A stretch of 63,182 nucleotides of DNA, the filler included, from Rozella allomycis CSF55 (Eukaryota), in the NCBI GenBank assembly GCA_000442015.1. It is 15 parts of 15 records of this genome, joined end to end, with 100 filler letters (N's around TTAATTAATTAA, not from the genome) between each part and the next. Parts side by side here need not be neighbours in the genome. Positions count along the whole stretch, not along the records: positions 33,459 to 38,949 come from KE560746.1; 14 more parts are not named here. One strand, 5' to 3'. Each line of letters opens with the position of its first letter. Positions within the stretch are counted from its first letter, which is position 1. The position numbers and the translations under genes were made by a program. This document shows, piece after piece, positions 1 to 63,182 of the stretch. The notes below the pieces were generated by a model. That model was not told the DNA's origin. It ran no database searches and worked only from the letters and a program-made list of their open reading frames with translations.

Positions 1-63
1 GGTGAAAACTATCGCATCAGAGCTTTATCTGCTGTTGCCAAAAGAGCTGCAAAGAGTGTTCCT

Positions 64-1053
64 TTGGAATCAGAAAGAGCCCCGAAGATAAAGGAAGAGA
101 CCAGGTTGCCGATAAGTTTGCCAATACTAAATAGCCCGTCTAACGAATTCTCTTCTTCAACAACATCTTCTGTAAGGTCAATTCTAAGAAGATCCAAAAC
201 TATGTCTTCCTCATCTGGTGCTCCAGTCTTAACGTCACGGTATACTTCGTCTTTGCGGTATTGGTATCTCTTGGTAGGTATTTTCATTGGCTTTATCATT
301 TACATGACAGCTAATGCCTTTGCAGATCTTTATAGAAACAGCAATGCTTCAACTTTCTACAATGTATTTTATGCCCAATTGCTAAATGTCCTAGTCCTCT
401 CTTTAACGTCTATTGGACGCTATTTTGTCTACACGAAAGCGAAATCGAAGCACTCTGCCCCAATTTTCGACTTTTTCTCATCCATGACCTTTAATATGTT
501 TTACAGAAACAGTTTTCTAAAGTTAACAACAAGGGCCCAATTCATATCTTTGGAATTGGCGATTTTTCTTTGGAAATTCATTTTTTACGGTGTTCGATTA
601 ACTCCATGGTTCTACACTAGAAGAAAGGATTGGTATATATTTAAAGCATTCTTTGCCAATGATATGAATGTTAATCAATACACAGAAACAATCGCCAAAA
701 AGTACTTTTTCAACCACTTGGCTGAAGAAGCATCAATAGTTTCATACATTTTGTGGTTGTATGTACTTAGGTATGGCCCAAATAGCCACTATTTCCCTTC
801 ATTCTCTGGCTCTGTAATCGATTCTGAAGGCTATACTTTTGTGGTGATTGTGATGCTACTTTCTTTGATTATCCAAAGGGTGATAGCAGAGATTGCATTT
901 TACATGCTTAGAGCGTATAGAAATATAGATATTAGAGACAAGGTTGTTTCATTGTTGAATGAAGTACCCGGCCTAGTTCCATGCTGCATAATGGTGGAAG
1001 CATTCGTCATTTCCAGTTCCGTATTAACGATAATGGTCCTTCCTTATTTCTAG
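64..1053 (+). CDS. Multi-pass membrane protein of unknown function, probably 5'-partial
   Basis: 329-aa ORF: Ser-rich segment followed by about 6-7 hydrophobic helices; the frame is open back to the window start. Confidence 0.6.
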   Translation: MESERAPKIKEETRLPISLPILNSPSNEFSSSTTSSVRSILRRSKTMSSSSGAPVLTSRYTSSLRYWYLLVGIFIGFIIYMTANAFADLYRNSNASTFYNVFYAQLLNVLVLSLTSIGRYFVYTKAKSKHSAPIFDFFSSMTFNMFYRNSFLKLTTRAQFISLELAIFLWKFIFYGVRLTPWFYTRRKDWYIFKAFFANDMNVNQYTETIAKKYFFNHLAEEASIVSYILWLYVLRYGPNSHYFPSFSGSVIDSEGYTFVVIVMLLSLIIQRVIAEIAFYMLRAYRNIDIRDKVVSLLNEVPGLVPCCIMVEAFVISSSVLTIMVLPYF

Positions 1054-1145
1054 GAATAAATACCCCCATTATCAAATTGTTACGTGATTTTGTCTTTTAT
1101 TTTGAGATTAAAGCCAGACTAATTTTTGGCGGGAAATGTTGTAGA

Positions 1146-4100
1146 ATGCAAACAAATTTTCTCGACCATAGACATTTCGATCAGGCTGTTTCTTATTTTG
1201 TGTCTTTGAATGATAATAGGCGGCTACTGAATAATACGATTTTGGCGTTTTGTGCCAAGAGAGAAACGCATTGTTCGACTCTTTACCATTCGGTATTGCC
1301 TCTGTCTTGTTACTCGTCGACTGTCAAAAAAGAGAATATAGATTTTATTTTGAAGCATGTGAGAGCGACATTGAGAAAGGAAGAGGACACAAAGATTACA
1401 TTAAAGGGACATGTTATTGCGCGAAGGGATGTAAAGGTGTGTTTATTGCTTGCCAGTTTGATAATTATATTGAAATCGGTGGATGCGGAAGAGGCGTGTA
1501 AGATAGTTAACAAGAATGCTGCAGTGATTACCAAGGGGCTCTTTGACAGTTTTACATCGTCGCATGTGATTGCAAAGCCTTTGGTGGCATTTTATAAAGA
1601 TTTGGTTGCGATAACAAAAGTTGTTAGAAATGCAAAGAGTTTTAAAGTGTTTGAAGACTTGTCCAGCCGCTTTTTGGAACATCCGTTTAACAGTNNNNNN
1701 NNNNNNNNNNNNNNNNNNNNNNNNNNNNNNNNNNNNNNTTAATTAATTAANNNNNNNNNNNNNNNNNNNNNNNNNNNNNNNNNNNNNNNNNNNNCTGCCA
1801 CCTGAAATGGAATCCCGGTTCGATAACATAATGCAGCAAACGACAAAGTAATGTTATCACGTTGACCCACAGTTAGGTTGTCCACAAACTGTGACATCAG
1901 TACTTGGCTACTTGAACGTTGTGTTGAGAGTTCGGTATTATCAGTAAAAGAAGTGTCGCTGGTTGAATCAGCCATAGATTTACAAATTGTACGATATGCA
2001 CTTTGTCGCTTAAAAAAATCTCTCTCGATTTCAGGAATGTCCTTGCAACTGGCGCGTTTATGAGAAATAACTTTTTGTCGACCCCAGTATACAGTTTTGC
2101 CACAGGCTTTACATTTCCCGTTACCACCATTTTTTGAGCAAAGATATTCGCTAACGTCAAACGTCATAAAAATTGTGGCTTGGTAAAAGTCACTTACTGG
2201 TAAGTAAAATTTACTATACGGTAACTTACCGTATATAGCCGGTAAGTNAAAACACTTAGTCATGACGATAGTAAATATTGAAATTTAGTGATGATATAAA
2301 CTATGAAACATGGTTCTATTTATATCAATCAAAATGATTACTTCTAAGTAGGGACTGGGGCAAAGTTAGGGTAACTGCGCCACACAAGTAAAAGTTTTGT
2401 AGATCAGAAAATAAGATCTTGATGATAAAGAATTCGAAATTTTCATCAGATAAGAAAGTGGATATGAGTCAAGAACATCTAGTTTTATTGAACGGTTTTT
2501 TTGAGTTTCCTAACATGGTGCAAAGCAACTTACAAAGTAGTTCATCTGTTTTGAATGTTTTGAACTTGTTTTTAGCAATGCTCAAGCAAAAAGGCGAGGT
2601 ATATTAGTATGTCTCACAGTATCATAGGATCTTTTGGATAGTGGTGTCAAATTTAGTTCACTGCATCAAGTAGTGAAAGGTTTGAGTGAAGGATTTGATA
2701 AGTGCAACATGGACAAGGATTATTTTGTGAATTGGTTCGGAGATTTTGGATGTGCACTTGTGGGGCGCAAATGTCGTTTTAACAAATTTAAACTTACCTT
2801 GGTATTCTTGGACGGTTGGGTGTCTTCCGTGGCAAATGCAGATAAACGGTTTGTCAGCGTTAATGCCAGTCCTTCTGGATCGAATTGTTTTGAGTTTGGA
2901 GAGCACAGTAAAGATGACTGCATTAAAGTTATAACTAATTTGCATCAATTGATAAGTGCCTCATTGGTGACAAAGAAAGGAGGGAAACCTCAACTTGCTA
3001 GGACCCCTTCTTTTATTCGTTATTTAATCATGAATATATTTAATGGGCAAACTGATTTGAAAATTGAGGGAACAACTGACGTTGGAAATCATGATAAATG
3101 CACCCCTAAAACAACGGCATTTGGTTTAGTAGTCAATGTGATTCAAAATTTAGCGAAAATGACTGAAATTGAGCTCTATTTATTGATGGTTCATTTTTCA
3201 TTCTATTCGTTCAATCTTTACGTGAAAATCCAGTCTTCTGTATGGCCAAAAGAAGCAATAAACAATCTTAGTATCATTCTCAAACGTGCAGCGAGTTATA
3301 TGTCAAAAATTTATAAAATATATGATTGTTCCAAACTTTTTAATGAGTTTAATAGTTGTTGCAAGGAGTTAAAGGGGATCACTGAAGGCCTTAATACCAA
3401 AATACAAGAGCAACTAAAAGTAGAGTTAAGTAAAAGGTAAACTAATATTATAAATTATATATTAGTTACGAGGTCCGTGATTTAAATTTTTGTGACGTTC
3501 CATACCTTGAAAGCGATGGACAAGTGAAGAATATAAATGAAGTGGAGAAAATTGTTGCTCGTAATATCGGCTCATTTAATAATATCATAATTGACGATCA
3601 AAAAAATCAATTTTCTATTTTGAATAGTTTTATTGAAGGGAAAGGTGTAGATTTGAATGACTCCGAGTTTGGCGAATTATTTATTGCGAAAACAAACAGA
3701 ATGATGTATAAGAAAATGTTAATTCTTGAAAAAGAAGACATTCATAACTTAGATTCAAATGAACATCAGTTGATGAGGAATATTGTAATAACGTATACTT
3801 CTATTGTGAAAAAAATGCTGGAAAAGTACAAGCATGATAAAATGAAGTCTGTTGTTTTAAGCAATGAGGTTTTAGTTACGTGGATTGCCTGTTGTTTATC
3901 ATATGCATATTCAAAAGAGTGTGTCCCAGAATTGAATGCATTTTCTTTGCCTCTTTCGGCATGTGATCTTTCGTATTTATCACTTGACGATAAGTTATCA
4001 AGAGATGCAGTTATTTCATTATTTAATTACATTGAGAGGATCGAGGAGACTAGGGAGTTAGACGTATTCAATATGAATAATTTACGAGGCACATTTGAGT

Positions 4101-7100
4101 TTGCCCTTAAATACGGGAAAAATAATATGGCAATAAAAAACTACGTCAAAGAAACAAGGAATTTTTTGAGATCAGTTGAACAAAACGATTGGGATGAAAT
4201 AGAAAGAAAGAAGCGACGTGCAAGTGAACTTAGAAGGACTATAAGTTCACTCGAAAGTGATTATCAATATCTTGTAAATGAATATGAAAAGTTAAAGTTG
4301 ATATATAATGACAACTATTATGGCGATAACAGCGGCGATATCTATACGAAATTAAGGGAGGCAACAAGTCAAAAGGATCGTTGTTACAGCAGAATAAGAT
4401 CAAGCAGAACGATTCTCACCGAAGAACTTAAAGCTCCAAAATTTATTGTTAGTCCCATTCCGAGAGAGGATGATGATGCATTAATAATCACTTTCTTTCA
4501 TTTCATGAAGAATCCAATTCTTATTTTTTCTGAACTTTGCTTGGAAGCCCAATATTCTCTTTGTCCAAAGGAATTAAATGCGTGGAACTCCTTCAAAGAA
4601 AAGCATAAGATTACTGGTACAAGTTGGATGGACCACATCGTTAGTTATAGTTCAAGAAATCTTAATCACGGACAAAATTTTCATTTTTCAATTGTAAAAG
4701 GAAGTATTGACGTTCCCAAAGATTTTGGACCTTCAAATATTGACAGTATTGACAAGAGTACCGAAAGAATTTGGTATCCCATGTTTCAGCCTTCATTGAT
4801 AAACTGTACTAAAGGATGTAACATTTCCTTTGTTTCTAACGAAATTTTGAAGTGTTTGTTTATCGAACCCCTTGGCCAGAGTTATAATAAGAATTTGTAT
4901 TGGATAAATCAATTTCCTTCTACTTTGGACAAGCCTTCGGATCGTGGAAATTTTGCCTATTCAAAACTACAGTTTATCCCTAAAGATTTCAGAAAGGATG
5001 AATTTCAAGCGATTGCATCCTTGAGATCATTTCCTTTTCAGCAAATTAGAAAATTGGCAGCCGGTTTAAAAGACGGAACTCTACAACTATCCAATCAATT
5101 AGTGAAAAAGACGGTGAGACAGGCTCTTTATCAAATCGGGGAAATTGAAGACTCATCATTTGTTTGGCATTTTGACTTGCATAGAGATTTCTCAGGCTCT
5201 AATGAAATTGATTCTCTTTTAGATAACTTAAGTTTAAGCGGAGAAGGCACACAAATGGCTCGCACGGGTATTGATGTGTTTAATGAAATTCTGAAATCTC
5301 TAGCAGAGGAGATTAAGTTTACACCAAGAAATTATGAAAATATTATGCTATTATCTGAGATAGGAAGATTTATTTTTAACTTGAGGGATATTGGTGAAGA
5401 TGTAAGAATGTCTTTTACAAACGTTGTGGAGCATTGGTTAAGACTAGTAAAAGATGAATTAGGAAACATTAAAAATACAGTAGAAGAAAATTTATATCTT
5501 AAGGCGAAAGAATGTCTTTTTAATGGATATGGAATAATATGCTTAGGAAGGGGTTCATTGACTGTAGAAAGTGGCAAATTGATTGTTAAATACCTACTTG
5601 GTTTTTATAATGGATTAGCGTATGAAGAATGGGCTAGAAACGACAAATGTTTGATGAATGCTTTGAAAAGTGTACGCGAGCTGGTCAATGATTGCATGGC
5701 CTATCAACTAGACAATATTTTAGATTTGCTCATTTACTCCAATCATGGCGGTGACATATTGAATTATGCTGTGAAGTCAATTTTTGATTGTGTACCTGAG
5801 GGTTTGAAGTGGACATATTTCAAAGATTCTGTAGTGTTTTCTTCTAACGTAGATGGAACAATATACTCTGTAAATACCTTTAAAGGAATATTTCTTGTAA
5901 ATGGAATTCCACCAAGTAGACTATCAAAAGAAATCAAGAGTCATCCATTATATAAAAGAACGTTTAAAGATAGAGATTTTGAAGTTGTCCCTGATTCAGA
6001 GCCTGGGGTTTGTAAGACAACAACTCCAGTTCAAGGATTTTATTACAAATTTAGCATTTCGAATGATGGTTTATTAAAAGTACAGGAAATAAATGAAAAG
6101 GACGGAACAGTTTTGGATCTAATTGATTACAATAGCGGAGATTTTGTTATTAGTGATGAACTTCCAGAGAGATTGACAACAGAATATAGTCATTGGTATG
6201 ATATCGAGAAAGAGATTATGGTTATAAGGGAAGTTGAATTTCATAAAAAGTTAATTTTTTACTTGATAACGTTTGATGATGATGTGATGTATTGCTATTA
6301 TGTTAATGAACATTTAAGATCCAGATCATTAAACAATCTGGTCGGTATTTCTAAAGATTACTTGAATAGATATGTTCATGTTGAAGATAAAGGAATGATA
6401 AAATTGCTTTCGAGATTTGAATATTCTTCATTTATTGAAACTATGAGAAATCCTTCTAACGTTCTAATGTATTACTTTCCCAGATTTCATTTAACATTTT
6501 ACCACACGGACAATAAGGTACACAGTGAAGCGTTCCCAGATTATGTTTTACATTCGCATCAGGTTTTACAAGGAACTTTGGAGTATTTTGATTCATATTT
6601 AGTATTAAGAAATGATAGAGACGAGTACAAAATAATCGTGCCAAAAGGAGTTGTAATTTTAGATAATAATAGGGTGAGGATCAGTTTAAGCGAGGATTGT
6701 AACGCACAGTTATCTTTTTACAGTTATAATATTAATAAAAGGACTGGGGAGCTATATGCCAATTCTATTTCATCTAGACTACAATTAGCAGTTATCTACG
6801 CGGCATCTTCTACATTCGTTATTAGCCCATCGAATAGAATGACTGGCACTGAAATGGCCATTGAATATTTAAAGCAAAGTTGGATCAATAGACCTTTAGA
6901 TATAAGTGAAAGCAAAGTAATTGAAAATTTGTTTAAATTTTCGCATGACGAACCTTTGCTAACAGAGTTGTGCGTTAAACTGCTAGAAGAATCACAATTA
7001 ACCAACATAATACATGAAAAAGCGCAATATGAAAGCGATAATAATAAAGATTTGCCGAATAAAGACGAGAATTTTAGTAGGGTTCATGTGGCATTGACTG

Positions 7101-10100
7101 AAGGGACATTGAGAGCCAAAACGAATATTAATCATCATATTAGAAGATCAGATAGCTTGAATAATAAATTTTATGGTAAAAGTGTAAAAGTTGGCGAATA
7201 TTTCATCGAAGAGAACTTTGTGACTGAGATCGAAGAGAAATTAGAATCATTTGTTGAAAAGCGTGTAAAAGATGAAATTAAACCATTTCCTTTTAATAGT
7301 GAAAATAAAAATGCAATAATGATTGACATTTATAAAGATTTGGAAAAAAGTTGGCTGGAAAATGAAAAGCGAGAACGTCTTAGTTCCATTCAAAGAGGTG
7401 AATTACTTGAATATCTAGAAAGTGTTTATGCCGCAGTTCAGAGTAGAAAAGAAGAAATTGAACGATACATTTATGACAGCATTGAAAAAGTTCCAAGTGA
7501 AGAAAGTGCCATGATGAATTGCTTCAAAACTATTAACCTTGCTGCGTCGGCCAAAATAACTGATATTTATAGGCTTGTTATTGACAAATCTCATCTCAAA
7601 TTAATGAATCCTTACCTTTGTAATGAAAGTGTTGACAGAATTCAGAAATGTTCCATTCAATTTTTAAAACTATGTGTGCTTTGCGATAAAATAGAGAGGA
7701 TTCAGAACGGTTTATCTGATAATTTATCAAATTCAATTTTAGCTAAAGATTTATTGTGTAAAAGGATTTGGAATGCGGAGTGTAACCCTAGGTGGCTGGT
7801 TTTTGAGGCCGAAAATGAAATGCAAATACGACCTATTCAATATCTTTTTGCACAATTTTTAATAGAAAATCCATTTTCCATTTGTCAGTTAAACATGGGT
7901 TGTGGAAAGACCAGGGTTGTTTTGCCAATGTTGATTATGCATTATGTTGAAAATAATAAAGTCCCGTGTGTATATGTTATGAATTCACTGTTAAGAGAAA
8001 ACATTGAATATCTGCATTTAACTCTGACGGCAAGCAGCCAGAATATTCAAGTCCTTGAGCATCCTTTTAGCCGCCAAGTTGAAATGACTGAAGATGATAT
8101 TTCTATATTTATGGATTATTTGTCTACCCCAAATGCTTGTTTAATATCTTGTCCTGAATACAGAATGTCGTTAATGTTAAAACCACATGAATTGAAGTTA
8201 AAAGGACAATGTCAGATGATGACGAAATTACAAGAATATATAAGAATGAATAAATTTGTAGAAATCTTCGATGAAAGCGATGCGCTTTTGTCCCATATTT
8301 ACCAATTAATTTATACGGTTGGCACCCAAACTGAATTGACAAAGTTTTTTGAAAGATCAGTAATAATTCAAGCGACCCTTCAGATATTAAACTCTAGTCA
8401 ACGTATTCATGATTATTTATCAGAGAATAAATTATTAAATTTTGAAAAGACAAAATTCGATGGTGAGTTATACAAGATAAGATTCCCTGTTGAACTGATG
8501 GCAGAAGGATTGACCGAAAGAGAAACTTGGATCAAAATATGTGAAATGATATTTTATGAATTAGTAGGAGGGGTTTTTGAAAATCTTGAGTGGATTAGCG
8601 TCGTGTTCAAACAGAGCAACAAAAACTTTAAACGAATGTTCAAGGAAGCTGTTTTCAATTTAAATTTTGATCCTTCGAAATTTCTAAGAAAAATTAATGA
8701 TGAATTTAAGGAATCCCATGTGTTAATGTTGCGCGGGTTATTCGCGCATGAAATTTTGTTATTTATTCTTAAAAGGAGATATCAAGTAGAATATGGAATA
8801 GATGTTAAACGAAGCAAAAGAATGGCTGTTCCGTATAAGGCTGCTGACATTCCCACCGAAAAATCAGAATTCAGTCATCCTGATGTTTGTCTAGGTTTAA
8901 CAATTTTGTCGTATTACCATAATGGATTAAATAAAGAACAATTGAGACAAGCGTTTAGATTACTTTTATCATTTGGATCAGTCAGACAAGAGAAACTCTA
9001 TAATGCATGGTATGATTCAATAAAAGCTAATCTTGATCAAAATGAGATAGAAATGATAGATAAAGTGAATAAAATTGACCCAACATCAAGAAGATGTTTT
9101 ACATAAGAGGTTTGGGAAATGTATTAAAGTAATTAACTTTTGGCTGAACTATATAATTTTCCCAATAGATACTATTCAATATCCTCAAAGAATAGCTGCT
9201 TCAGCATGGACTTTGACAAGTGGTGACCATTGCATTGGGTTCAGTGGTACTAATGATACTAGCAAGTTATTGCCCTCAAATGTGGTTCAACGTCAACCAA
9301 ATATCCAAGAATTGATATCAACCAATGGACTAATGCTGAATTGTATATTAAATCACTCAAAGTATTACTCTTTTAATATTGTTAATTTGACTTGGAAGGA
9401 GATAGTAAATTTTTGCCTAGAAAAACAGTCAAATGCATTAATTGATACAGGATCATTATTAGCAGGAAAGTCAAACAAAGAACTAGCGGAATACATTCTT
9501 TTACAAAATTCATTTATTAACTCTGACTTTAAAGGGATATGTTATTTTGACGTTAATTTTGGCACCAATGGTCAGTGGATGGTTATTGAGAAAGGCACAA
9601 ATAAAATAAATACTTTGGTTGACTCTCATATACATGAAAAGGATACATTTGTTATTTTTGATGACGCAAGATCTAGAGGTGCTGACATGAAGTTAAAAGA
9701 CGATGCCACTGCAGTCATTACATTAGGCCCGAAAATTACTAAAGATAAATTTATGCAAGGGGCGGGAAGAATGAGAAAACTGTTAGATAATCAAAGACTG
9801 ATTATTATTTCTTCATTTGAGGTTAATGTATCAATCAAAAAGGCGATAAGTAGTCTGAATCATGTGCCTACAATAAATGATGTCATACAGTGGATTCTGC
9901 TTAATACTGAAAAGACTGTCATGGAAGGATTACAAATGTGGACAAGTCAAGGTTTACAGTATGCAAAACAAATGAAAAATCCAGATTCAATAGTTTGTAA
10001 TGAAAGGATCAACTTAACTGACCTTTATGGATTGAAGCATTTTGACCGCTCTTTAATGGATGAATACTTGCCTATTGCTGACAATTTGCCAAACACCAAA

Positions 10101-10850
10101 ATTTCTCAATCTTTAAGAAATCAATTAGTAAATTATGGTGCTCAAGTTATTGTCTCTTCTTCAGGCAACAATGAACAATGCGAAAGGGAATCAGAACTAG
10201 AAATTCAAGAGCAGCAAATTGTTATGAGAGAATACCCAACGGAAAAGGCTGTTTCTGAACATCCTTGGAATTATCGTGACCTATTAACAGGAAAAGGAAT
10301 TAATGTGGACATTTATAACTTGTATGAAACAATCGGTAGCCTTTTTGGAATTCCCAATATTGAAATGCTTGGTTGGAACAAGGACAGAATATATTGCACT
10401 AAAAATTTTTACAAGTCCATTGAGCGAAAAGCTCCAATTGATTGCTTTGCGAAATATATTAATATGATTTTAGAAAGTCCTTCTGGTGAAATTTATATTC
10501 TATCCGATATGGAAGCGGACGGGTTCCTTTACGAATTTTCGATCATTGAAACTGACTGGAAATTATATAATTTGACATTTCTGTATGAAAAAAATGCATT
10601 TTTTAGATTTGCCAAGGATTTCAAAAAGATTTGCGACGATAAACTAGTCACCTTAAAGTTTTTCAATGGTGAAACGATGTTCAACTCTGATGGTCAATAT
10701 CGCTGTCTTCAAAATTTAATTTCTCAAAATCACTGCGAATCAATTGTTAAAGACTTTCTTAATGTACGCGGCACTCTTAGGAAATACGAATCGTCACATC
10801 TTCAAGAAGTCATCCAACGGGCGTCAGACATCGAACTTGCATCAAGATAA
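1146..10850 (+). CDS. Giant (~3000 aa) DUF3638/DUF3645-family P-loop protein; spliced at the 5' end, interrupted by a hAT fragment plus gap and by a +1 frameshift near 9085 (possible pseudogene or allele)
   Basis: PRWLVFEAENEMQIRPIQ...QLNMGCGKTRVVLPML (DUF3638); RMAVPYKAADIPTEKSEFSHPDVCLGLTILSYY (DUF3645); GFSGTND, DDARSRGADMK, QGAGRMRKL, EQCERESELE. Intron 3437-3465 joins the 2634 and 3524 ORFs in frame. Linking the 1146-1694 ORF to this gene is inferred. Confidence 0.85.
1695..1793. other. Assembly gap linker N44-TTAATTAATTAA-N44 (recurs throughout the window)
   Basis: The same six-frame-stop linker sits in nearly every N run; it is artificial. Confidence 0.97.
1794..2258 (-). mobile_element. 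hAT-like DNA transposon 5' end (BED-finger transposase N-terminus), truncated by a gap
   Basis: CKACGKTVYWGRQKVISHKRASC zinc finger and FAALCYRTGIPFQVA, typical of hAT transposases; subterminal CTTACC/GGTAAG inverted repeats at 2190-2250. Confidence 0.65.
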
Positions 10851-10957
10851 ATGATTANNNNNNNNNNNNNNNNNNNNNNNNNNNNNNNNNNNNNNNNNNN
10901 NTTAATTAATTAANNNNNNNNNNNNNNNNNNNNNNNNNNNNNNNNNNNNNNNNNNNN

Positions 10958-12039
10958 GCCAACTGAATAAGGTAATTGTCACACACAGATGGATCTACTC
11001 TATTATCTCTCAGCAAAAGCTTGACAATATCTGAATGACCTTTCGCAGAAGCCCACTTAATAGAATAATTTTCATTTGCGCTTGGATCCACTCTAGAATC
11101 GCCAAGCAAAACTTTGACTACTTCTAAATGCCCCTTATAGGAAGCCAACTGAATGAGGGAATTATCACGTATAGTAGGATCTACTCTATCATCTCTCAGC
11201 AAAAGCTTGACAATATCCGAATGACCCTTCGAGGTAGCCCACTGAATAGCATAATTTTCAATTGCACTCGGATCCACTCTATAATCGCCAAGCAAAGCTT
11301 TGACAATTTCTAAACACCCCCTAATGGAAGCCAACCGAATAAGAAAATGCCCATATATAGTTGGATCTACTCTATCATCTCTCAGCAAAAGCTTGACAAT
11401 GTCTGAATGACCATTAATAGTGGCCCAATGAATAGCACCATTATTATTTGCACTTGGATCTACGTTAGAATATTTAAGTAACACTTTGGCAACATCTACT
11501 TGGTCCATACTAAGAGCCCCCTGGAGAGTATAATTCAGATCTGCTTGATCAAATTGGAATTTTGTTAAAAGTTGCCAAACAATCTCAGTGTGTCCGTTTA
11601 TTGCAGCTGCTCTTATTGCATAGCTTCTATCCGCCATAGGGTCAGGTTGAATATTAAATTTTTTGTTACACCTGATCGTATCTTGGAATACATGCATTAG
11701 ATCATATTGACAGGCAAACTGGAACGCATAGTCAACGGTTTTCTGGCTAAGTTCACTTTGCTTGAGAAAGTTCATAAAATAGACGAATCGGAAACAGTCT
11801 TCACTGCGGCGAAGGATATTCCAACAAATATCGTCGGTTAATAATTTACCGCATTTCCTCTTGATTATATACTGAATTACATGCTCACATTTCCAAGAAA
11901 TACTTAGTAAAGGAGGTTGATTAAGGACATAGTCGCAGCAAAGTGAACGAAGCCAAACTGATGTTTTAGAAATTTGTTTCAAATCATCTACGCTTAAGTG
12001 CCGCAAAATTAAAAGCCAAATCTCGAGTGGGAAATGCAT
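10958..12039 (-). CDS. F-box plus ankyrin-repeat protein (3' end in gap)
   Basis: N-terminal FPLEIWLLILRHLSVDDLKQISKTSVWLRSLC F-box, then ~34-aa ankyrin repeats (AIxWAxxxGHSDIVKLLLRDDRVDP). Confidence 0.9.
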
Positions 12040-12175
12040 TTTCTAACGTGGCTGGAATTCGAACCTAAGAAACCTNNNNNNNNNNNNNNNNNNNNNNNNN
12101 NNNNNNNNNNNNNNNNNNNTTAATTAATTAANNNNNNNNNNNNNNNNNNNNNNNNNNNNNNNNNNNNNNNNNNNN

Positions 12176-13445
12176 GAGTTTCTACATTTAGCAATTTTTG
12201 ATTTAGATATAGATTGAGATTTACGTGGATGTTGAAGAGGAGCCAAGGAATCTTCCAATTTTGATGGTACAGTCTGGTTCTGGGAAAGAACATCAATTTT
12301 CAAAGGTAAATTCAATTCAATTTTTGATTTAGATTTAAATTTAGATTTAGATGTCTGTTGAAGAGAAGCAATGGAATCTTCCACATTTGAAAGGACAGGT
12401 TGATTCTGAGGAAGAACATCGATTTCCAAAGGTAGATTCGATTCAATTTTTGATTTAGATAGAGATTTAGATGGATTTTGAAAGGCAACCATAGAATTAT
12501 TTAAATGTTTATGAATAAAATGATTCTGGGATTGAACATCGTTTGCTGCATAAGATTCCCGACTGCAATCGACCACCGGTAAGTTCATTTCTGAAATTAA
12601 TTTAGATTGAGATAAATTTAAACGAGTCTCTTTAGAGTGAAATGGATGCTGAAGAGGATCCATGAAATTTTCCGTACTTGTATAAACGGGTTGACTCTGG
12701 AAACCATCGTTTGTCAAAGGTAGATTCATTTCAATGTTTGATTTAGATGAGGATAAAGATGGATGTTGAAGAGGATCCATAAAATTTTCTGGAGTTGAAA
12801 GAACAGGTTGATTCTGGAAGAAAACATCGTTTTTAAAAGGTAGATCCATTTTTGATTTAAATAAAGATTTAGATGAATTTTGAAAAGGAGCCATAGTATT
12901 ATTTAAGTATTTATGAATAGATTGATTCTGAGATTGATCATTATTTGCTTCTGAAGATGGATGACTACAGTCCACCACAGGTAAGTTCATTTTTGGATTT
13001 AATTTAGAGTGAAGCAAATTTAAAAGAGTCTCTTTAGAATGAAGTGGATGTTGAAGATTCATGGANATTCATGGAATTTTCCAAATTTGTAAGAACAGCT
13101 TGATTCTGGAATAGAACATTGTTTTCCAAAGGTATGTCTATTTTCCTTTTTGATTTAGATATTAACATAGATGGATGTTGAAGAGGAGCCATGAAATCTT
13201 CCAAATCTATAAGGACAGGTTGATTTTGGAGATGACTATCGTCTTTCAAAGGTAGATCCATGTCAATTTTTGATTTAGATGTAGATAATGATGGATGTTC
13301 AAGAGGGCCAATGAAATTTTTCAAACTTGTAAGGATAGATTCACCTTGCGATCTATCATCATTAAAATCAGAGGATGAATGGTCTTTTTGAACACTTTCT
13401 CTCAGAGGTTGGTCTAGTATGGATTGTATATTTTTCAATCCGTTC
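12176..13445 (-). CDS. Internal fragment of a tandem-repeat protein (~40-44 aa units)
   Basis: Recurring LQHPSxSxSKSKIxMNLPLxxDVxxQNQPVLxxxExxMxP; two ORFs joined at a single N; bounded by gaps. Confidence 0.65.
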
Positions 13446-13545
13446 NNNNNNNNNNNNNNNNNNNNNNNNNNNNNNNNNNNNNNNNNNNNTTAATTAATTA
13501 ANNNNNNNNNNNNNNNNNNNNNNNNNNNNNNNNNNNNNNNNNNNN

Positions 13546-14164
13546 CTATCCGAAGAAGTCATAAAGAACGCTGAATCCATAAAAGTACAAAGTTAATATT
13601 TAATTTTAAGAGATGTTTAAAAAGCGAGCGACGGCCCCATTTCCAAATAAATTTCTTGATGTGATGAAAGCAAAAAGCGAAGACAAATCTATAGAAGCCT
13701 TACAGAAATATTCTCACGGCCCATTTATGGTATCAGAAAATTTTAAAACTAAATTCTAGCCTCGTCATAAAGTTGAATCCTTAAAAAATAAAGGAACAGT
13801 ACTAACCTTGAGAATGATGGATGATTATGATAAAAATGAGATGATCCGTGAAGAACATAGAATGGACAAAATTATGAGAAGTAAGAATATCCCGACTTCA
13901 AGAGTTAGTTTCAACAGATCCATTCGTAGTTGGAACAGTTGTTAAAAAGGACGCACTGAATGCAGGATTCTTGGATCCCGGTCCTTATGAAAAGATGCGA
14001 TATGGAAGCGAGTAAATTTATTTATACCTACATATAGAACATTCAGAGACATTAAGACATCAATGAATGTGGCGAAAAAGGTAATTTTGAAACATATTTA
14101 AAGAAAGGATTTTTGTGGAATAGTGCCACCAATAGAGTTATTTGACAATTACAAAAAGCAATAA
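13546..14164 (+). CDS. Hypothetical spliced protein, 3' part
   Basis: Short open exons separated by ~26-30 nt GT-AG introns (e.g. ...AGFLDPGPYEKMRYG..., ending ELFDNYKKQ*). Confidence 0.5.
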
Positions 14165-14188
14165 CTTTATAATAAAATCTAAAGTTTT

Positions 14189-15001
14189 TTATCGAGCATT
14201 GCTTGTGTTAGACCAATCTTCAACATGCTCAAAAGCGATTACATGTTCCTTTTTAACTTTTTCCCATCGACTGACGTCAAAAAAGATGAAAGTTCCCCGC
14301 TCCATATTAGGGGTTTTCGCTGTTAATTCCACACTTGGATCCTTCATGAACCATAATTTAAGTTCTTTATGGTACTTCCACGATCGTTGATGCCTAATCG
14401 TATCTCAAATTGCTTTTTACAGTTCATTTGCGGCAGCCTCTTGGAGTGCATCTCTTGGCATGCTATAAAATATGTAAAACAACGTTTCATCCGAGAATGC
14501 GTGAATTTTATGAACAGCAGATGGTGGGGGTTGAACGTTGTAACACGATGGTAGTATATAATCTAAGTTATGCCGTGCATCCGACCAAGGGAGGTGAAAA
14601 GATGTGTGTAAGGGCCTGTTAGTTAATAAAAATGTATGTTACTCTGTTGAATTAATGTTCAATCCTAATGACGATAGATCACAACCTAGTGCAAGCATGT
14701 TCAAATCTTGATCTGTCATTCTAATTACATTCAATAAACCAAGCAATCCGTATCTCTCATTTTTGTCCTATGAAAAAGCGGATTTTCTATTACTCCGGTC
14801 GGTCTTTGCAGAGTAGCAAAATCAGATTCCGATCGTAACGAGCTAGGTTCTGGAGTTTTCAACCCTTCGTAACTTATTAGTGTGTTCAATACCCAAGGAA
14901 GACGCAAAAGAAGGCTGTGACGTTTGTTCCTGCAAGCTATTTTTTAATGTGGGGTTTGTCGAGTTCCATACAGAACTCCATGTTTTGTTAGAATTATTCA
15001 T
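14189..15001 (-). CDS. NOT2: CCR4-NOT complex subunit Not2
   Basis: Spliced minus-strand translation: YGLLGLLNVIRMTDQDLNMLALGCDLSSLGLN; FSDETLFYIFYSMPRDALQEAAANEL; WKYHKELKLWF; ERGTFIFFDVSRWEKVKKE. Missed by the ORF track. Confidence 0.92.
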
Positions 15002-15057
15002 CTATTATTCAAAGTACTAAAATTTACAAAATGTATAATGCAAAAGTGGCTGTGAAT

Positions 15058-16040
15058 TTATTCTGAGATTTCAGGAAATGTATACATTTCTAACGAACGC
15101 AAAAAGCTCTCGTGAATACAGTCCAAGGTCTTTGGAAAGTCGTCGAGAATGATTTGATTCTGATGTTGCCTGCGCAAGTTAGATTGCACAAGAAGTATTC
15201 GAGATTTAACTTGATCAACGGAATTTTGGATTTTATATCGTTCTAGCCATTCATTTATCATATTATCGTGACTATATGTGTCGCTCAATGTTACAAAATA
15301 CGGAATGAAAATCCCGCCTCCTTCGGTTATTATTTTACGTATGGTTTCAACAACCAATTCATTAAAATGTATCCCTTCCAATATTAAGGTTTTCCCGTCT
15401 TTTACACATTTAATCAATTCTTGTTTTAAGCCTATAATGATGAACAAATAATGATACCTTTAGCCACCAATTCACAGTCTTCGCGGAACGATTTCAAGGT
15501 ATCAATGTTCTTTCGTGTCCATAACGGCTCATAAATTTCACTCTATCAAAATGTTATGCGTATTACTTTTTAATTAGGTACAAATATTCTAATGTTACGT
15601 CTGTTTTAATGACGCTTGACAAGTTTAAACGTTCCGCCAACTGCATTGACAGCGCTGATATTCCTGCACATCCGGTAGAACAAATGGCTAAAACGGTTGG
15701 GACCCGATTTTGGTGAAACCGATTATACCAAACCTTATTTAATTACTGTGATAGCAGCTTGTAGTAAGCGAGAGTTTGAGGACGATAACCGAAATCTTCC
15801 AAGTATCTATGCAGTAGGTCTTCCAATCGTTTTTGTGTTATTTCAAATTCTTCCTTGTCAACTAGGAATTTCTTTATCCTCAAAGCAATCTCTATGGCGT
15901 GACTGGACTTTACCTTTGAAAAAACAGTGATTTATCTATACCAAAGTAGCAGTCAATGCCCTACTAATCAAGTATCTTGATAGTATATATGAATGGTCTT
16001 TGGAAAGAAATACTCTGACTTTCACGAAATCATATTTTGA
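15058..16040 (-). CDS. 2-phosphoglycerate-kinase-like P-loop protein with a degenerate Walker A (5' end near gap)
   Basis: SKYDFVKVRVFLSKDHSYILSRYLISRALT; AICSTGCAGISALSMQLAERLNLSSVIKTD; GKTLILEGIH. Confidence 0.75.
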
Positions 16041-16160
16041 GCCAACTCGCATGGACTTGCNNNNNNNNNNNNNNNNNNNNNNNNNNNNNNNNNNNNNNNN
16101 NNNNTTAATTAATTAANNNNNNNNNNNNNNNNNNNNNNNNNNNNNNNNNNNNNNNNNNNN

Positions 16161-17221
16161 AAATGAATTCGGAAGCAACTGTGACTGGCGCAGCAAGACG
16201 AGATATAATAATGCGCCAATTGTGTAAAAACTAGTATAAATAAAGAGTTTTTTATCGAATTGAATTTGTTTATTCATAACTTTCAGATTTTACAGTTATA
16301 ATACTTGAAATTCTTAGCCCTAAACCTGACCCTGAACCTTATTCAAAAAAGTGGATTTTTTGAAAAATGCTTANTGAAAAATACTTATTTAGGCATAATT
16401 ATTAAAAATATGTTGAAACTAGACGTTTTTATTCATGTGATTCATGAATTTCGTAAAAACATNCGTAAAAGCATCAGAAAATTTTTCCAAGTTTTCGTTG
16501 AGTTTAAACATTGTTTTGTTTGTTTCTTGCAACATTGAACTATATTCCGTGTCCTCTCTTTTGCTGTCCGCGTTGGCTAAAGCTACAAGACCATCTTTCA
16601 AAGATTCACCCATGTTCACAATAGCTTGTGAAAGATTAACTTTTTCCTTTTTGCGGTCCAATGAGGGGGTAGCTATTAATGGAGGTTCACTGGTGGGTCC
16701 AAAGGCATATGATGATTGCGATGCCATTTCATACAAATCGTATCCTGCTTGTCCAAGATCCGATGCTCCTAATCCATCCCTGCCTTCAAAGTATTGCACC
16801 ATAATATTCCACAAAGGTGGTTCAGGTCCAATGCTTCGATTTCCTGTTTTTGCCAATTCAGCTTTGTGTTTTTGATACGACGACTTTGCACTTTGCTGCA
16901 CCGAATTTGTTTTTCATTTGCTTGACGGTTACAGAGGAATAAAATGATTTGTTAAATTCTTCCAATATATTATTCCACGTTTTTTGAACCTTTTTGCGAT
17001 CTTTACTGTCTAAAAACTCATCGCAATATTTCTCCAATCGTAAATGCAAAAGAAGTTCAAGTTGTTCATCAGTCCATATATGATTTTTGGTTTGGGGGTG
17101 TCACTTTCATATTCATCACCTGAACGAACTCTTTTCACCATAAAAATAACAAGGGATAACTTTGAAGAAAATTTTATTTACAGGGGTAGATTTCACAATT
17201 TGCGACTTCTCAGTTGAAGTA
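16161..17221. mobile_element. Degenerate PIF/Harbinger element: nuclease C-terminus (+) convergent with a frameshifted Myb/SANT-like gene (-)
   Basis: Plus strand ...GAARRDIIMRQLCKN*; minus strand IWTDEQLELLLHLR...WNNILEEFN...VKQMKNKF...LAKTGN, broken by frameshifts near 17090 and 16900. Confidence 0.7.
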
Positions 17222-17321
17222 NNNNNNNNNNNNNNNNNNNNNNNNNNNNNNNNNNNNNNNNNNNNTTAATTAATTAANNNNNNNNNNNNNNNNNNNNNNN
17301 NNNNNNNNNNNNNNNNNNNNN

Positions 17322-20280
17322 GTATTTCTGATTTTTTATCTCTCGGGTATCTTTATTTAAAGTATCCAAAGGTACGTTTAAATTGGTGATATCCGCAGCT
17401 ATAGTTGAATCTAATTCTTTTATCCAGTCAATATTTTCATCATCCAAGGTATAATCAATCTTAATTTTAGAAATTATTTTTCTTGCTCTTCTTCCTCTGA
17501 AAAATGCTTGAATCTTGGATGCGGCTTTGTGTTGCTTTTCAAGAATATGAAAGTACCTCTTTTTAAGAATAAATTTCCATCTTTGTTGAATAAAAATTAC
17601 CACTATTCATAAAGAGTCGAATTATTACTATTCTTTGTTTTTTTGAAAGATAACCTANTCTTGGATGCAGCTCTGTGTTGCTTTTCAAGAATATGAAAGT
17701 ATCTCTTTTTAAGAATAAATTTCGATCTTTGTTGAATGAAAATTACCACTATTCATAAAGAGTCGAATTATTTACTATTTTTTGTATTTTTGAAAGATAA
17801 CCTAAATGGTTCTGCACGATACCAACTTTGCAATCTAATTGCCGCCAGTTTCATTATTTCATTCTTAAGGTATTCTATGGTATCCAATGCAATAAATCTT
17901 TTAAGGGTGAATGTATCTTTTACTCTTGTTTATCAATGGACTTGCAAATATTAATGACATTCGTTAAAGACGATATGGACTTGTCTACATCATTCATTTG
18001 ATTATGTGAGACTTCATTTATCAATGTTGACTCAGTGGCATCTAAAATGTCAAAAGAAAGTTCCTTGAAGGTTTGACTCTTGTTGTTAAATTGCTGAACA
18101 ATCGTTAACGCTTTCTGAAAATATTTGACACAATGAAATGATAAAACATTTGACTTTACAGGATTTTGATTGTTTAAAATTTTCAAGTTTGGAAATAAAC
18201 TTGACAGAATGATAAATGAGTCATCTTTAACCATTATTGGATTTCTATTCAAGATGAGACATTCTAGTTTATTGCTTGCAATTAGGCCAGATATGTTATC
18301 AATGGTATCAATTAAATTATCAGCCAATGAAATAAATTTAAGATTTGGCAAGAAGCAATCCATCTGTTTAATTTTATTCCCATCCAAGTTGACCCTGGTC
18401 AATGAAAAATTGCAAACATTGAATTTTCTCTTGAGAATAATTTGAAAACCTTACTTTAAACTATTTCCTTTCAAATTTAAAAGGTTTAAATAAAAGGGAA
18501 TTTGAATTTCAATAATTTTGTTATAGTCCGCGTTTAATTGAAGCAATGAATATAGACTTGTAAGGTTTAATGCTTCTAAATCATTATTTGAAAGATCCAA
18601 AGCTAAAAGATTTGCATTCTTAATAGAAAATGATTGAATCTCTAATTTTACAAAGGAAATGAATAGTACTTTATTGCTTCTCAAATTCATGATAGTATTT
18701 GAACATTCTTCAGTTAAAGAAAACATGCAATTTCTAACATTAAGAAAAGCTGAATCCAAATGTAAAGATTCAATAGTGGAATTAATAAAGGAAGCGACAA
18801 TCGATTTTATTCCAGTTGAAACTTTAGAATTCAATAAATCAAAACAAATTAAAAATTACTTTTAATGAAATAAATTTCAACTTGTTTGTTTCATAATCAA
18901 AAGAAATGTTTTGGCCAAATATAATTTCAACTTTCGGGAAGAAATCAAGATAGTTCAAATTTTAGCAAACGAAATAAAATTACCATTGAAGAATTTGCGA
19001 GGAGTAAATTTTGATTTCCATCAATTGTTAAAACTTTAGTTTCTTTCCAAATATTCTGTTCAATTCCCACAAACTCTTTCAAATCATTAAGTTCTTTTTC
19101 TTTCTGCCTCCTTTCAGCTTCTTTTTGTAAATTTTTCATCTTTAATTTATCTTTTAAAATTTCTATCTCTTCATTAATTATCTTAATTTCATTCATTCTC
19201 AAATATTCGTCTTCTCTTGCCTGACGCAACCTTTTAGTCAATGCGTTATTCTTAAATGATTCATTGTCTATTAATAACTTCAATTCATCATTTTGCTTTT
19301 TTAAGGATGCTAGATGTATTTTATTCTTTTCAATTCTCTTTCCTTTTTCCTTTTTGAATGAATCGACTCTTGTAAAGTAATCTCCTAGTTTTTGATATTC
19401 ATTCCAAATCATTATAACTAAATTTTGATAATTTATCCTAATTTCATTCAATTTCCTTTTTGTTTTTTCAAATCTTTCAACTGAAACATCTATCTGAGCC
19501 TTGAGATTGATTATAGTGTCACTGAAAAGTTCCATTGACTGTTTAAATTTTTCAATGTTTCTTCGTTTTTCAGAGACGCTATAAAGTAAATTAGAAAGTT
19601 CCAGTTTTAGGTTTTCATATTCCTCAAATTGCGTATCATCACCATTCGACATTGATTTTTCATTTACTGATTCAAATAGAATATTAACACTATCAATTTT
19701 CAAATCTATTTCATTAATATTTGCAGATATCTTTCTTGTTTCAAGATCCTTCATTCGTTTCTCTAATTCGATTTCAGCATCTTTAAGATCTTCTAATTTT
19801 TCTTCCTTGGAAGTTTTTAATTTAACAGTGAAGAGATTCTTCAATTTCTGCTTCAAAGCTCCTAGAAACCTATTAAAAGTAAATTCATATACATTACGAT
19901 TTTCCTTCACTTTTTTCTGTTTTCACAATCTTTGGTGGCTCCTCTTCAATAAACTTAAAATCTTTATGTAAAATATTGTTTTCATTTTCTATCAGTTTGG
20001 ATTCTACATCCAAATCATCATTTGTCACATTCGCTTCATCAATGTCAAAAACCTTTCGAAATCTTTCAGCCCTCTCTTTGGCTTGCTCACATTCAATATC
20101 AACAATTTGATGAAAATCATTCAACGAAGAAAAAGAATCACTTGATACTTCCTCCACTTCATCTTCTCCCGTATCATCTTCATTATCCTGGAAATTCATC
20201 TCCCTTCTCGCCCGTTCAAGTTCTTGCAAGACTATCTCGTCCAGCTGTTCCTCTCCCAATATTTTCCCGTAACTCTGCAT
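17322..20280 (-). CDS. Coiled-coil, leucine-rich-repeat and IQ-motif protein (LRRIQ1/CEP97-like), 3' end in gap
   Basis: Acidic N-terminus, long coiled coil, LRRs (LALDLSNNDLEAL, LKFISLADNLI, LILNRNPI) and IQ motifs (AASKIQAFFRGRRARK). Confidence 0.75.
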
Positions 20281-20369
20281 TCGACCAAAATAAACAACAA
20301 TGAAATATTTAAACGGAAACTGGAAACATAAACAATGGACAATTTCTATCCCAAGCCACGTCAATTGTA

Positions 20370-21510
20370 ATGGAACAGTTATATCCATATCAAGCCATAT
20401 TAACCAACACGCATGACCAAATCCAGACATGCACCGATAAAGTATGACATTGTTTCAACCTTTAAATAGCTTGGTATCGCTGTTGGACAACTGGTACATG
20501 CACTTGAAGGATATGACGACGTCTTAAAGATATCATCTCACGAACAAGTAACGTGAAACATATTTTTGCATCAGAACTGCCAGTTTATCACTGACGAAAA
20601 AATGTCAAGTGTTTTATACTGGGTTTCCAAGAGGATGGAACCGACTGTCGAGCATTATCTTGCTAAACTTGATCAATACATTAATGATCTAAAGGAAGAA
20701 TACGATGAACTGAGTGAAAAAGTAACATGAACTGGATTACGCAATAAGGAAAAGGCTCGATCCGTTGCATCGAAGCTTGATCATGCCAAGGACATGGAAA
20801 CAAAACAACACGAATATGATAGAATACATGCCATTCGGTTACATAAAGAAGAAGAACTTAAAAGACTTGATGAACAATTATATTCGATGGTACTTTTATA
20901 ACTAGATTTACGATTAGAATGAATACATGAAAACAGATTTCGAAACAGTTGAAGATGAAGAAATTAATGATTTAAAATTTGAATTGGAAGAAATCAAACT
21001 TCTAATTTCACAACTTAAAGAAGAATCTGTGATATCTGATTCGCATGAAAATTGTAACTAAATATTCTACCATATTATAGCCATCTATGATGATCTTCAA
21101 AAGGAAATAAAAAATAGAATTGGATGGTCAATTGAAAATATTGATACATTTAGCAACTATTTTAATGGAGATCTTGAATCATTAAATGAAATTAATCTTC
21201 AAGATGATAATTTCATAGAGAATTGTGTAAACCAAGTAAATTCATAAAATTCTAAAAATTGTTAAACCAGATGACGTCACAAGATACCATTGAATTAAAT
21301 GAGACCATTTCGAAAATTCAATTGTTATCAAATGTACTTTTTGAAGAAGAATATGCCATTCGAATAATTTCAATTCTGAAAAATTATTTCGGAATTTCTC
21401 CAGTAAAGTCTATTTTTTGTAAAGATTCTAAGATCACAAACTTTGACATGAACAGTCAAGAATGCATTGATTGCATTAATTATTTAAAAGATAAGAATAT
21501 TATAAATTGA
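20370..21510 (+). CDS. Spliced coiled-coil protein; N-terminal half weakly resembles DASH subunit Spc19
   Basis: Exons joined by short introns; segment MEPTVEHYLAKLDQYINDLKEEYDELSEK. Confidence 0.5.
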
Positions 21511-21800
21511 TTTGAATGTATCTGTTTATTTCTGGGGCTGAGTTTCATGACTTGTTCGACCAATGAAAAGTTTCCAACCTCATAACCAGGGTCTCAGAAC
21601 GCCCCCGAAGGCGCACTTTTCTTCCCACTTTTTGCTTTATTTTTCATATTATATTTATAGAGGTACGTTAAATATCCTATTTTGTGTGTTTTTGAGACTT
21701 TGGACAGACCTACGTGTGAGGCTTATGTCGTACGCCCAGCGCGTCTGTCCAAGGTTTATAGATGAATTTTAGGCTTTTTAAGCAAAAATATTAATATTAG

Positions 21801-23629
21801 ATGAATCCAAATATACAAAATCAAATTCTACCGCAAATAGAATCACAATTTCCTCTGATCCTTCCTCCGACATCTTCGATTAAAATGCCAGATGTTACAG
21901 AATTGAAGAAGATCACGGATAAAGTTTCAGATTTAACTGAGCCGATTTCAGAAGATTTAATTAAATCAATTTTACCTGAACTCCGCACACTTTCAGAGCA
22001 GTCCAAAGATAGATACCAGCTAGTTTATTCACAGTTCCAGAAAATAGAATCATGGGTTAGTTTGCAAATGAAAGGAGATGTGAATGAAGCATTACCAATT
22101 CTTGAAGCTGAACTAGAGGCGCGCAAGGAGCAGGGTAAAGACATAAACAATTAGTCATCAAGTAGATAAAAAGGAAAAGGAAGAAAAAGAAGTGAAAAGA
22201 ATCAAAGTTGAGATACCTTCAAGTTTCACCCAGACACAATCATTCCAAAAGATTGGGCAGAGTGGACCACAGATGTCGGCGTTTCCCATAACACCTGGAA
22301 CGGAATATCAGATATCCAATAATTCTAAAGTGCATTCCACGCCAACCAGGGTGGTGCCGAAAGCCCCTGATAAAATTATCACTAATTTTGATGATAAAAG
22401 TTCTAATGGATCTGTCGCGACCACTGATAAAATTTCAGTGGGAAGCACCGTCAAGATAAAATTTCTTCCACCAAAACCCAAACCAGAATCAAAAGTAAGC
22501 GTCGATTTTATGTTAGAATAGAATTCCAAGAACAAAGCAAATTTAAAGGAGAGAAGTTATAAAACAATTTCGCCTATTGAAGATGCAAGCAAACCTAAAA
22601 ATCAAATACCGATTTCTGTGTTTTGGAGTTATGCGGAACCATATTTTAGACCGTTGACTGAAAACGATTTGAAAAATTTGGAAACCAAAGTAAAAATAAT
22701 GAAGTTGATTAAATTGCAGATTACGGATAACCCAATGTTTAATGAAATAGCAGATGTGGATCCTAGTCTACAAACAAGATCAGGATCAGGATGGGGCATA
22801 AATGAATTGGAGACACCTGAAAGCCAGTCTCATGAAGGTAGTCCATCGGGAGTTAAAGTGAGTGATCAAGTTGTTGCAAAGCGTTTCGGTCCATTGACTG
22901 AACGATTGCTGGCAGCGTTTGTTGATGAAAGAGATGACGACCAAGAAGTTGAGATGGGTGAAGATGAGTCTATGGATATTGATGAAGAAACAATTGATGA
23001 TGATGATTCTACAATAAATGAAGAAAATGTGAGATCTGAGCTTTTGATTAACCAAATCGTAGATGAAGATGTCGATGTTGCAGTTCAAAGGGAAGATGAT
23101 GAAATCTGTGCAGAAATAAGGGCTATTCAAGCAAAGTTAAAAAAGCAACGTGCTGTTAATTCTTACAGAAGAAATAAATTGTTCGAAGCAGCTAGGCGTT
23201 ACATGGTCCTTCAAGACTTTTTACATGTTCTAGAAGAAATGGATAAGCAAATAGATCTTGGATTCACAAAGCGACTCGTAATGATTTAAGTATTAAATTA
23301 TAACTTAGAAAGCTAAAAAGAAAAAGAAAGCTACATCGTTTCCAATGAATTCCAAAGACAAACAGTCTTTGCAGCCAACTGTCAACATTAACATTTTGGC
23401 TGAAAAAAGAAGACTTTTGATTCGAAAGTTTAAAAATATCGTTCCTAAAAGCGAAGAGTTACTTTGTTTAAAGCATTCATTATTCCACGAAGAAGAAATG
23501 AAGACATTTGTCGAGCAAAGACTTGGCGAAACTAATGATCTTTCTTCTCTTCCTGAAATTCCTCTCAAACTACCTGCTCCCTTTCGCGTCCCCGTTGCCA
23601 TTTTTCCTGATTCGACCCTTAAAAACTGA
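21801..23629 (+). CDS. ADA3: SAGA/ADA histone acetyltransferase subunit Ada3 (Ngg1)
   Basis: NQIPISVFWSYAEPYFRPLTENDL; GPLTERLLAAF; REDDEICAEIRAIQAKLK; multi-exon. Confidence 0.9.
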
Positions 23630-23680
23630 TTGTAAAATAAAAAATAATCATTTCTTTTGAAAGCGAATCTTTATTAATTT

Positions 23681-24755
23681 TTAGCCATCAGTAAATCTGT
23701 AAACTTCAACGCAGCCTACTTGGAATGTCCTTTTTGATTCACCACATAAAGGCTCATTTTCAAATGTNCATTTCTTTTGAAAGCGAATCTTTATTAATTT
23801 TAGCCATCAGTAAATCTGTAAACTTCAACACCTCCAACTTGGAATGTCCTTTTTGATTCACCACATAAAGGCTCATTTTCAAATGTAGCGCTCCTTGAAC
23901 TTGCTGTCATTGTTAAATCATAATTCAGCCAAATTGCATTACCTTCTCTACATTAAACTAATACAAAACCATTACCCACCTGCTCCAACAGAAAAATAAT
24001 CAATGGCACCCATAATAAACGATGAATCAGCATCTTCATCCTCTTTAATACACCACTTATATTGCGCCGCTTTGGGTTTCAAACTAAATACAAAAACTTC
24101 CCCTTGTCCATGGTATTTCTTTGAATCACGTTGAGACATTGCAGTAGTCAAAAATGCTCCAAATACATGTCCCTCCAATGTTTCTACAATTAGCAAAAGC
24201 GGTTCTTCATCCCCACATTTTTCATATAAAGTGTTTAAATTATGTCCATGTTCTCTTGTTGTAAATACCAAGTCAAGATTCAACAGTCGAAATCGCGCTG
24301 GCACCCTCGATCACAAGAATAATATCAACTTACCATTTCCAAATGTGCATCCAATTATCAGCATCTACGCATGCGGAAGATTTTGATAAATGCGGGAGCG
24401 GTCTGAAAAATGCATGGCTCTCAACGGCGCTAGATGTAGGCATTGAATTTCGTTTAGTTTTCTGTCTTATTTGGTCTATTAAAGTCCTTGAAATGTTGAA
24501 ATTATANACGCATGCAGAAGATTTAGATAAATGCGGGAGCGGTCTGAAAAAAGCATGACTCTCAACGGCGCTAGATGTAGGCATCGAATTTCGTTTCGTT
24601 TTCTGTCTTATTTGGTCTATTAAAGTCCTTGAAATGTTGAAATTATANAACATGTCCCTCCAACGTTTCTACAATGAGCAAAAGCGGCTCTTCATCCCCG
24701 CATTTTTCATATAGGGTGTTTAAATTGTGTCCATGTTCTCTTGTTGTAAATACCA
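23681..24755 (-). CDS. TLDc-domain protein (Oxr1/TBC1D24-like C-terminus), with assembly-duplicated segments
   Basis: LVFTTREHGHNLNTLY; GHVFGAF; HGQGEVFVF; FSVGAGG; SATFENEPL. Confidence 0.85.
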
Positions 24756-24855
24756 NNNNNNNNNNNNNNNNNNNNNNNNNNNNNNNNNNNNNNNNNNNNT
24801 TAATTAATTAANNNNNNNNNNNNNNNNNNNNNNNNNNNNNNNNNNNNNNNNNNNN

Positions 24856-26424
24856 TTATTGTGGAATCGAAGCATATTTGGTGATCGGGCAAATTGTATT
24901 ATACCACCCGGTTTTCACTTTTTAGGTGACGCAGGATACGCGTTGCAACCTGAATTGCTAGTTCCATATCCTGAAAGTGATTGCCAAGAAATATCTTTGT
25001 ACAATCATTACCATAGTTGCACAAGAATCGTGATTGATTGAATGTGCCTATGGAGACTTAAAAAATAGATGGCGCAAGTTAAAAATGCCATTGAATCAAA
25101 AAAGTTTTCGTGAGATGGCTAAAATTGTTGTGGCCTGTGTTACCCTGCACAATTTGATGATTGACTTTAAAGACAATACAGTTTTGGAAGAAGATGTTGA
25201 CAATGTGTTATACTCTGATAACACGCCAGCAGATATTGTTCATAAAGATATTCGACATAAAATTGCCGAGAGTAAACGTGATTCAATTAAAAAATAGTTT
25301 CAAGAACTAAAACTGAATAAATAGATTGTTCTATTTCCTATCTTCACGATCAAGCTTATTATTAGGGCGTACATGGCTTCATTTAAATTCTTTTGAGATT
25401 CCGAAATCAAGCTTATTAAATTATTTTGTGTTTCTAATATTTGCTTTGTCATGTCCGATTNTATTAAAAAATTGTTTCGAGAACTAAAACTGAATAAATA
25501 AATTACTTTATTTCCTATCTTCACGATCAAGCTTATTAATTAGGGCATACATGGCTTCATTTAAATTCTTTTGAGATTCCGAAATCAGGCTTATTAAATT
25601 ATTTTGTGTTTCTAATATTTGCTTTGTCATGTCCAATTGATTCTCGCTTAATTTTTCGATTTTACCTAAAATTGATTCACTTGGTTGATTTTGTATATTC
25701 ATGAAAGCAGATGTAAGTTTTTCAGATGATTGAACAAAGACATCAGTTAACTTGTCAATGGTACTCATTTTCTTTTTTGAAGATGATAATGGGATTGATG
25801 AAATAGTTCTGTGAGCGTTCGGAGTGTTACACCCTTCATGTATCTCGTTCAAAGGTCCAGACTCGTCACGTAACTCATCGGCCACTGTTGGACCATTACT
25901 CATGCTATCGGCGAGAATTGTTCCTCTTAACCCTATCCGTTCCTGAAAGACAGTGTTCATCATTTCCCAAAGTGATTCAGAAATATTGCGCGGTAAGTAT
26001 TTGTTTCCGGTTTCACATAAGTCCTTTTTGTGTGCCAAATAATTCTTTTTGAGCTTATGAAGTTTATCTTTCACCTGTTCTGGTGTCAATAATGAAGCAC
26101 ATTTAAGATTTAAAGCGCTTGTCAAAGTAATAAGGCTTTTGTTTCTATCGTGGTTGTTTCTAGCCTTTAATAATAAATTATTGATGTTTGACTCTTCATA
26201 TCGAATTCTTAATAGCTCAATTTCCATATCTTCAGACCACTTGGCCCTTGGAATTATGTTTACCTAATATTAAATAAAAAATTTTGGTTTTTTACCGGTT
26301 CCGTATCACTATTTTCTGCCTTTCTTTTTTTCATGTACTTCTACCGGGGTAACCGCTTTTCCATTGACGCTTTTGCTATTTGGAAAATTTGGAAGCGTCG
26401 ACGCCGGTTACTCCTACCAGGCCC
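24856..26424. mobile_element. PIF/Harbinger transposon copy 1: DDE_Tnp_4 nuclease (+, frameshifted) and Myb/SANT-like gene (-), with right terminus
   Basis: LGDAGYAL...YNHYHSCTRIVI/ECAYGDLKNRWRKL...ACVTLHNL; convergent KWSEDMEIELLRIRY...EQVKDKLHKLKKNY...TGN ORF; ends ...CCTACCAGGCCC then TTA (26425-26427). Confidence 0.9.
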
Positions 26425-26427
26425 TTA

Positions 26428-26815
26428 GCTTGTTGATCGGCTATTTCATTTAATTCTATACCTGAATGTCCTTTTACATGTTCAAAATTAATTGTGCCTG
26501 CGAATTGTGATCGGAGGTACCGGGCATGATCAATAATATCCAGGTTTGGCGTTTTGGTGGGTTTTAGCGTTTGGTGAGGGAACTTTAAAAAAATTGTGTT
26601 CATAATTGTAAGAGCATTCTGTGAGTCACTAAATACTTTGATGTTGGCATTCGCCGGGCATTGTGTCAATCCGCTGATAATGGCGAATAGTTCGGGCCTT
26701 GTAGAGGACGGATGTCCAAGTATTCTGCCGGAAATAGTCGTTCGTGTTTGACAAGTTTTATTAAAAATTATGCATGCATAGCCGAGTTTGTTATTCATGA
26801 GGGAGCCATCGCACC
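26428..26815 (-). mobile_element. RNase HI domain fragment, probably from a non-LTR retrotransposon
   Basis: DGSL...SSTRPELFAI...VFSDSQNAL...HVKGHSGIELNEIADQQAK with D-E-D-D catalytic residues; cut at the Harbinger TTA junction. Confidence 0.8.
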
Positions 26816-26816
26816 N

Positions 26817-27450
26817 AGGGATTGATGAAATAGTTCTTTGAGCGGTCGGAGTGTTAAACCCTTCATGTATCTCGTTCAAAGGTCCGGACTCGTCACGCAA
26901 CTCATCAGCTACTGTTGGAGCATTACTCATGCTATCGGCGAGAATTGTTCCTCCTAACCCTATCCGTTCCTGAAAGACAGTGTTCATCATTTCCCAAAGT
27001 GATTCAGAAATATTGCGCGGTAAGTATTTGTTTCCGGTTTCACATAAGTACTTTTTGTGTGCCAAATAATTCTTTTTGAGCTTCTGAAGTTTATCTTTCA
27101 CCTATTCTGGTGTCAATAATGAAGCACATTTAAGAGTTAAAGCGCTTGTCAAAGTAATTAGGCTTTTGTTTCTATCGTGGTTGTTTCTAGCTTTTAAAAT
27201 TAAATTAATGATGTCTGACTCTTCATATCGAATCCTTAATAGCTCGATTTCCATATCTTCAGACCACTTGGCCTTTGAATTAAGTTTTCCTAATATTAAA
27301 TAAAAAATTTTAGTTTTTTACGGGTTCCGTATCACTATTTTCTGCCTTTCGTTTTTTCATGTACTTCTACAGGGGTAACCACTTTTCCATTGACGCTTTT
27401 GCTATTTGGAAAATTTGGAAGCGTCGACGCCGGTTACTCCTACCAGGCCC
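26817..27450 (-). mobile_element. PIF/Harbinger transposon copy 2: Myb-like gene fragment and terminus
   Basis: Near-identical to 25791-26424, ends with the same TACCAGGCCC|TTA but has a different outer flank. Confidence 0.85.
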
Positions 27451-27599
27451 TTAGGACGCGTATGAAGCAGCGGAATCCTACATCGACAATTTTTTAAAGT
27501 CGTCAAATAATAGAAGCAACGTTGAAGTAAGTGCCATTTCTTCATGAAAGTAGAAGTGGAGATCATTGAAGGAAAAATATAAAAAGAAGGCTAAATAGA

Positions 27600-28259
27600 T
27601 AATTATAGCAACATTTAATAATTTAGTTAAACATTACTATTTGTCTTGAAGAGGAACAAAATATTTTCTAAGTTATTCCCAAGCCAGCCAAGATAAATCC
27701 ATGTCAAATGACAATACGGCGCAGCGCAGAACCATCCATCACATTCATTCAAATACACGTACTCTGAACCGGTGGCGTTCAGACACCCGGGTGTGTAGAG
27801 ATTTAGCCAATCAAATATATGTTGTTTATCTCAGGCGGAAGTTCTTGTGGTGTAGATTCTTGTAACATCCCCAAGCGAATTTTCTGTCAACATTGCGCTT
27901 AAGCTGTAACGCTAACTCTTTTAATTGGTTGTTTGTTGATACTTCGTGATTTTGAGTAAATGCAAACAAGCACGTTTCGTCGTTTTGTTCAACCATGCCT
28001 TAAGGTCGGTTTTCCAATTTCTCTTCAATGCCGCAATATTGTGAACTTGGCCTTATGACGGTCTTGAAAATACGTTGTAGCTCGACAAACTGTGACAAAA
28101 CAAACAAGTCGATTGTTGCAGAGTCCCCAGTGTCTAAGACAGTTTCTAAGTCGAAAATGTTTTCAAAGATAAACTGTTTGACTTTTTTGGTCATGTACTG
28201 ATAATATTTGAGGACGCTTTTTATAACGCTCATTTGTGAGGTTTTGAACCAATAAGTAA
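27600..28259 (-). pseudogene. Decayed reading frame of unknown family
   Basis: Protein-like translation continues through stops and frameshifts; 5' side is cut by the MITE at 28260. Confidence 0.35.
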
Positions 28260-28822
28260 GGGCTTGTTTCATGATGCTCCTCTCTGCTTTGATCCCTGTA
28301 AGACAGGGGTAGTTTATTCAATTGCCAGGTTTTTGTAAGAAATTTGTCTCCGCTACAAAGCGGAGCACTTACGCTTTCTCCTCAAGTATATATTTTGCAA
28401 CCCATTCGGGGTGTTATTTTACAATACAATACTAAATAATGTTTTAGCTTTTTAGACCATCAAAAATTCAAATCTGTCGGGCTGAACTGTTTTTCTGTTA
28501 TCCGAGCCGCGGAAACTATGGAGAACACAATTTTTTATTTTAACAAACATTGTGAACTTTATTTACGTTGGTTTTTCTTCTTATGAAACCAACTCGGTCC
28601 ATCCACACAATCAACCTCGAATAAATAAGATAATTTAATAAAGTAACTTTGTTCAACCATTTTTTTACCTTAGCACAAAAATTTTCTTCATAAGTATACA
28701 AATAGTGTTTTATTTTCAAACTAAGCAGAGCAAATACACAAGCTGACATGAAACAGAAATTTATAAAATCAAATTTCTGATTTTCAAGGCGGAGGCGGAG
28801 CAGGGCGTCACGAAACAGGCCC
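28260..28822. mobile_element. Tourist-like (PIF/Harbinger) MITE, ~563 bp
   Basis: Left TAA|GGGCTTGTTTCATGATGC; right GCGTCACGAAACAGGCCC|TTA; imperfect TIRs (22/30 matches); no convincing ORF. Confidence 0.8.
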
Positions 28823-28949
28823 TTATGGATTATGTTTTAATAATGGATGATATAGGGCAAAATTACACCGTATATTAAAAATAAGTAAACATTAAAGGTA
28901 ATTTATTGAATTTACGCTGAGTATATATATATATATATGAGTGATAAAN

Positions 28950-29220
28950 CTGAACTGTTTTTCTGTTATCCGAGCCGCGGAAACTATGGAGAACACAATT
29001 TTTTATTTTAACAAACATTGTGAACTTTATTTACGTTGGTTTTCCTTCTTATGAAACCAACTCGGTCCATCCACACAATCAACCTCGAATAAATAAGATA
29101 ATTTAATAAAGTAACTTTGTTCAACCATTTTTTTACCTTAGCACAAAAATTTTCTTCATAAGTATACAAATAGTGTTTTATTTTCAAACTAAGCAGAGCA
29201 AATACACAAGCTGACATGAA
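28950..29220. repeat. Second near-identical copy of the MITE interior (28483-28752)
   Basis: Direct ~270-bp duplicate starting after a single N. Confidence 0.85.
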
Positions 29221-29320
29221 NNNNNNNNNNNNNNNNNNNNNNNNNNNNNNNNNNNNNNNNNNNNTTAATTAATTAANNNNNNNNNNNNNNNNNNNNNNNN
29301 NNNNNNNNNNNNNNNNNNNN

Positions 29321-31069
29321 GTAAAAAGGATCATTGGGCGCGTCATGAATTTTTTACTAGATGATGGGATTTCGGCTTTCTTTTTTCTCTTAATTGGTGT
29401 TTTTCTAGACATTAATTCGTCCTTTGGATCAGGAGACGGAGATGGGAGATCTAGTGGCTGTACTTGAATTTGAATCGGATCTTCTTTATTTAATACCTTT
29501 TCATTCGCAGTATTTTTGTTAGAATCGTGAAAAATTGTAGCTTTCCCTTTTGTCTTAGAGGGAGTTGCCATGTTTATTAAATTGTACCTCAGACTTGTCG
29601 ATTTTTCCTTTTCAGATTCATTCCTTCTTCTAGTTGGCTTGATGGAATTTGATGAATCAATTTCAGAGTTTTCTTTTATTTCACCGATTTCCTTTGATTC
29701 AATTTTGAGGACTAGTTTTTCTTTTCTTTGCTTTGATCTCTTTTTCAACGGCAAGTTTTCTTCCAACGGTTTTAATATCTCAGAATCAACTTTTTCTTCC
29801 TCTTTTTCTTTATCATTGGAAGTAATTTTCTCTTTATGCATTGGATGCTCTTTTTTAATCAGGTTAAATTAATATTTAAAAATATTACTTGCTTTTTGTC
29901 AACTTTGCTAGCTGGCATAGAATCTGTCTCAATTTTCGATTTTTTGAATATCTCTGGCAGGGGTTCGTCATCTTCCTTTGCGATGTTATCGGCGATCGGT
30001 AGAGGTTTAACGGCACCCGACTTTCTTTTCAACGGAGTCTCCAAAGTTTCTGACAAGGATGATTTTTCATTTCCAAAGGTTAAAGCAATGTCATCATCAT
30101 GCTCATTATCGGTCTCTTGTACTACGTGGCAAGATGAAGGTAAAGCTTCCTCAAGCTCAAAAATAGGTTTGGTTTTTCCAACAATCAATCCCAAAGCTGG
30201 GACGATCGTTTGATATTTTGTTTGATCCCATTTTTGTATTTTCCATGCATTAAATGTGTCCTCAATCCAAAGGTGGTTAACAATTTTAACATGACTGAAT
30301 TCTTTCGCTTTTTGGAATTTAACAGTCGTGGAGCTACATTCATCATTACAGTTTTAATTACTCATTACAAACTAAATGGGTATTTTCTGGCGAAAATGTG
30401 CCAGTGTAAGTCGCACCCATCTCATTTATCATGAATTTTATTCGTTCTCTTGCCATTCCTGTGTAATTTGATATAGAAATTATCAGCTTGTCCGCGTTTG
30501 GAATAATTTCGCCTCTCTTGGGATACATATGAATATGCATCTTTGGATCATGTTTAACACCATCTCTTAGAACATCAAATATCCAAAAAGTGCTGACGAC
30601 CGTTTTCCCACTTTGTAATGCCTTTCATGAAAATGATGTGTTAAAAATACCCTCTCGTAGTTAGTATCCAATCTAGAATCACATAAAACATGTGTGCTCG
30701 AATCAAAATCGTAAACAATTTGGCCTCCTTGACTTTCGATTGATTCTTGAACCACCCTTTTATCCTTGAAATTATCCCAATGATTAGAAAACAAAAAACA
30801 TCCTTTTAGTATATCCCCCTTTGGTGCCAATAGATTATTGTTAATTCCAGCTTAAATTTTATCGATGAAAACTGTTTACAGGTAGGTTCAAAATTGTAGA
30901 AACTGGTATCTAACAGCATCTCCACACTGATAGAGTCTTCAATCCATCGAAAAGACACTACTTTGGCGTTTCTATGTCTTTCCAAAGGATTCGTTGTGAT
31001 TATATGGGTGGCATCCTCTTTCATCATAATCACACTTCCCTTTAGTGTCTTAACTTGTTCTTCCAACAT
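29321..31069 (-). CDS. Multi-BRCT DNA-damage scaffold protein (Brc1/Rtt107-like), 3' end in gap
   Basis: Four N-terminal BRCT-like repeats (ATHII...VVSFRWIEDS; ISISNYTGMARERIKFMINEMGATYTGTFSPENTHLVC) followed by a charged linker. Confidence 0.8.
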
Positions 31070-31750
31070 CCTTCGCTTTATTTTATCCTTTATTATTTTG
31101 CTAATAATTGTACAATATCATCACAAAAGTAAAAATAACAATTATCGAACATTTTAGTTTCAACTATGCCACGGTTTGTACCGAGTTGTTGCGTTCCGGA
31201 TATTATTATTGTTTAAACCAAACTCTCATAACTCATTCCATTATATTCCCTGTCAACAGTGATTATGACAATTTACACTAACGTCATTCAGAGAATTGAA
31301 ACACGGACACTTACAAATTACAATGAAGACATTAAACTGAAGAACTTATTAATTAATGTTAAGTTAAGCATTAGAATATAAGTATTCCTTTATAAAAAAA
31401 TAAAGTTATTTCCAATTNNNNNNNNNNNNNNNNNNNNNNNNNNNNNNNNNNNNNNNNNNNNNNNNNNNNNNNNNNNNNNNNNNNNNNNNNNNNNNNNNNN
31501 NNNNNNNNNNNNNNNNNNNNNNNNATTTATGCGGGAAATAAATGGTTGAAATTTAAAATAAGGGCTCAATAAGGCTTTGACGACCTTTTTGTGTTTTTAA
31601 AAAGATCGAAATGTAATTGTTAAATTGTATTATTCTTTCGGCTGTAATTCATCAACTCAATCTGAACAAAGAATTTCGAGGCTGAGTATTGCAATTAGCG
31701 AATTTGGCATGCGGCACGTGTACCTTTAATAATTTTCACAAAATTTTCAT

Positions 31751-33195
31751 ATGAGGTTCAAATTCTGTGCATTCATTTATTTTATCAGCGCATTTCTTTA
31801 TATTTCAGCCTATAAATTCAATAGACAAGAAAAAAGAATTGTTGCAAAAGCTACTGCGAAAGCGGCGATGAAAGCAATTGCAGTCACTCCAGTAGCAACA
31901 GTAGCGTCAGCTGTAGCGACTATGTATCATCCTCTAGCTGCATTGGCTGAAGTTACTAAAAGAAATCAGACTCAAGCCAAATACCACATGACCCAAGCTG
32001 GACGCGCCTTCTTAGGAACACTAGCAAGTCCATTTCTGGTATTTTTGACACCTATTATTAAATATCACGAAACAACCAATCTAATTATCAATACTAATTA
32101 TAGTTGTTCTGCTATCATAAACAGGAACAACCCATCTGAAATATTCAGCACTGGTTACGAAATATTTACTGCCTTGGACGCTCAATTTCTAAAGCAACTG
32201 CTATTAAAAGTTAAATTTGAAGGAGAAGCTAGCGCATTTCAAAAGGGCCCAGCCAACGAATTCTTTTTTCTTTTTGCGGCGACATTGCAAAATGAGCCTT
32301 TCGATTTGTTCGATTATGATAACAATAGATCTATTTTCAAAATCAAACCGGGGATAAAATCAGATGAAAGGATTAAAAGATTTAAAACTCTTGGAAAAAT
32401 TCTTGGATTCTATGCCTACAAAAAAATACCCATTGGAATGGCATTCCCGAATTCATTTTACAAAATTTTGCTTAAAAAACAATTGTCAAGAAAGGACTAC
32501 TCTAAAGATGATCAAATCGCATACAATAATATGATGAAACTGAAAAGTTGTTCAAATGAAGAGCTGGATGATATGTTTATATATTACCCGCCTCCAGATG
32601 ATGAAAAAATGGTCAATCAAATCAATTTAGAAGACTATATCGAGTACCTATAATTTTTACCCTGTATTTAGAAAGCAATCACTTTTTCAGATGTACGGAT
32701 ATGCCAAAGATGAAATTGACGCGGTTGCTGCTGAATTTCAAAGATTCGTAAAGCCCTCTATGTTTAAATCGCCTATAAAATTAAAAGTGAGTATAATTTA
32801 TCATTTTTACAGCTAGAAATTGTTAATCGGAGAGACGGATTTCCATTTAATCAAGGAAAGTCTAATCGCCAATGTCAAACTTTCATACTATTCCCGTTCC
32901 GACTTGGTCATATCGCTACTATTTAAATATATACGACAATTAAGCGATGAATCTTTGAAGAAATTTTGGCGATTCATCTCCGGAAGCGAGTATTTCGCTG
33001 CGTCCACAAAATTGACATGGTCGGTGAGCAAGGGTACATCAGAGATGGCGCTCCCATCAGTTTTTACATGGTAGCAAGCATAAATTATTAAAATGTAGTT
33101 TCAGGCACGTTATCATGCCTAGGTATACAAATTATGAATCTCTGGCCACAAAATTTGATCAAGCAATTGAAGCAACAGACTTTGCACTAGCTTAA
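31751..33195 (+). CDS. HECT-domain E3 ubiquitin ligase with a predicted N-terminal signal peptide
   Basis: MRFKFCAFIYFISAFLYISA; VKFEGE...GPANEFF; FKTLGKILG...FPNSFYKILL; KKFWRFISGS; removing intron 33071-33098 gives LPSVFTCFRHVIMPRY...TDFALA*. Confidence 0.85.
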
Positions 33196-33327
33196 ACCAA
33201 TGTATTATACAAATAAATTATACCATTTGCAATAAATGTGAATTTTAAAATTAAATAATTGTAATCGCACTGAATAGATTAATAGAAAGGAGGGGCGAAA
33301 GAAAAATTTTTTGTATCTAGACGAAAA

Positions 33328-33358
33328 TGTTTTCATCCAGGTTCGAACTGGAGACCTT
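33328..33358 (-). tRNA. 3' half of a tRNA, probably tRNA-Val; the rest lies in the gap
   Basis: Minus strand AAGGTC TCCAG TTCGAAC CTGGA TGAAAAC A then TTTT: perfect T-arm, Val-like acceptor 3' strand and a Pol III terminator. Anticodon not visible. Confidence 0.75.
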
Positions 33359-33458
33359 NNNNNNNNNNNNNNNNNNNNNNNNNNNNNNNNNNNNNNNNNN
33401 NNTTAATTAATTAANNNNNNNNNNNNNNNNNNNNNNNNNNNNNNNNNNNNNNNNNNNN

Positions 33459-36400
33459 TGAAAAGTCGAATATAATTGAAAAGTCAAATGTTTTAGTAAA
33501 TGAAAAGTCAAATATTCTGGAAAAGTCGAATGTTCTGGTGATTGGAAAAAGCGGAAAATCATTATACGTCCAGTCAACCTTCAAAAACGTGGCAACAGTG
33601 TACTGCAGCCGCCAAACAAGCTGGCTGGACCTTGTGCGAGAGATCAAGAGCCACGGCATGCTAGTCTCTTGTACGCGCGGCAAGCAATTCAAGCCCAAGA
33701 AGAACCCATTGACGTTGTATGTGAAGAATGTGCACGAGGTATTGATGGATGCGTACGAGTCTAGTACTGTGTATAGTTTTGTGTATGGATTGATTAACAA
33801 TAATGGGTTTTATGATGAGAATGGCGAGTGGATTGCGTGTGAGGTGGGTGTTGTGTTGGGGAGTGAGAGGGCGATTCAGTGTGAGAGGCTGGGTGGGTGG
33901 TTGGATGTTGTTGTGGTTGGGGAGATGAGGGATGAGGAGGTTGGTGGTTTTATTAGGGATTGGTTGATGAGAGGCGTTAAAGACGTTGATAATATTGGAG
34001 ATGAGGGTGTGGAGAAGATTGTTGGGAAGATTATGCAGGTTTATTTGGGGTGCAAGTGTGGAATGAAAACATTGAATAAAATATTAAAGAGGCTTGTAGG
34101 TAGAATAAAGAGGGAAATGAGTTTTGATGAGATTATTGTTTGTGTGTATAATCTGTGTGAAAGGTTTATTGGGGATTCAGACGTTGCAAAGTCTAGAGAG
34201 ATCAAGAGAATATTTAGCAAGAGGGAAGAGATGAAGAGTGTTAGAGAATTGAATTTTGAAAAGTTGATGATAGACAATATGATAATAGTTGGCGAGAACA
34301 ACAGTGGCCGAAGAAGCCTCCTGAACGACCTTCAAATAGAAATATTCGAGTTGAATGAAACATTAAACTATCAATTCAAGCAATTCTCTAATCAAATAAA
34401 GAATATTCTTAATTGTAGGGGAGAAAAGATGGTTGTTGTGTATGATTACCAGATTAACGATTGGATATTGAATTGTGTGCATTTGTTTGTGAGTAGTTTG
34501 GATGTAAAGTATTTGATGAATGACGATGATTTGAAGCAGGTTGATGGTGAGAGGCTGGTGAAGAATGAGCTGTATTTTGTGTTTGTGGTGAAAAGTGTTG
34601 GAGTGTTTGAAGGGTATCCAGGGATTTTGAATGAAATGAGAGTTGTTGAATTTGAAGGAGTAAAGGATGTTAAAGATATCAGTGTTGTTAGTGAAGGGAG
34701 TGAAGGAAGAGAAGGGAGTGAAGAAAGTGATAGAATAAGTGAGAGTGTTATTCAGAGTAAATATTATTAGTGCTTCTATGTTTAGGGTTTAACAATTGCA
34801 AGTCATTTAAGAATTCATTTGATTTGTGGGTTGGATATAAACTATTCTTGAAAATAAAGAATAGAGAAATGGATAAAATAAAAAAAGAATTAGAAAGATA
34901 TGAAAATGGATTAAAAACAATAAAGAATGCGAATAAAGTAGTTAATGATCTAAGCAGAGAAGCAGAAGAACAAGAAAAGGAACTAATAATCAAACAAACA
35001 GAAGCAGATGAATCCTTAAAACTAATTACCTTTAAAATGAACGATTCATTAAACAAGCAAAAGATAATCCAAGAGTTAGTTTCAACATTGAACAAGGAAG
35101 AAGAGGATTTGAAGAAGAGGAGAATTGAAATTGAGAATGAGTTGATGCAAGTTGAGCCAGCTATTAGTAAAGCGAAAGAAGCGATTGGAAAAATTAAGAA
35201 TGAGAATTTGAGTGAAATTAGATCACTGAGATCGCCGCCTAGTTTGATTAGGGATTTGTTGGAAGGGGTTTTGATGTTGATGGGTATTTATGATACTTCG
35301 TGGACTTCAATGAAATCATTTCTAGGTAAAATGAATTGAGGGGATTAAATTAGGTAATTCAAGTGTTCAGGTTTTAATTAGGTAATTGATTTAGTTAAAC
35401 TCTCAAAGGTAAAAAGACGGTCAAGGATGAAATAATAAATTTCGATGCTAGGAACATCAACAAAGAAACAAGAAAATCTATAGAAAAATTAATTCAAGAA
35501 AAGAGTGAAGCATTCGACCCCATAAACATTAAACGATCATTCGTAGCTGCCGAGCCCCTAGTATTATGGCTCAAAGCGCAATTGCAATACTCGATCGTCA
35601 TTGAAAAAATAAAACCATTAGAAGGTGATTTAAACATGCTGAACAATTCACTGAATAAATCGAGAGGCGAGATTGAAGAAAAGGAGAGTGAATTGAAAAG
35701 ACTGGAGGCCGAGTTGGAAGAGTTGAGGGTTGATTTTAGTAGAAAGACTAGTCAGACGGAGAGTTTGAAGATAAAGTTGGGGGTTGGGAGGGAGAGGATT
35801 GAAAAGGCTAGCATGCTGTTGAGCAAGTTGAGGGATGAGCAGGAGAGGTGGAGTGTTGTTGTTGGGGAGTTGGAGGGGAGAGTTGGGGTGTTGGATGAGT
35901 TTGTATTTAAGCGAGTTGAATTAATCATCAAAGGGGAAGTGGGAGAAGAAGTAGAAGGAGTGGAAGGGGAAGAAAGTGTTGACATTGTAGAAGGAGTTGA
36001 AGTAGAAGGTGAAGTTGACAATCACAATATTGATACCCTTTCAGCAAGTAATAATCCAGTGGATGTGGCATTGATGAGATTGAATGAAACTATTTTGGTA
36101 AGTTTGATTAGAGATCCATTAGATATTTGCATTGATTATTTAAAAGATTATCAAATTATAAATTACAATGATTCTTCACTGTTGAGACAATTAGAATTAG
36201 CCATGAAATTGGGAAATAGAATAGCTATTAGGAATATGAATGAAATACCAAGTTATTTGGGTTATTTGATTTCTAATATTTCTAAAACAGATGAGATTAA
36301 ATTGTTGGATAAAGAAATCAAAATTTCTTCAGGTAGAATAGATCTATTGTGGCATAGTTAATAGGTACCTCAGATCTATAATCTAAACAAGGGTTTAAAT

Positions 36401-38949
36401 TGGTTTTAATTACAAAAAATAAAGAAATAAAATCATGTGAATCTATTTTGGATTGTTTAACGATAATTGATTTTAATTTAACGAGAAGAGTGTTGAGTAA
36501 TAAATTTCTAGATTTGATTGTGAATAAAATGAATCCAGAAAATCAATTGAAAAAAGAAGAAATAAATTTGAAGCAAAAAGAATTGAATTTCAAGTTGATA
36601 GAATTGGAAGATGAATTATTGAAGCAATTGTCAGAAACAAATGATCTTCTTTCAAATGAGCCACTTTTACTTTCACTTGAAGAGATTAAAATTCAGTCTT
36701 TGAATATCAAGAAAATATTGAATGAGAATTTGATTTTGCTAAAGAATCTTCAAAACCAGTTTATCCAATTTAAAGAAATTACAGACTTTGCAAGTAGATT
36801 TTATTTTGCTTGTGAGAAACTGAAATCATTCAATTCAAACTATTTTGTTTCTGTGAAGCAATTTGAGTTTGTATTGTTGGAAATTATTTCTGTTGTTGAT
36901 TCTAACTTTTTCAAAAGAGAATTTGTTAAATCTGTTTTTAGTATTCTGGCTAGGTTTGTTGTTGAAAGAGATCAATTAGCTGTGTATTTGTTTATTGTTA
37001 AAGAAATGTATGAGCAGGTTGTTAATCAAGATGAATGGGATTATCTCAAAGGTAAGCGAGTTGGAAATGTTTTGTGAAAGGGAATGTAAAGAAAAGTAAA
37101 TCTTATGGCACTGCTGATGGTAATTCAAATGGTAAAGTGAGTAATTCAACTATTACTTTATCAAATTCATTCTTTGAAAAGTATAAAGTAGAATTGAATT
37201 CATTGGCTAATTGTAAATTCTATTCAAAATTAAACTTTAATGATCCACTAAAATGGATTGAATGGTTAAAATCTTCAAATCTAATCTCAAACTTTCCATT
37301 TCCAAATTTAACGTAAATCACATTATAAAACCTTAAGAGATATTTCCAGAAACTACTTTTAATTAAAATATTCAAACCAGAATTATTCACAAATTATTTA
37401 AAGTCATTTATTTTGAATCTTGTTGGATTAAATAGTCTTCCTTGCTTTGATCTCAACTTGAATTCTATTTATAAAAATGGCTTGCCCATTCTTTGTTTTA
37501 CTTTTCCTGGTTCTGATCCATTTTCTCACATTAATTCTATTCCTAATCCAAATCCACCAATTATAGTAACGTTTCATTTTTGTTTTAATCTAGGTACCTC
37601 ATCTATTTTTTTACTAATCTAGGTACCTCATTTAGTAAATTTCTGATCTAGATCTCGCCAAAAATTTCTAAAAATAATCTATTCAAGATTCTTACAAAAG
37701 CAGTGAATGACAATAGTATTGTTTTGATTGAAAATATTCAATTTGTTGAATTCCAAGATGAAATAGTTTCATTCCATCAAAACAATCCATTATTAACTTT
37801 ATTCATGANATCTGGTTTCTGATTATTGCATTAAAGTTTCCTTTGAATCTACTTTTAACATTAAATTAAATTGTAAAAGATTACTCAATGGTAATTCACT
37901 TTAAACTATTCCAATAGATTACATTGATGCTAAAGAGTTGAATTTGAATAGATGTTTCAAAGTTGCATGGCTTCATTCTATTTTAATAGCTAGAAAATCA
38001 ATTATTCCAATTGGCTTCCTCAAAGATTATGAATTCAGCGATACAGACTTTAAAATAGCCATCAAAATAGCGTCAACTACAAATGAAACCAGTTTATTCA
38101 AAAGTTTACTAATATCGTCTGCTTATGGTCCTAAAATTGATAATAAAATAGATCTTGAAAAATTAGTTATTCTAGTCAACAGTATCTTCAATGCTAAAGA
38201 TTTCAAACTGGATGGGCTAAAAGCTTCGTCTGATGTGAATGTTTCAAGTATTACAGGTATTCTGCAGTGGTTGGATAATGCTGCAGTTGATGACTTTGAA
38301 GCAATGTGTTTGCCAGCGAATACACTTGTCATGAAATCTCTGTTGGATTTAGACTACACTTTGAAACTTTTGCGATCAGTAAATGAATTTAAATGTTTTG
38401 TTTCTGATTAGTTTTAAATCTGTGGTTGGTAGTAGCGATGGGTTGAAGAGTCAATGGCTGGAAATCAAGAGTCAGTTGGCCAAGTTTAGAAATAATGAGA
38501 CGAGAAGAAGCAGTGAAGGAGATGAAGCCTTTGTGGTAGAGTTTTGTGAATTGGAGTGCCAGTTTGGATGGGATTTGGTCGAGTTTGTTGACAAGCAGAT
38601 GGAGAATTTGCATTCTTTGCATGATGAAACTCCTGACAGGTAACACACAGTAACATAAATTAATTCTTAGGTAAATATAGCCCAATGAATTAAGGTAGCT
38701 GGCTATTATTCTGGGAAGGTCCATCGTCAATCTCTGACTACTTTAACAGCATCTACCAGAACATTTCGCATCAATACACTCTCCCAACCACCTCAAAGGA
38801 TCCAGTCACCTTGGAATTCATGTTTAATCCAGANAATTCATGTTCAATCCAGATTCATTCATCGCTGCAGCCTCACTCCTCACCTCCATCGACTCGCCAG
38901 TCGCATGTCTCTCATTCCAACCAACGCCAAACGCTATTCACATATCATC
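33459..38949 (+). CDS. DYNC2H1: Cytoplasmic dynein-2 (retrograde IFT) heavy chain, AAA3 to C-terminal region, highly divergent
   Basis: [10 protein letters not shown]; stalk/[99 protein letters not shown]. Confidence 0.92.
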
Positions 38950-39049
38950 NNNNNNNNNNNNNNNNNNNNNNNNNNNNNNNNNNNNNNNNNNNNTTAATTA
39001 ATTAANNNNNNNNNNNNNNNNNNNNNNNNNNNNNNNNNNNNNNNNNNNN

Positions 39050-40376
39050 TTTTGTTTTCGTGTCTTCCAACTCACCAAATTTCCATCAAAAAATATTAAA
39101 TATCCTGTTGTACTTTTTCCTGTATCTTTATCCGTTGCCCAATCTGCATTTCTGAACCCTTCTACCTGTATCCTTCCTTTTTTCACACTTGATACGCCAT
39201 CGTCACACTTGTATGTGAGAAAGAAATCTTTCGTTTCCTTTAAGTATCTCATAATTCGTTTGACTAATTTCCAATGCTGTTCCCCTGGATTTTCCACGAA
39301 TCTACTTGCCATTGTCACGGCGCTACTAATGTCGGGTCGTGGCATTGCTTGAATCCATTGAAGGTTCCCTATCGCCTCCCGACGCCATGTTCACCGCGCT
39401 ACTAATGTCGGGTCGCGTCATTGCTTGAATCCATTGAAGGTTCCCTATCGCCTCCCGATATGGTATCTCAATTTCTCAGCTTCACTTTGTGGGCTTTGTG
39501 ATGTGCTGTAGTCGGCCCCTCTTTCCATTGGTGTGGATATTCCTGCGCATTCTTCCAATCCAAATTTTTTNCGGTATTTCCTTCATTCTCAATTTCGCAG
39601 CTTCACTTTGTGGGCTCTGTGATGTGCTGTAGTCGGCCCCACTTTCCATTGGTGTGGATATTCCTGCNTTCAATTTCTCTGCTTCACTTGGTGGGCTTTG
39701 TGATGTACTGTTCTTCTAATCCAAACTTTTTCAAAGTATCTTCATAAAATGTTTCTTGTGACAGTCTTATCTCTTTCTTTTCCGCATCTTGTTCAATGTT
39801 ACTTCCTAAGCACCAATTCAATTTCCCCAAGTCCTTTATCTTGTATTGAGCGTTCAGGTATGTTTTCGTCTCACTCAGCATTTCTTCGCAGTTCGTTGCT
39901 ANCAATGATTTCTTCAGTTTGCACACCTTCGTTTCAGATCCTTTTTCGGCGAAGCCATTTGGTTGTTCCATGTAAATCGTCTCACTAATCTTACCGTTGA
40001 GATACGCAGNTCGTAGAGCGCCAATATAATTGTCTTATTCTTTTGTTTCTTGGTGTATACGCAGTAGTCGGACTGGCATCTCTTGAATCCCGCCCTTTTC
40101 TAATCCTTGTCATTGCGCATGTTCCATTGTCGTCTAGCTTGTTTCAATCCATACAATAATTTTTTCAGTGTGCATACTTTCGTTTCAGATCCTTTTTCGG
40201 CGAAGCCCTCTGGTTGTTCCATGTAATCGTCTCACTAATCTTACCGCTGAGATACGCAGTTTCGACTTTTAATTGGTGTAGTTTATAGTGTCCTGACGCG
40301 GACAGTGCAATAATTGCTTTCACTGAAGTATGTTTCGCCACTGGTGCATATGTTTCGAAGTAATCTCTCCCTTTCA
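39050..40376 (-). mobile_element. Ty1/copia LTR retrotransposon RT and RNase H fragments, collapsed and degenerate
   Basis: TYAPVAKHTS; AYLNGKISETIYMEQPNGF...VCKLKKSL; IKDLGKLNWCLG; RPDISSAV; ADWATDKDTGKSTTGY...VSWKTRKQ. Confidence 0.92.
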
Positions 40377-40476
40377 NNNNNNNNNNNNNNNNNNNNNNNN
40401 NNNNNNNNNNNNNNNNNNNNTTAATTAATTAANNNNNNNNNNNNNNNNNNNNNNNNNNNNNNNNNNNNNNNNNNNN

Positions 40477-40695
40477 GGAACATGTTGAAAATCGAAGATA
40501 ATCTTTAAGAGGTAAAGATTTACCCACTCTCAAAAGTAAATCAGCGGGAAGTTTCTCGATTAACGCAGGACTTTTTGTTTCAGTGTCTACCACAAGCTGA
40601 TTTTTTGCTTCTGGAACCAAAGAAGGATCTTGGTTTGTCATTGGAACGGCCAAAACAATCGTAAGTAATAGAATTGTGCTAAGAAATATCTTCAT
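40477..40695 (-). CDS. Signal peptide plus F-box protein (3' part in gap)
   Basis: MKIFLSTILLLTIVLA|VP signal, then LIEKLPADLLLRVGKSLPLKDYLRFSTCS. Confidence 0.7.
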
Positions 40696-40944
40696 CTCAA
40701 ATTAAAAACCTTTTATGCCAGGGTTAATACTCATGTTTTTTTCTTGACCCTTGTCTTCTCGTGACGTACAAGAATGAAAATTACAGAATAGGAAAAATAC
40801 GAATTTTTTTGGTAGTGGCCATTTGTATTAATTTCTATATAAACATGTAAAAAACCGATCACGTCTATTTTCTTAGAAAATTTTTACAACTTAACGAACG
40901 TAAACGTCAAAATCAATTCAATTAAAGGTTTAAATGAAGTTTAT

Positions 40945-43900
40945 TTAAAAAGCAAATGAATCATTTCTGAAAATATCCAAGAGGGCATCTTCCAAGGAAT
41001 GTCTTCCGATAGCAAAGTCCAGAATAATACCCTTTGATTTCAACGAGAGCATTTTTTCGATAACTTGACTGATAGGCATTGAAAATGATAATGAAAATGT
41101 TAAACACTTGTTGACGGACTGCTGAATGGAGTAAGTTGCTGATCTATCGCCTTGAAGAATAGTATCCATCACTTCAGAAACAATGTTATGAGCAGCATCA
41201 ACAAAGGTGATGTTTGCCTTGTAGCCATTTGCAATCTTTTGAAACAATTCGTGCTCTGTTCCGATAGCAGATAACTTTCCTTGATTAACAACGGCAATGC
41301 GATCGCAGCTTGAAGTTTCATTGAGATAGTGGGTGGTCATAATTGTAGTTCTATTTTTATTCAACTCGCGAACAGTGCACCACATTTTGTGTCTAGCCAA
41401 AGGATCCAAACCAGTTGACGATTCGTCAAGAACAACTAGATCTCTGTTCAACATGATTGCAATCAAAGTGCTGACTTTACGTTTTGTACCACCACTTAAC
41501 GATCCACATTTATAGTTTGCAAAAGATGAAAGACCCATCGCTTGTAATAAATCTTTTATATATTCATCAGCAACTTTAGAACTTTGTCCATTTAATAAGA
41601 GAAATATTTTGAGATGATTGTGAACAGTCATTGAAGGAACTAGAAGATTATCAAATTGAGGACAAACACCCATTTGACGAATAGCATTGAGCCTGTTTGC
41701 ATGNCGAATAGCGTTGAGCCTGTTTGCATGAACATCTAACTCTTTTAAATGAACAGAGCCAGATGTAGGTGTCATTTGACTAGTAAGCATATTCAAAGTT
41801 GTTGTTTTCCCACATCCATTGGGGCCTAATAGAGCTAATAATTCATTATTTTTGACGTCCAAAGAGAGATTGTTAACAGCAATTTTCTTTTTAAATACTT
41901 TGGTAAGATTTGATAAGCTAACTGAAACTTTGGGATCAGATGAAGTCGACGGCGCAGCACTTCTAAACATGTGTTTCAATTCATTTATAGCGGCCATTAA
42001 AAGAAAGATCAAACTCCAAACTAAACATGAAATGATTTTAGTATCGTAATCAAAGAAGGGTGTAAGTTCAGCCGTAGACCAAAAGGGTAAGTAAGTATAG
42101 ACTATAGTGTTCAAGAGTTTAATAGTTTCAATATCAAGGCTTGAGGAAAGTAATGCCAATGTAGCAAAGAAGATGATGAGACCATAATTAACGATAGTGC
42201 TTAAAAAGGAAACGGTACTTGGCCTGAAAGAAGAAGATGCCAGAATAAAGCAAAAATAGAAAAAGAAGTATGAAAAGTAGAATGATCCGTGTCCATCATA
42301 AGGCCCAAAATATAAAGGAATATAGATTGGAAGTGTTTGAATTAAACAAATAAAAAGTTTTGAAATCCAAATTGATCCCAGAGGAACCCCACAAGAGAGC
42401 ATTAAATAGTCAAACATTTGGGAATTTTCAGAGAGTTTTGAAGACACGTTCGAATACAATTGACTCATTAAAATGACCAATAAAAATGGGACGATTCCTC
42501 TAGCGATTAAATTTAGCACCATTGATGTATTTCCCTTGATGTATTCAATAAAATTGACTGTTGGAGGATTCTCATATTCCATTTGAGAAAATTTGTGAAG
42601 AAAATATAAAGGAGCGGCATCATAACCATTAAATGTATTCAAGACAATATGATCATCATCAACATTTTCAATCCAACCTAAATTCAATTCATTTTCAACG
42701 TTTTCTTCAAAGTGATTAAATTTTAATAACTTTTCATCGTTTGTTTTGTAAGAAAATCCATCAATTAAGAGATTATCAAAAAGTTGATCAGAAAGTGTGA
42801 CATTTGAATTTATAGAAACTTTGCTACTTGATTCAGAAATTTTTGTTAAATCGATTGGTTTCATGTGTTTACTAAGATTCATTATAGCAAGCAATAAAAG
42901 AATTGAAGGGATCATTGAAAATAAATAATTTGAGAATTGGGAAGAAAACTTTAAAAGTTCAAATTTAGAATAGAGAAGAGTTTTTTTGATAAAAAACAAT
43001 TTCTCAAATTTCGGAATCACAATTTTAGAAATTTCAGAATTTTGCTCATTTTGTTTTTTCTCGTTTCCAACTTTATCGAATATTTTATCGAGTCCATTTT
43101 CTTTCAAAATGAAACTTTTAATCATTGATTGAATTCCTTTGTCATTTTCAAATTCTTTAATTAATTCAAGGACATTTGAAGGAAACGAAAATTCAGAAAA
43201 GTTTCCAGAAATTTTGACTTGAAACCCTTTGCAATTTCTATCTTCAAACCAACTAAGAAACAAATCTTGATTAAAGTTTTCATACTTCTCCACAGATAAA
43301 TTGTATCCAGTGCTGAAAATAGTCTTAATAAACTTTGAAGTTCCAACGCAGGTGATTTGACCACAAGTCATCATGGCTTTCCTGTCAGCTAACAGATCAG
43401 CTTCATCCATGAAATGAGTACACATTAAAATTGCCTTGTTGTTTTTATTTCTTTGAATGAAATTCCAAATAACTCTTCTGTTGTCAGCATCAACTCCACT
43501 CGACATTTCATCTAAAACAACCAATTCAGGGTTTCCAACAAAGGCGATTGCGATTGAAACTTTTCTCTTTTGACCGCCAGAGAGACCTTTAACTTTTTGA
43601 TCAATAATTTCNCACCAATTCAGGATTTCCAACAAAGGCGATTGCGACTGAAACCTTTCTCTTTTGACCGCCAGAGAGACCTTTAACTTTTTGATCAATA
43701 ATTTCATTCATTCTCAATTCATGAACACTCTTTTGAATTGATTCTAAAACTAATCTTCTTTCCAATCCTTTCATTTCTGCATAAAACTCTAAATGATCAC
43801 GAACAGTCAATTCATCATAAAGAATATCATATTGTGCACAAATTCCAATCTTTTCTGAAATTTCGCTTCTTCTTTTTGAGTCTTTCCCAAAGATTGAAAT

Positions 43901-45361
43901 GCTTCCTTGAGTCGCATGGATCGTTCCAGTTAAAATGTTAATCAAAGTGCTTTTGCCTGCACCATTAAATCCGATCAACCCAAAAACTTCATTCTTTGCA
44001 AATTCCAAATTGATGTTATTCAAAGCCTTCACGCTGCTTCCTTGGTAAACTTTACTAACATTTTTAATGCAAACTTTTTCTAAATTTGATAGACTTGAAA
44101 CAAAACTATTTTCCCGTTTAGAGTCCAAAACTTTTTCATCTTCAACAACTTTGACTTTTCTTTCAAATAGTCTTGTTATTCCATACAGAAGAGGTCTTTT
44201 ATAATCAACACTCACTTGCAACCAATCCATATAAAATGCAATGAAAATATAAAATACACCAAACAATAAATTAACAATCGCCACTTCTGCTGTAGATGGA
44301 AGATAATTCGGAACTCTAACTAACGTTAATGAAGGATCAGCAAATGGCGTTATTTCCATAATTTTATAAAAATATATCAATGAAAATCCAGGAATTGAAC
44401 AAAGTAAATACACAACTAAACTTGACATTCTCTTATAAACCATTATCGGTAACACTTGTGGACAAATCGCTATAAAAATCATCAATGTGAAAATCAAACT
44501 CCTTCTTTTGATAAACCTCAAAACCTGTGAAATCATCATAAAAAGTCCTGCATATTCAAAAGCTAACGCCAACGAACAGGTCACAACGGAAGTAACATCA
44601 GATTTAATAAATGAATACGTCGTTCCAATAGCAATTAAAGAATAGATAAGCGTAACAGTAACTGGAATAAACAACACTCCAGCAAAATACGAACTCTTCT
44701 TCATCCCAGACATTAACAATCCAAATTTCAATCCCTTTTCCAAATCTTCTTTAATCAATCTATCATAAAATTCCCAAACTGCTATAAAAAACAAGGGAGA
44801 AAACCACGTAAACACCATAAACTTTTCTTTCATGTCCATATTGAACGATTCATATTCCGATGGCATCAATTTAAAATCAATTCTCTTATTTTCCTTGCCA
44901 ATCAATGCATTTTCAATATCACTTCTCTTCTGTGCAATTTGATTCAACACTTTTGCATACTGCGAGGCCTCGGACGATACTTTGAAATTTCCGTTCAACA
45001 TTCCACCATCTCCTTTCAGCAACACATCATACGCCAACTTCTTTGCTTCTTTATCGTACGATGTAATATTAAAGACAACATCATTCGACCAAACGCTCTC
45101 CACACTTGCATCATACTTGTGCACCTGGAAAGGAGACAACAACCTGGCAATCTCTACACTATCTTCCCCGTTGTAGTCAAAGTAGAACATGCCAATACTT
45201 TGCTCATAACCTAAAGACATGCTGGGTGGTGTTCCACCCATAAATCTCGTCGCTAATATCCACAGAAACAACCCTATAACAAAGTACTTTCTCTTAAACG
45301 ACCAGTACAGGCGAGCTTGCAGCTTTACCAAACTTTTCACTTGTTGAAAAAAGGAAACCAT
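40945..45361 (-). CDS. Full-size ABCA-subfamily transporter, apparently intronless; split by an assembly duplication at ~43612
   Basis: Two TMD-NBD halves: GFNGAGKST/LSGGQKRK/VLDE and GPNGCGKTT/LSGGTKRK/VLDESSTGLDP; ABCA motif IGICAQYDILYDELTVRDHL. Confidence 0.93.
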
Positions 45362-45532
45362 CTACTGGTGGCTCAGCAGTTGTTCACCTTTTGTCATGGG
45401 TCGATCCTATTTTTAGAAAATGCTGAATCTACGTTAATTACCTGGGTTAAAAATAGAGGCACTTGAAAATTAAAATAAATATTGAATTTTATTGTTGAGA
45501 ATTTCTATTTCTTGGTTTAAGAATTTTTTGAA

Positions 45533-45953
45533 ATGGTATCGGAAACTGAAAAAGAGACACCCTACGAGCAATTATACAAATGCAGTATATACAGGCGGCG
45601 TTTCGTTAACTGTATACGCAATACTGCATGTATAAAATTCGAGGAGAGGCCCGTTCTGGATTGTCTTCATGGTACTATGGCATCTAATTTCTAATGGCAG
45701 ATGAGTACACACCGCAAGACTGTAGAAGAGCGTATGCCATGTACTTGTATTGTAAAAATTTCAGAGTAATAGATTATGAATATCGTTACAGAAAAATTAT
45801 TCAAAGTCCACACAGCAACATGCTTTTGAAAGCAGTACTTGGGAATCAGAGGTTGACAAGATCCTTTATGCCCTTGATGTTGAAAAGCAAGACATATTAA
45901 ACGCTAAGAAGGAAGAATTAAAGAATAATCGTGTTTTCAAAAATGAGAAATAA
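45533..45953 (+). CDS. Pet191/COA5-like cytochrome c oxidase assembly factor (twin Cx9C)
   Basis: Spliced: CSIYRRRFVNCIRNTACIKFEERPVLDCLHDEYTPQDCRRAYAMYLYCK; the six-Cys spacing matches Pet191. Two short introns. Confidence 0.7.
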
Positions 45954-46001
45954 CTAATCAATAAAAGAGCCAATTTTCATTTTTATTTAGAGTCTTTAAT
46001 C

Positions 46002-48198
46002 TTAGACTATTGAAGGATAGGGATGCGAAACAAAACTTCCGCGTGAAAAAGATAAAGGCACGATGCATGGAAGGTAATAGCGTGTTATTTCAGTTAAATT
46101 TCGAGCATCCAAAAGCAAAACAAAGCTGGATTTGATATGAGAATTATAAACGATTGATACTATCACACCTTCATCTTCAATCTCATGAGGAACTCCTGTT
46201 GATGTTACACCCTGAGGCTGGAACATGACTTCTGTTTTTGAAGCAGTAAATGGGGAATGTTCAAATTCCTTTGCAATAAAAATGGGCTCGCCCGGATAGG
46301 AAAAATCTATATAAATTAGAAATCACCTGATACCTTCTTTCCAGATTACTGACTTTTCATCTTCTCCTTCCAAATCAATCTTTCGAATGGCATTCCAAAT
46401 TAAACCAACTTTTCCGCGATCTTCTTTGTGCAAAGAAAGACCATATACATAGCGATGCTTTAAGCCTTGTGTAAAGGGATTAATACATCCAAGTTCCATG
46501 GGATCAGAAGAAATGAATTGAAAATGCATGGTAGGAAAAGATGATAATAATCCACCACAACTCAAGTACTTGGCGCACTCAATTGATATATCTGAAAGGA
46601 TAAATCTTCGCGTAGCAGAAAAGGGTAAAGCACCCATAGTAGCTGGATCACGGAGATTCTTTATCGTTAAATAATCAAGAATTGAATCATCTTCATATGT
46701 ATTACAATCAACAACAAGGGAATTGTTAATCGGATCTAAAGAATCATATTGAGATTTGCTTACCATGAAAAGAGTTGAGAATCGAAAAGAAGAAACAAGC
46801 TTCCGACTTATAAATTGCTGATAAACACCCTTCATTCTTGTCAATTACATAGAACAATAAATCCTGGTCACCTTGATATTCAAGAATCTCTGACAAAGTC
46901 TTATTTCCCATAGAATAGTTTGATTCAAATGGTGCATTTTTGTACACATATGGAATCAATGGTATAATTATATAATTTGAAGTTACAGAGAAAGTATAGA
47001 GAAAGGAAGGCCTCTAAAATTTATCATTTTTAGAGCGTTTACCGCTAGAAAGGAAGCCACCAGTTTCCCGCCATAACGACTTTCAGATATTTCTCTGGTC
47101 ATTTTAATTATACGGTACTTGCAAAGTTCTTTCGATTTCACATCAGAAAAGTCCATTATTATTTGATACCTTTTAGTTGAAGTCAATATAAATTACATCT
47201 CCTTTGATGACTTATCGAATACACATGTCGAACTCATGACATTTCCTTTGGTATTAGGCACAAGGCTAGGAATATCATAAACTTTTTTGGCTTCCAAAGT
47301 CATTGGATCAACCTCTTGAACAACAGAAACACCATGACCAACAATGACTAATTTTCCTTGATCTCCTCGATAGGATCCCAATGGGAATTCAGGATACACG
47401 GCACCATTTAATACAACATACTCTGGATCAATTTCTACATAGCCCGACACTTTATCTTCTTTTGTAAAAAAGGACTTCAAATTAGCAAAAATCTTTGATA
47501 TCCAACCACCTGCAGGTAAAGGTAATTTTGTTTTCCAAAAAGGAGCAATCAAAAAATATCTTTTCTTGTTGACCATTGCAAACCTGCTTCTTGTTCGCAT
47601 TGTTTGCTGCTCCCTTCTTTGTATATCTCCAAATGAAGCCTTAAAATCATCATACAACCTTTTGTTGATAAGGCGGGATTGAAAATTAATATTTCCATCT
47701 TTTCGAAACTATTTAATTTTTCAAATATTTAAATACTTCAATTTTCAACAAAATAGGTAATGCATCGAATAAGTGTCCGACAGGAATAGTATCCTCCCTT
47801 AAGGTTCCATGCGATAACACCTTGCGAAAAGTATTTGTAAAGGGGATATCAAATACACCGGGATGCAAATGAAATAGAATACCTTATTCCTTTAACTAAT
47901 CATCGTTACCATTTAGCCATGAAAGAGGCCAATTTTCTTTTCTTTCTTCGCTAAAGTTGTTTTCAGGGGGTATTACAATCCTTTGGGTAAAGTCTTCAAT
48001 TGTCTGCAATGCTCCAACATGATTTTCCTCTTTAACATTCCAGCCAATATCTTTTGGTGAAAACTTTTTTGTTCGCACAGTGGAAGGAGGCGTCTCCATT
48101 GTTTTTACTTTGATACCTTTCTCTGGTGTTGTTTGCCGCGTAACAACTGACGATGAAGTTTGTTCCTCTGTTACCAAAATTGTTTCACTATTGTTCAT
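46002..48198 (-). CDS. Carotenoid cleavage oxygenase / RPE65-family homolog lacking its iron ligands
   Basis: GHLFDALP; EVDPMTLE; ELGCINP...HRYVYG; PGEPIFI; EDEGVIVSIVY...SFVLLLDARNLTEITR. Confidence 0.85.
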
Positions 48199-48271
48199 CA
48201 AACCTAAATTAAGCTTTAACAAATTAGCATCTCTTTCTTTTTTATTTAAACTTTACCATACCAAAAATTTC

Positions 48272-49290
48272 ATGAACAGTGGTCAGGTGAATTTTCTTTT
48301 TGAAACTGTGCAAATACTAAAGCACCTCTCTTACTCAGATGGAAAGATAACTTTTTCGACAGCTGATATAGCATACGATCTTATTAAACTAGAAGATTAC
48401 TCTCGAGAAAATTTGTACTGCCTGTGCTGTCCTTTCAATGTCAAACAAGGCGAGTTTGAAAAGTTGGGAAATCATCTGGGTGTTTGTCTATTTCAGGCTA
48501 ATATTTTGACCTTGAAAATATATGACTTGCATGATTTTCTTACGAATAGGCATTCTATCGCCAAAAGTAAGTTCATTAAAGAAAAAATACAAGGCATACT
48601 TACATATTTAAGAAAAATAGGTATATTAAAGCATCTACAAGATGTCTACTCAACTGTTCACAATAATTATCATGCCAATAAGATATATCTTGATCGTCCT
48701 ACACACACAATAGTTAAAGAGAGTCAAATTGACTCTAAACTACCAAATTTAGATAACGAGCACATTGATAGAATAATTAAAGTATTCATTTTTCTCAACT
48801 ATTTGAACTATGATCAGACATTTGAAAGCTTCAAACATACACGATATGAAATTGTTTTGCCAAACAATTTCAATTCTTACGACAATGAAAAAATTAGCAA
48901 GGAGCACATGTATCAATTAAATTTACTTTTTAATTAAGGGGCGAACTTTATCGGCTATTTTCGCATTATTTGATTGATAGCAAACAAAACACGAGTGATC
49001 ATTTGAATTATTTACAATATCAGCCAACGAAATGCTTATTTTGCAACTTTAATGCGCCAAATCTCATTTCACTTGGATTACATACGGTATTTTGTATTGC
49101 AAGTTGGCCAGAGCCAGAAAAGTTCATGTCATTCATTTCTTTCAGTGGATCCAATTTCAAAACCACAATAAAAGGAATCTTGCTGTGTAAAAGTTTATTG
49201 TAAATAATAACAGATGGAAGCAAAGTTCTTTCTTGCTATGGACTCAAAACAAACGTCTTTGGGAAATTTGAATCAGCCATAAAGAATCCT
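48272..49290 (+). CDS. Hypothetical protein
   Basis: Long open exon plus further short exons; contains CxxC...H...C (CLFC...LGLHTVFC). End approximate. Confidence 0.5.
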
Positions 49291-49328
49291 TCTAAACAAT
49301 TTATTAATACAAATAGTAAAATAAAAGT

Positions 49329-50239
49329 TTAATTAAACATGTATCGAATTATAAGCGCCCCAAATACGATTGCCGAAATTAATGGAATGCCTGCATGAAG
49401 ATTAACAGACTCGCTTTGACTTCCTGGTTGCGCCTTTGGTTCGGATAAGCCTACGCATTCTTCGGCGTTCAGAAAGCTAATAGACAATTTTTGCAGTTCT
49501 GGTAAAAGGACTGGCATTGTATTCGCCGTTTCAATGTGAATGTCATGCATGAGGAGAATCGGCGAAATGGGAGCGGCGGCTTTTATTTGCTGTAAAGTGC
49601 TATTAGTTGTTTTTTGCGGATTCAAATATGACCAATCCATTGAATCTACATTCCATAATATCATTCGATATCCTTGATTTGCAACAATATCAACCGTTGA
49701 TGAATTGTAAGCGCCGTAGGGAAATCTAAAGTATTTGACCTCGTATCCTTTTAAAATCATACCCTTAACGTACCTGTAGCCTCTTTAATAACCTGCCTAG
49801 TCTTGGAGAGATCATCAATGATGGCAGCTTCGCTCAAAGTCGTGTAGTTTATGTGCGACCAGCTATGGCTAATGATTTGATGACCTTCATCAATTATTCG
49901 TTTCGCGATGGAAGGATTTTGTTGCACTAGACTTCCAAGCACAGCAAAGGTGGCTTTTACTTTGCGCGCTTTAAGCTCATCAAGAACTTTTGGGGTTGAG
50001 GTCCTGATTTAAGGTAATGCATTATTTTTTTACGGATTGGGGCCATCATCAAAAGTTATTGCGATATTTTTGCTCCCTAAACAAACACTGAAAAGCCCTC
50101 TGTCATCTGGTGGATAGGCAGTGGAGGATGTGATCAATGCCTTGTGCGCACTCATTACCCTAGCAGGGACTGGAGGTAGTTTCTCCAAAGATACATTTGA
50201 AAGAAAAATAAGACACAGACAAAGTAGCAGGCGGGTCAT
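49329..50239 (-). CDS. CE4/NodB polysaccharide (chitin) deacetylase, secreted, with a C-terminal hydrophobic or GPI tail
   Basis: TFDDGP, HSWSH, FRFPYG, WNVDSMDW and LLMHD motifs; signal MTRLLLCLCLIFLS; two introns. Confidence 0.93.
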
Positions 50240-50413
50240 TAAAATTTTCCGAGAGGTGAATTGGCGACAACGTTCCCATAGCGAGTCTTTGAAAAAATCT
50301 ACCAATCGGATTTAGGATTATTATCTGTCGTCTTTTAATTCGTTTTTATGAATAAATTGATAGATCTATCAAAAATTCGACTTTGCCACATATTAGTGTA
50401 AACAATCGCCAAC

Positions 50414-53400
50414 ATGGCCTACACGTCGAAAAACAAGCGAGGATTATTGGAGGACATGGTACTTTTGTCACGGATAAATGAATCTGAAATCAATGATAAC
50501 TTGAAGAAAAGATATGACGATGATCTAATATACGTAACCCAGCCGTTGTTTAATTACAGACATATATTGGCCCAGTTTTAATTGCCGTTAATCCGTTTAA
50601 AAAATTGAGTTACTTTACAGATAAAGAGATTGAATTGTATCAAGGTTCTGCTATGCATGAGAATCCACCACACATATATGCGATTGCTGACGCAATGTTT
50701 CGAAACATGCTGATTGATGAAGAAAATCAGTGTGTCATAATATCGGGTGAAAGTGGGGCTGGAAAAACAGAGAGTGCGAAATTGGTGATGAATTACATAT
50801 CCGCCGTTTCTGGGAAAGGAGGAGAAGCAGTCGAAAGGATAAAATATATTATTCTTGAAAGCAATCCGTTGCTTGAATCGTTTGGAAATGCAAAAACACT
50901 GAGAAACAACAATTCTAGTAGATTTGTAATTTGAGATTATTCGTTAAATAGGGGAAATATTTTGAGATTCTTTTCAATCGTGGAGGGATGCCTGTTGGAG
51001 GAAACATTTCAAATTTTTTGTTGGAAAAGGTGAATTTCGAATTATTTTTTAATCTAGTCACGTGTTGTTGGATTAAAGCAAGGGGAAAGAAATTTTCATA
51101 TTTTCTATCAAATGACAAAAGGCGCTAATAAATTTGAAAAGGAGAACTATGGAATGACAAATCCTGATTATTTTAATTATCTGCGTCAGAGTGGAACATA
51201 TGATGCGGATGGGATTGACGACGTTGCGGATTATCAGGAAGTTAAAGTATGGACAATATATTTATGCAATGTATTTAGAAGGCGATGGATATTTGTGGTT
51301 TTTCTAAAGAAGAGATTAGTTGTATTTTTGAGCTGGTTGCTGGTATATTGCATTTAGGAAACATTGATTTTATTGAACAAGGAAATGGAGCAGTGGTTAG
51401 AGATCCTGACAGTATGATTGTTGTGTATGATTTATAGCACTTAGCTTCCCATCATATTTGCTTGGGATTAAAGAAAATGAATTGTCAAAAAAGTTGCTTA
51501 GTAGAATAATGAACTCTGGCAGCAAAAGAGGAAGTACGTATGATGTTCCAATGAATGTTCAACAAGTAAAAACGTTGATTATTCTTGAAAGGCTACAAGT
51601 GCAAGAGATGCATTAGCAAAGGCTTTGTATTCTCGGCTATTTGATTGGCTTGTGAAGGCAGTTAATAGAGCAATGACAAGGAAAGAAAAATCACAAACTG
51701 TAAATCTTGGAGTTTTGGACATTTACGGATTTGAAATTTTTGAGCAGAATGGTTTTGAACAATTTTGTATAAATTATGTGAATGAGAAGCTGCAGCAAAT
51801 ATTTATTGAATTGACATTAAAATCTGAGCAAGAAGAATATGTAAAGGAAGGCATTAAATGGACTCCAATTGAATTTTTCAATAACAAAATTGTTGTTGAT
51901 TTGATAGAGGGAAAAGTAAGAATATTTTTTGTTGATTTTAGCGCCCTGTTGGAATCATGGGAGTGTTGGATGACATTTGCGCGACAACTCATGCGATTAC
52001 TGAGGGATCAGATGTGAAATTTGTACAAAAAATGACAGATGTTGTTGGCAGTAATCCACACTTTCAAGGCATGTCCACTCATTTTATGATTAAACACTAT
52101 GCTGGGAACGTTACTTATGAATCTGAAGGGTTTTCTGAATCAAACAGAGATAGTTTGTTTAAAGATTTGGTATTGCTAGTTCAAACAACATCAAAGTAAA
52201 CTACAATTATTTATCATTCAACAGAAATTTTATTAGAGATTTGTTTCCAGAGGACATTAATGAAGATTCCAAGAAACGACCAACAACATTCTCGTTTAAA
52301 ATAAGAAACCAAGCCAATGAGTTGGTAAAGGAACTAACAAAATGCAAACCTCATTATATTCGCTGCATAAAACCAAACGAAACGAAAAGACCCAGAGATT
52401 GGGATTCAAAAAGGTAATAAACAAATTAAAGATGGACAAGGGTTGATCATCAAGTTCGATATCTAAATTTAAAAGAAAATATAAGGATTAGAAGAGCTGG
52501 GTATGCGTATAGAGAAACATTTGAGAAATTTCTGAAAAGGTAAATAAACTTTGTATTCAAAAACAATAGATATGCTATTTTAACTAGAGAAACATTTCCG
52601 TGTTGGAATGGAAGTGTAAATGATGGCATAAATCATATTATGAATTCAGTAAAAATGGAAAATGATCAATTTCAAATTGGCTTGACTAAAATATTTATAA
52701 AGAATCCCGAATGTGTAACAATTTAATTTTGAATTTATGAATAGTTGTTTCTGTTGGAAGAAACTAGAGAGCGCAAGTACAACGCCTATGCGAAAATAAT
52801 TCAACGAGCATTCAGAAAATACAAAATGAGAAAATATTTTCTTGAATTAAAAAAGAAATGTAAACAATTAATCTCTCTTTTTAAATAGCATATGATATTG
52901 TTTATGGCAAGAAAGAAAGACGACGATTTACTTTAAACAGAGAGTTTGATGGCGATTATCTTCACATTCCAGAAAACCCGATAATAAAACAATTGATTGG
53001 GAAACAAAATGTTTTGTTTGCTGACAAAATAATAAAATACGATAGAAGGTTTCGACCACAAGAAAGGGAATTGGTGGTGACGAATGAAGAGATCTTCATC
53101 ATTGGCATAGAAAAAGTAAAAAGTGGACCTTCAAAAGGAACTTTTACTAAAATTGTAAAGAGAGAAATCCCAATCAAAACTGTTACGCAGATAATCACAA
53201 GGTAATCATCAAATATTACTTTAATCAGTTCAAAATGCGACGATTTCATTGTTTTACAAGTTTTTAATGACTATGATACTCTGTTTGAAAATGTTTGTAA
53301 AGTTGAACTCTTATCAGTTCTCAGCCAGCTTTACTTCAATTTAACCAGCAAGCCACTACCCTTGTCATTCAGAGATTCGTAAAATCATTTTCTTGCTTAA

Positions 53401-53931
53401 AAAGGTTTTCCTTTACTGTCAAAAACGTTACATTCGAAAGGAATGGTGAAAGATTCGTGTCAATTGTTAATGGCCCATCCTTGAAGTATCAAGTAAATGG
53501 GAAAACAATGACTGTTTCTGTTCCTATTGGTTTGCCAAACACTTCCCAACCTTCAATCAATAATAAAAGAAGAAGCAATCTAGTTACAAAAGGCACCATC
53601 AATGGACCAAAGAAGCAAGTTGGGCGGACTGCAAATTTGGGTTCACAGCTGGCAAACTTGAAAGTTGAAAATAAATCTTCATTAGATAAAGCAAGAGTTG
53701 CACCACCAAGACCAGTTCCTGCTAAACCAAAGCTGCCTCAATGTAAAGCTTTGTATCAGTACGAAGCAAGAGAAGCAGACGAATTATCAATTAACCCTGG
53801 AGATATTATCACAATTATTAATTCTGATGATCAAGGTAATTACACATTCACTTTATTGTACAGGTTGGTGGGTTGGAACTTTTGCAGGCAAAAAGGGAAT
53901 GTTTCCAGCAAACTATGTAGAGAAAATTTGA
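50414..53931 (+). CDS. MYO1: Long-tailed class I myosin (motor-IQ-TH1-SH3)
   Basis: [34 protein letters not shown] site [11 protein letters not shown]1; C-terminal SH3 (ALYQYEA...GWW...FPANYVEKI*); many short introns. Confidence 0.95.
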
Positions 53932-54304
53932 TTTATATTATTTTTCATTGTCTTTGTATATAAATAAACCTATGTTTAAAATATACTGTTTTTGTCTTCA
54001 ATATTTTGTTCTAAGTATCAAATTATGAATTCTCGCATTCCCAGGCTACCGTACAGACATATTAATGGCATGTGATGATACTATTGGAAATATAACAATC
54101 TACTTTGCATCTATTAATAGAATCAAAAGATAAATAAGCATTCGATTATTGACAACATCACACCAGGGTTGTAAAATAGAAGGTGGTAGAAACTGTTGCG
54201 GATGTTTTTACAGTATAATTCTAAAGTGTACCTAACTATTTACTCATACTGCTCTAATTATATTCTCTTTGAGAGGTGGATCGATGGCAGGATTAAGTAA
54301 TATC

Positions 54305-55756
54305 GATAACCTATCGTCTTTACGTTGAAAAAAGCATTTCAATCATTCGTTAATCGTTATTAATATTAAATATTATTTCAGATTAATACATATCAAAGTG
54401 TCATATTCGAGACGCATTAAAAACTATATTACAAGCAATCTGCAGGCACTTGGTTATCATATCAATACAGATTGTTTCTTGNCTATCGTCTTTACGTTGA
54501 AAAAAGCATTTCAATCATTCGATCATCGTTATTAAATATCATTTCAGATTAATACATAACATATAGTGTCATTTTCGAGACGTATTAAAAACTATATTAC
54601 AGAGAATCAGCTGGCACTTGGCTATTATATCAATACAGATATGCTTCTTGACTAATGATTCATAAAAGCAATCAAAGCATGGTTTTCGAATTGCAAAATC
54701 TCTTTACGATGGTAGGATTAGGATGGGTGGAAGACTCGAAGAGCTTTTGGCCTTTTGTTGAAAATCCATGTCTGTTAAATGCCATTAAATATTATTAAAG
54801 ATTAATACGTATCATAAAGCGTCATTTCCGAGACAAAGTTCAGATTAATACGCAACATAAAGTGTCCTTTTCCGAGACGTAATAAAAACGATATTACTGA
54901 CACCTGCAAAGCTTATTCCACTGTTATTATATTAATAATACAAAAAGGCGATTAATAAGTGTTCCTTTGGCTCTGAAAGATGAAAAAGGAAGAGAAGTTA
55001 AGACTTCGGATTTCGTTTCTTGTCATGTTTCAACATGCAATATCCCGAATATGTTTCATTTAGAATGTCTGATGTCAAACTATGGACTAANGATCAATAC
55101 GTAACATAAAGTGTCAGTTTCCGAGACGTAATAAAAACGATATCGTTGACATTCTGCAGGCACTTGGTTATCATATCAATACTGATAAGCTTCTTAGACT
55201 GCCGTTGTAATACTTATAATTTAGATAAACAACCAAAACGTGATTTAATGACTATGAAAATCTCTTTAGGATAGGGTTATGAAGGGTCGAAGAGCTTGTG
55301 GCCTTATGTTGAAAAAGCATGCCAATCATTTGTTAATTGTCATTAATTATTANAGATATTAGGATTAGGATGGGTCGAAGACTCGAAGAGCTTTTGGCTT
55401 ATGTTGAAAAAGCATGCCAATCATTTGTTAATTGTCATTAATTATTATTAAATATCAATATGTAACATAAAGTGTCACTTCCGAGACAAATTTCAGATTA
55501 ATACGCAACATAAAGTGTCGTTTTCCGAGACGTAATAAGAACGATATATACTGACAACCGCAAAGCTTATTCCACTGTTATTACATTAATATTTAATATA
55601 ATAAAACGCAATTAAGAAGTGTGTCTGTGACTCTGAAAGATGAAAAAAGAAGAGAAGTTATAACTCACGTCTCTCGATTTCGTTTCTTCTAATGTTTCAG
55701 CATGCAATATCCCGAATATGTTTCATTTAAATGTGAATGTCAAACGATGGACTAAA
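54305..55756. repeat. Diverged non-coding repeat array with seven copies of a ~35-50 bp core
   Basis: Core GATTAATACGYAACATAAAGTGTCNNTTCCGAGAC near 54380, 54546, 54800, 54842, 55092, 55453 and 55495, embedded in longer duplicated blocks. Confidence 0.85.
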
Positions 55757-56003
55757 AATTACAAGTATTACACCTAATACTTTTAGAAATGAATGGGATT
55801 TGAAGACAATTGACTGGGAGTCTGGGATAAAATACAGTATTTGATGTATAGTATTAATAACAATAATTCGTTTTGCAAATAAGAGCAGCCTTGCTCTCAG
55901 CGGTTCAGGCCTAACTGCTTAACCAAATAGTGTGGCGCGACCAATTGATTCTCCGACAAGATTACAAATGGCAAAAATGTAAAGAAATGATATGTGATAA
56001 ATA

Positions 56004-56509
56004 TTACTTTATTGGCATTCCCAGTTCCCATTGCCAAGATTTTTCAAATATTCGATCTTAAACATGAACGTTTAAATGTTTTACTGAATCGATAGCTGTT
56101 ATGGCCCACTGTAGTAATCAGTACGGTACCTTCGATTTTGTATTTCTCTTTTCTAACTTCCGCGTAGCTTCCTGGTATGACTTTCGGTGTTTCATCAGGC
56201 TTTACATCAGGCTTTGGGTTTCCATCTTTCTTTAATAGCAATTGTTTGTTTCTAAATCCTCCATAGGCATCTTCATTCTGTTTAATTTCATCAATCTTGG
56301 TTTCCTTTTTAATCAAATCCGCATACTACATTGTTATAAAACATTGTTTTTACGTAATGGCAGTGTTCAGGCACAATGTTTGATATTGGCTCACTGATAG
56401 GCGAGGAGATGTCACGCAATATTATCATTAGCATTTGTATGAAATAGGTCTAATATCTGAATAACGGCGTCTAAAAACTTACAATCATGACTTTCATGTT
56501 TGTTTTCAT
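56004..56509 (-). CDS. Small spliced hypothetical protein, possibly secreted
   Basis: Short hydrophobic N-terminal exons plus a 90-aa Lys-rich exon; boundaries approximate. Confidence 0.4.
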
Positions 56510-57113
56510 TTCAATGGGGGGAGGAAATCACGCCCGTATTTATAGGGTAGATTTTCTTAGATAAACAAATATAAAATCTCTTACGTAAACAAACAAATCG
56601 TCGGCGATTTTGAAGTTGAATTTGTAAACAACAACAAGAATTTGAACATTTGAGAGTATCAATGCTAATTCTTGCATCAACTCTCATGAAAAATCGTTAT
56701 ACATTAATATTAGACCACTTATATAAATAATTTCTCGTATCTTTCATTAATTTACTCAAATTGGAATCTTTCACTCAATTACATTGATTACGAGGTCAAA
56801 TTTGTGAAATATCTAACACATATATGTGAACCATTCACTATTTAGTTGCTTCTACGAAATAATACTTTTGATAAATGCTCTTCGGCACTACAAAGAGTTT
56901 TAATTCCAATGACTTCCTCTGATGAATGAGAAACCAAACGCAAATCAGTTTGCCTCGAAATACGTCTCTCGAATTGCAAAGTTTAAATAACTAATTTAAT
57001 TTATCAAGTTCCAAATTTTTGATTAGAAATGACTTTATTACAAACGATAGCGGATTGTAGCTTCGGGAGGCAAAAATGGGTTGGTTTTGATGAAATATGT
57101 AGCAAGAAAATAA

Positions 57114-58150
57114 CTATAAATACTGTTTAATTTTTTGAATCTCGATTAATAATTCTTTTGTTTCAGTTTCAAAGATTTTGTGATCTTCAAATTTTTCATT
57201 TACCTCTAGTCTTTTGCCTACTTCAATAACAGATTTTAATCTGTTCGAAATAGACTTGATTAAGCTGTTTAATAAAGATTTGGATTCTTCATTCTTATAG
57301 TTGTTTATGTACGAATAGACCGTGTCATACATAGTTTTTGTTTGATTTAGCATCTGCTTCATTTTTTGTATCAACACGGAGCGGTCGGTTTCAATTTGAA
57401 TATCCAGAACAATCTTTGTCAAAGTCATTATTGCAAAGTCAATGTCATTTAGTGTTTGCCTACTATAATTGGACTCTCCGCTATATATGATCGCCCCCTC
57501 CAAATCCAGAATTAACGAGTCAAGTTTTTCGTCCAAGTTAGATTTGGCTCTATGTATGTTTGGAGCACTTAAGTCTTCTCCATTTCGATAATCGTTCAAG
57601 TCTTGCTTCAAGTTATGGATTTTAGAATTTGTTCCCAGCTGTGGCATTGATTTTGCTTTTAATAAGGTAGTATTTATATTTGAAGTACTCGAATTTAGAG
57701 ATGAGGCAGATGTGTCTAGACTGACCATAGGTCGCCCTTTCACATTAATAGCCTTCTCCATTTGACTGTACCATCTCGTTGCCTTTGCTCTTTCTAGGCA
57801 CATTATCCATGATGCTCTATTTAATGCAAAAGTGTTACTTACCTGTCTTCTTGGGACAAAGCAGCACAGACAAACACAGAATTATCAAACATTGTTAAGG
57901 AGAATGGATATCTTGTAGGAGAACTTGAAAATTCGTCTGTGTCCTTATTTTCACGAGATACTGATATAATATCTGTCGTATCAACAAACCACTTTAGTAG
58001 TTTCGAGTCATCGTCACTCATATATCCAAAACAATTCACATCAACGCGGAAAAAACGTTTGGACCATCTTGAATTTGTAATATTTCTTTTATACAACCAC
58101 CCAGAGTATAAAGGTTCTGGTAATGACGCTATGGAATTTGACCTTTTCAT
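57114..58150 (-). CDS. PH-domain protein with a C-terminal helical bundle
   Basis: LYSGWLYKRNITNSRWSKRFFRVD...FVCAALSQEDR; one intron near 57818-57842. Confidence 0.8.
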
Positions 58151-58205
58151 TAATTCCCGAGCCAAAAATATAAATCAAAATGAAATTTCAGTGAATTTTA
58201 TTGAA

Positions 58206-59006
58206 TTAGCACCTTCTTGTTGTCTCATAAAATGAAAGTTTAGCCAATTTAGACATGAAACTAAGATTCGTCAAAGAAATGGCGTTGCCTGGTTTCTTCC
58301 ACCCTTCGAGATACGGTATTCTTTCTTCCAAGAAAAATGACCTCGTGTATGATGATGGTACTTTACCATTTACTTGGAACAAGTAAAAGTATAGGGCAGC
58401 TTCACCTGCAGCAACTACTCTTTGACTATTGGAAAAAGTGAATTTTGGATCTTTTCTGGAAATGTCGCATTCAACATGCTTTCGATAATTTATTATATCT
58501 GAAACGCTTACAGAGCCGTTTCTGTCTCCATGTGATATCAAATCTTCAATCATAGAAGGTTGAGCGTTAACACAGTCATAATTATATTTCTCAGAAAAAT
58601 CACCTCTCGACAAAGACACGTCGTGCTCCAAAGCCTTCTCACTTGTCCTTCCCGGTACATTTAAGAAATCAAGATCTAGGTATTCACCGTATGTCTCATT
58701 GTTTCGTGCCATTAAATCATAAGCCCGGTTAACAATTCTTCTTCCAAATGTTTTATCCACATTATAAGCGTTAAACATAGCATCAACCATCTGTTGTCTT
58801 GTAATGTTCTTACCGTCCCTTGGCAAAAAACCATGATTGGCCATTGAATTCAATCCGGGACACGGAGAACGGACTCCTACACCTCGTGGTCCATTTCGTA
58901 TATATTCCGGGCTTAAATAATTTGGTTCAACTTGATTACGGGTGTTATTACCCTTTTCATACCATAGACCAAACATGATTAAACCTACAGCAAAAATCAA
59001 CGTCAT
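58206..59006 (-). CDS. Heme-thiolate peroxidase (chloroperoxidase / unspecific peroxygenase, short type)
   Basis: RSPCPGLNSMANHGFLPRDG (PCP thiolate ligand) and EHDVSLSRGD; N-terminal hydrophobic signal or anchor; intronless. Confidence 0.93.
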   Translation of the reverse strand: MTLIFAVGLIMFGLWYEKGNNTRNQVEPNYLSPEYIRNGPRGVGVRSPCPGLNSMANHGFLPRDGKNITRQQMVDAMFNAYNVDKTFGRRIVNRAYDLMARNNETYGEYLDLDFLNVPGRTSEKALEHDVSLSRGDFSEKYNYDCVNAQPSMIEDLISHGDRNGSVSVSDIINYRKHVECDISRKDPKFTFSNSQRVVAAGEAALYFYLFQVNGKVPSSYTRSFFLEERIPYLEGWKKPGNAISLTNLSFMSKLAKLSFYETTRRC

Positions 59007-59301
59007 TTAAGATTAATGAAATTTTGAAAAGCTAAATTTTAATCTGATTTCCAATTGCTTTGTAAATAAGGCCAAAGGTATCACAGTTTAATGAAATATA
59101 ACTATAATGAAATTCTCTCTATGTGTATACAGTATAGAATGCTCATTGATATAAGTTATAACTATCCTTATTGATCAAGTCTTTATCACTATATGTTTTT
59201 TNNNNNNNNNNNNNNNNNNNNNNNNNNNNNNNNNNNNNNNNNNNNTTAATTAATTAANNNNNNNNNNNNNNNNNNNNNNNNNNNNNNNNNNNNNNNNNNN
59301 N

Positions 59302-59529
59302 CTCGTTCTTGGACTCCTTTGTTTCTAACGACTTTTGGGGCGATTTTCTTAATGAAATACATTAATTCAATGTTACTTTTCTTTTTTGAGATCCTTTGTC
59401 AAGTTTTTCTTTCTCAAACTCTTGTTTTCTTTTAAGTAATTCAGCTTTTAATTCTACGGCCTATTTTTAAAAATACTAAGGTTTTACTGACGATGCACTG
59501 ACGTTTATGGACTTGGGTACTTTCCACAT
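59302..59529 (-). CDS. CCDC174-like protein N-terminus (rest in gap)
   Basis: Spliced MWKVPKSINVSASS/AVELKAELLKRKQEFEKEKL, resembling the CCDC174 N-terminal motif (SSLVDLKAELxRKxEEF). Confidence 0.65.
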
Positions 59530-59716
59530 TTGTTTAGCCACGATGGTTTTTCAAACTCAGAACCACTTTAATTACTTGAAAAGAAGTCCCCCATTTCTTG
59601 GATATAAAACACTGTAGATTCTCGTGTTTAAGCAAATTACTGATGAAAGAAGTTGTGGAAATGGAATATTAGTATTTATTAATTTAATTATAACGTAATG
59701 CTCTTTGAAGTCTGAA

Positions 59717-60385
59717 CTAGTATAGGTAATTTTTAAAGAGCGGCATTCTCTTAAGTTTCTCTATAGACTCGTCGTTGTATCCTGGCCTTAATGATTGTTT
59801 CTTTTGGAGTAATAACTTTAAAACGTCGAAGAAATCTTGATCCATATATGAAGGCTTCTCGATTTCATCTAACTGTCCGTTTGAACACAAATTTTCGTGT
59901 TTACGTATTTCAAAATTGACCGTATAAGGCAGCAAATACGCTCTTTTAATAGCAAGCTGTGAACGTTTTTTGGCATCGATGCTATTCCAGGCATGTACTT
60001 GATACATCATAACACCAAGTGCAATCCAATCTTTGTTACCACCATATTCGTTGCAGGGATAGTGCATTGCAACGTCATTCCATTTACCATTATCCCAGCT
60101 TTCTGCGAGCCCAAAGTCTATCAAGTTGAAGTCTTTCCCGTCCCAAAGGACATTTCGATCTTTGATATCATTATGAACAATTTTTGCGCGGTACATATCT
60201 TCAAAAGCAAGGATCGCTTTAGATAAAAGCCTTATTTGTTCATCTCTATCCATTAAAGCAGTGTTGGATTGGATGAGCTTTAATCTGTCATAAAGACTCT
60301 CCGACTTGGAATATTCTGTGACAAAAGCATTTTGGCTTTGACATGGCTGGACAATTGGGGCCACATATGGACTATTTTTAAGTAA
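59717..60385 (-). CDS. Divergent protein kinase domain (5' end in gap)
   Basis: IVHNDIKDRNVL, LIDFGLA, KDWIALGVMMY; no APE motif. Confidence 0.85.
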   Translation of the reverse strand, partial: LLKNSPYVAPIVQPCQSQNAFVTEYSKSESLYDRLKLIQSNTALMDRDEQIRLLSKAILAFEDMYRAKIVHNDIKDRNVLWDGKDFNLIDFGLAESWDNGKWNDVAMHYPCNEYGGNKDWIALGVMMYQVHAWNSIDAKKRSQLAIKRAYLLPYTVNFEIRKHENLCSNGQLDEIEKPSYMDQDFFDVLKLLLQKKQSLRPGYNDESIEKLKRMPLFKNYLY

Positions 60386-60485
60386 NNNNNNNNNNNNNNN
60401 NNNNNNNNNNNNNNNNNNNNNNNNNNNNNTTAATTAATTAANNNNNNNNNNNNNNNNNNNNNNNNNNNNNNNNNNNNNNNNNNNN

Positions 60486-61385
60486 ATGGTAGTTCCACCA
60501 CGGTCATCTTCTTTAAAAGGACACAGCCTTACATCAGGTATTAATACCGGGCATCCAACAAGTCAAAATCCACTGTCGAAAAGGAAATCACCGGTAGTTA
60601 TTTCAGATACAAATGGATTGGCCCAACCTTTACCAGAGAATTACTTGGTAGCACCAACTAGATCATCTTCATTAAAAGCCTATCGGGACAGCCAGCCACC
60701 AGGAACTGGAAATAAACATGCCAATAGCTTTATAAAAGCAACTGCTCCCACTAACCCCGTGGGTAACAAACAACCCCCAAAAAGTATGCCAGGAACTTCC
60801 AAAAAGGATCTGTCTACTATGTCTGTGGACGACATCTTTACTAATCCGAAAGCAATCTCTCAAGCTTTGAAATCGGCAANAATCTCTCAAGCTTTGAAAT
60901 CGGCAAGTTCAAGGACAGATTTGGAGCGAATTGATTCATTTGTTAAGTCTTCTGTTGAGGAGTTAAGAAGAATGCACAACGCAAAGGACCTATCGAAAGC
61001 AGAACTAAAATATCGAGAATCACAGATCATGAAAATTTTGAAAAATGCTCCAAGAAAGGATATGAAGACATCTTTACCAGGCGGTCTTGCCTCGGATTTG
61101 AATTTTTTCGCCAAATCATCCGAGGACTTATTGTCTGTTCAAAAAGCCACAAAGGCAATTTTTGGCAAATCTTTAAGTGAACTAAAAGGAGATGAATTCA
61201 CAAAAGCGCGAGATGTTTTTCTTTCTACTCTAAAATACGCACTGGTCCAAAAACGCGAAAAGCTGCTAAATGATCCTAACATTTTGGAGAAGCTGTCAAA
61301 AGAAGGCAGGGCTTTGAAGTTCAAAAAAAATGATATTTACGATTACATTAGGCTTTGGTGGCCCGAACTGGGTCGTCACCTTTAA
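60486..61385 (+). CDS. Hypothetical protein (Pro/Ser-rich segment, then helical)
   Basis: 299-aa ORF directly after a gap; repeated PxRSSSLK motif; may continue via splicing. Confidence 0.5.
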   Translation: MVVPPRSSSLKGHSLTSGINTGHPTSQNPLSKRKSPVVISDTNGLAQPLPENYLVAPTRSSSLKAYRDSQPPGTGNKHANSFIKATAPTNPVGNKQPPKSMPGTSKKDLSTMSVDDIFTNPKAISQALKSAXISQALKSASSRTDLERIDSFVKSSVEELRRMHNAKDLSKAELKYRESQIMKILKNAPRKDMKTSLPGGLASDLNFFAKSSEDLLSVQKATKAIFGKSLSELKGDEFTKARDVFLSTLKYALVQKREKLLNDPNILEKLSKEGRALKFKKNDIYDYIRLWWPELGRHL

Positions 61386-61703
61386 AATGCCTGTCGGTAG
61401 TGGGTCCGTCAAAATGATTATTCGAACCACTAATAAACAATATATTATTGGATTTCAATTTGGTATTCGATATCTTAAATTCTTAATAGTATCAATACTT
61501 TCACGCAGGGCTAAAAATAGATCTTGTAACCAAAAATGTATTTATTGGAAAGTTTCCCCTGATATGTTTTGGAGTTTTAGCAACGTCACTTTATTGCTTC
61601 TAGNNNNNNNNNNNNNNNNNNNNNNNNNNNNNNNNNNNNNNNNNNNNTTAATTAATTAANNNNNNNNNNNNNNNNNNNNNNNNNNNNNNNNNNNNNNNNN
61701 NNN

Positions 61704-62789
61704 TGAACAATCAACTCCAACATGGTTCTTTGAACTTCATTATCTCCACCAGCACCATCGTCATGACGGGCTCCTCCAATAGCATCAACTTCATCAAAGA
61801 AAATAATGCAAGCCTTCTTGGTCCTTGCCAATTCAAACAATTCTCTTATCATTCTAGCACCCTCACCAACATATCTTTTATCAATCATGACATATTTAAT
61901 TACCTTTGAACTAATTCTGAACCAATAACACGAATAAATGATGCATCAGTCCTGTTAGCGACTGCCCTTGCAGATAATGTCTTGCCAGTGCCAGGTGGTC
62001 CATAAAGTAAAACACCCTTTGGTGGATCAATTCCCAAAGTAACAAATTTTTCTGGCTAAATTCACAATTGATTAAAAATGTTACATGCAACAAAGGTAGT
62101 TCCACAACTTCACGGAGTTTTTCAATTTGTTCCTTGCAGCCACCAACATCGCCATAAGTAACATCAGGCTTATCTTCAACTTGCATCATTGTAACAGTTG
62201 GATCAATCTTGGGTGGCAATGGAATTTGGATGAAATGTTTGTTCCTATCAACACTTTTAATCACACCCTATTTCATTACCCAACTCGCATTCCTTCTTCA
62301 ATATCAGTGGGGGATACATCATCACCAAGTCCTACAACGAATTTAGCTATTTGCTTCAAGTTGATAACATATTTTGTAGGCTCGCCTTCCTCGGTTGGTT
62401 GAATAATCTTGGTACACCTCGCAACTTGCAACGGTTGTTCTTGTTGCATTCTAGTCTTGTCGTTGTTCATATCCCATAAAGTTGGATGTGCCAATCCGGT
62501 TTCCAACTCTTTGACGCCTATTCTAAGCAAGAGATACTTGAATACCCATTTTTTCATTGATACGCTTTTGAATATCCGCCAAATCTTTTTCAATCTGCTT
62601 CAAATCTTTAGCATAGGAGCCGAGACCCTTTGTTAAATAATGGTAAACACGTTACGTAGTTTCTCATCACGGCTATATCGCCTTCATCCAGAGCTTTAAT
62701 TTATTTTTACACGTTTATTTACCTACTATTTTTTCTTCCTTTTTATCAGTCGATGGACTCCACTTTTCCCAGTCGTCTTTAGGTGGCAT
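61704..62789 (-). CDS. RPT1: 26S proteasome AAA ATPase Rpt1 (PSMC2), 3' end in gap
   Basis: [78 protein letters not shown]. Confidence 0.97.
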
Positions 62790-62849
62790 CCCAATTACAA
62801 GGGTTTTACGGCATGAAACACCAAATAGATATAATTTAAGGAAAATTTA

Positions 62850-63182
62850 TTAAAAATGTTCCTTTTTAAAAACATAATTAAATGTGTTGTCACTTGTCAG
62901 CTTTATAGCGTCCTTGATCGGTTTCTCGAGTCCTTTGGGGCCGCAAAGAAAGATACCACACGTAGTCTTGTCGCGCTTCACTGCTTCTTTGATTTTTGTC
63001 TTACATATTTGCAATAAGCGATTGAAATTTGGTCGACCGTAAAATGTTTTTTGCTTGAGGAATGTGAAGGCATCAAGATCATGGTCATTATGGATAGATA
63101 TAAAGTGAAGCTGCTCATTAGTTAGTCCTCCAGTCATGAAAATGTGAAAATGAAGGAATTCACTGGGGCAATCTTTTTCCAT
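62850..63182 (-). CDS. NADPH oxidase (NOX family) C-terminal NAD-binding domain, 5'-partial
   Basis: TFYGRPNF...CGIFLCGPKGL...FKKEHF*. Confidence 0.88.
   Translation of the reverse strand: MEKDCPSEFLHFHIFMTGGLTNEQLHFISIHNDHDLDAFTFLKQKTFYGRPNFNRLLQICKTKIKEAVKRDKTTCGIFLCGPKGLEKPIKDAIKLTSDNTFNYVFKKEHF

Follow-up and report, generated by a model that had tools for sequence, protein, structure and literature searches.

A four-exon gene for a minimal HECT-type ligase with a signal-peptide-like N-terminus in Rozella allomycis, a plausible candidate effector

HECT ubiquitin ligases are cytosolic enzymes that depend on E1 and E2. The locus considered here appears to place a HECT domain behind a hydrophobic N-terminus resembling an ER signal, which raises the question of whether such a gene is real and, if so, on which side of the parasite's membranes its product would act. 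It lies in a stretch of 63,182 nucleotides of Rozella allomycis DNA, called the window in the following. A preliminary description had proposed a secreted effector acting on host ubiquitination and had drawn on the organism's intracellular parasitism; Rozella, the sister lineage of microsporidia, is indeed represented here by an obligate intracellular parasite of Allomyces. All that this description says at the level of sequence was recovered at the coordinates it gives, and its interpretation is supported in part.

The coding sequence was read on the plus strand from 31751 to 33195 in four exons, comprising 1359 nt, that is, 452 codons and a TAA stop, with no internal stop codon. Exon 1 (31751–32643), as judged by Pfam, AF2 and Foldseek, encodes the hydrophobic N-terminal segment, then a linker that is basic and Ala-rich, and the greater part of the HECT N-lobe. 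It is followed by intron 1 (32644–32671, 28 nt, GTACCT..ATTTAG), exon 2 (32672–32786, placed by the gene model and the home-built profile alignment described below) and intron 2 (32787–32816, 30 nt, GTGAGT..AGCTAG). Exon 3 (32817–33070) encodes the C-lobe through the first two bases of the catalytic Cys codon, which is split by the phase-2 intron 3 (33071–33098, 28 nt, GTAGCA..ATGTAG), and exon 4 (33099–33195) supplies the third base of Cys421, the remaining C-lobe, Phe449 (33181–33183) and the TAA stop (33193–33195). Each of the three introns ends the frame when it is retained: intron 1 through the TAA that closes the public model of this gene, intron 2 through an in-frame TAG at its end, and intron 3 through TGG TAG. 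In a survey of introns across the ORF junctions of the window, most junctions offered several candidates, and for this reason only those junctions fixed by colinearity on the Pfam profile were used. A literature search for Rozella intron statistics returned nothing useful. Rfam gave no match to 31525–33358, ARAGORN found no gene in the window, and one RNA run under the same species label contributed no aligned sequence. A ciliate-type code, in which TAA and TAG are read as Gln, was considered by analogy with other organisms that have tiny introns. Inspection by eye spoke against it: TAA closes the tail of the HECT domain where it should, and the source is Rozella.

The Pfam HECT profile (PF00632) matches exon 1 with an E-value of 3e-12 (47.3 bits against a cut-off of 23.9; profile positions 3–112 on residues 175–280), exon 3 with 4.8e-5 (23.6 bits against the same cut-off; positions 187–273) and exon 4 with 0.15 (positions 275–303), and the order across these exons is colinear. 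A second HECT profile of length 389 was built from 82 domain sequences. The spliced protein matches it in a single stretch, residues 114–447 on positions 33–383, which covers both lobes and scores 159.3 bits, compared with 104.3 bits for the public product consisting of exon 1 only. The score falls to 129.9 bits in a model without intron 3, exon 4 adding 29 bits, and to 148.6 bits when the 28-nt intron 1 is replaced by the 64-nt first intron of the other copy's public models. In the exon-1 region the AF2 model has a pLDDT above 90 from about residue 110, and the top Foldseek matches of this N-lobe model are all HECT domains. The compact HECT domain put forward in the preliminary description is borne out by these matches.

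The catalytic Cys421 is encoded by TG at 33069–33070 and T at 33099, so that its codon is built across intron 3 as had been proposed. It lies in LPSVFTCF, about 30 residues before the C-terminus, and aligns with the HECT Cys column, which is 100% Cys in the 82 sequences by construction, owing to the way the comparison set was picked. Two further details noticed earlier were found as described: the residue before Cys421 is Phe, where 75 of the 82 profile sequences (91%) have His, and the Phe at −4 is retained as Phe449 in the C-terminal DFALA that precedes the stop. Among the 59 columns conserved at 80% or more, 35 are kept. The protein retains the catalytic Cys within T-C-F, both the LP and the PxY motif, and Phe at −4. 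The other 24 columns are changed, some of them 96–100% conserved among the 82 sequences; the losses include D (99%) and G (98%) of GxDxGG, the P and G that are invariant (100%) in the C-lobe loop TGxxRxPxxG, and the His (91%) that precedes the Cys. The alignment to the home-built profile also shows an N-lobe insert about 15 residues shorter, and a phmmer search of exon 3 alone against PDB sequences gave no match at E-values up to 1. Because of the changed columns, the shortened insert and the missing PDB sequence match of exon 3, ligase activity is not assured.

The sequence databases contain three near-identical sequences and one paralogue. The second copy (EPZ37008.1/RKP18680.1) is near-identical to the window gene, and the paralogue (EPZ33819.1/RKP20394.1) is 34% identical, aligns from residue 91 and has the same shortened N-lobe insert. 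The copies differ at 20 codons, 10 of them synonymous and 10 non-synonymous, with no frameshift and no stop; in exon 3, which is unannotated publicly, 13 codons differ and seven of these differences are synonymous. The duplication is recent, and the divergence between the copies is patchy. The family comprises at least two near-identical copies and one older paralogue, with coding constraint between the copies.

The same observations bear on a further proposal, namely that this relative of HECT genes is in decay or has lost catalysis, as a young pseudogene or a pseudo-enzyme, irrespective of the role of its N-terminus. The 24 changed columns, including nearly invariant residues, and the shortened insert would fit such a gene, as would exon 3, which alone lies just below the Pfam cut-off and lacks a PDB sequence match. 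However, 452 codons stay open over four exons in a genome with a GC content of 33–35%, the Cys, T-C-F, LP, PxY and −4 Phe are retained, and of the codon changes that separate the copies, half are synonymous and none is disruptive. The paralogue with the same shortened insert, moreover, points to long-term retention of the family. We consider a dead or decaying gene very improbable. The gene is more than a chance arrangement, since its exons are colinear on the profile, retained introns stop the frame, and the copies differ at 20 codons of which 10 are synonymous. Positions 31751–33195 are predicted on these grounds to be an intact, lineage-specific four-exon Rozella allomycis gene for a minimal HECT-type ligase of 452 residues.

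This gene is only partly visible in the public annotation. The public model of the window gene stops inside intron 1 at 300 residues and is therefore without the catalytic lobe; the public models of the second copy (P0001, EPZ37008.1), which use the 64-nt first intron, read into intron 2 and stop there. All public models of the Rozella short HECT family are truncated, at 300–316 residues, and lack the catalytic Cys region. The annotation thus ends the gene inside a 28-nt intron and hides its catalytic half. Introns of about 28 nt seem common in the window. If so, other Rozella genes may be truncated alike, and surveys of the secretome or of domains that are based on such models would miss them.

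The hydrophobic N-terminal segment that had been likened to a signal peptide was found in the sequence, and it is followed, as also claimed, by a short Ala-rich region in place of C2 and WW domains. Residues 1–20 (31751–31810, plus strand) consist of MRFK, an apolar core and ISA, with a possible cleavage site at A20|Y21, as judged from the sequence, hydropathy and AF2. There are 17 apolar residues between K4 and K22, and the Kyte-Doolittle values in 19-residue windows peak at 1.57. By eye, the layout is that of a signal, with R2 and K4, a core from F5 to Y17 or Y21 (13–17 residues, short for a membrane span) and I-S-A at −3/−1 before Y21. The N-terminal hydrophobicity ranks second among 159 HECT homologues, which makes a start of this kind rare for HECT proteins; within the window, 3 of the 40 ATG-initiated ORFs of at least 100 residues reach or exceed its value, the HECT gene included. 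The basic linker rich in Ala, Val and Thr (residues 22–113, 31814–32089, plus strand) has no Pfam match, and its AF2 pLDDT is below 50 for residues 23–107. No domain, and in particular no C2 or WW domain, was found by Pfam in residues 1–174 at E-values up to 1. The 20 signal-like residues and the linker of about 90 residues are thus all that is attached to the HECT domain, with no known targeting domain among them.

Searches for relatives of this N-terminal part gave little. The sequence database search found no homologue outside Rozella that covers residues 1–75, the ESM Atlas gave no usable match to residues 1–120, and a metagenome scan for orthologues yielded 79 pattern matches with no relative among them. 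Longer fused forms of the protein were not found either, which is weak evidence. Four other candidates for signal-bearing short HECTs were set aside: P0003, a metagenomic protein of 450 residues with a signal-like N-terminus, WW and HECT, is a singleton and 44% identical to ordinary Rsp5/Pub1-type proteins; P0104 is known from a single contig only; P0095, from Flabellula, has a second isoform in the same transcript group that carries a WW-containing N-terminus instead of the hydrophobic start; and the apolar start of P0084 resembles, by eye, the first strand of a C2 domain. These four establish no known class of signal-bearing short HECTs. A topology of three membrane spans, from apolar windows at residues 1–24, 37–66 and 84–105, was dropped as unlikely, though it is not disproved. 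The second of these windows is Ala/Thr/Pro-rich in a region (residues 23–107) to which AF2 assigns no confident structure, and the third lies at the point where the paralogue starts to be homologous and where the solved HECT constructs have the beginning of their N-terminal part.

An upstream exon that extends the N-terminus, an objection raised with the original proposal, is unlikely. An in-frame TAA lies at 31730–31732 with no AG between it and the ATG, and the adjoining divergent gene, which has BRCT domains, is on the minus strand (29321–31117), leaving about 630 nt upstream of the HECT gene. A run of 107 N (31418–31524) between the two genes leaves a small doubt and could conceal at most about 35 codons. 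A 4294-nt contig from a DNA run spans this N run and reaches 2447 nt past 31525.

A different challenge to the N-terminus comes from the public model of the second copy. EPZ37008.1 starts with MRQEKR, which corresponds to ATGAG joined to 31825 onward, so that the hydrophobic segment is removed as a 69-nt GT..AG segment (31756–31824, plus strand) that is in frame and free of stops. If this segment is an intron, or if the start lies downstream, the product would be a soluble cytosolic HECT protein that starts with MRQEKR and has a basic Ala-rich N-terminus, and what looks like a signal peptide would only reflect the translation of non-coding sequence that is rich in T. In the DNA runs compared, no letter difference between the copies is listed in 31525–32475, from which it follows that the two public models probably differ by prediction and not by sequence. 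The composition of the segment favors an intron, with a GC content of 0.28 and a T content of 0.45, compared with 0.29/0.46 and 0.27/0.43 in introns 1 and 2 and with GC 0.35–0.40 and T 0.28–0.30 in the exons, and it is T-rich at all three codon positions. Stop-free introns of 3n length are easily mistaken for exon sequence, although exon sequence has also been miscalled as 3n introns (Roy and Penny 2007).

Several features of the segment nevertheless differ from the introns accepted here. Its donor is GTT, whereas the introns of this gene start with GTA, GTG and GTA, the one candidate that fits the dynein AAA_9 junction with GTG, and the three candidates at the RPE65 junction with GTG, GTC and GTA. 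Its length of 69 nt compares with 28–30 nt in the HECT gene and with 20–63 nt for the candidates at the dynein AAA_9 and RPE65 junctions. The accepted introns all stop the frame when retained, but this segment does not. Furthermore, the same annotation treats these 69 nt as coding in the copy that lies in the window, and the models without them are weak in other respects, with the lower-scoring first intron and the read-through of intron 2. An in-frame intron or downstream start is judged unlikely; the hydrophobic segment is probably coding and may act as a signal.

A coding segment could also serve as an uncleaved signal-anchor that holds the HECT domain on the cytosolic face of the parasite's own membrane, at the ER, the Golgi/endosome or the mitochondrial outer membrane. 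It would then take the place of the C2 domain by which Rsp5/NEDD4-type ligases bind membranes, the substrates would be membrane proteins of the parasite, and the parasite's own E1 and E2 would be used. According to the positive-inside rule, the more positive flank of a membrane segment stays cytosolic. The N side carries a charge of about +3, and the 15 residues that follow the 17 apolar ones a net charge of about +5 (K22, R25, K28, R29, K33 and K36 against E27). The flanking charge is ambiguous as a whole, with the larger value after the core favoring a cytosolic C-terminus; this basic cluster suits a signal-anchor no less than a cleaved signal. An anchor is also consistent with the AF2 model, in which residues 2–26 form one helix (pLDDT 61–72), and with the nearest solved relatives by sequence, the NEDD4/Rsp5 HECT domains (E-value 6.6e-11), which act at membranes. 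It requires no extra membrane crossing, and the enzyme would stay near E1, E2 and ATP. On the other hand, R2 and K4, the short apolar core and the I-S-A ahead of Y21 are what one expects of a cleaved signal, and a housekeeping membrane ligase should have recognizable orthologues, whereas none covers the N-terminal 75 residues and the metagenome scan was without relatives. The unusual divergence of the HECT domain is likewise unfavorable. A cytosolic membrane anchor is, in our estimation, rather unlikely.

A secreted, host-directed effector that enters the ER through this signal is the reading we favor, tentatively and at somewhat less than even confidence. In this mechanism, the N-terminus would be translated and would work as an ER signal, and the ligase would leave the parasite cytosol by the secretory pathway, to be set free at, or exposed on, the surface of the plasmodium, which is intracellular and has no wall. 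Outside the parasite, it would use the host's E1, E2 and ubiquitin, and ubiquitin would pass from E2~Ub to a thioester on Cys421 and then to lysines of host proteins. No function of a HECT domain in the secretory lumen is known, given its dependence on E1 and E2; together with the constraint on the signal-bearing copy, this indicates a site of action outside the parasite. The sequence has an effector-like profile, in that homology outside Rozella is confined to the HECT domain (best non-Rozella match, E-value 5.6e-12), residues 1–75 are orphan, the duplication is recent and the sequence divergence is strong. Rozella is described as wall-less and intracellular, and the same review places the parasite in a compartment at which the plasma membrane of the host is pressed inwards (PMC6317583). 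In such a compartment, secretion alone would not reach the host cytosol. Three steps are speculative: that the enzyme crosses the membrane of host origin which encloses the parasite, which E2 it would use, and which proteins it would target. It is doubtful, though conceivable, that Rozella exports a stripped-down HECT, a member of a small family that evolves fast and was recently duplicated, to the inside or the surface of its fungal host, where the enzyme would load from host E2~ubiquitin and mark host proteins. As far as the sequence allows, the locus represents a real gene, and its product is a plausible but putative effector.

Secreted ubiquitin enzymes are known from other parasites. Trypanosoma cruzi SPRING is reported to be a secreted E3 that uses host E1 and E2 (as cited in PMC5976635), secreted E2/E3 activity is described in Trichinella (PMC5117777), and for microsporidia, families of RING proteins and of ubiquitin hydrolases are predicted to be exposed to the host (PMC5423893). 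The literature search found such RING ligases and ubiquitin enzymes but no signal-peptide HECT effector of a eukaryotic parasite; the Paramicrosporidium genome paper has nothing on introns, secretion or ubiquitin. The survey of Marin 2018 (PMC5913265) counts six HECT genes in R. allomycis, one of them unclassified and highly divergent, and makes no mention of signal peptides or transmembrane segments; the divergent gene has no accession in its text and is thus only a candidate match to the window gene. A signal-bearing HECT in a wall-less intracellular parasite would offer a direct lead to how Rozella manipulates its host.

Among solved structures, the NEDD4/Rsp5 HECT domains (PDB 5c91, 2xbb, 3olm, 5hpl) are the best sequence matches, with E-values from 6.6e-11 to 2e-10 over residues 126–277, and they are among the top fold matches. 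The margin over E6AP (E-value 1.1e-9) is small, and the subfamily is for this reason not settled. The bilobed layout, the catalytic Cys and the −4 Phe are common to NEDD4/Rsp5 and the Rozella protein. The latter differs by the absence of C2 and WW domains, by its signal-like N-terminus, which is not a feature of NEDD4/Rsp5, by Phe instead of His before the Cys, by the loss of the GxDxGG and C-lobe P..G residues, and by the insert that is shorter by about 15 residues.

The bacterial effectors SopA of Salmonella and NleL of E. coli, to which the gene had been compared, are Cys-dependent HECT-like E3s that act on host E1, E2 and ubiquitin and are delivered by type III secretion, with no ER signal. 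The functional parallel may stand, as a pathogen-delivered, Cys-dependent E3 would be common to both, although the delivery would differ (type III secretion versus an ER signal). It does not extend to sequence or fold: SopA and NleL are absent from the 48 sequence matches and from the fold matches listed, the listed matches are all eukaryotic HECT proteins, and the gene has spliceosomal introns. Judged from its sequence and its predicted fold, the Rozella protein belongs with the true HECT proteins of eukaryotes and is no product of convergence. PMC5117777 lists SopA, as a HECT-like E3, among its references. The T. cruzi SPRING protein is closer in setting, being a secreted E3 of a eukaryotic intracellular parasite that works with host E1 and E2, but it is of RING type and, unlike a HECT ligase, works without a thioester intermediate. 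If the export reading is true, no earlier HECT-type effector with a classical ER signal would be known from a eukaryotic parasite, and the Rozella protein would be the eukaryotic equivalent of SopA and NleL.

The four-exon model of the HECT-type ubiquitin ligase gene (31751-32643, 32672-32786, 32817-33070 and 33099-33195, plus strand), obtained by reading the sequence and splicing by coordinates, is open throughout, with 452 codons followed by TAA and no internal stop. Its three introns are all of the GT..AG type, with lengths of 28, 30 and 28 nt, and retention of any one of them stops the frame. When intron 1 is retained, a TAA arises at 32651-32653, which is the end of the public 300-aa model of this copy (P0152); when intron 2 is retained, a TAG arises, which is the end of the public models of a second copy (EPZ37008.1 and P0001); retention of intron 3 gives TGG TAG. 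The public models are cut off at unspliced introns of 28-30 nt, one within intron 1 and two in intron 2, and the whole catalytic lobe is absent from the public annotation.

The alternative models were compared using a HECT profile prepared from 82 of 159 homologous proteins, where the five Rozella family members, proteins shorter than 400 aa, and those with no x-[TS]-C within the last 60 residues were left out. The four-exon model scored 159.3 bits in a single alignment (residues 114-447 on profile positions 33-383 of 389). The score was 154.7 bits for a variant with the acceptor at 32691, 148.6 bits, in two pieces, for the 64-nt first intron used by the two public models ending in intron 2, 129.9 bits without intron 3, and 104.3 bits for the annotated exon-1 product. 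The stretch deleted by the 64-nt intron is kept in the 34%-identical Rozella paralogue EPZ33819.1 (VTIENVDDYI versus VNQINLEDYI). The profile scores, together with this retained stretch, indicate that the four-exon model is the best supported, and the HECT gene claimed at 31751-33195 in the preliminary description was thus borne out.

Other intron junctions in the window were accepted where fixed by Pfam colinearity (n = 2). The dynein AAA_9 junction (profile 114|115) has a sole candidate, a 43-nt GTG..AG intron at 36349-36391, and the candidates at the RPE65 junction (profile ~395|402) are of 20, 47 or 63 nt, including 46307-46326 and 46307-46353. Since tiny introns fit both junctions, small introns are not confined to the HECT gene, and truncation by missed introns may affect other Rozella gene models likewise.

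The Pfam HECT matches are colinear across exons 1, 3 and 4 (E = 3e-12, 4.8e-5 and 0.15; profile 3-112, 187-273 and 275-303) and cover both lobes. The codon of Cys421, which aligns with the HECT cysteine in LPSVFTCF, is formed from TG at 33069-33070 and T at 33099, across the intron at 33071-33098, and the protein ends in DFALA with Phe449 at position −4. The residue two before Cys421 is Phe, where 75 of the 82 comparison sequences have His. The compact HECT domain, the split cysteine codon, the Phe in place of His and the −4 Phe had been described beforehand and were found as described; from its sequence, the 452-aa protein is identified as a member of the HECT family. Among solved structures, the nearest relatives of exon 1 are the HECT domains of NEDD4 and Rsp5 (E = 6.6e-11 to 2e-10), with E6AP close behind (1.1e-9) and HUWE1 far weaker (1.9e-4); exon 3 alone gave no match to PDB sequences. 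The AF2 model of the exon 1 product, based on a 47-row alignment, has a mean pLDDT of 74.7 and is confident from about residue 110; the best matches of this model in Foldseek are without exception HECT domains.

The domain is very divergent. It keeps 35 of the 59 conserved columns (occupancy of 90% or more, with identity in 80% or more of the residues present). Among the residues lost are D and G in the GxDxGG motif as well as a P and a G that are invariant in the C-lobe loop. The N-lobe insert is shorter by about 15 residues, as it is in the 34%-identical paralogue. Such losses could suggest a dead or decaying enzyme, which we regard as improbable. The exon 1 protein search returned a 94%-identical partial protein of R. 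allomycis CSF55, and RKP18680.1 (309 aa), EPZ37008.1 (310 aa) and the 300-aa public model form a cluster of three; EPZ33819.1, which is 34% identical from residue 91 on, is a third, older family member. Contigs of two DNA sequencing runs (X2 and X7) contain two forms of the locus, identical over 31525-32475 (951 nt) and differing in patches at 32476-32539, 32869-32949 and 33261-33318 by 8, 14 and 9 changes (31 places listed). The two forms have depths of 146 versus 59 and 134 versus 70 in X2, and of 255 versus 185 and 230 versus 175 in X7. In exon 1, the patch agrees with the public second copy (K242N, Q244S, R247K and Q255P). The forms may be alleles or paralogues, and gene conversion between the copies would fit the patchy divergence. 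The coding differences fall in 20 codons, 10 of them synonymous, with no stop or frameshift, and 13 of the 20 lie in exon 3, outside the public annotation. This pattern speaks for exon 3 being translated and for a degree of purifying selection.

The product starts with MRFKFCAFIYFISAFLYISAYKFNRQEKR. Two basic residues are followed by 17 apolar residues between K4 and K22, with I-S-A before Y21 and a basic cluster after, so that the hydrophobic, signal-like segment reported earlier is indeed seen. Its hydrophobicity ranks second among 159 HECT homologues, and 3 of the 40 ATG-initiated ORFs of at least 100 aa in the window reach it, itself included. AF2 places a helix at residues 2-26 (pLDDT 61-72) and nothing confident over 23-107. 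When 1.84 billion representatives were scanned in full with HMMER (201 matches, E ≤ 0.001), the first 75 residues are covered by the Rozella self-cluster only, beyond which the earliest alignments start at residues 76, 89 and 98. Two sets of distant HECT matches, P0011 (a 703-aa metagenome protein named leucine-rich repeat protein by its source) and the P0030 group (a 9-member ENA cluster, 723 aa, with an apolar start), are possibly further HECT domains in unusual contexts. Extension of the N-terminus by an upstream exon, which had been named as a refuting condition, is unlikely because of an in-frame TAA at 31730-31732, the lack of an AG from there to the ATG at 31751, and a divergent minus-strand BRCT gene upstream. 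The sole blind spot upstream, a 107-N run (31418-31524), is spanned by a contig of run X1.

The hydrophobic segment may instead be removed as an intron. The public model EPZ37008.1 starts with MRQEKR, which in the window sequence corresponds to ATGAG joined to 31825; the skipped 31756-31824 (69 nt, GT..AG, in frame and stop-free) coincides exactly with the segment. With GC 0.28 and T 0.45, it has the composition of introns 1 and 2 and differs from the exons, and each of the three codon positions is rich in T. However, its donor is GTT, compared with GTA, GTG and GTA in the three introns of the gene and GTG in the single dynein candidate, it is 69 nt long instead of 28-30 nt, and it alone would leave the frame unstopped when retained. 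The same annotation treats the segment as coding in the window copy, and the models without it are demonstrably poor in other parts. In an excerpt from Roy and Penny, annotation errors for stop-free segments of 3n length run both ways. Absence of the segment from the protein is considered unlikely, and 31756-31824 is probably translated.

R. allomycis lives as an obligate endoparasite in the water mould Allomyces, and an intact minimal HECT gene with a signal-like start is present in this intracellular parasite. In the reading we rate highest, still tentatively, the N-terminus would be translated and act as a signal, the ligase would be secreted or displayed at the parasite surface, and host E2~Ub would charge Cys421, directing the ligase at the host. 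This reading is favoured by the n/h/c layout of the N-terminus, by the lack, to our knowledge, of any use for a HECT domain in the secretory lumen, by an orphan, fast-evolving and duplicated family, and by the secreted ubiquitin enzymes known from other parasites. It is weakened by the intron alternative, by the many conserved HECT residues lost, and by the basic cluster behind the apolar core, which fits an anchor holding the HECT domain on the cytosolic face of a parasite membrane, an arrangement we consider somewhat less likely than a host-directed ligase. Moreover, a passage of the review PMC6317583 describes the protoplast inside a compartment, the host plasma membrane being pushed inward, which would add one more membrane to cross. 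The sequence observation of the preliminary description was confirmed, and its secreted host effector, partly supported, stays a candidate.

The window contains 14 pairs of 44-N runs with 12 bases between the runs of each pair, e.g. at 33359-33458 and 29221-29320. The bases at 33403-33414, the one linker read, are TTAATTAATTAA, a six-frame stop linker joining concatenated contigs. Small contigs in series make up the window, so genes on different pieces are not genomic neighbours. The piece carrying the HECT gene is 29321-33358 (4038 bp, with the 107-N run inside). The depth of the sequencing-run contigs is higher at both of its ends, 31525-31586 and 33323-33358 (e.g. X7: 639 and 1576 versus ~379), the X1 and X2 contigs diverge from the window at 33350, and the gene seems to be flanked by repeated sequence. 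Long ORFs at 33700-36360 (+) match dynein heavy chains weakly (AAA_7/8/9, MT stalk), with an AAA_9 match (1.7e-15) at 36382-37074; the plus strand here is extremely C-poor (C 6-10%, G 26-32%, GC skew 0.54). At 43567-43687 (minus strand), inside an ABC-transporter gene, about 45 nt (GAAATTATTGATCAAAAAG...) are present on both sides of a single N at 43612, which looks like an assembly join of overlapping ends, unlike an intron; other single Ns in the window may be similar joins. A giant ORF of 1886 aa at 3446-9103 (+), together with flanking ORFs at 2628-3437 and 9069-10847, matches DUF3638 (6.4e-45) and DUF3645 (1e-14). A Peroxidase_2 ORF (heme-thiolate peroxidase family, E = 4.4e-48) at 58209-59006 (−) has a strongly apolar start (MTLIFAVGLIMFGLW...), and its product is a further candidate secreted or anchored protein.

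Compared with known systems, the protein lies outside the NEDD4/Rsp5 architecture, since the C2 and WW domains of that architecture were looked for and not found; Pfam gave no domain in residues 1-174, in line with the lack of C2/WW domains claimed before. The proposed analogy to SopA and NleL holds only in that the strategy would be common, whereas the families are unrelated. The excerpted text of Marin (2018, PMC5913265) counts six R. allomycis HECT genes, including a highly divergent one left unclassified; signals are not discussed for them in that excerpt. Our literature search found no eukaryotic parasite for which a signal-bearing HECT ligase is described as an effector, with a mention in James et al. 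2013 possible. HECT ligases and parasite-secreted ubiquitin enzymes are kinds already known, and what is new here, at the level of a candidate, is the signal-bearing HECT variant.

Follow-up and report, generated by a model that had tools for sequence, protein, structure and literature searches.

Back-to-back mini-introns make up compound introns in the dynein-2 heavy chain gene of Rozella allomycis

Introduction

In public protein models of Rozella allomycis, positions 35326-35408 of the window (the whole stretch of DNA analysed here, 63,182 nucleotides of the CSF55 genome joined from 15 parts) are treated as one 83-nt intron. The original prediction instead read this interval as three complete introns placed head to tail and removed one after another, which raises two questions: whether the interval is built from whole introns, and by which route it would be spliced. 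Introns of the window that occur singly measure 25–32 nt (36 curated introns, mean 28.2 nt), and in a published annotation summary of fungi, Rozella among them, the smallest median intron length is 29 bp (PMC8042348).

Results

Anatomy and net excision of the 83-nt intron

Direct reading of the sequence placed GT at 35326, 35354 and 35382; the matching AG dinucleotides have their last base at 35353, 35381 and 35408, so that the three predicted GT..AG units abut with zero bases between them (array a, plus strand: a1, 35326..35353, 28 nt; a2, 35354..35381, 28 nt; a3, 35382..35408, 27 nt) and are, as had been proposed, of the size of the ordinary introns of the window. The upstream exon (34786..35325, +), which encodes part of the microtubule-binding region and stops one base into a codon that the intron splits (phase 1), was aligned to residues 3098-3244 of human DYNC2H1 (6rla_A) and also matched residues 3-70 of 6rzb_C, a 149-residue microtubule-binding-domain chain. 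The downstream exon (35409..36332, +) starts with GTA, so that AG/GTA (the slash marking the boundary) is found at both ends of array a, and its alignment resumes at 6rla_A residue 3246; the split codon encodes the single residue between the two alignments, which bears out the claim that removal of 83 nt yields a protein colinear with its homologues. The HMMER alignment of the public Rozella model was gap-free and continuous over this joint, and our own spliced model was likewise gap-free there against a profile of 31 full-length dyneins.

Among single GT..AG excisions at array a that keep the frame without a stop, conserved residues were kept only by 35326-35408; alternatives of 125 and 152 nt also kept the frame but deleted conserved residues. 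For the dynein-2 protein to stay colinear with its homologues, all 83 nt have to be removed. Retention of the middle unit had been expected to disrupt the reading frame, and all seven ways of keeping at least one unit led to an in-frame stop (including retention of a3 alone).

The gene encodes the R. allomycis dynein-2 heavy chain. The spliced model is an open reading frame over 1629 residues, and the protein showed a 100% match to R. allomycis RKP18729.1 and matched EPZ35822.1 as well. A ciliate or alternative genetic code was ruled out, the standard code giving long open frames and the match being to Rozella.

Three further arrays in the same gene

Besides array a, the same 5.5-kb dynein contig carries three more compound introns, four in total. 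Array b (36333..36391, +, 59 nt, phase 1) consists of units b1 (36333-36364, 32 nt) and b2 (36365-36391, 27 nt); after removal of all 59 nt the joint aligned gap-free to the dynein profile, with a score of 741.8 bits against 733.7 for the 35-nt excision common to both public models (36357-36391), which is also frame-keeping and only 8.1 bits worse. Array c (37566..37651, +, 86 nt, phase 0) consists of units c1 (37566-37593, 28 nt), c2 (37594-37622, 29 nt) and c3 (37623-37651, 29 nt), and its flanking exons match neighbouring parts of the dynein profile; two excisions were frame-keeping and stop-free, one of 86 nt that retains the flanking coding sequence and one of 122 nt that loses 36 further coding nucleotides. 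A search for longer public proteins that contain exon 37341-37565 and would span array c found none, which is weak evidence. For array d (38640..38698, +, 59 nt, phase 2; units d1, 38640-38670, 31 nt, and d2, 38671-38698, 28 nt), removal of the 59 nt was the sole excision that keeps the frame without a stop, and the joint aligned gap-free to a conserved W..WEGP stretch of the profile. Over the four arrays, all 20 partial-retention products contained in-frame stops.

Array a is modelled correctly in EPZ35822.1 and RKP18729.1, while the other three of the four arrays are mis-modelled: eight residues are added at array b, the exons surrounding array c are skipped, and at array d one model ends after three spurious residues and the other, which is partial, ends there. 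As a result, the conserved motor protein is shortened in both entries.

Single introns of the gene, all on the plus strand, are found at 34757..34785 (29 nt), 37052-37080 (29 nt), 37313-37339 (27 nt) and 37891-37917 (27 nt). A provisional 70-nt intron (38379..38448, +), whose boundaries were taken from the public models, was kept out of the counts; its first 33 nt form a complete GT..AG unit and the other 37 nt lack a GT start, and the protein around it aligns poorly, falling 17 residues short of the dynein profile.

Compound introns in the remainder of the window

Compound introns accounted for four of the eight resolved introns in the dynein-2 gene and for none of the 33 resolved on other contigs; among these 41, none was clearly a long intron lacking unit structure. 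All four resolved long introns have AG/GT at every unit boundary, as had been predicted, but the phenomenon is not window-wide. The arrays are confined to one gene, and no genome-wide rule follows from the window.

The window was also searched for chains of abutting GTA..AG units of 24–33 nt, with 200 dinucleotide shuffles as the control. There were 13 chain starts against 3.2 +/- 1.8 in the shuffles (maximum 9), and three chains of at least three units against a mean of 0.02 (four of the 200 shuffles had one such chain and none had two), although one of these three longer chains, at 38640, is a two-unit intron plus coding sequence that fits the pattern by chance. Real arrays made up four of the ten chains. 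Chains at 15890, 26240 and 52507 were rejected as a single intron beside coding sequence that fits the pattern, the one at 26240 being ambiguous, as the second of its parts, at 24 nt, keeps the frame, and chains at 17347, 28870 and 59695 were rejected as having no matching gene context.

Gene-finder ‘introns’ of 36–157 nt elsewhere in the window, where resolved, proved to be ordinary introns of 27–28 nt plus exon (18428-18454, 30334-30361, 53202-53228 and 22495-22521, read by eye), and the call at 50926-51057 comprised a 26-nt intron, a 78-nt exon and a 28-nt intron. Left out of all counts were 9096-9168, 18822-18970, 964-1106, 17032-17181, 16540-16586, 16896-16932, 49236-49367 and 56326-56482, together with 38379-38448. 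Rfam and tRNA scans of the window returned no matches.

Splice signals and likeness among units

All six internal junctions of the four introns read AG/GTA. On a splice-signal matrix for which the window's single introns were the training set, the ten array units scored 5.9–14.0 (a1, 10.3; a2, 12.7; a3, 9.5), compared with 10.0 +/- 2.6 for the single introns, each scored with itself left out (minimum 4.4), and 2.1 +/- 4.6 for 2437 decoys. We infer that each array unit carries a 5' site, a branch-like region and a 3' site at normal spacing. Units b1, b2, c2 and c3 start with GTAG or GTAC, as does only one of the 36 single introns, and lie in the lower tail of the matrix scores (5.9–7.8); these atypical starts and low scores imply that splicing may use some of the internal 5' sites poorly or not at all.

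Paralogy of neighbouring units was detectable in arrays c and b (and, by eye, between a2 and an additional unit described below) and undetectable in a and d. Units c2 and c3 were 76% identical, the top pair among 946 intron pairs, and their differences (seven of 29 positions) all fall at positions 10–23, leaving the first nine and last six positions identical (P = 0.002 against random placement); the differences avoid the unit ends, and since the 5' ends compared are both internal sites, this suggests constraint on such sites. The pair c1 and c2 ranked sixth of the 946, and b1 and b2 have a common 8-mer at the same offset. The units of arrays a and d are inside no more alike than random intron pairs (ranks 115–684 of 946), and their junctions still keep AG/GTA. 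Between arrays, b2 and c2, which lie 1.2 kb apart, match at 14 of the first 16 aligned positions. A search of the 63-kb window, with both strands counted, gave three occurrences of the junction-spanning 11-mer at 36362-36372, at b1/b2, c1/c2 and c2/c3 only, where about 0.03 are expected by our own arithmetic.

Unit number between samples

Contigs from four sequencing runs carry the locus with introns in place. One of them (X5), from a metagenome of a separate study, spans 35268-35708 and holds all three units of array a together with a fourth unit of 29 nt, which lies behind its look-alike a2 and has intact AG/GT on both sides, adding one further junction. Unit number at array a thus varies between samples (three in the window, four in X5). 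Contigs of runs X1 and X2 either break off within a2 or depart from its sequence there. The other metagenome loci, four in number, all belonged to distant eukaryotes, with no Rozella orthologue among them; in three of them an intron lies a few codons further upstream, while the fourth lacks one at the site of array a.

Discussion

Beyond the anatomy, the exact net excision and the variation in unit number shown here, with units that look competent by their sequence signals, we propose that each array is a head-to-tail series of complete minimal introns of the spliceosomal type with zero-length exons between them, duplicated as whole units and removed mostly stepwise, a reading that we hold to be probable with some reservation. 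Each unit would be removed as a mini-intron of its own, and any unit or run of units, once excised, would leave whole units behind; removal would for the most part take one unit at a time, probably in the 5' to 3' direction during transcription. As every order of removal gives the same mRNA, stepwise splicing of the units is likely on the sequence evidence.

That the repeats were produced by collapsed or duplicated reads from a true single-unit intron is very improbable indeed. The contig does have other faults (26 nt missing where an N stands at 37809, and at 38815-38834 a duplication of 20 nt with an N in it), and the contigs of X1 and X2 break at the intron, but the X5 contig spans the whole intron with its three units and a fourth. 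Moreover, the same exon joint is present in both public assemblies, the units are too dissimilar to be read duplicates, and a lone unit, whether 27 or 28 nt long, would disrupt the frame, the fit needing an excision congruent with 83 modulo 3 with the conserved residues preserved. One-step excision, in which the 5' site of the first unit would be paired with the branch and 3' site of the last and the internal AG/GT would be unused relics of duplication, is a strong rival, although we consider it somewhat unlikely. It agrees with the single 83-nt intron of the public models and is made credible by Encephalitozoon cuniculi, in which, as described, a 76-nt intron of about three times mini-intron size is spliced at ~80% against <20% for the short ones (PMC6349667). 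The atypical GTAC start of the internal units b2, c2 and c3 is in keeping with it, as is the difference in unit number between samples, a mark of recent turnover; if turnover is fast, intact junctions could stem from repeated duplication rather than selection. RNA pairing between units may also shorten the effective distance: minimum-energy folds pair a1 with a3, and the two junctions of array c through an 8-nt palindrome, and in arrays a, b and c the predicted folds leave the middle part as a loop. However, only the fold of array b stood out, and weakly (z = -2.08, with 3 of 200 shuffles folding as well), whereas those of a, c and d were unremarkable (z = -1.32, -1.30 and -0.59, respectively). 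One-step excision also sits poorly with units a1–a3 and d1–d2, the interiors of which have diverged like those of unrelated introns with every junction still AG/GTA, with the sparing of both unit ends in c2 and c3, and with the finding of no clear long intron without unit structure among the resolved introns.

The origin of the arrays is a separate matter. Whole units would be duplicated or lost, which would create the arrays and alter their size, and two signs of tandem duplication were found, namely paralogous neighbouring units and a polymorphic copy number (three against four). Alternatively, one type of mini-intron may have spread, for example by reverse splicing or gene conversion, landing behind an existing 3' AG and creating abutting pairs at several sites; this concerns origin only and fits either splicing route. 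The restriction of the 11-mer to three unit junctions, the likeness of b2 and c2 across 1.2 kb and the fact that all three units of the 11-mer type are non-first units speak for such insertion, but the copies number only three in a single gene, with no further copy at other resolved introns; c2 and c3, like a2 and the extra unit, adjoin as local tandem duplication predicts, and two introns close together in a single gene would look the same after sequence exchange. We judge insertion to be unlikely. The many near-identical copies in unrelated genes that characterise an introner-like mobile family were not found in the 63-kb window, where the 11-mer was restricted to the dynein junctions. A wider proposal, that the Rozella spliceosome is limited to ~25–32 nt, that longer introns exist only as recursively removed chains of mini-introns growing and shrinking by whole units, and that the 11-mer unit type inserts behind existing introns as live intron gain, seen as the unit-number difference between samples, appears doubtful.

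Mini-intron arrays of tandem whole units, as we favour them, can be compared with several known systems. Recursive splicing occurs at ratchet points in Drosophila (10.1101/006163), and the zero-length-exon form has been shown in Schizosaccharomyces pombe SPNCRNA.445 (336 nt; 10.1101/226894) and Cryptococcus neoformans BOT1 (375 nt, divided into 210 + 165; 10.1101/224170); the original background, which placed recursive splicing mainly in very long animal introns, was thus incomplete. In both recursive splicing and the arrays, a 3' site lies directly against a 5' site inside an intron, so that one removal would regenerate the next site, and this juxtaposed AG/GT is present at all six internal junctions. 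The known introns, as reported in these accounts, are nevertheless hundreds to tens of thousands of bases long with large parts and are proven at the RNA level, whereas the Rozella arrays are read from DNA alone, have parts of 27–32 nt and form chains of up to three or four paralogous parts, the number of which varies between samples. Stwintrons, described as fungal complex introns of more than one U2-type intron removed consecutively (PMC9024468, PMC7138796, PMC5639578), resemble the arrays in being complex intervening sequences built from several introns in a gene of the fungal lineage. In stwintrons, however, the outer intron has its donor, branch or acceptor split by an inner one and the order is forced, while the Rozella units abut, no element is split and any order works; no inner intron was found to interrupt an outer element in the arrays, the units and the outer pair being complete before any excision.

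Intron gain is also the subject of the AGGT-duplication model. In Cryptococcus, repeat expansion creates introns (PMC2395259), and the arrays share with tandem-duplication gain, as it has been described, the copying of a short signal-bearing segment, the similarity of neighbours and a copy number that differs between populations; they differ in that an entire existing intron is copied in register with its boundaries, without any exon sequence, to yield an array of whole introns. Microsporidia, the sister lineage, have mini-introns of ~23–30 nt and rare introns about three times longer, but the sections of that study drawn on here describe the long introns as single units with an extended branch-point motif and report no internal AG/GT phasing (PMC6349667). 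No earlier description of abutting mini-intron arrays, in Rozella or elsewhere, was found in the literature searched, although two yeasts already provide published cases of recursive splicing at zero-length exons and the arrays are therefore not a new category.

Gene finders for the Rozella clade should permit zero-length exons. If the units are spliced singly, the arrays would represent recursive splicing at its smallest scale, in the lineage next to Microsporidia, and intron length would be quantised by a length-limited splicing machine. Whichever splicing route is used, the arrays and the difference between three and four units point to ongoing tandem duplication of whole introns, a process that would bear on the old question of how new introns originate.

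Array a and the dynein-2 gene

The reported intron (array a, 35326-35408) was found to consist, as had been claimed, of three abutting GT..AG units of 28, 28 and 27 nt (35326-35353, 35354-35381 and 35382-35408). The predicted colinearity with dynein-2 after removal of the 83 nt also held, with the flanking exons aligning to residues up to 3244 and from 3246 onwards of DYNC2H1 (human 6rla_A numbering) and residue 3245 supplied by a codon split across the array; the joint was gap-free both in the alignment of the public Rozella model and where our own spliced model was aligned to a 31-member profile of full-length dyneins. A homologous metagenome locus from another eukaryote (L004) is intron-free at this site, with the peptide uninterrupted. 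Of the three single excisions that are in frame and stop-free, only the 83-nt one retains the conserved residues. The statement that keeping the middle unit breaks the frame was borne out more broadly, all seven partial-retention products carrying an in-frame stop. The observation is thus confirmed, and it extends to further arrays in the same gene.

The contig holding all four arrays spans 33459-38949 (5491 nt) and encodes a C-terminal fragment of a dynein-2 heavy chain (best PDB matches, human DYNC2H1). The exon downstream of array a matches RKP18729.1 (Rozella allomycis CSF55) at 100%, EPZ35822.1 belongs to the same protein cluster, and Pfam MT, AAA_lid_11 and AAA_9 domains were found on the public protein model. 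R. allomycis is a flagellated relative of fungi, sister to Microsporidia. Some 15 separate contigs make up the window, with a spacer between one and the next (a 12-base six-frame stop linker flanked on each side by 44 N; e.g. 1695-1794 and 33359-33458), and therefore 'genes' either side of a spacer are not linked; the window contains long open frames under the standard code and, elsewhere, a family-2 (heme-thiolate) peroxidase gene (58209-59006, minus strand) and a 1886-residue DUF3638/DUF3645 protein (3446-9103, plus strand).

Assembly faults were located at 37807-37809, where other assemblies have 26 more bases at the N (37809), restoring the reading frame, and at 38815-38834, a 20-nt direct duplication with an N that is missing from sequencing run X6. 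A low-complexity Val/Glu/Gly repeat, rich in G, lies at 35850-36030 within the exon downstream of array a (GC skew is 0.54 for the 34-36 kb bin); its length varies (9 extra bases at 36017 in the independent metagenome run X5; contigs of runs X1 and X2 diverging at 36000), which suggests a slippage-prone locus.

Arrays b, c and d and the revised gene model

Reading the dynein-2 contig in three frames revealed compound introns b (36333-36391, units of 32 and 27 nt), c (37566-37651; 28, 29 and 29 nt) and d (38640-38698; 31 and 28 nt). Once the four arrays and the single introns were taken out, an open frame of 1629 residues remained, NN being placed at an assembly gap so that the frame holds, and the spliced model scored 741.8 bits against the dynein profile (C-terminal 2100 residues of 31 dyneins, those at least 3900 residues long among 150 listed proteins). 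The joints of arrays a, b and d were gap-free at top posterior probability, and the exons either side of array c matched neighbouring segments of the profile, a 6-residue gap lying close by. At array b the 35-nt excision of the public models scored 733.7 bits, 8.1 below the two-unit reading; the latter (59 nt) is favoured, though not with certainty. At array d only the 59-nt excision keeps the frame, while array c allows two, the 86-nt excision and one of 122 nt that takes a further 36 nt of coding sequence.

EPZ35822.1 and RKP18729.1 mis-model the gene at 36333-36391, 37213-37917 and 38640-38949: both have 8 extra residues at array b and lack the exons that surround array c, from about 37213 to 37917. 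EPZ35822.1 terminates at array d, having added three spurious residues, and RKP18729.1, a partial model, also ends there, so a conserved C-terminal stretch is missing from both. The 70-nt intron of the public models at 38379-38448 begins with a complete 33-nt unit; it was excluded from our intron counts, as were several weakly supported long 'introns' from a crude gene finder.

Ordinary introns, chance expectation and splice signals

Curation of the window's two strands from reading frames, and in several cases domain logic, gave 36 single introns of 25-32 nt (mean 28.2), so the units of array a (27-28 nt) are of ordinary intron size, as proposed. The single introns begin with GTAA (27), GTAT (7), GTAC (1) or GTGA (1) and end in AG in every case; a further single intron of 27 nt lies outside this set at 22495-22521. 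These lengths agree with the roughly 30 nt given for putative R. allomycis introns (PMC6349667), and with a published comparison of fungi, Rozella among them, in which the lowest intron median is 29 bp (PMC8042348). AG|GTA also occurs at the 3' boundary of several ordinary introns whose following exon itself opens with GTA (15914-15941, 26264-26295 and 47170-47196, all on the minus strand), as does the exon from 35409 after array a; such a boundary could be a seed of in-register duplication or a trap for gene finders.

The abutting-unit pattern started 13 chains in the window against 3.2 ± 1.8 in 200 dinucleotide shuffles, and chains of at least three units numbered 3 against a mean of 0.02. 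Ten maximal chains resulted, of which four are real arrays, the one at 38640 having been parsed as three units where there are truly two followed by coding sequence; the other six were rejected as a single intron beside coding sequence (three) or as lacking gene context (three). Arrays thus account for 4 of 8 resolved introns in the dynein-2 gene and 0 of 33 elsewhere in the window, and by our own arithmetic all four would fall in this gene with a probability of 70/101,270 (about 0.0007). The 36 single introns served as the training set for a splice-signal matrix covering their first 8 bases and their last 14; it scored them at 10.0 ± 2.6 (minimum 4.4) with each left out in turn, the 10 array units at 5.9-14.0 and 2437 GT..AG decoys of 25-32 nt at 2.1 ± 4.6. 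The lowest-scoring units, b1, b2, c2 and c3 (5.9-7.8), start with GTAG or GTAC, which are rare among single introns.

Origin and turnover of units

At 76% identity, c2 and c3 form the most similar of 946 pairs (c1/c2 rank sixth); they differ at 7 positions, every one of them within 10-23, which leaves the first 9 bases and the last 6 untouched (P = 0.002). Units b1 and b2 have a common 8-mer at the same offset. An X5 contig from another study, under another organism label, spans 35268-35708 and carries behind a2 an extra 29-nt unit flanked by AG|GT on both sides, which together with an a3 one base longer makes array a there four units and 113 nt; by eye, the first 7 bases, one 7-base block and the last 4 bases of the extra unit match a2. 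The X1 and X2 contigs differ or break within a2. From the c2/c3 likeness, the common 8-mer, the extra unit and the X1/X2 differences, the arrays therefore behave as small tandem repeats with a whole intron as the repeat unit. Three copies of the junction 11-mer (36362-36372) are present in the window, at b1|b2, c1|c2 and c2|c3 and nowhere else, and therefore units have also been moved or copied between intron sites that lie 1.2 kb from each other. In their interiors neither the a units nor the d units resemble one another more than randomly paired introns do, yet the junctions are intact, a pattern that selection on internal sites would give.

Splicing route

Because each unit is complete, excision from a 5' site to the 3' site of its own or a later unit would leave a chain of whole units, and every route would end at the correct mRNA; the products of incomplete removal all contain stops. 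The ordinary introns being very narrowly sized, unit-by-unit removal through pairing of nearest sites would be the most natural route, and the stepwise removal originally put forward is plausible. Purely one-step removal of each array is a credible but less probable rival, supported by the efficient splicing of a 76-nt intron in E. cuniculi (PMC6349667) and by the weak 5' sites of some internal units. The GTAC-type junction motif contains a perfect 8-nt palindrome across AG|GT (37591-37598, 37620-37627 and also 36362-36369); its presence at both array c junctions therefore predicts their mutual pairing with the middle unit looped out, and among such predicted pairings, which would favour a single step, only that of array b is notable (z = -2.08). 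Stepwise splicing with use of the internal sites is nevertheless what we predict, with moderate confidence, from the sequence.

Zero-length-exon recursive splicing is established in Drosophila (10.1101/006163) and has also been shown in S. pombe (10.1101/226894) and C. neoformans (10.1101/224170). The principle thus has precedents and is not limited to very long animal introns; the background originally given was incomplete on this point. We agree that fungal stwintrons are nested, whereas the Rozella units abut, so the array is not a stwintron. No description of such mini-intron arrays was found in the literature searched. What is new is the use of minimal introns as segments, in chains of up to four, with paralogous segments, variable number and clustering in one gene.

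Follow-up and report, generated by a model that had tools for sequence, protein, structure and literature searches.

Two abutting minimal introns in the dynein-2 heavy-chain gene of Rozella allomycis, probably relayed through a zero-length exon

A stretch of 59 nt that interrupts the cytoplasmic dynein-2 heavy-chain gene of Rozella allomycis CSF55 (positions 36333–36391 of the window, by which we mean the whole 63,182 nt of DNA analysed here) is best read, as we see it, as an intron that is removed in two steps through a zero-nucleotide AG/GT junction, and we consider this reading of the sequence fairly probable. The 59 nt would be non-coding and would comprise two complete spliceosomal mini-introns with zero exon bases between them, leaving in two ordinary reactions. 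Judged from the sequence, the two minimal introns are probably relayed via the zero-length exon, and they form part of a pattern that runs across the dynein gene. The features of the stack and of its surroundings are as follows:

33460–38949, + strand: contig carrying the 3' part of the cytoplasmic dynein-2 heavy-chain gene (Pfam domains, homologue search)
35409–36332, + strand: upstream exon, encoding the end of the stalk and the first half of AAA5 and ending in CAG (gene finder, Pfam)
36333–36364, + strand: unit 1, 32 nt, with a GTAG donor and a TAG acceptor (atypical G at +4; upper edge of the length range)
36365–36391, + strand: unit 2, 27 nt, with a GTAC donor and an AAG acceptor (intron scoring)
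36363–36366, + strand: internal AG/GT junction, AG then GT with a zero-nucleotide exon (sequence, two-unit scan)
36340–36347, + strand: shared 8-mer AGATCTAT in unit 1 at offset 8, within a 12-nt palindrome (36337–36348)
36372–36379, + strand: shared 8-mer AGATCTAT in unit 2 at offset 8 (unit comparison)
36392–37051, + strand: downstream exon, encoding the second half of AAA5 and starting with GG (gene finder, Pfam)

The first-pass annotation had described two abutting units of 32 + 27 nt with a shared 8-mer, and its coordinates, lengths, terminal dinucleotides and the AGATCTAT motif are all as it gave them. Removal of both units produces the open frame that it had proposed, and removal of unit 1 alone or of unit 2 alone leaves in-frame stops. 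At 36363–36366 the acceptor AG directly abuts the donor GT, which is the sequence arrangement of zero-nucleotide recursive splicing (for a general definition see PMC13149111). The Pfam AAA_9 match of the upstream exon stops at profile position 114, and that of the downstream exon picks up at 117. When the 59-mer was shuffled, a two-unit GTA...AG parse (25–32 nt) was obtained in 0.7% of 100,000 base shuffles and in 2.7% of 20,000 dinucleotide shuffles, a rarity that is modest for this stack taken alone. There were no look-alikes of the 59-mer in the index of scanned DNA, and the single match to an 18-letter junction pattern in a scan of viral contigs was taken as chance.

The contig has Pfam matches to MT, AAA_9 and AAA_lid_11, and the best solved relatives of its protein are dynein-2 structures (E = 5e-89, compared with 8e-48 for dynein-1). 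The Rozella protein is very divergent (about 30–35% identity to its best homologues). One exon is 100% identical to the NCBI protein P0001 of R. allomycis CSF55; P0001 differs from the window at six of the 791 residues compared, so it represents another assembly or haplotype. The P0001 model is without most of the AAA6 region (window 37220–37930), including a three-unit stack at 37566–37651, and ends at a further stack starting at 38640. The gene with the stacks is a flagellar motor gene, and Rozella is a fungal parasite. Strongly G-skewed, GA-rich coding stretches with short repeats lie at 35770–36020 and 33800–34060, and an E/G/V-rich encoded segment takes the place of conserved sequence after the dynein stalk. 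The window itself is a chain of short contigs with N spacers between them, and single Ns with duplicated flanks occur at 37809, 17637, 23768, 24507, 41644, 43613, 54483 and 60860; these are artefacts of scaffolding by which exons are broken or duplicated, and one of them lies within the dynein gene. Elsewhere, the frames of a DUF3638/DUF3645 gene of 2,700 residues overlap at 9069–9106, which points to a frameshift, from an assembly error or a lesion, more than to an intron.

As a background for the two units we applied a simple spliced gene finder to 24 regions of the window and kept introns of 24–34 nt; after removal of three of them (two GTT calls that were doubtful and a duplicate due to assembly) and addition of one by hand, the set comprised 56 single introns. 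These are 25–32 nt long (49 of them 26–29 nt), begin with GTA in 55 cases and GTG in one, and end in TAG (34), AAG (13), CAG (5) or GAG (4), with no branch-point motif standing out among the 56. Rozella introns are almost all about 28 bases. The single-intron statistic is partly circular because the gene finder penalised GTT and lengths outside 24–34 nt, and as a check we took the myosin I, Rpt1 and TLDc genes, in which 15 of 23 introns have no alternative in-frame GT/GC donor (18–45 nt); 14 of these 15 unambiguous introns start with GTA and one with GTG. Introns of R. allomycis have been described as ~30 nt long and without conserved donor or branch-point motifs (PMC6349667), and for Rozella PMC8476143 gives only intron density. 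Scored against the 56 single introns, unit 1 falls at the 2nd percentile and unit 2 at the 5th; they are the lowest scorers among the ten stack units of the gene, and their scores are equalled by 12% and 7% of exonic decoys. The GTAG donor of unit 1 is found in none of the 56, and is as rare there as the GTT donor of a rival reading considered below; for unit 2, the GTAC donor is found in 3 of 56 and the AAG acceptor in 13 of 56.

There are four long introns in the dynein gene, each of which parses into 27–32-nt GTA...AG units, the stack at 36333–36391 being the weakest and least clean of them. The other three are:

35326–35408, + strand: sister stack of 28 + 28 + 27 nt (gene finder, shuffles)
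37566–37651, + strand: sister stack of 28 + 29 + 29 nt, with a clear 29-nt tandem repeat at 86% identity (repeat analysis)
38640–38698, + strand: sister stack of 31 + 28 nt (two-unit scan, shuffles)

Parse rates for these three were 0.02%, 0 of 100,000 and 0.5% by base shuffling, and 0.02%, 0.01% and 4% by dinucleotide shuffling. A two-unit scan of the whole window returned 13 matches, seven of which lie within the 5.5-kb dynein gene, where six are true junctions and the seventh is an alternative parse; the six matches outside the gene include none established as a stack, and the one at 52540 was set aside as an exon plus a single intron by the gene finder. The same 8-nt palindrome occurs at three of the six internal junctions (36363–36370, 37592–37599 and 37621–37628), and as it is palindromic these three junctions read AG then GT on both strands. 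The stack at 35326–35408 shares its codon and phase with an intron in two distant metagenomic dynein-2 loci, L013 (64) and L016 (866–941), and from this common position it follows that at least this stack grew at an old site. In two further loci, L015 and L017, introns lie upstream of this position by a few codons.

Five apparent longer introns of the window that are not stacks each begin with GTAA and have an in-frame TG end at 26–29 nt, so that they can be listed as probable GT-TG introns:

38379–38406, + strand: 28-nt intron of the dynein gene, probably GT-TG; the first in-frame AG comes at 70 nt (homologues)
21236–21261, + strand: probable GT-TG intron (in-frame TG end)
29888–29860, − strand: probable GT-TG intron (in-frame TG end)
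18983–18956, − strand: probable GT-TG intron (in-frame TG end)
18859–18832, − strand: probable GT-TG intron (in-frame TG end)

The AG alternatives at these sites are 35–70 nt away or absent, two of the five being without an in-frame AG within 74 nt; 21236 and 29888 also permit AG introns, of 35 and 41 nt. At 38379, 28 of 50 homologues favour the TG reading and nine the 70-nt AG reading, with 13 ties. The chance of an in-frame TG end is about 0.14 per site, and the five sites were chosen after the fact; a sixth candidate, at 16932 in a transposon-like frame, is ambiguous. TG ends at 26–29 nt are consistent with what would be expected if distance outranks AG, i.e. if intron recognition follows a length ruler.

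From these arrangements we infer a length ruler, removal in two steps and the order of those steps. The Rozella spliceosome would work at a near-fixed donor-to-acceptor distance of 25–32 nt, and given such a distance the 59 nt would be removed in two reactions; either unit may go first, and whichever does, a GTA...AG intron of normal size remains for the second step. Removal in two steps is supported by the observation that every long intron of the dynein gene keeps an internal AG followed by GTA at the modal spacing, which suggests that the cell cuts longer introns out piecewise. A stricter version, which we put forward tentatively as a possibility, is that the spliceosome measures a fixed span of ~25–32 nt so strictly that a TG end is accepted at the right distance and a longer intron never leaves as one piece. 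Intron length would then be quantised: introns would grow only where splice junctions already exist, by whole units that can each be spliced independently, and any long intron would have to be relayed as minimal introns with zero-length exons. The stack at 36333–36391 would be an aged, diverged one whose order of steps may be set by a hairpin.

The hairpin in question was predicted by folding:

36334–36385, + strand: predicted hairpin in which 36334–36345 pair with 36372–36385 (12 bp and a 2-nt bulge)

It is predicted to loop out the internal junction of the stack, which keeps one-step, structure-aided splicing alive. In that rival reading the same mRNA would arise with all 59 nt leaving in a single reaction. 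The internal AG/GT would then be a relic of intron growth, and a modelled hairpin between the copies of the palindromic motif would hide the internal sites and shorten the outer donor-to-acceptor distance, much as stems in Saccharomyces cerevisiae are described to shorten the branch point-to-acceptor distance and mask sites (PMC3239191). The fold of 36333–36391 (−11.8 kcal/mol, z = −2.08, matched by 3 of 200 shuffles) does beat most controls, its energy being reached by five of 1000 random single-intron pairs and by 5% of 56 exact self-duplicates, but the other three stacks fold no better than controls (at 20%, 34% and 25%), one such result at 0.5% among four tests is modest, and the hairpin was rejected as a general feature of stacks. 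The full stem would also bury donor positions +2 to +13 and leave the internal acceptor mostly open (0.74 unpaired), and a stem that buries the outer donor and spares the internal acceptor would suit an effect on delay or ordering as well as it suits bypass. As AGATCTAT is palindromic, its repeat also forms a 12-bp hairpin across the junction, and the simplest view of the hairpin is that it came along when a palindromic motif was repeated. The units of this stack are the weakest of the ten, as if decaying, yet the internal junctions of all four long introns are intact and at the modal spacing, which is easier to explain if those junctions are used, and we regard removal in one reaction as unlikely.

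Which bases leave the mRNA is a separate matter. An enumeration of one or two removals of 24–36 nt each across the stack yields two products with an open frame, the first by the 59-nt removal (reachable in both orders using GTA...AG units only) and the second by a single intron that had been missed by the first-pass annotation:

36357–36391, + strand: rival 35-nt single intron with a GTT donor, giving the translation of P0001 with eight extra residues

In this rival the first 24 nt of unit 1 would code for eight residues of AAA5; one removal suffices to open the frame, and the translation is as in the NCBI model (compared as protein). Scored with an HMM built from the 82 homologue segments that cover the region, out of 149 fetched, the 59-nt product reached 121.9 bits and the 35-nt product 118.4, a margin of only 3.5 bits, and readings of 68 and 92 nt were rejected at only 91.9 and 87.6 bits. 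In pairwise comparisons with the 82 segments the 59-nt product was better in 73, the 35-nt product in four, and five were ties. The spacing from K to F is 8 in 77 of 77 homologues and is retained without a gap by the 59-nt product, whereas the 35-nt product needs an insertion in this segment of invariant length. Gap-free, the 59-nt product agrees with the consensus at −13, −11, −9, −8 and −6, and it is without the conserved G (−10) and D (−5). Its anchor distance of 24 is two residues below the shortest of 76 homologues (range 26–46, mode 28 in 61 of 76), whereas the 32 of the 35-nt product lies within this range, and phmmer aligns the extra residues of the latter to a human ID motif with one gap.

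The rival fares worse as an intron. Although its GTT donor at 36357 is the most accessible donor in the predicted fold (0.88 unpaired), GTT is used by none of the 56 single introns and by none of the 15 unambiguous ones, and at 35 nt the candidate is longer than every single intron and scores under all 56. It would also hold a better GTA donor 27 nt before its acceptor, the use of which shifts the frame unless unit 1 is removed too. Under this reading the in-frame GTA donor farther upstream, the AG inside the stack and the 8-mer at the same offset would all be coincidences. We therefore consider the 35-nt intron improbable. Protein homology and the intron-length background together argue for the compound intron that had been proposed, with both units out, and the 59-nt product is, from the sequence, very probably the one read from the mature mRNA. 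The public dynein-2 model would then probably carry eight spurious residues in AAA5. A comparison with the orthologous intron had been suggested beforehand, and no such intron was found at this site among 17 metagenomic loci (29–56% identity), of which 12 are continuous across the AAA5 segment and four end short of the stack site; L013 has an intron nine codons upstream of the site, in a different phase.

It is very improbable that the stack is an assembly artefact or part of a decaying gene copy in which it is never efficiently spliced, for although the window is made of short contigs and has local duplications where single Ns occur, and the dynein-2 is as divergent as described above, no N lies in or near the stack, its units are not near-identical copies, the same eight residues that the first 24 nt of unit 1 would encode are found in P0001 (another assembly or haplotype), and the flanking exons are long and open.

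The first-pass annotation had further suggested that the units arose by tandem duplication and divergence, and this is only partly supported. The 8-mer lies at the same offset in both, and a shared run as long as this is found at the same offset in three of 1540 single-intron pairs (2.7% at any offset); the global similarity of the units is ordinary (p = 0.71), and their direct local alignment (8 matches, p = 0.15) is shorter than the inverted one (12 matches, p = 0.023). The palindrome in unit 1 is 12 nt long, and the shared motif is consequently an inverted repeat too. Unit 2 resembles the units of the stack at 37566–37651, 1.2 kb away, at least as much as it resembles unit 1: its 8-nt start is common to two of those units (seven of 1540 control pairs), and it occurs four times in the window compared with 0.76 expected, three of these at stack junctions and two of them mutual duplicates. 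The local alignment of unit 2 with the 37566–37651 units has p = 0.012, which is below significance over 45 pairs, and this kinship is suggestive only. Tandem duplication is clear for the 37566–37651 stack (29-nt period, 86%) and plausible for that at 36333–36391, for which inverted duplication or local copying is an alternative. An existing intron may have gained a whole unit, either duplicated in tandem or copied locally, and the units would then have diverged. An intron of an unrelated dynein-2 gene from a metagenome (L013:1140–1210) is flanked by a ~20-nt direct repeat spanning AG/GT, which is the pattern expected of duplication-born introns, and has an internal AG/GT between two copies of a 16-nt repeat.

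Recursive splicing through zero-nucleotide exons has been described in fungi for Cryptococcus neoformans BOT1 (375 nt = 210 + 165; 10.1101/224170) and Schizosaccharomyces pombe SPNCRNA.445 (336 nt; 10.1101/226894). As presented in these sources, the arrangement is like that of the Rozella stack in having an acceptor AG abutting a donor GT inside the intervening sequence, with two reactions giving one exon–exon junction. However, those are isolated cases, in introns several times the genome norm, demonstrated by junction and branch reads, whereas in Rozella the pieces are minimal (27–32 nt), each of the gene's four long introns is built in this way, and the arrangement is known here from sequence.

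The stwintrons of the Pezizomycotina, including the internally symmetrical sister stwintrons of the Hypoxylaceae (PMC8469720), are another comparison. They are likewise fungal, with two U2 intron units, two reactions under intron definition, and a symmetry able to form double-stranded RNA. In a stwintron as described there, the internal intron lies within one of the splicing elements of the external one (donor, branch or acceptor), interrupts it and so fixes the order of removal, whereas the abutting units here have intact ends and both orders give the product; because neither unit interrupts the signals of the other, the stack is not a stwintron. Sister stwintrons have terminal inverted repeats of 45–55 nt, compared with the 12-bp stem with a bulge of 36333–36391, which places the stack outside that class, and they belong to a dispersed family, whereas the Rozella units have shared 8-nt starts that are seen within one gene.

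A model of intron gain by tandem duplication of an AG/GY proto-splice site (PMC2891723) is similar in that a repeated AG/GT junction yields a removable unit of the duplication length, and the upstream exon here ends in CAG. As set out in that source, the model duplicates exon sequence and makes a new intron position, whereas the Rozella unit is intron-like, lies at an existing position and has no exon between it and its neighbour. In size and in GT-AG ends each unit is like the ordinary mini-introns described for R. allomycis (PMC6349667), from which the stack differs in that two are joined head to tail and unit 1 starts with GTAG. No earlier description of such stacks in Rozella was among the matches listed by our search, whose scope excludes most subscription journals and bioRxiv supplements.

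If the units leave one by one, this would be recursive splicing at the opposite size extreme from the known cases, with stepwise removal forced by an upper length limit and not by very long introns, and recursive removal would apparently be the rule rather than the exception in the Rozella dynein-2 gene. The stack at 36333–36391 is the most informative of the four because each of the three readings predicts its own set of junction reads. If the reading is true, the gene would offer a compact natural system for how the spliceosome measures introns and could be used to probe two spliceosomes acting on abutting 30-nt substrates, and it would bear on the birth of whole introns beside old ones in the sister lineage of the microsporidia.

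Follow-up and report, generated by a model that had tools for sequence, protein, structure and literature searches.

Is the intervening sequence at positions 37566-37651 of the Rozella allomycis CSF55 window (the whole 63,182-nt stretch of DNA analysed, filler included) a single intron, or do its internal splice signals divide it into several introns lying end to end? The sequence belongs to the gene for the cytoplasmic dynein 2 heavy chain of this fungus-like parasite, which occupies the + strand of contig 33459-38949 (KE560746.1). Translated with the standard code, the contig encodes EPZ35822.1 at 100% identity, and the dynein identity given in the preliminary description of this DNA is therefore correct. 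Because of the same match, the ciliate code (table 6) was dropped for the window. The gene name is the one carried by the source record and agrees with the Pfam families AAA_9 and AAA_lid_11 found in the protein, which is closest to the dynein 2 heavy chains of chytrids and animals. GC content in the dynein region is ∼27%. Among the 40 of 268 haplotype differences listed, 36 lie in whole exon codons, 16 of them synonymous and 20 non-synonymous; within that same set of 40, exons C-D show a synonymous:non-synonymous ratio of 12:4, and a hypervariable part of exon E rich in Ser and Asn shows one of 2:12. This pattern suggests a live dynein-2 gene, without settling the matter.

The 86-nt sequence (I6) divides without remainder into three units:

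37566-37593, + strand, unit 1, 28 nt, GTAACG...TTTAATCTAG, with a branch-like TTAAT right before the CTAG end
37594-37622, + strand, unit 2, 29 nt, GTACCTCAT...ACTAATCTAG, a chimera arising from a 29-bp duplication
37623-37651, + strand, unit 3, 29 nt, GTACCTCAT...CTGATCTAG

Inspection of the array reproduced the motifs originally reported for it: lengths of 28, 29 and 29 nt, the form GTA...ATCTAG in all three units, the shared GTACCTCAT opening of units 2 and 3, and the absence of any N, the nearest being a single one at 37809. At 37593|37594 and 37622|37623 an acceptor AG stands directly against a donor GT, and all three lengths fall inside the 26-35 nt spanned by 24 introns taken as a reference from other genes of the window, 22 of which measure 26-30 nt. 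Each unit opens with a GTA donor, has a branch-like YTRAT that precedes a YAG acceptor by a few bases and measures ∼28 nt, as ordinary introns in the R. allomycis genome do. The donor of unit 1 is typical at 6.9 bits, inside the range of the 24 reference introns, while those of units 2 and 3 score 2.9 bits each, under the reference minimum of 3.6 for the same 24; their sequence, GTACCT, is atypical, a C at +4 occurring in just one reference intron of the 24. Acceptor-side scores for units 1, 2 and 3 are 4.7, 5.5 and 3.8 bits (reference range 2.2-9.2).

The three-unit division is beyond chance. Within the window, ATCTAGGTA occurs three times against 0.23 expected and GTACCTCA four times against 0.76 expected, counts reached in none of 100 shuffles in either case. 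When both strands were scanned for abutting GTA..(T/C/A)AG units of 22-36 nt, three chains of at least three units were observed versus 0.03 expected; in 200 second-order Markov simulations, six had at least one such chain and none reached three. Only 10 of 40000 random 86-nt GT..AG sequences could be divided into GT..AG units of 26-35 nt. Both strands together hold 12 chains of at least two units versus 4.9 expected, a count that takes in the three 3-unit chains, all in the dynein contig. Elsewhere in the window, two-unit chains are no commoner than chance predicts, and clear arrays in the 63 kb were found only in the dynein gene. The one two-unit chain whose frames were read through, 52507-52569, was rejected as a false call, its first "unit" being myosin coding sequence. 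No RNA structure was found for the array: the fold of 37556-37661 has a z-score of -0.34, with 71 of 200 shuffles folding equally well, and the sole Rfam match on the contig is a sub-threshold, snoRNA-like one outside the array (36671-36751, E = 0.25).

As the preliminary description had it, the array is one of several compound introns in the gene fragment, whose other introns are:

34757-34785, + strand, simple intron I1, 29 nt
35326-35408, + strand, compound intron I2, 83 nt (28 + 28 + 27), with an SFLG|KKTV junction that agrees with public proteins
36333-36391, + strand, compound intron I3, 59 nt (32 + 27), the second unit starting GTACCTCAG
37052-37080, + strand, simple intron I4, 29 nt
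37313-37339, + strand, simple intron I5, 27 nt, with a GAG acceptor; absent from the public model, HMM colinear across it
37891-37917, + strand, simple intron I7, 27 nt
38379-38445, + strand, intron I8, 67 nt, as in public models, not divisible into units
38640-38698, + strand, compound intron I9, 59 nt (31 + 28), its junction crossed by the HMM in a weak domain of 5.2 bits

Four of the five intervening sequences longer than 35 nt in the fragment thus divide exactly into units of 27-32 nt, and the fifth, I8, is a caveat on any strict limit to intron length. The junction formed by removal of I2 is exactly colinear with a conserved motif in an HMM of dynein-2 homologues. For I3, the public models use a donor at 36357 that gives a 35-nt intron; the 59-nt model scores 532.8 versus 526.5 bits against the same HMM and aligns without insertions. 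The internal junction of I3 resembles those of I6 with a Smith-Waterman score of 12, reached by 3 of 2897 control windows, and the motif TAGGTACCTCA is found at 36362, 37591 and 37620, so that the related junctions in the 63-kb window number three, all within the dynein gene. A search for relatives in metagenomes returned 105 pattern matches, none of which was confirmed by tblastn.

The origin of the array is partly legible in its repeats:

37576-37604 and 37605-37633, + strand, two copies of a 29-bp tandem duplication, each spanning AG|GT, 25/29 identical
37586-37602 and 37615-37631, + strand, two copies of an exact 17-mer, TAATCTAGGTACCTCAT, read from the sequence

The copies are arranged head to tail with significant similarity. 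At 37574-37631, Tandem Repeats Finder detects an array of period 29 (86% matches, score 86), the top-scoring tandem repeat in the 5.5-kb contig, and units 2 and 3 form the best-scoring of 666 intron pairs by Smith-Waterman alignment. It had been proposed that a whole intron was duplicated in tandem. The tandem duplication is real, but what was copied is not a whole unit, the best register (37576-37604 with 37605-37633) running across AG|GT. Because the duplicated segment spans that junction, unit 2 is a chimera of the 3' half of unit 1 and the 5' end of unit 3. Aligning unit 2 with unit 3 consequently pairs non-homologous halves and exaggerates the divergence of their middles, so that the "diverged middles" once read as unit-to-unit change are largely an artefact of register. 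The duplication likewise gives little purchase to the accompanying idea that the internal sites are under selection: once the register is corrected, the four differences do all fall outside the shared 17-mer, at a p value of only ∼0.02 (hand calculation). Constraint is argued for more convincingly by the other arrays, 35326-35408 in particular. The units of I2 lack significant mutual similarity (Smith-Waterman score <10), yet both AG|GT junctions are intact, which argues that the junctions are maintained. We infer that array-internal sites are probably under selection.

On balance, we lean towards the reading that the 86 nt comprise three autonomous mini-introns placed end to end, with zero exon between them, in the dynein-2 heavy chain gene. 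Splice sites would pair over the shortest allowed distance (intron definition), and the units would therefore mostly be excised singly and in any order, each excision re-forming a usable AG|GT or exon|GT junction. All routes, the direct 86-nt cut included, would produce the identical mRNA. On this reading, a unit-length 29-bp tandem duplication across a pre-existing intron-intron junction turned a two-unit array into the present three-unit one. That the units are spliced separately is what their sequences suggest.

A possible, if less likely, alternative is that the sequence is one ordinary intron, excised at once between a donor at 37566 and an acceptor at 37651, and that the AG|GT sites inside it go unused, having been left behind by a recent 29-bp tandem duplication. 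The duplication did take place, and since its copies still agree at 25 of 29 positions, little time for decay may have elapsed. The internal donors are weak at 2.9 bits, and the indivisible 67-nt I8 of the same gene means that longer one-piece introns may be tolerated. However, skipping of the first acceptor would call for explanation, since it is placed at the optimal distance of 28 nt from a strong donor and its 4.7 bits are within the reference range. Single-step removal also sits poorly with the tight sizing of the reference introns at 26-35 nt and with the three further arrays, which keep exact internal junctions, in one case without similarity between the units.

Both of these readings take the 86 nt to be intervening sequence between two coding segments:

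37340-37565, + strand, exon F, an open frame ending in phase 0; phmmer to human DYNC2H1 chains, E = 1.4e-4
37652-37807 and past an assembly gap to 37890, + strand, exon G, an open frame starting ISPKISKNN...

The evidence supports this assignment, which had been made in the preliminary description. Excision of exactly 86 nt gives an open frame colinear with dynein-2 homologues, while retention of any single unit or pair of units leads to a frameshift or an in-frame TAG. In an ORF-joining intron scan that is noisy above 40 nt, the 86-nt stretch was the sole GT..AG candidate of 18-200 nt at the F/G junction. The spliced gene model has no stops in 1353 + 328 codons, and an HMM built from seven dynein-2 homologues matches it as a single domain (positions 675-2025) that crosses the F/G junction with a 5-residue deletion and aligns exon G with the AMGQGQ...LKNLHLV region. 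With its GT...AG ends and the open, colinear frame that its removal restores, 37566-37651 is a predicted GT-AG intron. All three haplotype-specific 1-nt indels within 37340-37890, among the 12 of 16 indel rows listed, fall in the 86 nt, which is how non-coding sequence behaves: one haplotype (X1) has an additional T behind 37571 and an additional A behind 37579, both in unit 1, and one base at 37606, in unit 2, is absent from X1 and X5.

It is quite improbable that the public annotation is correct here and that ∼37213-37917 is one long intron, or a decaying and unexpressed part of the gene, in which the 86 nt play no splicing role of their own. Both public models, EPZ35822.1 and RKP18729.1, do omit 37213-37917, and exon G alone finds no database match: it has no PDB matches at E values up to 10 and, in Pfam, a chance-level IstB match with no dynein match. 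Exon F alone matches no Pfam family. No search but the profile alignment of the spliced model brings out the homology of exon G. Against a long intron, the frames in the omitted stretch are open once the mini-introns are removed, despite the ∼27% GC, and they are colinear with dynein-2 homologues: the main HMM domain extends to position 1752 with 526.5 bits, versus position 1619 and 472.7 bits for a public-like model, and the full 675-2025 domain reaches 595.3 bits when the assembly gap is bridged by X. The phmmer match of exon F to DYNC2H1 also counts against it, as does the length of such an intron, ∼705 nt, far beyond the local range of 26-35 nt. Finally, 26 nt are missing from the reference contig at the N, an absence that breaks the frame and is a likely cause of gene predictors jumping the region:

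37809, no strand, a single N standing for a 26-nt hole in the reference contig; X2 contigs insert 26 letters behind 37807

The lengths of the X1 and X5 contigs, when added up, likewise imply a 26-nt insertion near 37809, and by a hand check against the HMM alignment the insertion restores the frame of exon G from 37810 onward.

The array is present in independent read sets. Logan contigs X1 (37470-37877) and X2 (37350-38392) span all three units, and contig X5 (37580-37930) spans units 2 and 3, with the boundary between the exon and unit 1 held in its loose end; these short-read contigs come from three runs of three studies, one of which may be the source of the assembly. No unit-skipping contig and no joints were found among the contigs of four runs, all of which behave as DNA, and the single RNA run listed contains almost none of the sampled words. 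An assembly or collapse artefact, whereby the three units would not exist as such in the genome, is barely credible: although the reference contig is locally wrong in at least one place (the N at 37809) and exact duplications occur beside linkers elsewhere in the window, X1 and X2 bridge all three units, X5 bridges two plus the first boundary, no unit is missing, haplotype-specific 1-nt indels are present, and the array is free of N.

Three autonomous mini-introns, if this is what they are, can be read as a form of complex introns or of zero-length-exon recursive splicing, with removal proceeding stepwise. Like the ratchet points of Drosophila and vertebrates, where a first splicing step rebuilds a donor and the remainder is excised in a further step (bioRxiv 10.1101/006163, PMC5126111), the array has AG|GT inside an intervening sequence. 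In those accounts, however, the introns are tens of kilobases long and use of the sites is proven by RNA, whereas the Rozella array, with its putative internal sites, totals 86 nt, and each of its 28-29-nt units is a full-sized intron for the organism. A second parallel is with fungal stwintrons and complex intervening sequences (Flipphi, Fekete; PMC7138796, PMC9024468, PMC8469720), which undergo consecutive standard splicing reactions, as the Rozella array may, and for which small tandem duplications have been proposed to supply new splice sites; the choice is described as falling first on the smallest internal intron possible (PMC7138796). In a stwintron, as that paper defines it, the internal intron lies nested within an external one and interrupts its donor, its branch point or its acceptor (PMC7138796). 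The Rozella units instead abut at complete AG|GT without interrupting one another's signals, and removal of any one leaves complete units or exon ends, so that any order of removal is workable.

The proposed growth of the array resembles intron gain by tandem genomic duplication over AGGT, in which a duplication containing AG|GT makes a complete new intron that runs from the GT of copy 1 to the AG of copy 2 (PMC3265369, PMC4974935). The gains described there involve exonic or exon-intron sequence and yield an intron flanked by exon (PMC3265369, PMC4974935); in Rozella, the duplicated AG|GT is an intron-intron junction and the new intron joins a zero-length-exon array. Ultra-short introns are themselves familiar, being ∼30 nt in R. 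allomycis (PMC6349667) and 25 nt in Paramecium (PMC8997360), and the dynein units share with those of Microsporidia, Rozella (PMC6349667) and Paramecium (PMC8997360) their narrow lengths near 25-30 nt and GTA donors. The introns described in these papers (PMC6349667, PMC8997360) are single, in contrast to the abutting arrays of the dynein gene. Abutting mini-intron arrays were not found in the available main text of the literature on recursive, complex, duplicated or ultra-short introns. Introner-like elements (PMC3609843) are similar in that related intron sequences occur at different positions; as portrayed in that work, they exceed regular introns in length, are structured and run to hundreds of copies (PMC3609843), unlike the 27-29-nt unit seen in the 63-kb window, which occurs as three copies within a single gene and has no predicted structure.

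A bolder generalization, which we put forward as speculative and rather doubtful as a whole, is that the reduced spliceosome of Rozella acts as a ruler of ∼26-35 nt, such that longer intervening sequences would persist only as arrays of mini-introns excised recursively via zero-length exons. With tandem duplications of unit length across AG|GT the arrays would lengthen, and they might also seed other sites, thereby constituting a minimal self-propagating intron family. Seeding of copies elsewhere is considered because of the resemblance between the I3 (36333-36391) and I6 (37566-37651) junctions.

For the annotation of the organism, the public Rozella dynein-2 model appears to miss ∼170 residues of the motor domain and probably also the C-terminal end; it takes no account of mini-introns or of the 26-nt assembly hole, and comparable errors may be common in the annotation of the Rozella genome. 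If the preferred reading is true, introns increase in number through simple tandem duplications of unit length; this would be a concrete route of gain that can be dated, and it would be at work in a lineage adjoining the Microsporidia, a group that is losing both its introns and its spliceosome. Abutting arrays of 28-nt introns would provide a natural test bed for site choice by a minimal spliceosome, setting a length ruler and intron definition against signal strength, and the Rozella arrays would also bear on whether zero-length-exon recursive splicing exists beyond animals.

Nine intervening sequences were recognized in the 5.5-kb dynein gene fragment, and four of them, including the one at 37566-37651, consist of abutting units.

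Contig and intervening sequences of the dynein gene
33459-38949, contig with the 86-nt stretch, 5491 bp
34757-34785, simple intron, 29 nt
35326-35408, array, 83 nt (28+28+27); both a conserved motif and the public proteins are exactly colinear with its junction
36333-36391, array, 59 nt (32+27); scores 6.3 bits higher than the 35-nt version of the public models
37052-37080, simple intron, 29 nt
37313-37339, simple intron, 27 nt
37566-37651, array, 86 nt (28+29+29)
37891-37917, simple intron, 27 nt
38379-38445, longer one-piece intron, 67 nt, not divisible into units
38640-38698, array, 59 nt (31+28); a weak domain (5.2 bits) runs colinearly through the junction

A 368-residue frame of the gene is 99% identical to a Rozella allomycis CSF55 protein, and the cluster mate of that protein, EPZ35822.1 (1347 aa, named 'Cytoplasmic dynein 2 heavy chain 1 domain-containing protein'), aligns with the window without mismatch (100% identity) when the standard code is used. 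For this reason a ciliate-like reading, suggested by very short GTA..TAG introns and by frames that stay open only when TAA and TAG are taken as sense, was dropped. Among full-length relatives, the nearest are chytrid and animal dynein 2 heavy chains. The gene begins mid-protein at 33460. Contig joints in the window are N44-TTAATTAATTAA-N44 linkers (25 sites, e.g. 29221-29320, 33359-33458 and 38950-39049), so neighbors in the window need not adjoin in the genome.

The open frame upstream of the 86-nt stretch stops at 37565 and is similar to human dynein 2 in the AAA6 region (E = 1.4e-4), and another reading frame is open from 37652 downstream. When GT..AG segments of 18-200 nt joining open frames 50 or more codons long were sought, 37566-37651 was the sole candidate at this junction. 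After splicing, our model of the contig reads through 1353 + 328 codons without a stop. Aligned, with X at the assembly gap, to an HMM derived from seven dynein-2 homologues, it gave a single domain of 595.3 bits (profile positions 675-2025) that passes through the 37565/37652 junction with only a 5-residue deletion. Retention of one or two units results in a frameshift or an in-frame TAG, and all three 1-nt haplotype indels in 37340-37890 fall within the 86 nt (among 12 of 16 indel rows listed). Judged from sequence, 37566-37651 is thus an intervening sequence, and exactly these 86 nt must be removed; the frame-joining scan and the colinearity with dynein-2 homologues bear out the preliminary description of it as an intron of a dynein gene.

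Both public models, EPZ35822.1 and RKP18729.1, skip from ~37212 (edge read by hand) to 37918, taking ~705 nt, the 86-nt stretch included, as one intron. With a public-like model the main HMM domain extends to position 1619 (472.7 bits), and with the spliced model to 1752 (526.5 bits). By this comparison, the skipped stretch (37213-37917) is homologous to dynein, and its exons are homologous to the AAA6 region. The jump is likely due to a 26-nt hole in the reference contig at a lone N at 37809, where contigs of sequencing run X2 hold 26 additional letters and length bookkeeping gives the same insertion in runs X1 and X5. Absence of these letters breaks the frame in the reference; their presence brings it back, and the protein is then colinear with the HMM profile (hand reading). 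Further downstream, EPZ35822.1 terminates within the 38640-38698 array (...ETPDSPMN), and the frame onward from 38699 carries a conserved dynein C-terminal motif. Read sets also differ within the coding sequence. Differences cluster at 37138-37214, a Ser/Asn/Thr-rich part of exon E, where they are mostly non-synonymous; outside this cluster synonymous changes predominate (12:4 in exons C-D). GAAGG-type coding repeats at 34690-34730 and 35998 vary in length, X2 omitting 9 nt in total in the former and inserting 9 nt behind the latter, all frame-preserving.

Re-reading of the sequence confirmed three N-free units at 37566-37593, 37594-37622 and 37623-37651 (28, 29 and 29 nt), all ending in ATCTAG and the last two starting with GTACCTCAT, as previously described. 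The pattern is not a product of chance. Three three-unit chains of intron-like units were seen versus 0.03 expected, a count reached in none of 200 simulated windows, and only 10 of 40000 random 86-nt GT..AG sequences divided into GT..AG units of 26-35 nt. The window also contains more copies of the junction 9-mer and of the donor 8-mer than expected. Nor are the units an assembly artefact, because short-read contigs of X1 and X2 span all three, an X5 contig covers two and no contig omits a unit; one of these runs may be the source of the reference assembly.

Frame-restoring GTA introns from genes in the window other than dynein (n=24) measured 26-35 nt, 22 of them 26-30 nt. Introns of ~30 nt have been noted in R. 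allomycis (PMC6349667), and PMC8476143 puts intron density at 2.5 per kb of coding sequence. The length of each unit is normal for the reference introns, as are all three acceptor-side scores, and by eye each unit has one branch-like TTAAT, CTAAT or CTGAT directly ahead of the final CTAG. The unit 1 donor is typical (6.9 bits). The GTACCT donor shared by units 2 and 3 reaches 2.9 bits versus 3.6 for the weakest reference intron, and its +4 C occurs in one of the 24. The AG ahead of the internal donors would give two extra base pairs with the U1 5' end. We think that the units are mostly taken out singly, because the spacing between a strong donor and the first acceptor is optimal, the reference introns are narrowly sized, and in fungal complex introns the smallest internal intron is selected first (PMC7138796). 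The order of removal would be free, with every path yielding the same mRNA. The main rival is removal of all 86 nt in one step with the internal sites silent; the weakness of the internal donors and the existence of the 67-nt one-piece intron speak for it. That intron opens with 33 nt resembling a complete mini-intron ending CTGATTAG, and the rest begins with TT instead of GT. A two-unit array that has decayed, or a base error in the reference, could account for this.

As for origin, Tandem Repeats Finder reported a period of 29 at 37574-37631 (86% matches), and the best register pairs 37576-37604 with 37605-37633 (25/29 identical). The duplicated segment therefore spans an AG|GT junction. The tandem duplication proposed earlier holds, although not as the copying of a whole intron. 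In unit 2 the 5' end of the former downstream unit is followed by unit 1's 3' half, and a single unit-length duplication thus enlarged the array from two units to three. In unit register, units 2 and 3 share 22/29 positions with every difference in the interior, but this comparison pairs non-homologous halves, which overstates the divergence of the middles. In the correct register all four differences lie outside a common exact 17-mer (37586-37602, 37615-37631), which leaves the selection on internal sites claimed from those middles at only about p = 0.02 (hand calculation). The best argument that internal junctions may be maintained instead comes from the dissimilar units of 35326-35408, where unit similarity is gone (Smith-Waterman score <10) and both junctions are still intact.

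The 36333-36391 junction resembles that of 37566-37651 with a score of 12, reached in 3 of 2897 control windows. The two alternative donors of this array, 36333 and 36357, are 24 nt apart and both in frame; public models take 36357 and homologues favor 36333. A scan of the window found no convincing arrays outside the dynein gene, two-unit chains being near chance level. One such chain, 52507-52569, was rejected since its first 'unit' reads as part of a myosin coding region. With frames read by hand, the myosin gene has mini-introns of 27 and 30 nt within 52414-52569, and the 33-nt GT..AG segment ahead of the second is coding. Elsewhere, an exact 271-nt duplicate (28482-28752 and 28950-29220) beside a lone N and linker looks like an assembly duplication, and 39308-40259, in the contig after the dynein one, contains several direct repeats of 42-81 nt (90-97% identity, 76-251 nt apart).

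Because no splice signal within 37566-37651 is interrupted, the array lacks the defining feature of a stwintron. No account of arrays made of abutting mini-introns turned up in the literature searched, which excluded supplements and the Rozella genome paper and does not prove absence. In the way they work, the abutting units would be comparable to zero-length-exon recursive splicing and to fungal complex intervening sequences, and the origin of the array is a particular instance of introns being gained through tandem duplication across AGGT.

Follow-up and report, generated by a model that had tools for sequence, protein, structure and literature searches.

Whether an intervening sequence that is two normal introns long, and that carries splice sites inside as well as at its ends, is one intron or two is the question raised by positions 38640 to 38698 of a 63,182-nucleotide (nt) stretch of DNA from the parasitic fungus Rozella allomycis CSF55 (here called the window). 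The element measures 59 nt and corresponds to two normal introns because a normal intron is 26 to 32 nt long here. At 38666 to 38676 it contains the sequence CTTAG/GTAAAT, in which a 3′ splice site and a 5′ splice site are juxtaposed (YAG/GTA) inside the intervening sequence. It is a predicted phase-2 spliceosomal intron composed of two complete mini-introns that abut each other, with no exon between them. The element and its surroundings are made up as follows:

33459 to 38949, plus strand: contig with the C-terminal third (AAA3/4 to C-terminal domain) of the predicted cytoplasmic dynein-2 heavy chain gene, assigned by Pfam and homologs
38449 to 38639, plus strand: upstream exon, ending in ...SLHDETPD and the AG of a split Ser codon, with its 5′ boundary at 38433 or 38449
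38640 to 38670, plus strand: unit 1, with a GTAACA 5′ site and a TTAAT branch-like motif 7 nt before the CTTAG 3′ site
38671 to 38698, plus strand: unit 2, with a GTAAAT 5′ site, an ATTAAG branch-like motif and a GGTAG 3′ site; the AAG at 38692 to 38694 is out of frame
38699 to 38949, plus strand: downstream exon, starting with C/TGG (SWLLFWEGP...) and running up to the contig end

The exons of the host gene match the Pfam families MT (dynein stalk, 49.8 bits), AAA_9 (57.2 bits) and AAA_lid_11 (47.6 bits), and one of them is 99% identical to P0001, the hypothetical protein ROZALSC1DRAFT_29608, partial [Rozella allomycis CSF55]. The long proteins that best match P0001 are cytoplasmic dynein-2 heavy chains of chytrids and animals, at approximately 33% identity. 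The top matches are named dynein 2 heavy chain (E values of 5e-105 to 1e-60), and dynein-1 proteins follow at approximately 1e-46 and weaker. The C-terminal WEGP motif is present as well, and the gene is a predicted cytoplasmic dynein-2 heavy chain, not a dynein-1 or an axonemal one. A HECT-domain gene lies beyond the gap upstream of the dynein-2 contig, and the genetic code of the window is the standard one, as table 1 already gives long open reading frames (ORFs). The scaffold is gappy, with repeated 44N+12+44N gaps, and an N at 38834 lies inside a 20-nt duplicated stretch of the downstream exon. A search of metagenome contigs for relatives retrieved 17 loci with 29 to 56% identity (12 of the 17 at 29 to 33%), which are not close relatives.

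Unit 1 reads GTAACACACAGTAACATAAATTAATTCTTAG (31 nt, GTAACA...CTTAG) and is followed with zero gap by unit 2, which reads GTAAATATAGCCCAATGAATTAAGGTAG (28 nt, GTAAAT...GGTAG). The 59-nt element is flanked by ...CCTGACAG on the left and by CTGGCTATTATTCTGGGAAGGTCC on the right. The upstream exon is based on an ORF at 38383 to 38640, on the end of P0001 (...HDETPD) and on a tblastn match of P0002 over 38455 to 38619. Without splicing, the frame runs into an immediate stop after ...ETPDR, and this remains the case when unit 1 alone or unit 2 alone is excised. Excision of exactly 59 nt (38640 to 38698) splits a Ser codon as AG/C, hence phase 2, and gives ETPDSW...WEGP, with no gaps relative to the dynein-2 homologs. 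At least 40 of these homologs carry P..W...W[EDSNA]GP at the corresponding place, mostly as WEGP, and the protein of the chytrid Spizellomyces (P0003) reads ...GETPQSWLLLWEGPE there, matching the spliced product without a gap. All GT...AG pairs near the site that leave an open frame (n = 20) were enumerated and scored against ten homologs, and the pair 38640 to 38698 ranked first, with a score of 598 versus 451 for the runner-up. A donor at 38650 was excluded, since the exon would then carry an in-frame TAA. At the sequence level, the element thus has the features of a U2-type GT-AG intron, namely a GT start, an AG end and a conserved frame that is regained on removal. The sole RNA run, a metatranscriptome (X11), contributed two contigs with short partial matches that continue unlike the stretch. 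The first-pass annotation had proposed units of 31 and 28 nt at these coordinates, the return of a conserved dynein-2 motif on removal of both, and a dynein-2 gene as host. The coordinates and boundaries are exact and can be read directly in the sequence, the motif is recovered by the best of the 20 solutions in agreement with the dynein-2 homologs, and the order of the homologs, with dynein-1 weaker, together with the WEGP motif, bears out the identity of the gene.

For the lengths of single introns, eight proteins were aligned to the dynein contig with a protein-to-DNA spliced aligner written for the purpose, and sites were kept when they were found by at least six of the eight proteins or were otherwise supported. 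Distant homologs force false long "introns" over Rozella-specific insertions (33459 to 34750 and 38400 to 38800), and such rows were left out. The single introns of the dynein gene are the following:

34757 to 34785, plus strand: single intron of 29 nt, found with 6 of 8 proteins
37052 to 37080, plus strand: single intron of 29 nt, found with 3 of 8 proteins
37313 to 37339, plus strand: single intron of 27 nt, found with 7 of 8 proteins
37891 to 37917, plus strand: single intron of 27 nt, found with 7 of 8 proteins

The myosin-I gene of the window has 14 homology-supported introns, which are the same with three chytrid or aphelid homologs and of which the first nine also match the deposited Rozella model. 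They measure 26, 26, 28, 32, 26, 26, 26, 29, 27, 30, 30, 29, 27 and 26 nt, and the frames in the SH3 region imply a fifteenth, of 28 nt. The 19 single introns of this one 63-kb window (15 from myosin-I and 4 from dynein) therefore measure 26 to 32 nt, with a median of 27 nt. An ab initio scan for GTA...AG segments that bridge ORFs gave a length peak at 26 to 31 nt (35 candidates) with only scattered noise above it; approximately 30 ab initio candidates come from the window's other genes. An apparent intron of 22 nt at 37815 to 37836 is an artifact, the contigs of the DNA runs X1 and X5 carrying 26 extra letters at the N at 37809.

The only well-supported introns of the window that are longer than 32 nt are four in the dynein gene, of 83, 59, 86 and 59 nt, and all four tile exactly into GTA...AG units of 27 to 32 nt (10 units, with six internal YAG/GTA junctions):

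35326 to 35408, plus strand: three-unit array of 83 nt (28+28+27), each unit GTAA...AG, found with 8 of 8 proteins
36333 to 36391, plus strand: two-unit array of 59 nt (32+27), found with 7 of 8 proteins
37566 to 37651, plus strand: three-unit array of 86 nt (28+29+29), found whole with 3 of 8 proteins and in part only with 4 of 8
38640 to 38698, plus strand: two-unit array of 59 nt (31+28), the best stop-free solution against the homologs

The units abut end to end, each with an intact GTA... start and ...AG end, an organization that is not that of a stwintron. A junction near the target has two candidate introns, 38379 to 38448 (70 nt) and 38411 to 38432 (22 nt). The longer one is made up of one perfect unit (33 nt) and of 37 nt that lack a GT. 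It does not tile into units and would, if real, be a counter-example to unit tiling; the homolog alignment prefers the 22-nt alternative. The arrays are mishandled by gene predictors, as the deposited P0001 model shows: at the 36333 array it takes only 36357 to 36391 as intron and keeps 8 spurious residues, and it stops at the target intron 38640 to 38698.

The pattern of four tiled arrays is beyond chance. The null model was first-order Markov with the arrays themselves as its training set, a choice that inflates AGGT and hence makes the null generous. Under this null, an internal AG/GT(A) splits a 59-mer into two intron-sized units with a chance of 0.01 to 0.045, and the joint chance for all four arrays is 5.6e-9 to 4.7e-13; with the composition of single introns instead, AGGT becomes rarer still, by a factor of about eight. 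The first-pass annotation had counted four compound introns in this gene and none obvious in the myosin gene, had argued from this against chance and had suggested a genome-wide count of compound introns per gene, with a test for clustering, as a check. The four are all present, each tiling into units of 27 to 32 nt, none of the 15 myosin-I introns (14 homology-supported and one inferred) is compound, and the joint probability sustains the argument. The clustering check, run within the window, gives 4 of 8 sites compound in dynein and none of 15 in the myosin gene (Fisher p = 0.008). For the remaining window the comparison is 4 of 8 versus 0 of approximately 45 sites (p = 2.4e-4), a larger denominator in which unverified ab initio candidates are counted as well. 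GTA...AG pairs that abut were also sought mechanically across the window; there are 14, seven of them in the dynein contig. None of the pairs outside this contig bridges ORFs (240, 17347, 28870, 52507 and 59695 on the plus strand, 26230 and 15879 on the minus strand); at 52507, only the second half is a real myosin intron.

The individual units resemble introns in their signals. In an end-profile PWM, both target units score 0.0, within the top 5% of 262 exon GT...AG controls, and the 19 single introns score −4.8 to 6.0 (leave-one-out). All 10 units fall within the single-intron range of this profile, which is weak and shows only that the units are no worse than real introns. A branch-like [CT]T[AG]A[ACT] motif precedes the AG in 9 of the 10 units, both target units included, in 11 of the 19 single introns and in 68 of the 262 exon controls.

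Duplication and variation in unit number are seen in other arrays of the gene. The 37566 array is a tandem repeat with a period of 29, 2.0 to 2.3 copies and 81 to 86% matches (TRF), and the scores of its unit pairs are 15 and 12, compared with a maximum of 13 and a 99th percentile of 9 among 398 other intron pairs. In the DNA run X5, one contig (depth 6.3) carries an insertion of 29 letters behind 35377, which starts with TTAG/GTAATTC and constitutes a fourth unit in the 35326 array. By eye, approximately 22 of 29 columns of this unit are like unit 2 of the same array; the fourth unit was not seen in the X1 or X2 contigs. Both units of the 36333 array share AGATCTAT at the same offset. The sequence AGGTACCTCA occurs three times in the window (36363, 37592 and 37621), where 0.05 occurrences are expected and none of 100 shuffles reaches three, and each of the three sits at an internal unit junction, the arrays concerned being two that lie 1.2 kb apart. 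In a test for introner-like behavior, that is, for many near-identical copies at unrelated positions, AGGTACCTCA alone links two arrays within the window.

The two units of the target resemble each other no more than random intron pairs do, with a global score of 5 that is equaled by 26% of other pairs and a local similarity score that ranks 171 of 406, and TRF finds no tandem repeat at 38640 to 38698. Because its own units are not detectably similar, we infer the origin of the target by unit duplication only from the neighboring arrays. Two units are nevertheless the natural reading of the element, given single introns of 26 to 32 nt and the duplication and copy-number variation in the other arrays.

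An ordinary single intron of 59 nt with a coincidental internal AGGTA would be compatible with the dissimilarity of the target units and, for the target alone, with a chance of 1 to 4.5% under the null trained on the arrays. It is barely plausible, however, when three further introns of the dynein gene tile likewise with a joint chance below 1e-8, when no single intron among 19 exceeds 32 nt, and when each half shows intron-like ends along with a branch-like motif. A falsely duplicated stretch, produced by assembly or amplification, might be suspected in so poor a scaffold, with its 44N+12+44N gaps, the 26 nt missing at the N at 37809 and the 20-nt duplication around the N at 38834. The target is not an assembly artifact, however, since contigs of three other DNA runs (X1, X2 and X5) cover the region, spanning 38611 to 38794. 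Among the differences listed, the target has two, each in part of the depth, namely a 1-nt insertion behind 38648 and a G>T substitution at 38694. The T at 38694 is found in part of the X1 and X2 contig depth and changes TTAAG to TTAAT, whereby the out-of-frame AAG is lost; no difference listed for X1, X2 and X5 touches an internal AG/GT, a result of little weight, as 143 more differences lie outside the list. The target units, moreover, are not copies of each other, and the frame requires the removal of both, which leaves an artifact a negligible probability.

Two further explanations accept the units and differ in what becomes of them. If removal of a single unit led to an early-stop transcript, regulated unproductive splicing could tune dynein-2 levels. 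This would agree with the immediate stop after ETPDR when either unit is retained and with unit lengths of 31 and 28 nt that are both 3n+1; an early stop, however, is equally true of any retained intron here and nothing indicates regulation, so that we hold this scheme to be very improbable. The element may instead be a relic, in which what were originally two mini-introns are now excised in one step from 38640 to 38698 with the branch of unit 2, the internal AG/GT being silent. The final mRNA would be the same by either route, and a length of 59 nt is unproblematic for most known spliceosomes. The candidate at 38379 to 38448, with its 33-nt unit and 37 nt without a GT, would also need one-step removal if it were real, but this 70-nt model is disfavored by the homolog alignment. 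Against a relic stands the full signal set in both units, even though they have diverged past recognizable similarity, and the absence of any intron above 32 nt among the 19 single ones speaks for a machinery that prefers a certain length. We regard the relic as an unlikely, though still credible, account of the element.

The account that we favor, and consider probable as a whole, combines two complete back-to-back mini-introns in the dynein-2 gene with an origin by duplication and with predicted removal unit by unit as the most likely route. An array would arise when a whole mini-intron is copied beside itself or beside another intron, for instance by slippage at AGGTA repeats flanking the mini-intron. 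Since every splicing order would give an identical mRNA, such a whole-intron copy would be nearly neutral, and arrays could therefore arise and persist. If unit 1 were removed first, the exon end ...ACAG would meet GTAAAT, and if unit 2 were removed first, CTTAG would meet CTGG; use of the outer sites in a single step would also be workable. In unit-wise removal, the AG/GT would act as a zero-length exon. Predicted unit-wise removal is somewhat more likely than one-step removal, because every single intron measures 26 to 32 nt, the size that the local spliceosome normally handles, and because the diverged target units both keep complete signals. It would not be obligatory, as a 59-nt intron is within the one-step reach of most spliceosomes.

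A more far-reaching version, which is possible but doubtful in its entirety, joins a spliceosome limited to approximately 26 to 32 nt with obligatory multistep splicing, minisatellite-like arrays and the copying of units between sites. Longer intervening sequences would then be possible only as separately excised mini-introns across zero-length exons, and units would be gained and lost between haplotypes in the manner of a minisatellite. Units would also be copied between intron sites of one gene, as the shared AGGTACCTCA junction suggests, and this would amount to live intron propagation, conceivably by units that reverse-splice beside a splice junction already present.

Ultra-short introns are known from the genomes of Paramecium, Stentor and the chlorarachniophyte nucleomorphs, and Rozella, with its introns of 26 to 32 nt, resembles them in a very narrow length distribution near the lower limit. 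Introns are also said to be gained by tandem genomic duplication across AGGT (the Rogers model). Rozella would share with this model a duplication involving AG/GT that yields new, immediately functional splice-site pairs. The model reportedly duplicates exon sequence and creates a new intron position, whereas in Rozella a whole intron would be copied, the position staying the same and the number of units changing. Among fungi, intron medians are given from 29 bp upwards (PMC8042348), and for Rozella a density of 2.5 introns per kb is given (PMC8476143).

In the long introns of Drosophila, zero-nucleotide-exon recursive splicing at ratchet points is described (bioRxiv 10.1101/006163). As at these ratchet points, a 3′ site in the Rozella arrays directly abuts a 5′ site (...YAG/GTAA...), which makes consecutive removal without an exon in between possible. 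The Drosophila introns described there measure tens of kilobases and the steps serve the removal of long introns, whereas the Rozella elements measure 59 to 86 nt and would be removed in steps of 27 to 32 nt. Either Rozella unit could also go first, unlike in the ratchet points as described, and the Rozella case is known from DNA alone. In the reticulon-like gene of Lipomyces starkeyi, a complex intervening sequence is described as being excised in one or two consecutive reactions (PMC7138796). The arrays have in common with such fungal stwintrons and complex intervening sequences that they are U2-type, that they contain more than one intron unit and that a duplication of splice elements, as proposed in that report, could be their origin (PMC7138796). 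Stwintrons as described there are nested, with an internal intron lying within a splice signal of the external intron and an obligatory order of removal, whereas the Rozella units lie side by side, with intact signals, none of them split, and a predicted free order. The introner-like elements of fungi are described as longer than regular introns, structured and present in hundreds of dispersed copies (PMC3609843, PMC4457414). The arrays are like them in that intron sequences multiply, AGGTACCTCA being common to units of two arrays 1.2 kb apart, and unlike these elements as described in that the Rozella units are 27 to 32 nt long, few, mostly in tandem and seen in one gene. A literature search found no report of tandem or abutting mini-intron arrays in Rozella or in other tiny-intron genomes, and the array of complete mini-introns is a putative new form of recursive or complex splicing.

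The arrays bear on two long-standing open questions, namely by what means introns multiply and what determines their length. Those of the dynein-2 gene show signs of recent unit duplication and of a unit number that differs between DNA samples. Tiny introns thus seem able to multiply in tandem, and the spliceosome may take out the mini-introns singly. Unit-by-unit excision would make this the smallest-scale case of recursive splicing known and would be direct evidence that the spliceosome of an ultra-short-intron genome measures length. If the units instead leave together, the arrays would mean that introns can be lengthened by whole-intron duplication.

The introns of the window are ultra-short and uniform in length. 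The 19 accepted single introns, counted over the whole window and including the myosin-I gene (50413-53930, +), measure 26 to 32 nt with a median of 27, and about 30 further ab initio intron candidates in the other genes fall between 26 and 31 nt. Most window introns carry GTAA at the 5' site. A long reading frame and the intron candidate preceding it are as follows:

3437-3465 (+), mini-intron candidate of 29 nt, ahead of the ORF with DUF3638 and DUF3645 domains
3446-9103 (+), intron-poor ORF of 1886 residues, with DUF3638 and DUF3645 domains

Within the dynein-2 heavy chain gene, the region 38379-38448 contains a perfect 33-nt mini-intron-like segment (GTAAAT..CTGATTAG), which is not removable by itself because TAA comes next. 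An open frame requires either a 70-nt intron spanning 38379-38448, composed of 33 plus 37 nt with no GT on the 37-nt second part, or a 22-nt intron at 38411-38432 (GTTTTA..GGTAG), which retains 16 more residues than the 70-nt model. Alignment to homologs favours the 22-nt model, and either intron is a candidate.

The deposited partial protein model P0001 (ROZALSC1DRAFT_29608) excises only 35 nt (36357-36391) of the array at 36333-36391 and keeps eight residues there (RIDLLWHR) that homologs lack. Across 37188-37962 it leaves out much of the AAA6 region, and it terminates at the intron at 38640-38698. Gene predictors appear to mis-handle mini-intron arrays.

The scaffold itself is faulty in places. 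At the N at 37809, contigs from two public DNA runs (X1 and X5) carry 26 extra letters, showing that the scaffold is short of 26 nt there; an apparent 22-nt intron at 37815-37836 was rejected as an artefact of this gap. A 20-nt direct duplication at 38815-38853 lies on both sides of the N at 38834 (TRF, 2.0 copies, 94%), and the letters of the X5 contig are unlike the window from 38833 onward. This duplication is probably an assembly join error within the dynein C-terminal exon. The N-terminal two thirds of the dynein-2 gene are absent from this scaffold, which is therefore either mis-joined or short of contigs. Upstream of the dynein fragment lies the following feature:

31733-33100 (+), HECT-domain gene, ending just upstream of the gap (33359-33458) that precedes the dynein fragment

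Over the 5.5 kb of 33459-38949, the DNA runs have 40 individually listed differences from the window and 143 further ones, often carried by just part of the contig depth, a pattern suggestive of two diverged haplotypes or strains. Variation is particularly marked in the array at 35326: there are substitutions at 35362-35363, run X2 skips 17 letters, and X5 carries 29 inserted nt.

At 34001-36000 the coding strand has a strong excess of G (GC skew 0.54, 2-kb window), which falls in Rozella-specific Gly/Glu/Val-rich insertions of the dynein AAA4 and stalk region. Mobile-element remnants occur elsewhere, at 24856-25294 (+), 39687-40034 (-) and 25511-27101 (-); they comprise pieces of split DDE_Tnp_4 (Harbinger-type) transposase, part of a copia-type RVT_2 reverse transcriptase and a pair of paralogous ORFs, of which the one scanned is weakly Myb/SANT-like, under Pfam's cut-off.

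The sequence AGGTACCTCA has exactly three copies in the window (36363, 37592 and 37621; 0.05 expected), all of them internal junctions between mini-intron units and spread over two different arrays. Its presence at these junctions hints that mini-intron units are copied between intron sites as well as in tandem.

Follow-up and report, generated by a model that had tools for sequence, protein, structure and literature searches.

The window analysed here, a stretch of 63,182 nucleotides from Rozella allomycis CSF55, carries the 5' end of a gene whose product would be an exported, membrane-displayed, host-facing SCF adaptor with LRR-based substrate selection. We put the probability of this reading at roughly 55%. 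The gene appears to belong to an expanded Rozella-specific set, within which its predicted C-terminal anchor was unexpected.

R. allomycis lives as an endoparasite in the water mould Allomyces. Rozella stands at the base of the line from which microsporidia arose; it takes over the cytoplasm of its host and causes septa to form. Hijacking of SCF is in itself a known strategy, and examples of exported F-box adaptors come from bacteria, viruses and one insect. On a wider and less probable reading, the genes described here would belong to an exported ubiquitination kit of a eukaryotic parasite, aimed at a fungal host. The kit would include a surface-bound branch, which is not described for eukaryotic F-box effectors in those parts of the literature that our search covered. 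The candidate SCF adaptors are named genes for work on Skp1 binding and substrate capture, and the putatively membrane-tethered member raises the question of how the host-parasite interface is passed by proteins or comes to display them.

Composition of the window

The window consists of separate contigs of the genome assembly (G000; 11.86 Mb, 1059 contigs) joined by 14 identical linkers, each made of 44 N, a 12-base six-frame stop cassette and another 44 N. The linkers join separate contigs, so the order of the pieces and their adjacency across linkers carry no meaning. The features around the F-box reading frame are as follows.

40377-40476, no strand: artificial 100-base linker between contigs C400 and C401, unsized, not a scaffold gap
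40477-40695, (-) strand: 5' end of the F-box ORF, bases 1-219 of contig C401
40648-40695, (-) strand: signal-peptide-like N-terminus, residues 1-16, from the translation and our own hydrophobicity and cleavage rule
40561-40647, (-) strand: spacer, residues 17-45, which changes fastest and is modelled as disordered
40477-40560, (-) strand: F-box, residues 46-73, a Pfam match to positions 1-28 of the 43 in the profile

Translation of 40695-40477 on the (-) strand gives 73 residues: MKIFLSTILLLTIVLA, a 29-residue spacer and an F-box-like stretch. The succession of signal-like segment, spacer and F-box-like stretch claimed in the preliminary description is thus borne out. The frame opens two codons upstream of the ATG. 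An exon upstream of this ATG was rejected: the sole upstream ATG with a 35-base GT-AG stretch would be out of frame, as judged by eye. At the other end the ORF is truncated inside the F-box by the start of contig C401. The C-terminus had been described as lost in a gap; the “gap” is the artificial linker, and the missing part is traceable through the record P0002 and contigs C93 and C987.

The preliminary description also took the F-box ORF together with a HECT gene as a hint of an exported ubiquitination toolkit. The HECT gene lies on C395 and the F-box ORF on C401, two different contigs with artificial linker sequence between them, and a link by position is not supported. A dynein gene was assigned to C398 and a retrotransposon remnant to C400.

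The 73-codon stretch is covered by contigs of all four DNA runs, and in three of these the contigs begin at most 11 bases from the start of C401; one public contig extends about 300 bases beyond that start. Among the 14 runs listed, no RNA run with the stretch appears, which speaks neither for nor against expression. A loose end at 40514 in run X6 was rejected, as it matches the reverse strand of the adjoining ABC-transporter gene and looks by eye like an amplification chimera.

Several other observations concern the window as a whole. The gene adjoining the F-box ORF on C401 encodes an ABCA-type transporter (40945-45361, (-) strand) with many allelic differences in the public contigs around 41118-41464. 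Very long ORFs of 1860 and 591 aa with DUF3638 and DUF3645 occupy 3524-10850 on the (+) strand. Scrambled reverse transcriptase and RNase H remnants, which we take from their motifs to be Ty1/copia-like, fill 39050-40376 (C400) and have copies on C514, C425, C526, C799 and C1. Several of the long ORFs reported by the ORF finder extend into the N runs of the linkers.

Signal-like N-terminus

The signal peptide was judged by our own heuristic, which is a different thing from SignalP. The rule demands an uncharged 9-residue segment with hydropathy of at least 2.3 near the Met and small residues at positions -3 and -1. For the window ORF it gives h 3.28 and predicts cleavage after Ala16. The start MKIFLS is common to the window ORF, P0002, P0003 and three copies on C93. 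Codon 7 is polymorphic and encodes Thr or Lys (site 40676); the other base occurs in contigs of three of the four DNA runs, and in two of these it makes up no more than part of the depth.

The rest of the gene

P0002 is a 442-residue partial record that agrees with the window ORF at 72 of 73 positions (99%), codon 7 being the single difference, and then continues. Its residues 125-419, in the LRR region, match G000:C93:7943-8827 at 97%; residues 74-124 and 420-432 were looked for in the G000 assembly and not found. When the stretch of C93 further downstream was used for a DNA search, two small contigs, C987 and C621, came up. The first ten residues encoded by C987 are exactly the last ten of P0002, while C621 and the C93 copy differ from them at one position.

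G000:C987:2-640: C-terminal 212 residues with a hydrophobic tail, overlapping P0002 by ten residues

C987 adds 202 residues beyond P0002, including four LxxLxL motifs. Its frame ends with three lysines and a 26-residue hydrophobic segment that runs up to the stop codon (best 19-residue hydropathy 2.24). A comparably hydrophobic tail is found in 10 of the 144 closed frames of at least 150 residues at the loci examined, C987 included. C93 carries two slightly different copies of a similar tail and C621 a cut one; in these paralogues on C621 and C93 the tail is preceded by an acidic stalk rich in Ser, Glu, Thr and Asp. Pairwise identity among the three C-terminal versions is 65-67%, which makes them paralogues.

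From the ten-residue overlap we infer that C987 is the end of this gene. The gene was thus pieced together from three contigs and the second record P0002, and the whole protein would have about 644 aa: a signal peptide, a spacer, an F-box, about 15 LRRs and a membrane anchor.

The contigs used for this reconstruction raise the suspicion that the copy has decayed or that it is an artefact of assembling a collapsed repeat array, in either case lacking a functional product. Contig C401 ends inside the F-box. In C93 a tandem array with four or five signal-peptide F-box/LRR genes has collapsed, leaving repeated segments and 13 single-N joints, and the 505-residue frame of this contig is chimeric, P0003-like before a joint and P0002-like after it. 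In this assembly the P0003-type copy, the closest paralogue, has an in-frame stop, and C119 has a startless relic, 67 residues long, of another member of the family. Nevertheless, the independent record P0002 is open over 442 residues, the contigs of all four DNA runs cover the stretch, and dN/dS is below 1 in the signal, F-box and LRR parts. We consider decay or artefact very improbable. The gene is real, intron-poor and one of at least three close paralogues.

Provided that C987 is the gene end, the protein has both a signal peptide and a C-terminal hydrophobic segment. The latter may be a single transmembrane helix, a GPI signal or a tail anchor. An LRR solenoid followed by such a tail makes a membrane tether likelier than free secretion for this copy.

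The hydrophobic ends could also be read as anchors of the parasite's own SCF adaptor, with the F-box and LRRs facing the Rozella cytosol and working with Rozella Skp1 at the ER, food vacuole or plasma membrane. Such an adaptor would require no membrane crossing. The three lysines before the tail resemble a tail anchor, and by the positive-inside rule they would favour the bulk of the protein in the parasite cytosol; one allele places Lys within the N-terminal segment; P0002 and C987 together have only two N-glycosylation sequons; and Rozella has a Skp1 gene of its own (with a 26-base intron). The N-terminus, however, has a short hydrophobic core and small -3/-1 residues, as a cleaved signal would, and the signal recurs without the anchor, most other signal-peptide F-box genes examined having no tail. 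Housekeeping adaptors should moreover have relatives outside Rozella, and the homology searches returned none. We regard an adaptor serving the parasite's own cell as unlikely and prefer the exported, host-facing one.

Predicted fold

An AlphaFold2 model of P0002, built with eight aligned Rozella sequences, has pLDDT 74.5 and pTM 0.72. Confidence is below 50 over residues 1-43 and reaches 77-84 over residues 51-90. Three F-box helices are followed by about 11 beta-alpha units. Together with the LxxLxL motifs, the model places a predicted LRR solenoid C-terminal to the F-box, as in FBXL-type receptors. No Pfam LRR was detected in P0002, C987 or C621.

RNI-like LRR chains match the model at Z 13-17, and the top score belongs to a generic one (Z 17.2, rmsd 4.0, 295 aligned residues); since the best scores go to generic RNI-like LRR proteins, they carry no information on ubiquitin ligases. 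The matches to FBXL17 (Z 14.9, rmsd 6.9, 310 aligned, model residues 48-442) and FBXL2 (Z 14.6, rmsd 6.7, 323 aligned, model residues 43-438) span both the F-box and the LRRs. Foldseek ranks COI1 first for the same model (E 1.1e-5), and the ESM Atlas returns F-box and F-box/LRR clusters with feature scores of 0.94-0.95. With the C987 piece the best ESM Atlas feature score is 0.85 and the structure TM about 0.5, which serves as a lead only. An AlphaFold2 model without alignment (pLDDT 49) was not relied on; its Foldseek matches are likewise F-box/LRR proteins.

Conservation of the F-box and the Skp1 model

The F-box is the sole Pfam match of the window ORF (PF00646, E 0.0038, 17.5 bits). A profile check of this kind had been suggested in the preliminary description; the profile does match the stretch, with a score below the gathering cut-off of 20.5 bits. 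P0002 likewise remains below it (16.6 bits), and P0003 (23.2) and P0004 (21.8) exceed it. The Leu49-Pro50 start of the F-box is present, and three helices are predicted at 51-59, 63-70 and 74-77.

Compared with P0003 and P0004, 32 and 36 of the 40 F-box residues are identical, against 105 and 128 of the 168 residues in the first LRR half; in the spacer only 10 of the 28 residues aligned with P0003 are identical. By a simple Nei-Gojobori count, dN/dS is 0.11 in the F-box (31 codons) versus 0.41-0.58 in the LRR parts (181-216 codons), with 0.29 in the signal segment (16 codons) and 1.7 in the spacer (25 codons), the values for signal, spacer and F-box coming from short segments and carrying wide error. 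No other part of the protein is as conserved as the F-box, which is under purifying selection.

Residues 41-95 were modelled with a stand-in Skp1. The complex, computed without use of the supplied alignments, scored 0.62, in three of three runs, and the best of three controls scored 0.02; the score mark of the tool is reached by 51 of 78 solved complexes and by 2 of 108 mismatched pairs. Contact agreement between the runs is at least 93% and partner pLDDT at least 71. The confident contacts involve residues 41-76, nearly all of which are encoded in the window. The stand-in is a metagenome protein (L142) and not the Skp1 of the host; it is, among the full-length frames compared, the best match to the first exon of Rozella Skp1. 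Searching for a full-length Skp1 with one exon as the query found none. As F-box and Skp1 are a solved pair, the pass may reflect memory, and it speaks for likeness rather than binding. Given purifying selection and the modelled docking, the F-box looks functional.

These results bear on a further alternative, a surface LRR protein (adhesin, receptor or coat) whose F-box is a solenoid cap or a Skp1-holding decoy with no active ligase. The order of signal, LRRs and C-terminal anchor, with an acidic stalk in two paralogues, is that of a type I or GPI protein. F-box scores are low across the family, and the host-derived compartment around the parasite may shield the F-box from Skp1. Against this stand the conservation of the F-box above all other parts, its docking on the stand-in Skp1 in the model and its retention before unrelated C-terminal domains (LRR, ankyrin and others). 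Cysteine-rich caps are absent as well, P0002 having 2 Cys in 442 residues. We consider a surface protein of this kind improbable beside the host-facing SCF adaptor.

F-box gene families in the genome

At E of at most 1, the G000 assembly has 65 matches to the Pfam F-box model and 54 to the F-box-like model. These correspond to 69 distinct loci, all of which were read. A genome-wide count of genes with signal and F-box had been suggested in the preliminary description. The layout does recur: by our own rule 16 of the 69 loci have a signal upstream of the F-box, and four more are borderline. Among the 16 is a pair of near-identical copies on C93, possibly alleles.

The frequency among F-box loci (16/69) exceeds that among other ORFs (4/74; Fisher p 0.003), a comparison in which the threshold was fixed after the N-termini had been viewed, F-box loci were allowed any upstream Met and the background the first Met only, and the background contains internal exons and opposite-strand frames and is not a proteome. 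In the background, 6 ORFs passed at first among 76 others with 150 residues or more, which became 4 of 74 when two missed F-box/ankyrin genes were dropped. When the first-Met rule is applied to F-box ORFs, 11 of 44 pass, including one false positive. As the loci come from two Pfam models and single-protein searches, the size given for the family is a minimum. In total, the genome would have about 15-20 signal-peptide F-box genes with varied C-terminal domains.

Predicted C-terminal domains of the signal-bearing members are LRR (C93, C119, C442, C1052) and ankyrin (C723), the others being unclassified. Such genes form tandem clusters on C93 and C119, and several are uninterrupted frames of 377-616 codons. 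In the ten full-length members checked, no 19-residue segment above 1.52 follows residue 40; two of the ten finish with a short hydrophobic stretch of 12 residues. A long tail is therefore a trait of the subfamily to which our gene belongs. Of ten translated ORFs of this genome, five have letter-for-letter counterparts in the protein collection; these are assigned to Rozella allomycis and carry the UniRef label “F-box domain-containing protein”.

A second expanded family has an N-terminal F-box followed by ankyrin repeats. A motif rule assigns at least 26 loci to it, all of them lacking a signal peptide, and one member lies in the window.

10906-12039, (-) strand: F-box and ankyrin gene without a signal peptide, contig C383, Pfam ankyrin matches

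The F-box and ankyrin layout is known from intracellular bacteria and large DNA viruses.

The HECT gene and other genes with signal-like starts or tails

31751-33195, (+) strand: signal-peptide-like start and HECT domain, contig C395, Pfam HECT E 1.8e-12

The HECT gene passes our signal rule. Beyond the first stop its C-lobe goes on by way of two 28-base GT-AG intron candidates, 32644-32671 and 33071-33098, the latter of which splits the codon of the likely catalytic cysteine; a third candidate probably lies near 32787-32816. The public HECT models P0012-P0014 (300-310 aa) end early. A copy of the gene that is 97% identical is found on C32. In a survey of fungal HECT proteins, six are given for Rozella, one of them outside the usual classes, and the parts of the survey that we consulted do not mention secretion (PMC5913265). 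At the level of the genome there is a hint that the HECT gene may be part of the same strategy as the signal-peptide F-box genes.

Other genes with comparable ends were observed in passing. In ORFs L044/L091 (G000:C500, about 257-259 kb) and L117 (G000:C119, about 14 kb) a signal-like start directly precedes the P-loop GTPase motif LLLGxxGxGKST, so they are possibly another case of an exported cytosolic-type domain. Locus L207 (G000:C476:1-1533) has two surface-protein-like genes, one with Asp-Ser-Glu-Thr repeats; the second ends in a transmembrane segment and a short basic tail. At 49329-49760 on the (-) strand of the window there is a polysaccharide deacetylase fragment with a hydrophobic GPI-like tail.

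Distribution and earlier reports

The literature that we searched, whose scope does not extend to the genome paper and its supplements, yielded no report on signal-peptide F-box genes of Rozella; an earlier mention is possible. The genome paper is reportedly James et al. 2013, whose supplement could list these genes. In the same literature no exported F-box adaptor was found for the Rozella/microsporidia lineage or for any parasite of fungi. For Rhizophagus clarus, a single F-box-like effector candidate appears in the part of the source available to us (PMC4746824).

Homology searches returned Rozella proteins only (3 matches among 8000 candidates scored, and 3 of 81). The single match among 1.84 billion representatives is itself a Rozella paralogue. 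Exact short-pattern scans, which miss distant relatives, found none in metagenome or viral contigs; a viral or metagenomic origin was set aside, as these scans detected no relative.

Host interface and proposed mechanism

SCF acts in the cytosol and nucleus, and we know of no use of the F-box in the secretory lumen. Rozella is an intracellular parasite, which makes the SCF of its host a plausible partner. The host-parasite interface is said to be three-layered (Powell et al. 2017). The Rozella protoplast pushes the host plasma membrane inward and sits in a compartment in the host cytoplasm, and the parasite phagocytoses host cytoplasm and induces host septa, according to the portions seen of two sources (PMC6317583; PMC10953367).

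For signal cleavage, topology, access to the host cytosol, partnership with host Skp1, ligase activity and any substrate, we propose the following putative course. The signal peptide would be cleaved and the protein would enter the secretory route of Rozella. The tail would then tether it on a membrane that meets host cytoplasm, for which the plasmodium surface, the surrounding host-derived membrane and the food vacuole that engulfs host cytoplasm are candidates. There the F-box would bind Skp1, presumably that of the host, and the LRR solenoid would pick proteins for ubiquitination by the SCF ligase.

The host-facing reading is favoured by three considerations: the F-box lacks a known lumenal use, the combination of signal and F-box stands before unrelated domains, and there is an analogy with microsporidia. 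In the latter, host-exposed proteins typically belong to lineage-specific families with signal peptides or transmembrane segments, and those with transmembrane segments are thought to reside on the pathogen membrane that touches host cytoplasm, as stated in the sections of the source that we saw (PMC5423893). The main obstacle to this reading is the host-derived compartment. Because it surrounds Rozella, as a source consulted in part describes, a protein fixed on the parasite surface may never meet host Skp1 (PMC6317583).

A wider scheme is possible but tentative. Tethered F-box/LRR adaptors would build host SCF on the parasite surface or food vacuole, and the untethered signal-peptide F-box proteins and the signal-peptide HECT protein would act further out.

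Comparison with known systems

The predicted domain order, an F-box followed by an RNI-like LRR solenoid, is that of the FBXL class (FBXL2, FBXL17, FBXL3, SKP2, TIR1, COI1, MAX2). The alignments with this class cover the model from residues 43-48 to 416-442 with identity of 10-14%. FBXL-class proteins are cytosolic or nuclear and lack a signal peptide, whereas the Rozella protein has a signal-peptide-like N-terminus by our own rule.

Legionella AnkB is an F-box effector that is anchored C-terminally to the pathogen-surrounding membrane and gathers ubiquitinated host proteins. It is the nearest working model for a tethered F-box. It differs in being bacterial, in having ankyrin repeats and in being anchored by host farnesylation.

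Among relatives of the same wider lineage and lifestyle, Nematocida displodere has the NemLGF2 family with a signal peptide and RING, as described in the parts seen of two papers (PMC4928854; PMC5423893). According to these parts, microsporidian families resemble the Rozella set in species-specific expansion, local tandem clusters, signal peptides or transmembrane segments, and LRR or E3-type domains. NemLGF2 has RING where the Rozella proteins have an F-box, and the main text of PMC5423893 has 0 occurrences of the term “F-box”. Furthermore, Nematocida parisii touches the host cytoplasm directly, unlike Rozella, for which a compartment is described, in both cases by sources seen in part.

Ralstonia RipG/GALA and Agrobacterium VirF are effectors aimed at host SCF, as given in the portions available of two sources (PMC4617103; PMC4312480). 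RipG/GALA proteins are likewise F-box and LRR adaptors, and the RipG4 LRR matches the Rozella model at Z 13.9 (rmsd 4.6, 273 aligned residues), a fold match that is common to many LRR proteins. RipG and VirF are bacterial and are injected by type III or IV systems, unlike the Rozella protein with its ER-type signal peptide.

SSGP-71 of the Hessian fly (Mayetiola destructor) combines an F-box with about 13 LRRs and binds host Skp, as stated in the part of the source that we saw (PMC4617103). An expanded family with an export signal, F-box and repeats is a layout to which that of the Rozella protein seems comparable. The signal peptides of SSGP-71 are reflected in the name of the family, secreted salivary gland proteins. 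Zhao et al. 2015 is said to be the primary paper on them. The insect delivers its proteins in saliva into wheat, whereas Rozella is a fungus-like cell living within a fungus; the set in Rozella is smaller, with C-terminal domains of mixed kinds, and the copy described here has a hydrophobic tail. No sequence homology to SSGP-71 or RipG was found in the database searches, which returned Rozella proteins only. Convergence of the Rozella protein with SSGP-71 and RipG appears to be the best reading of this comparison.
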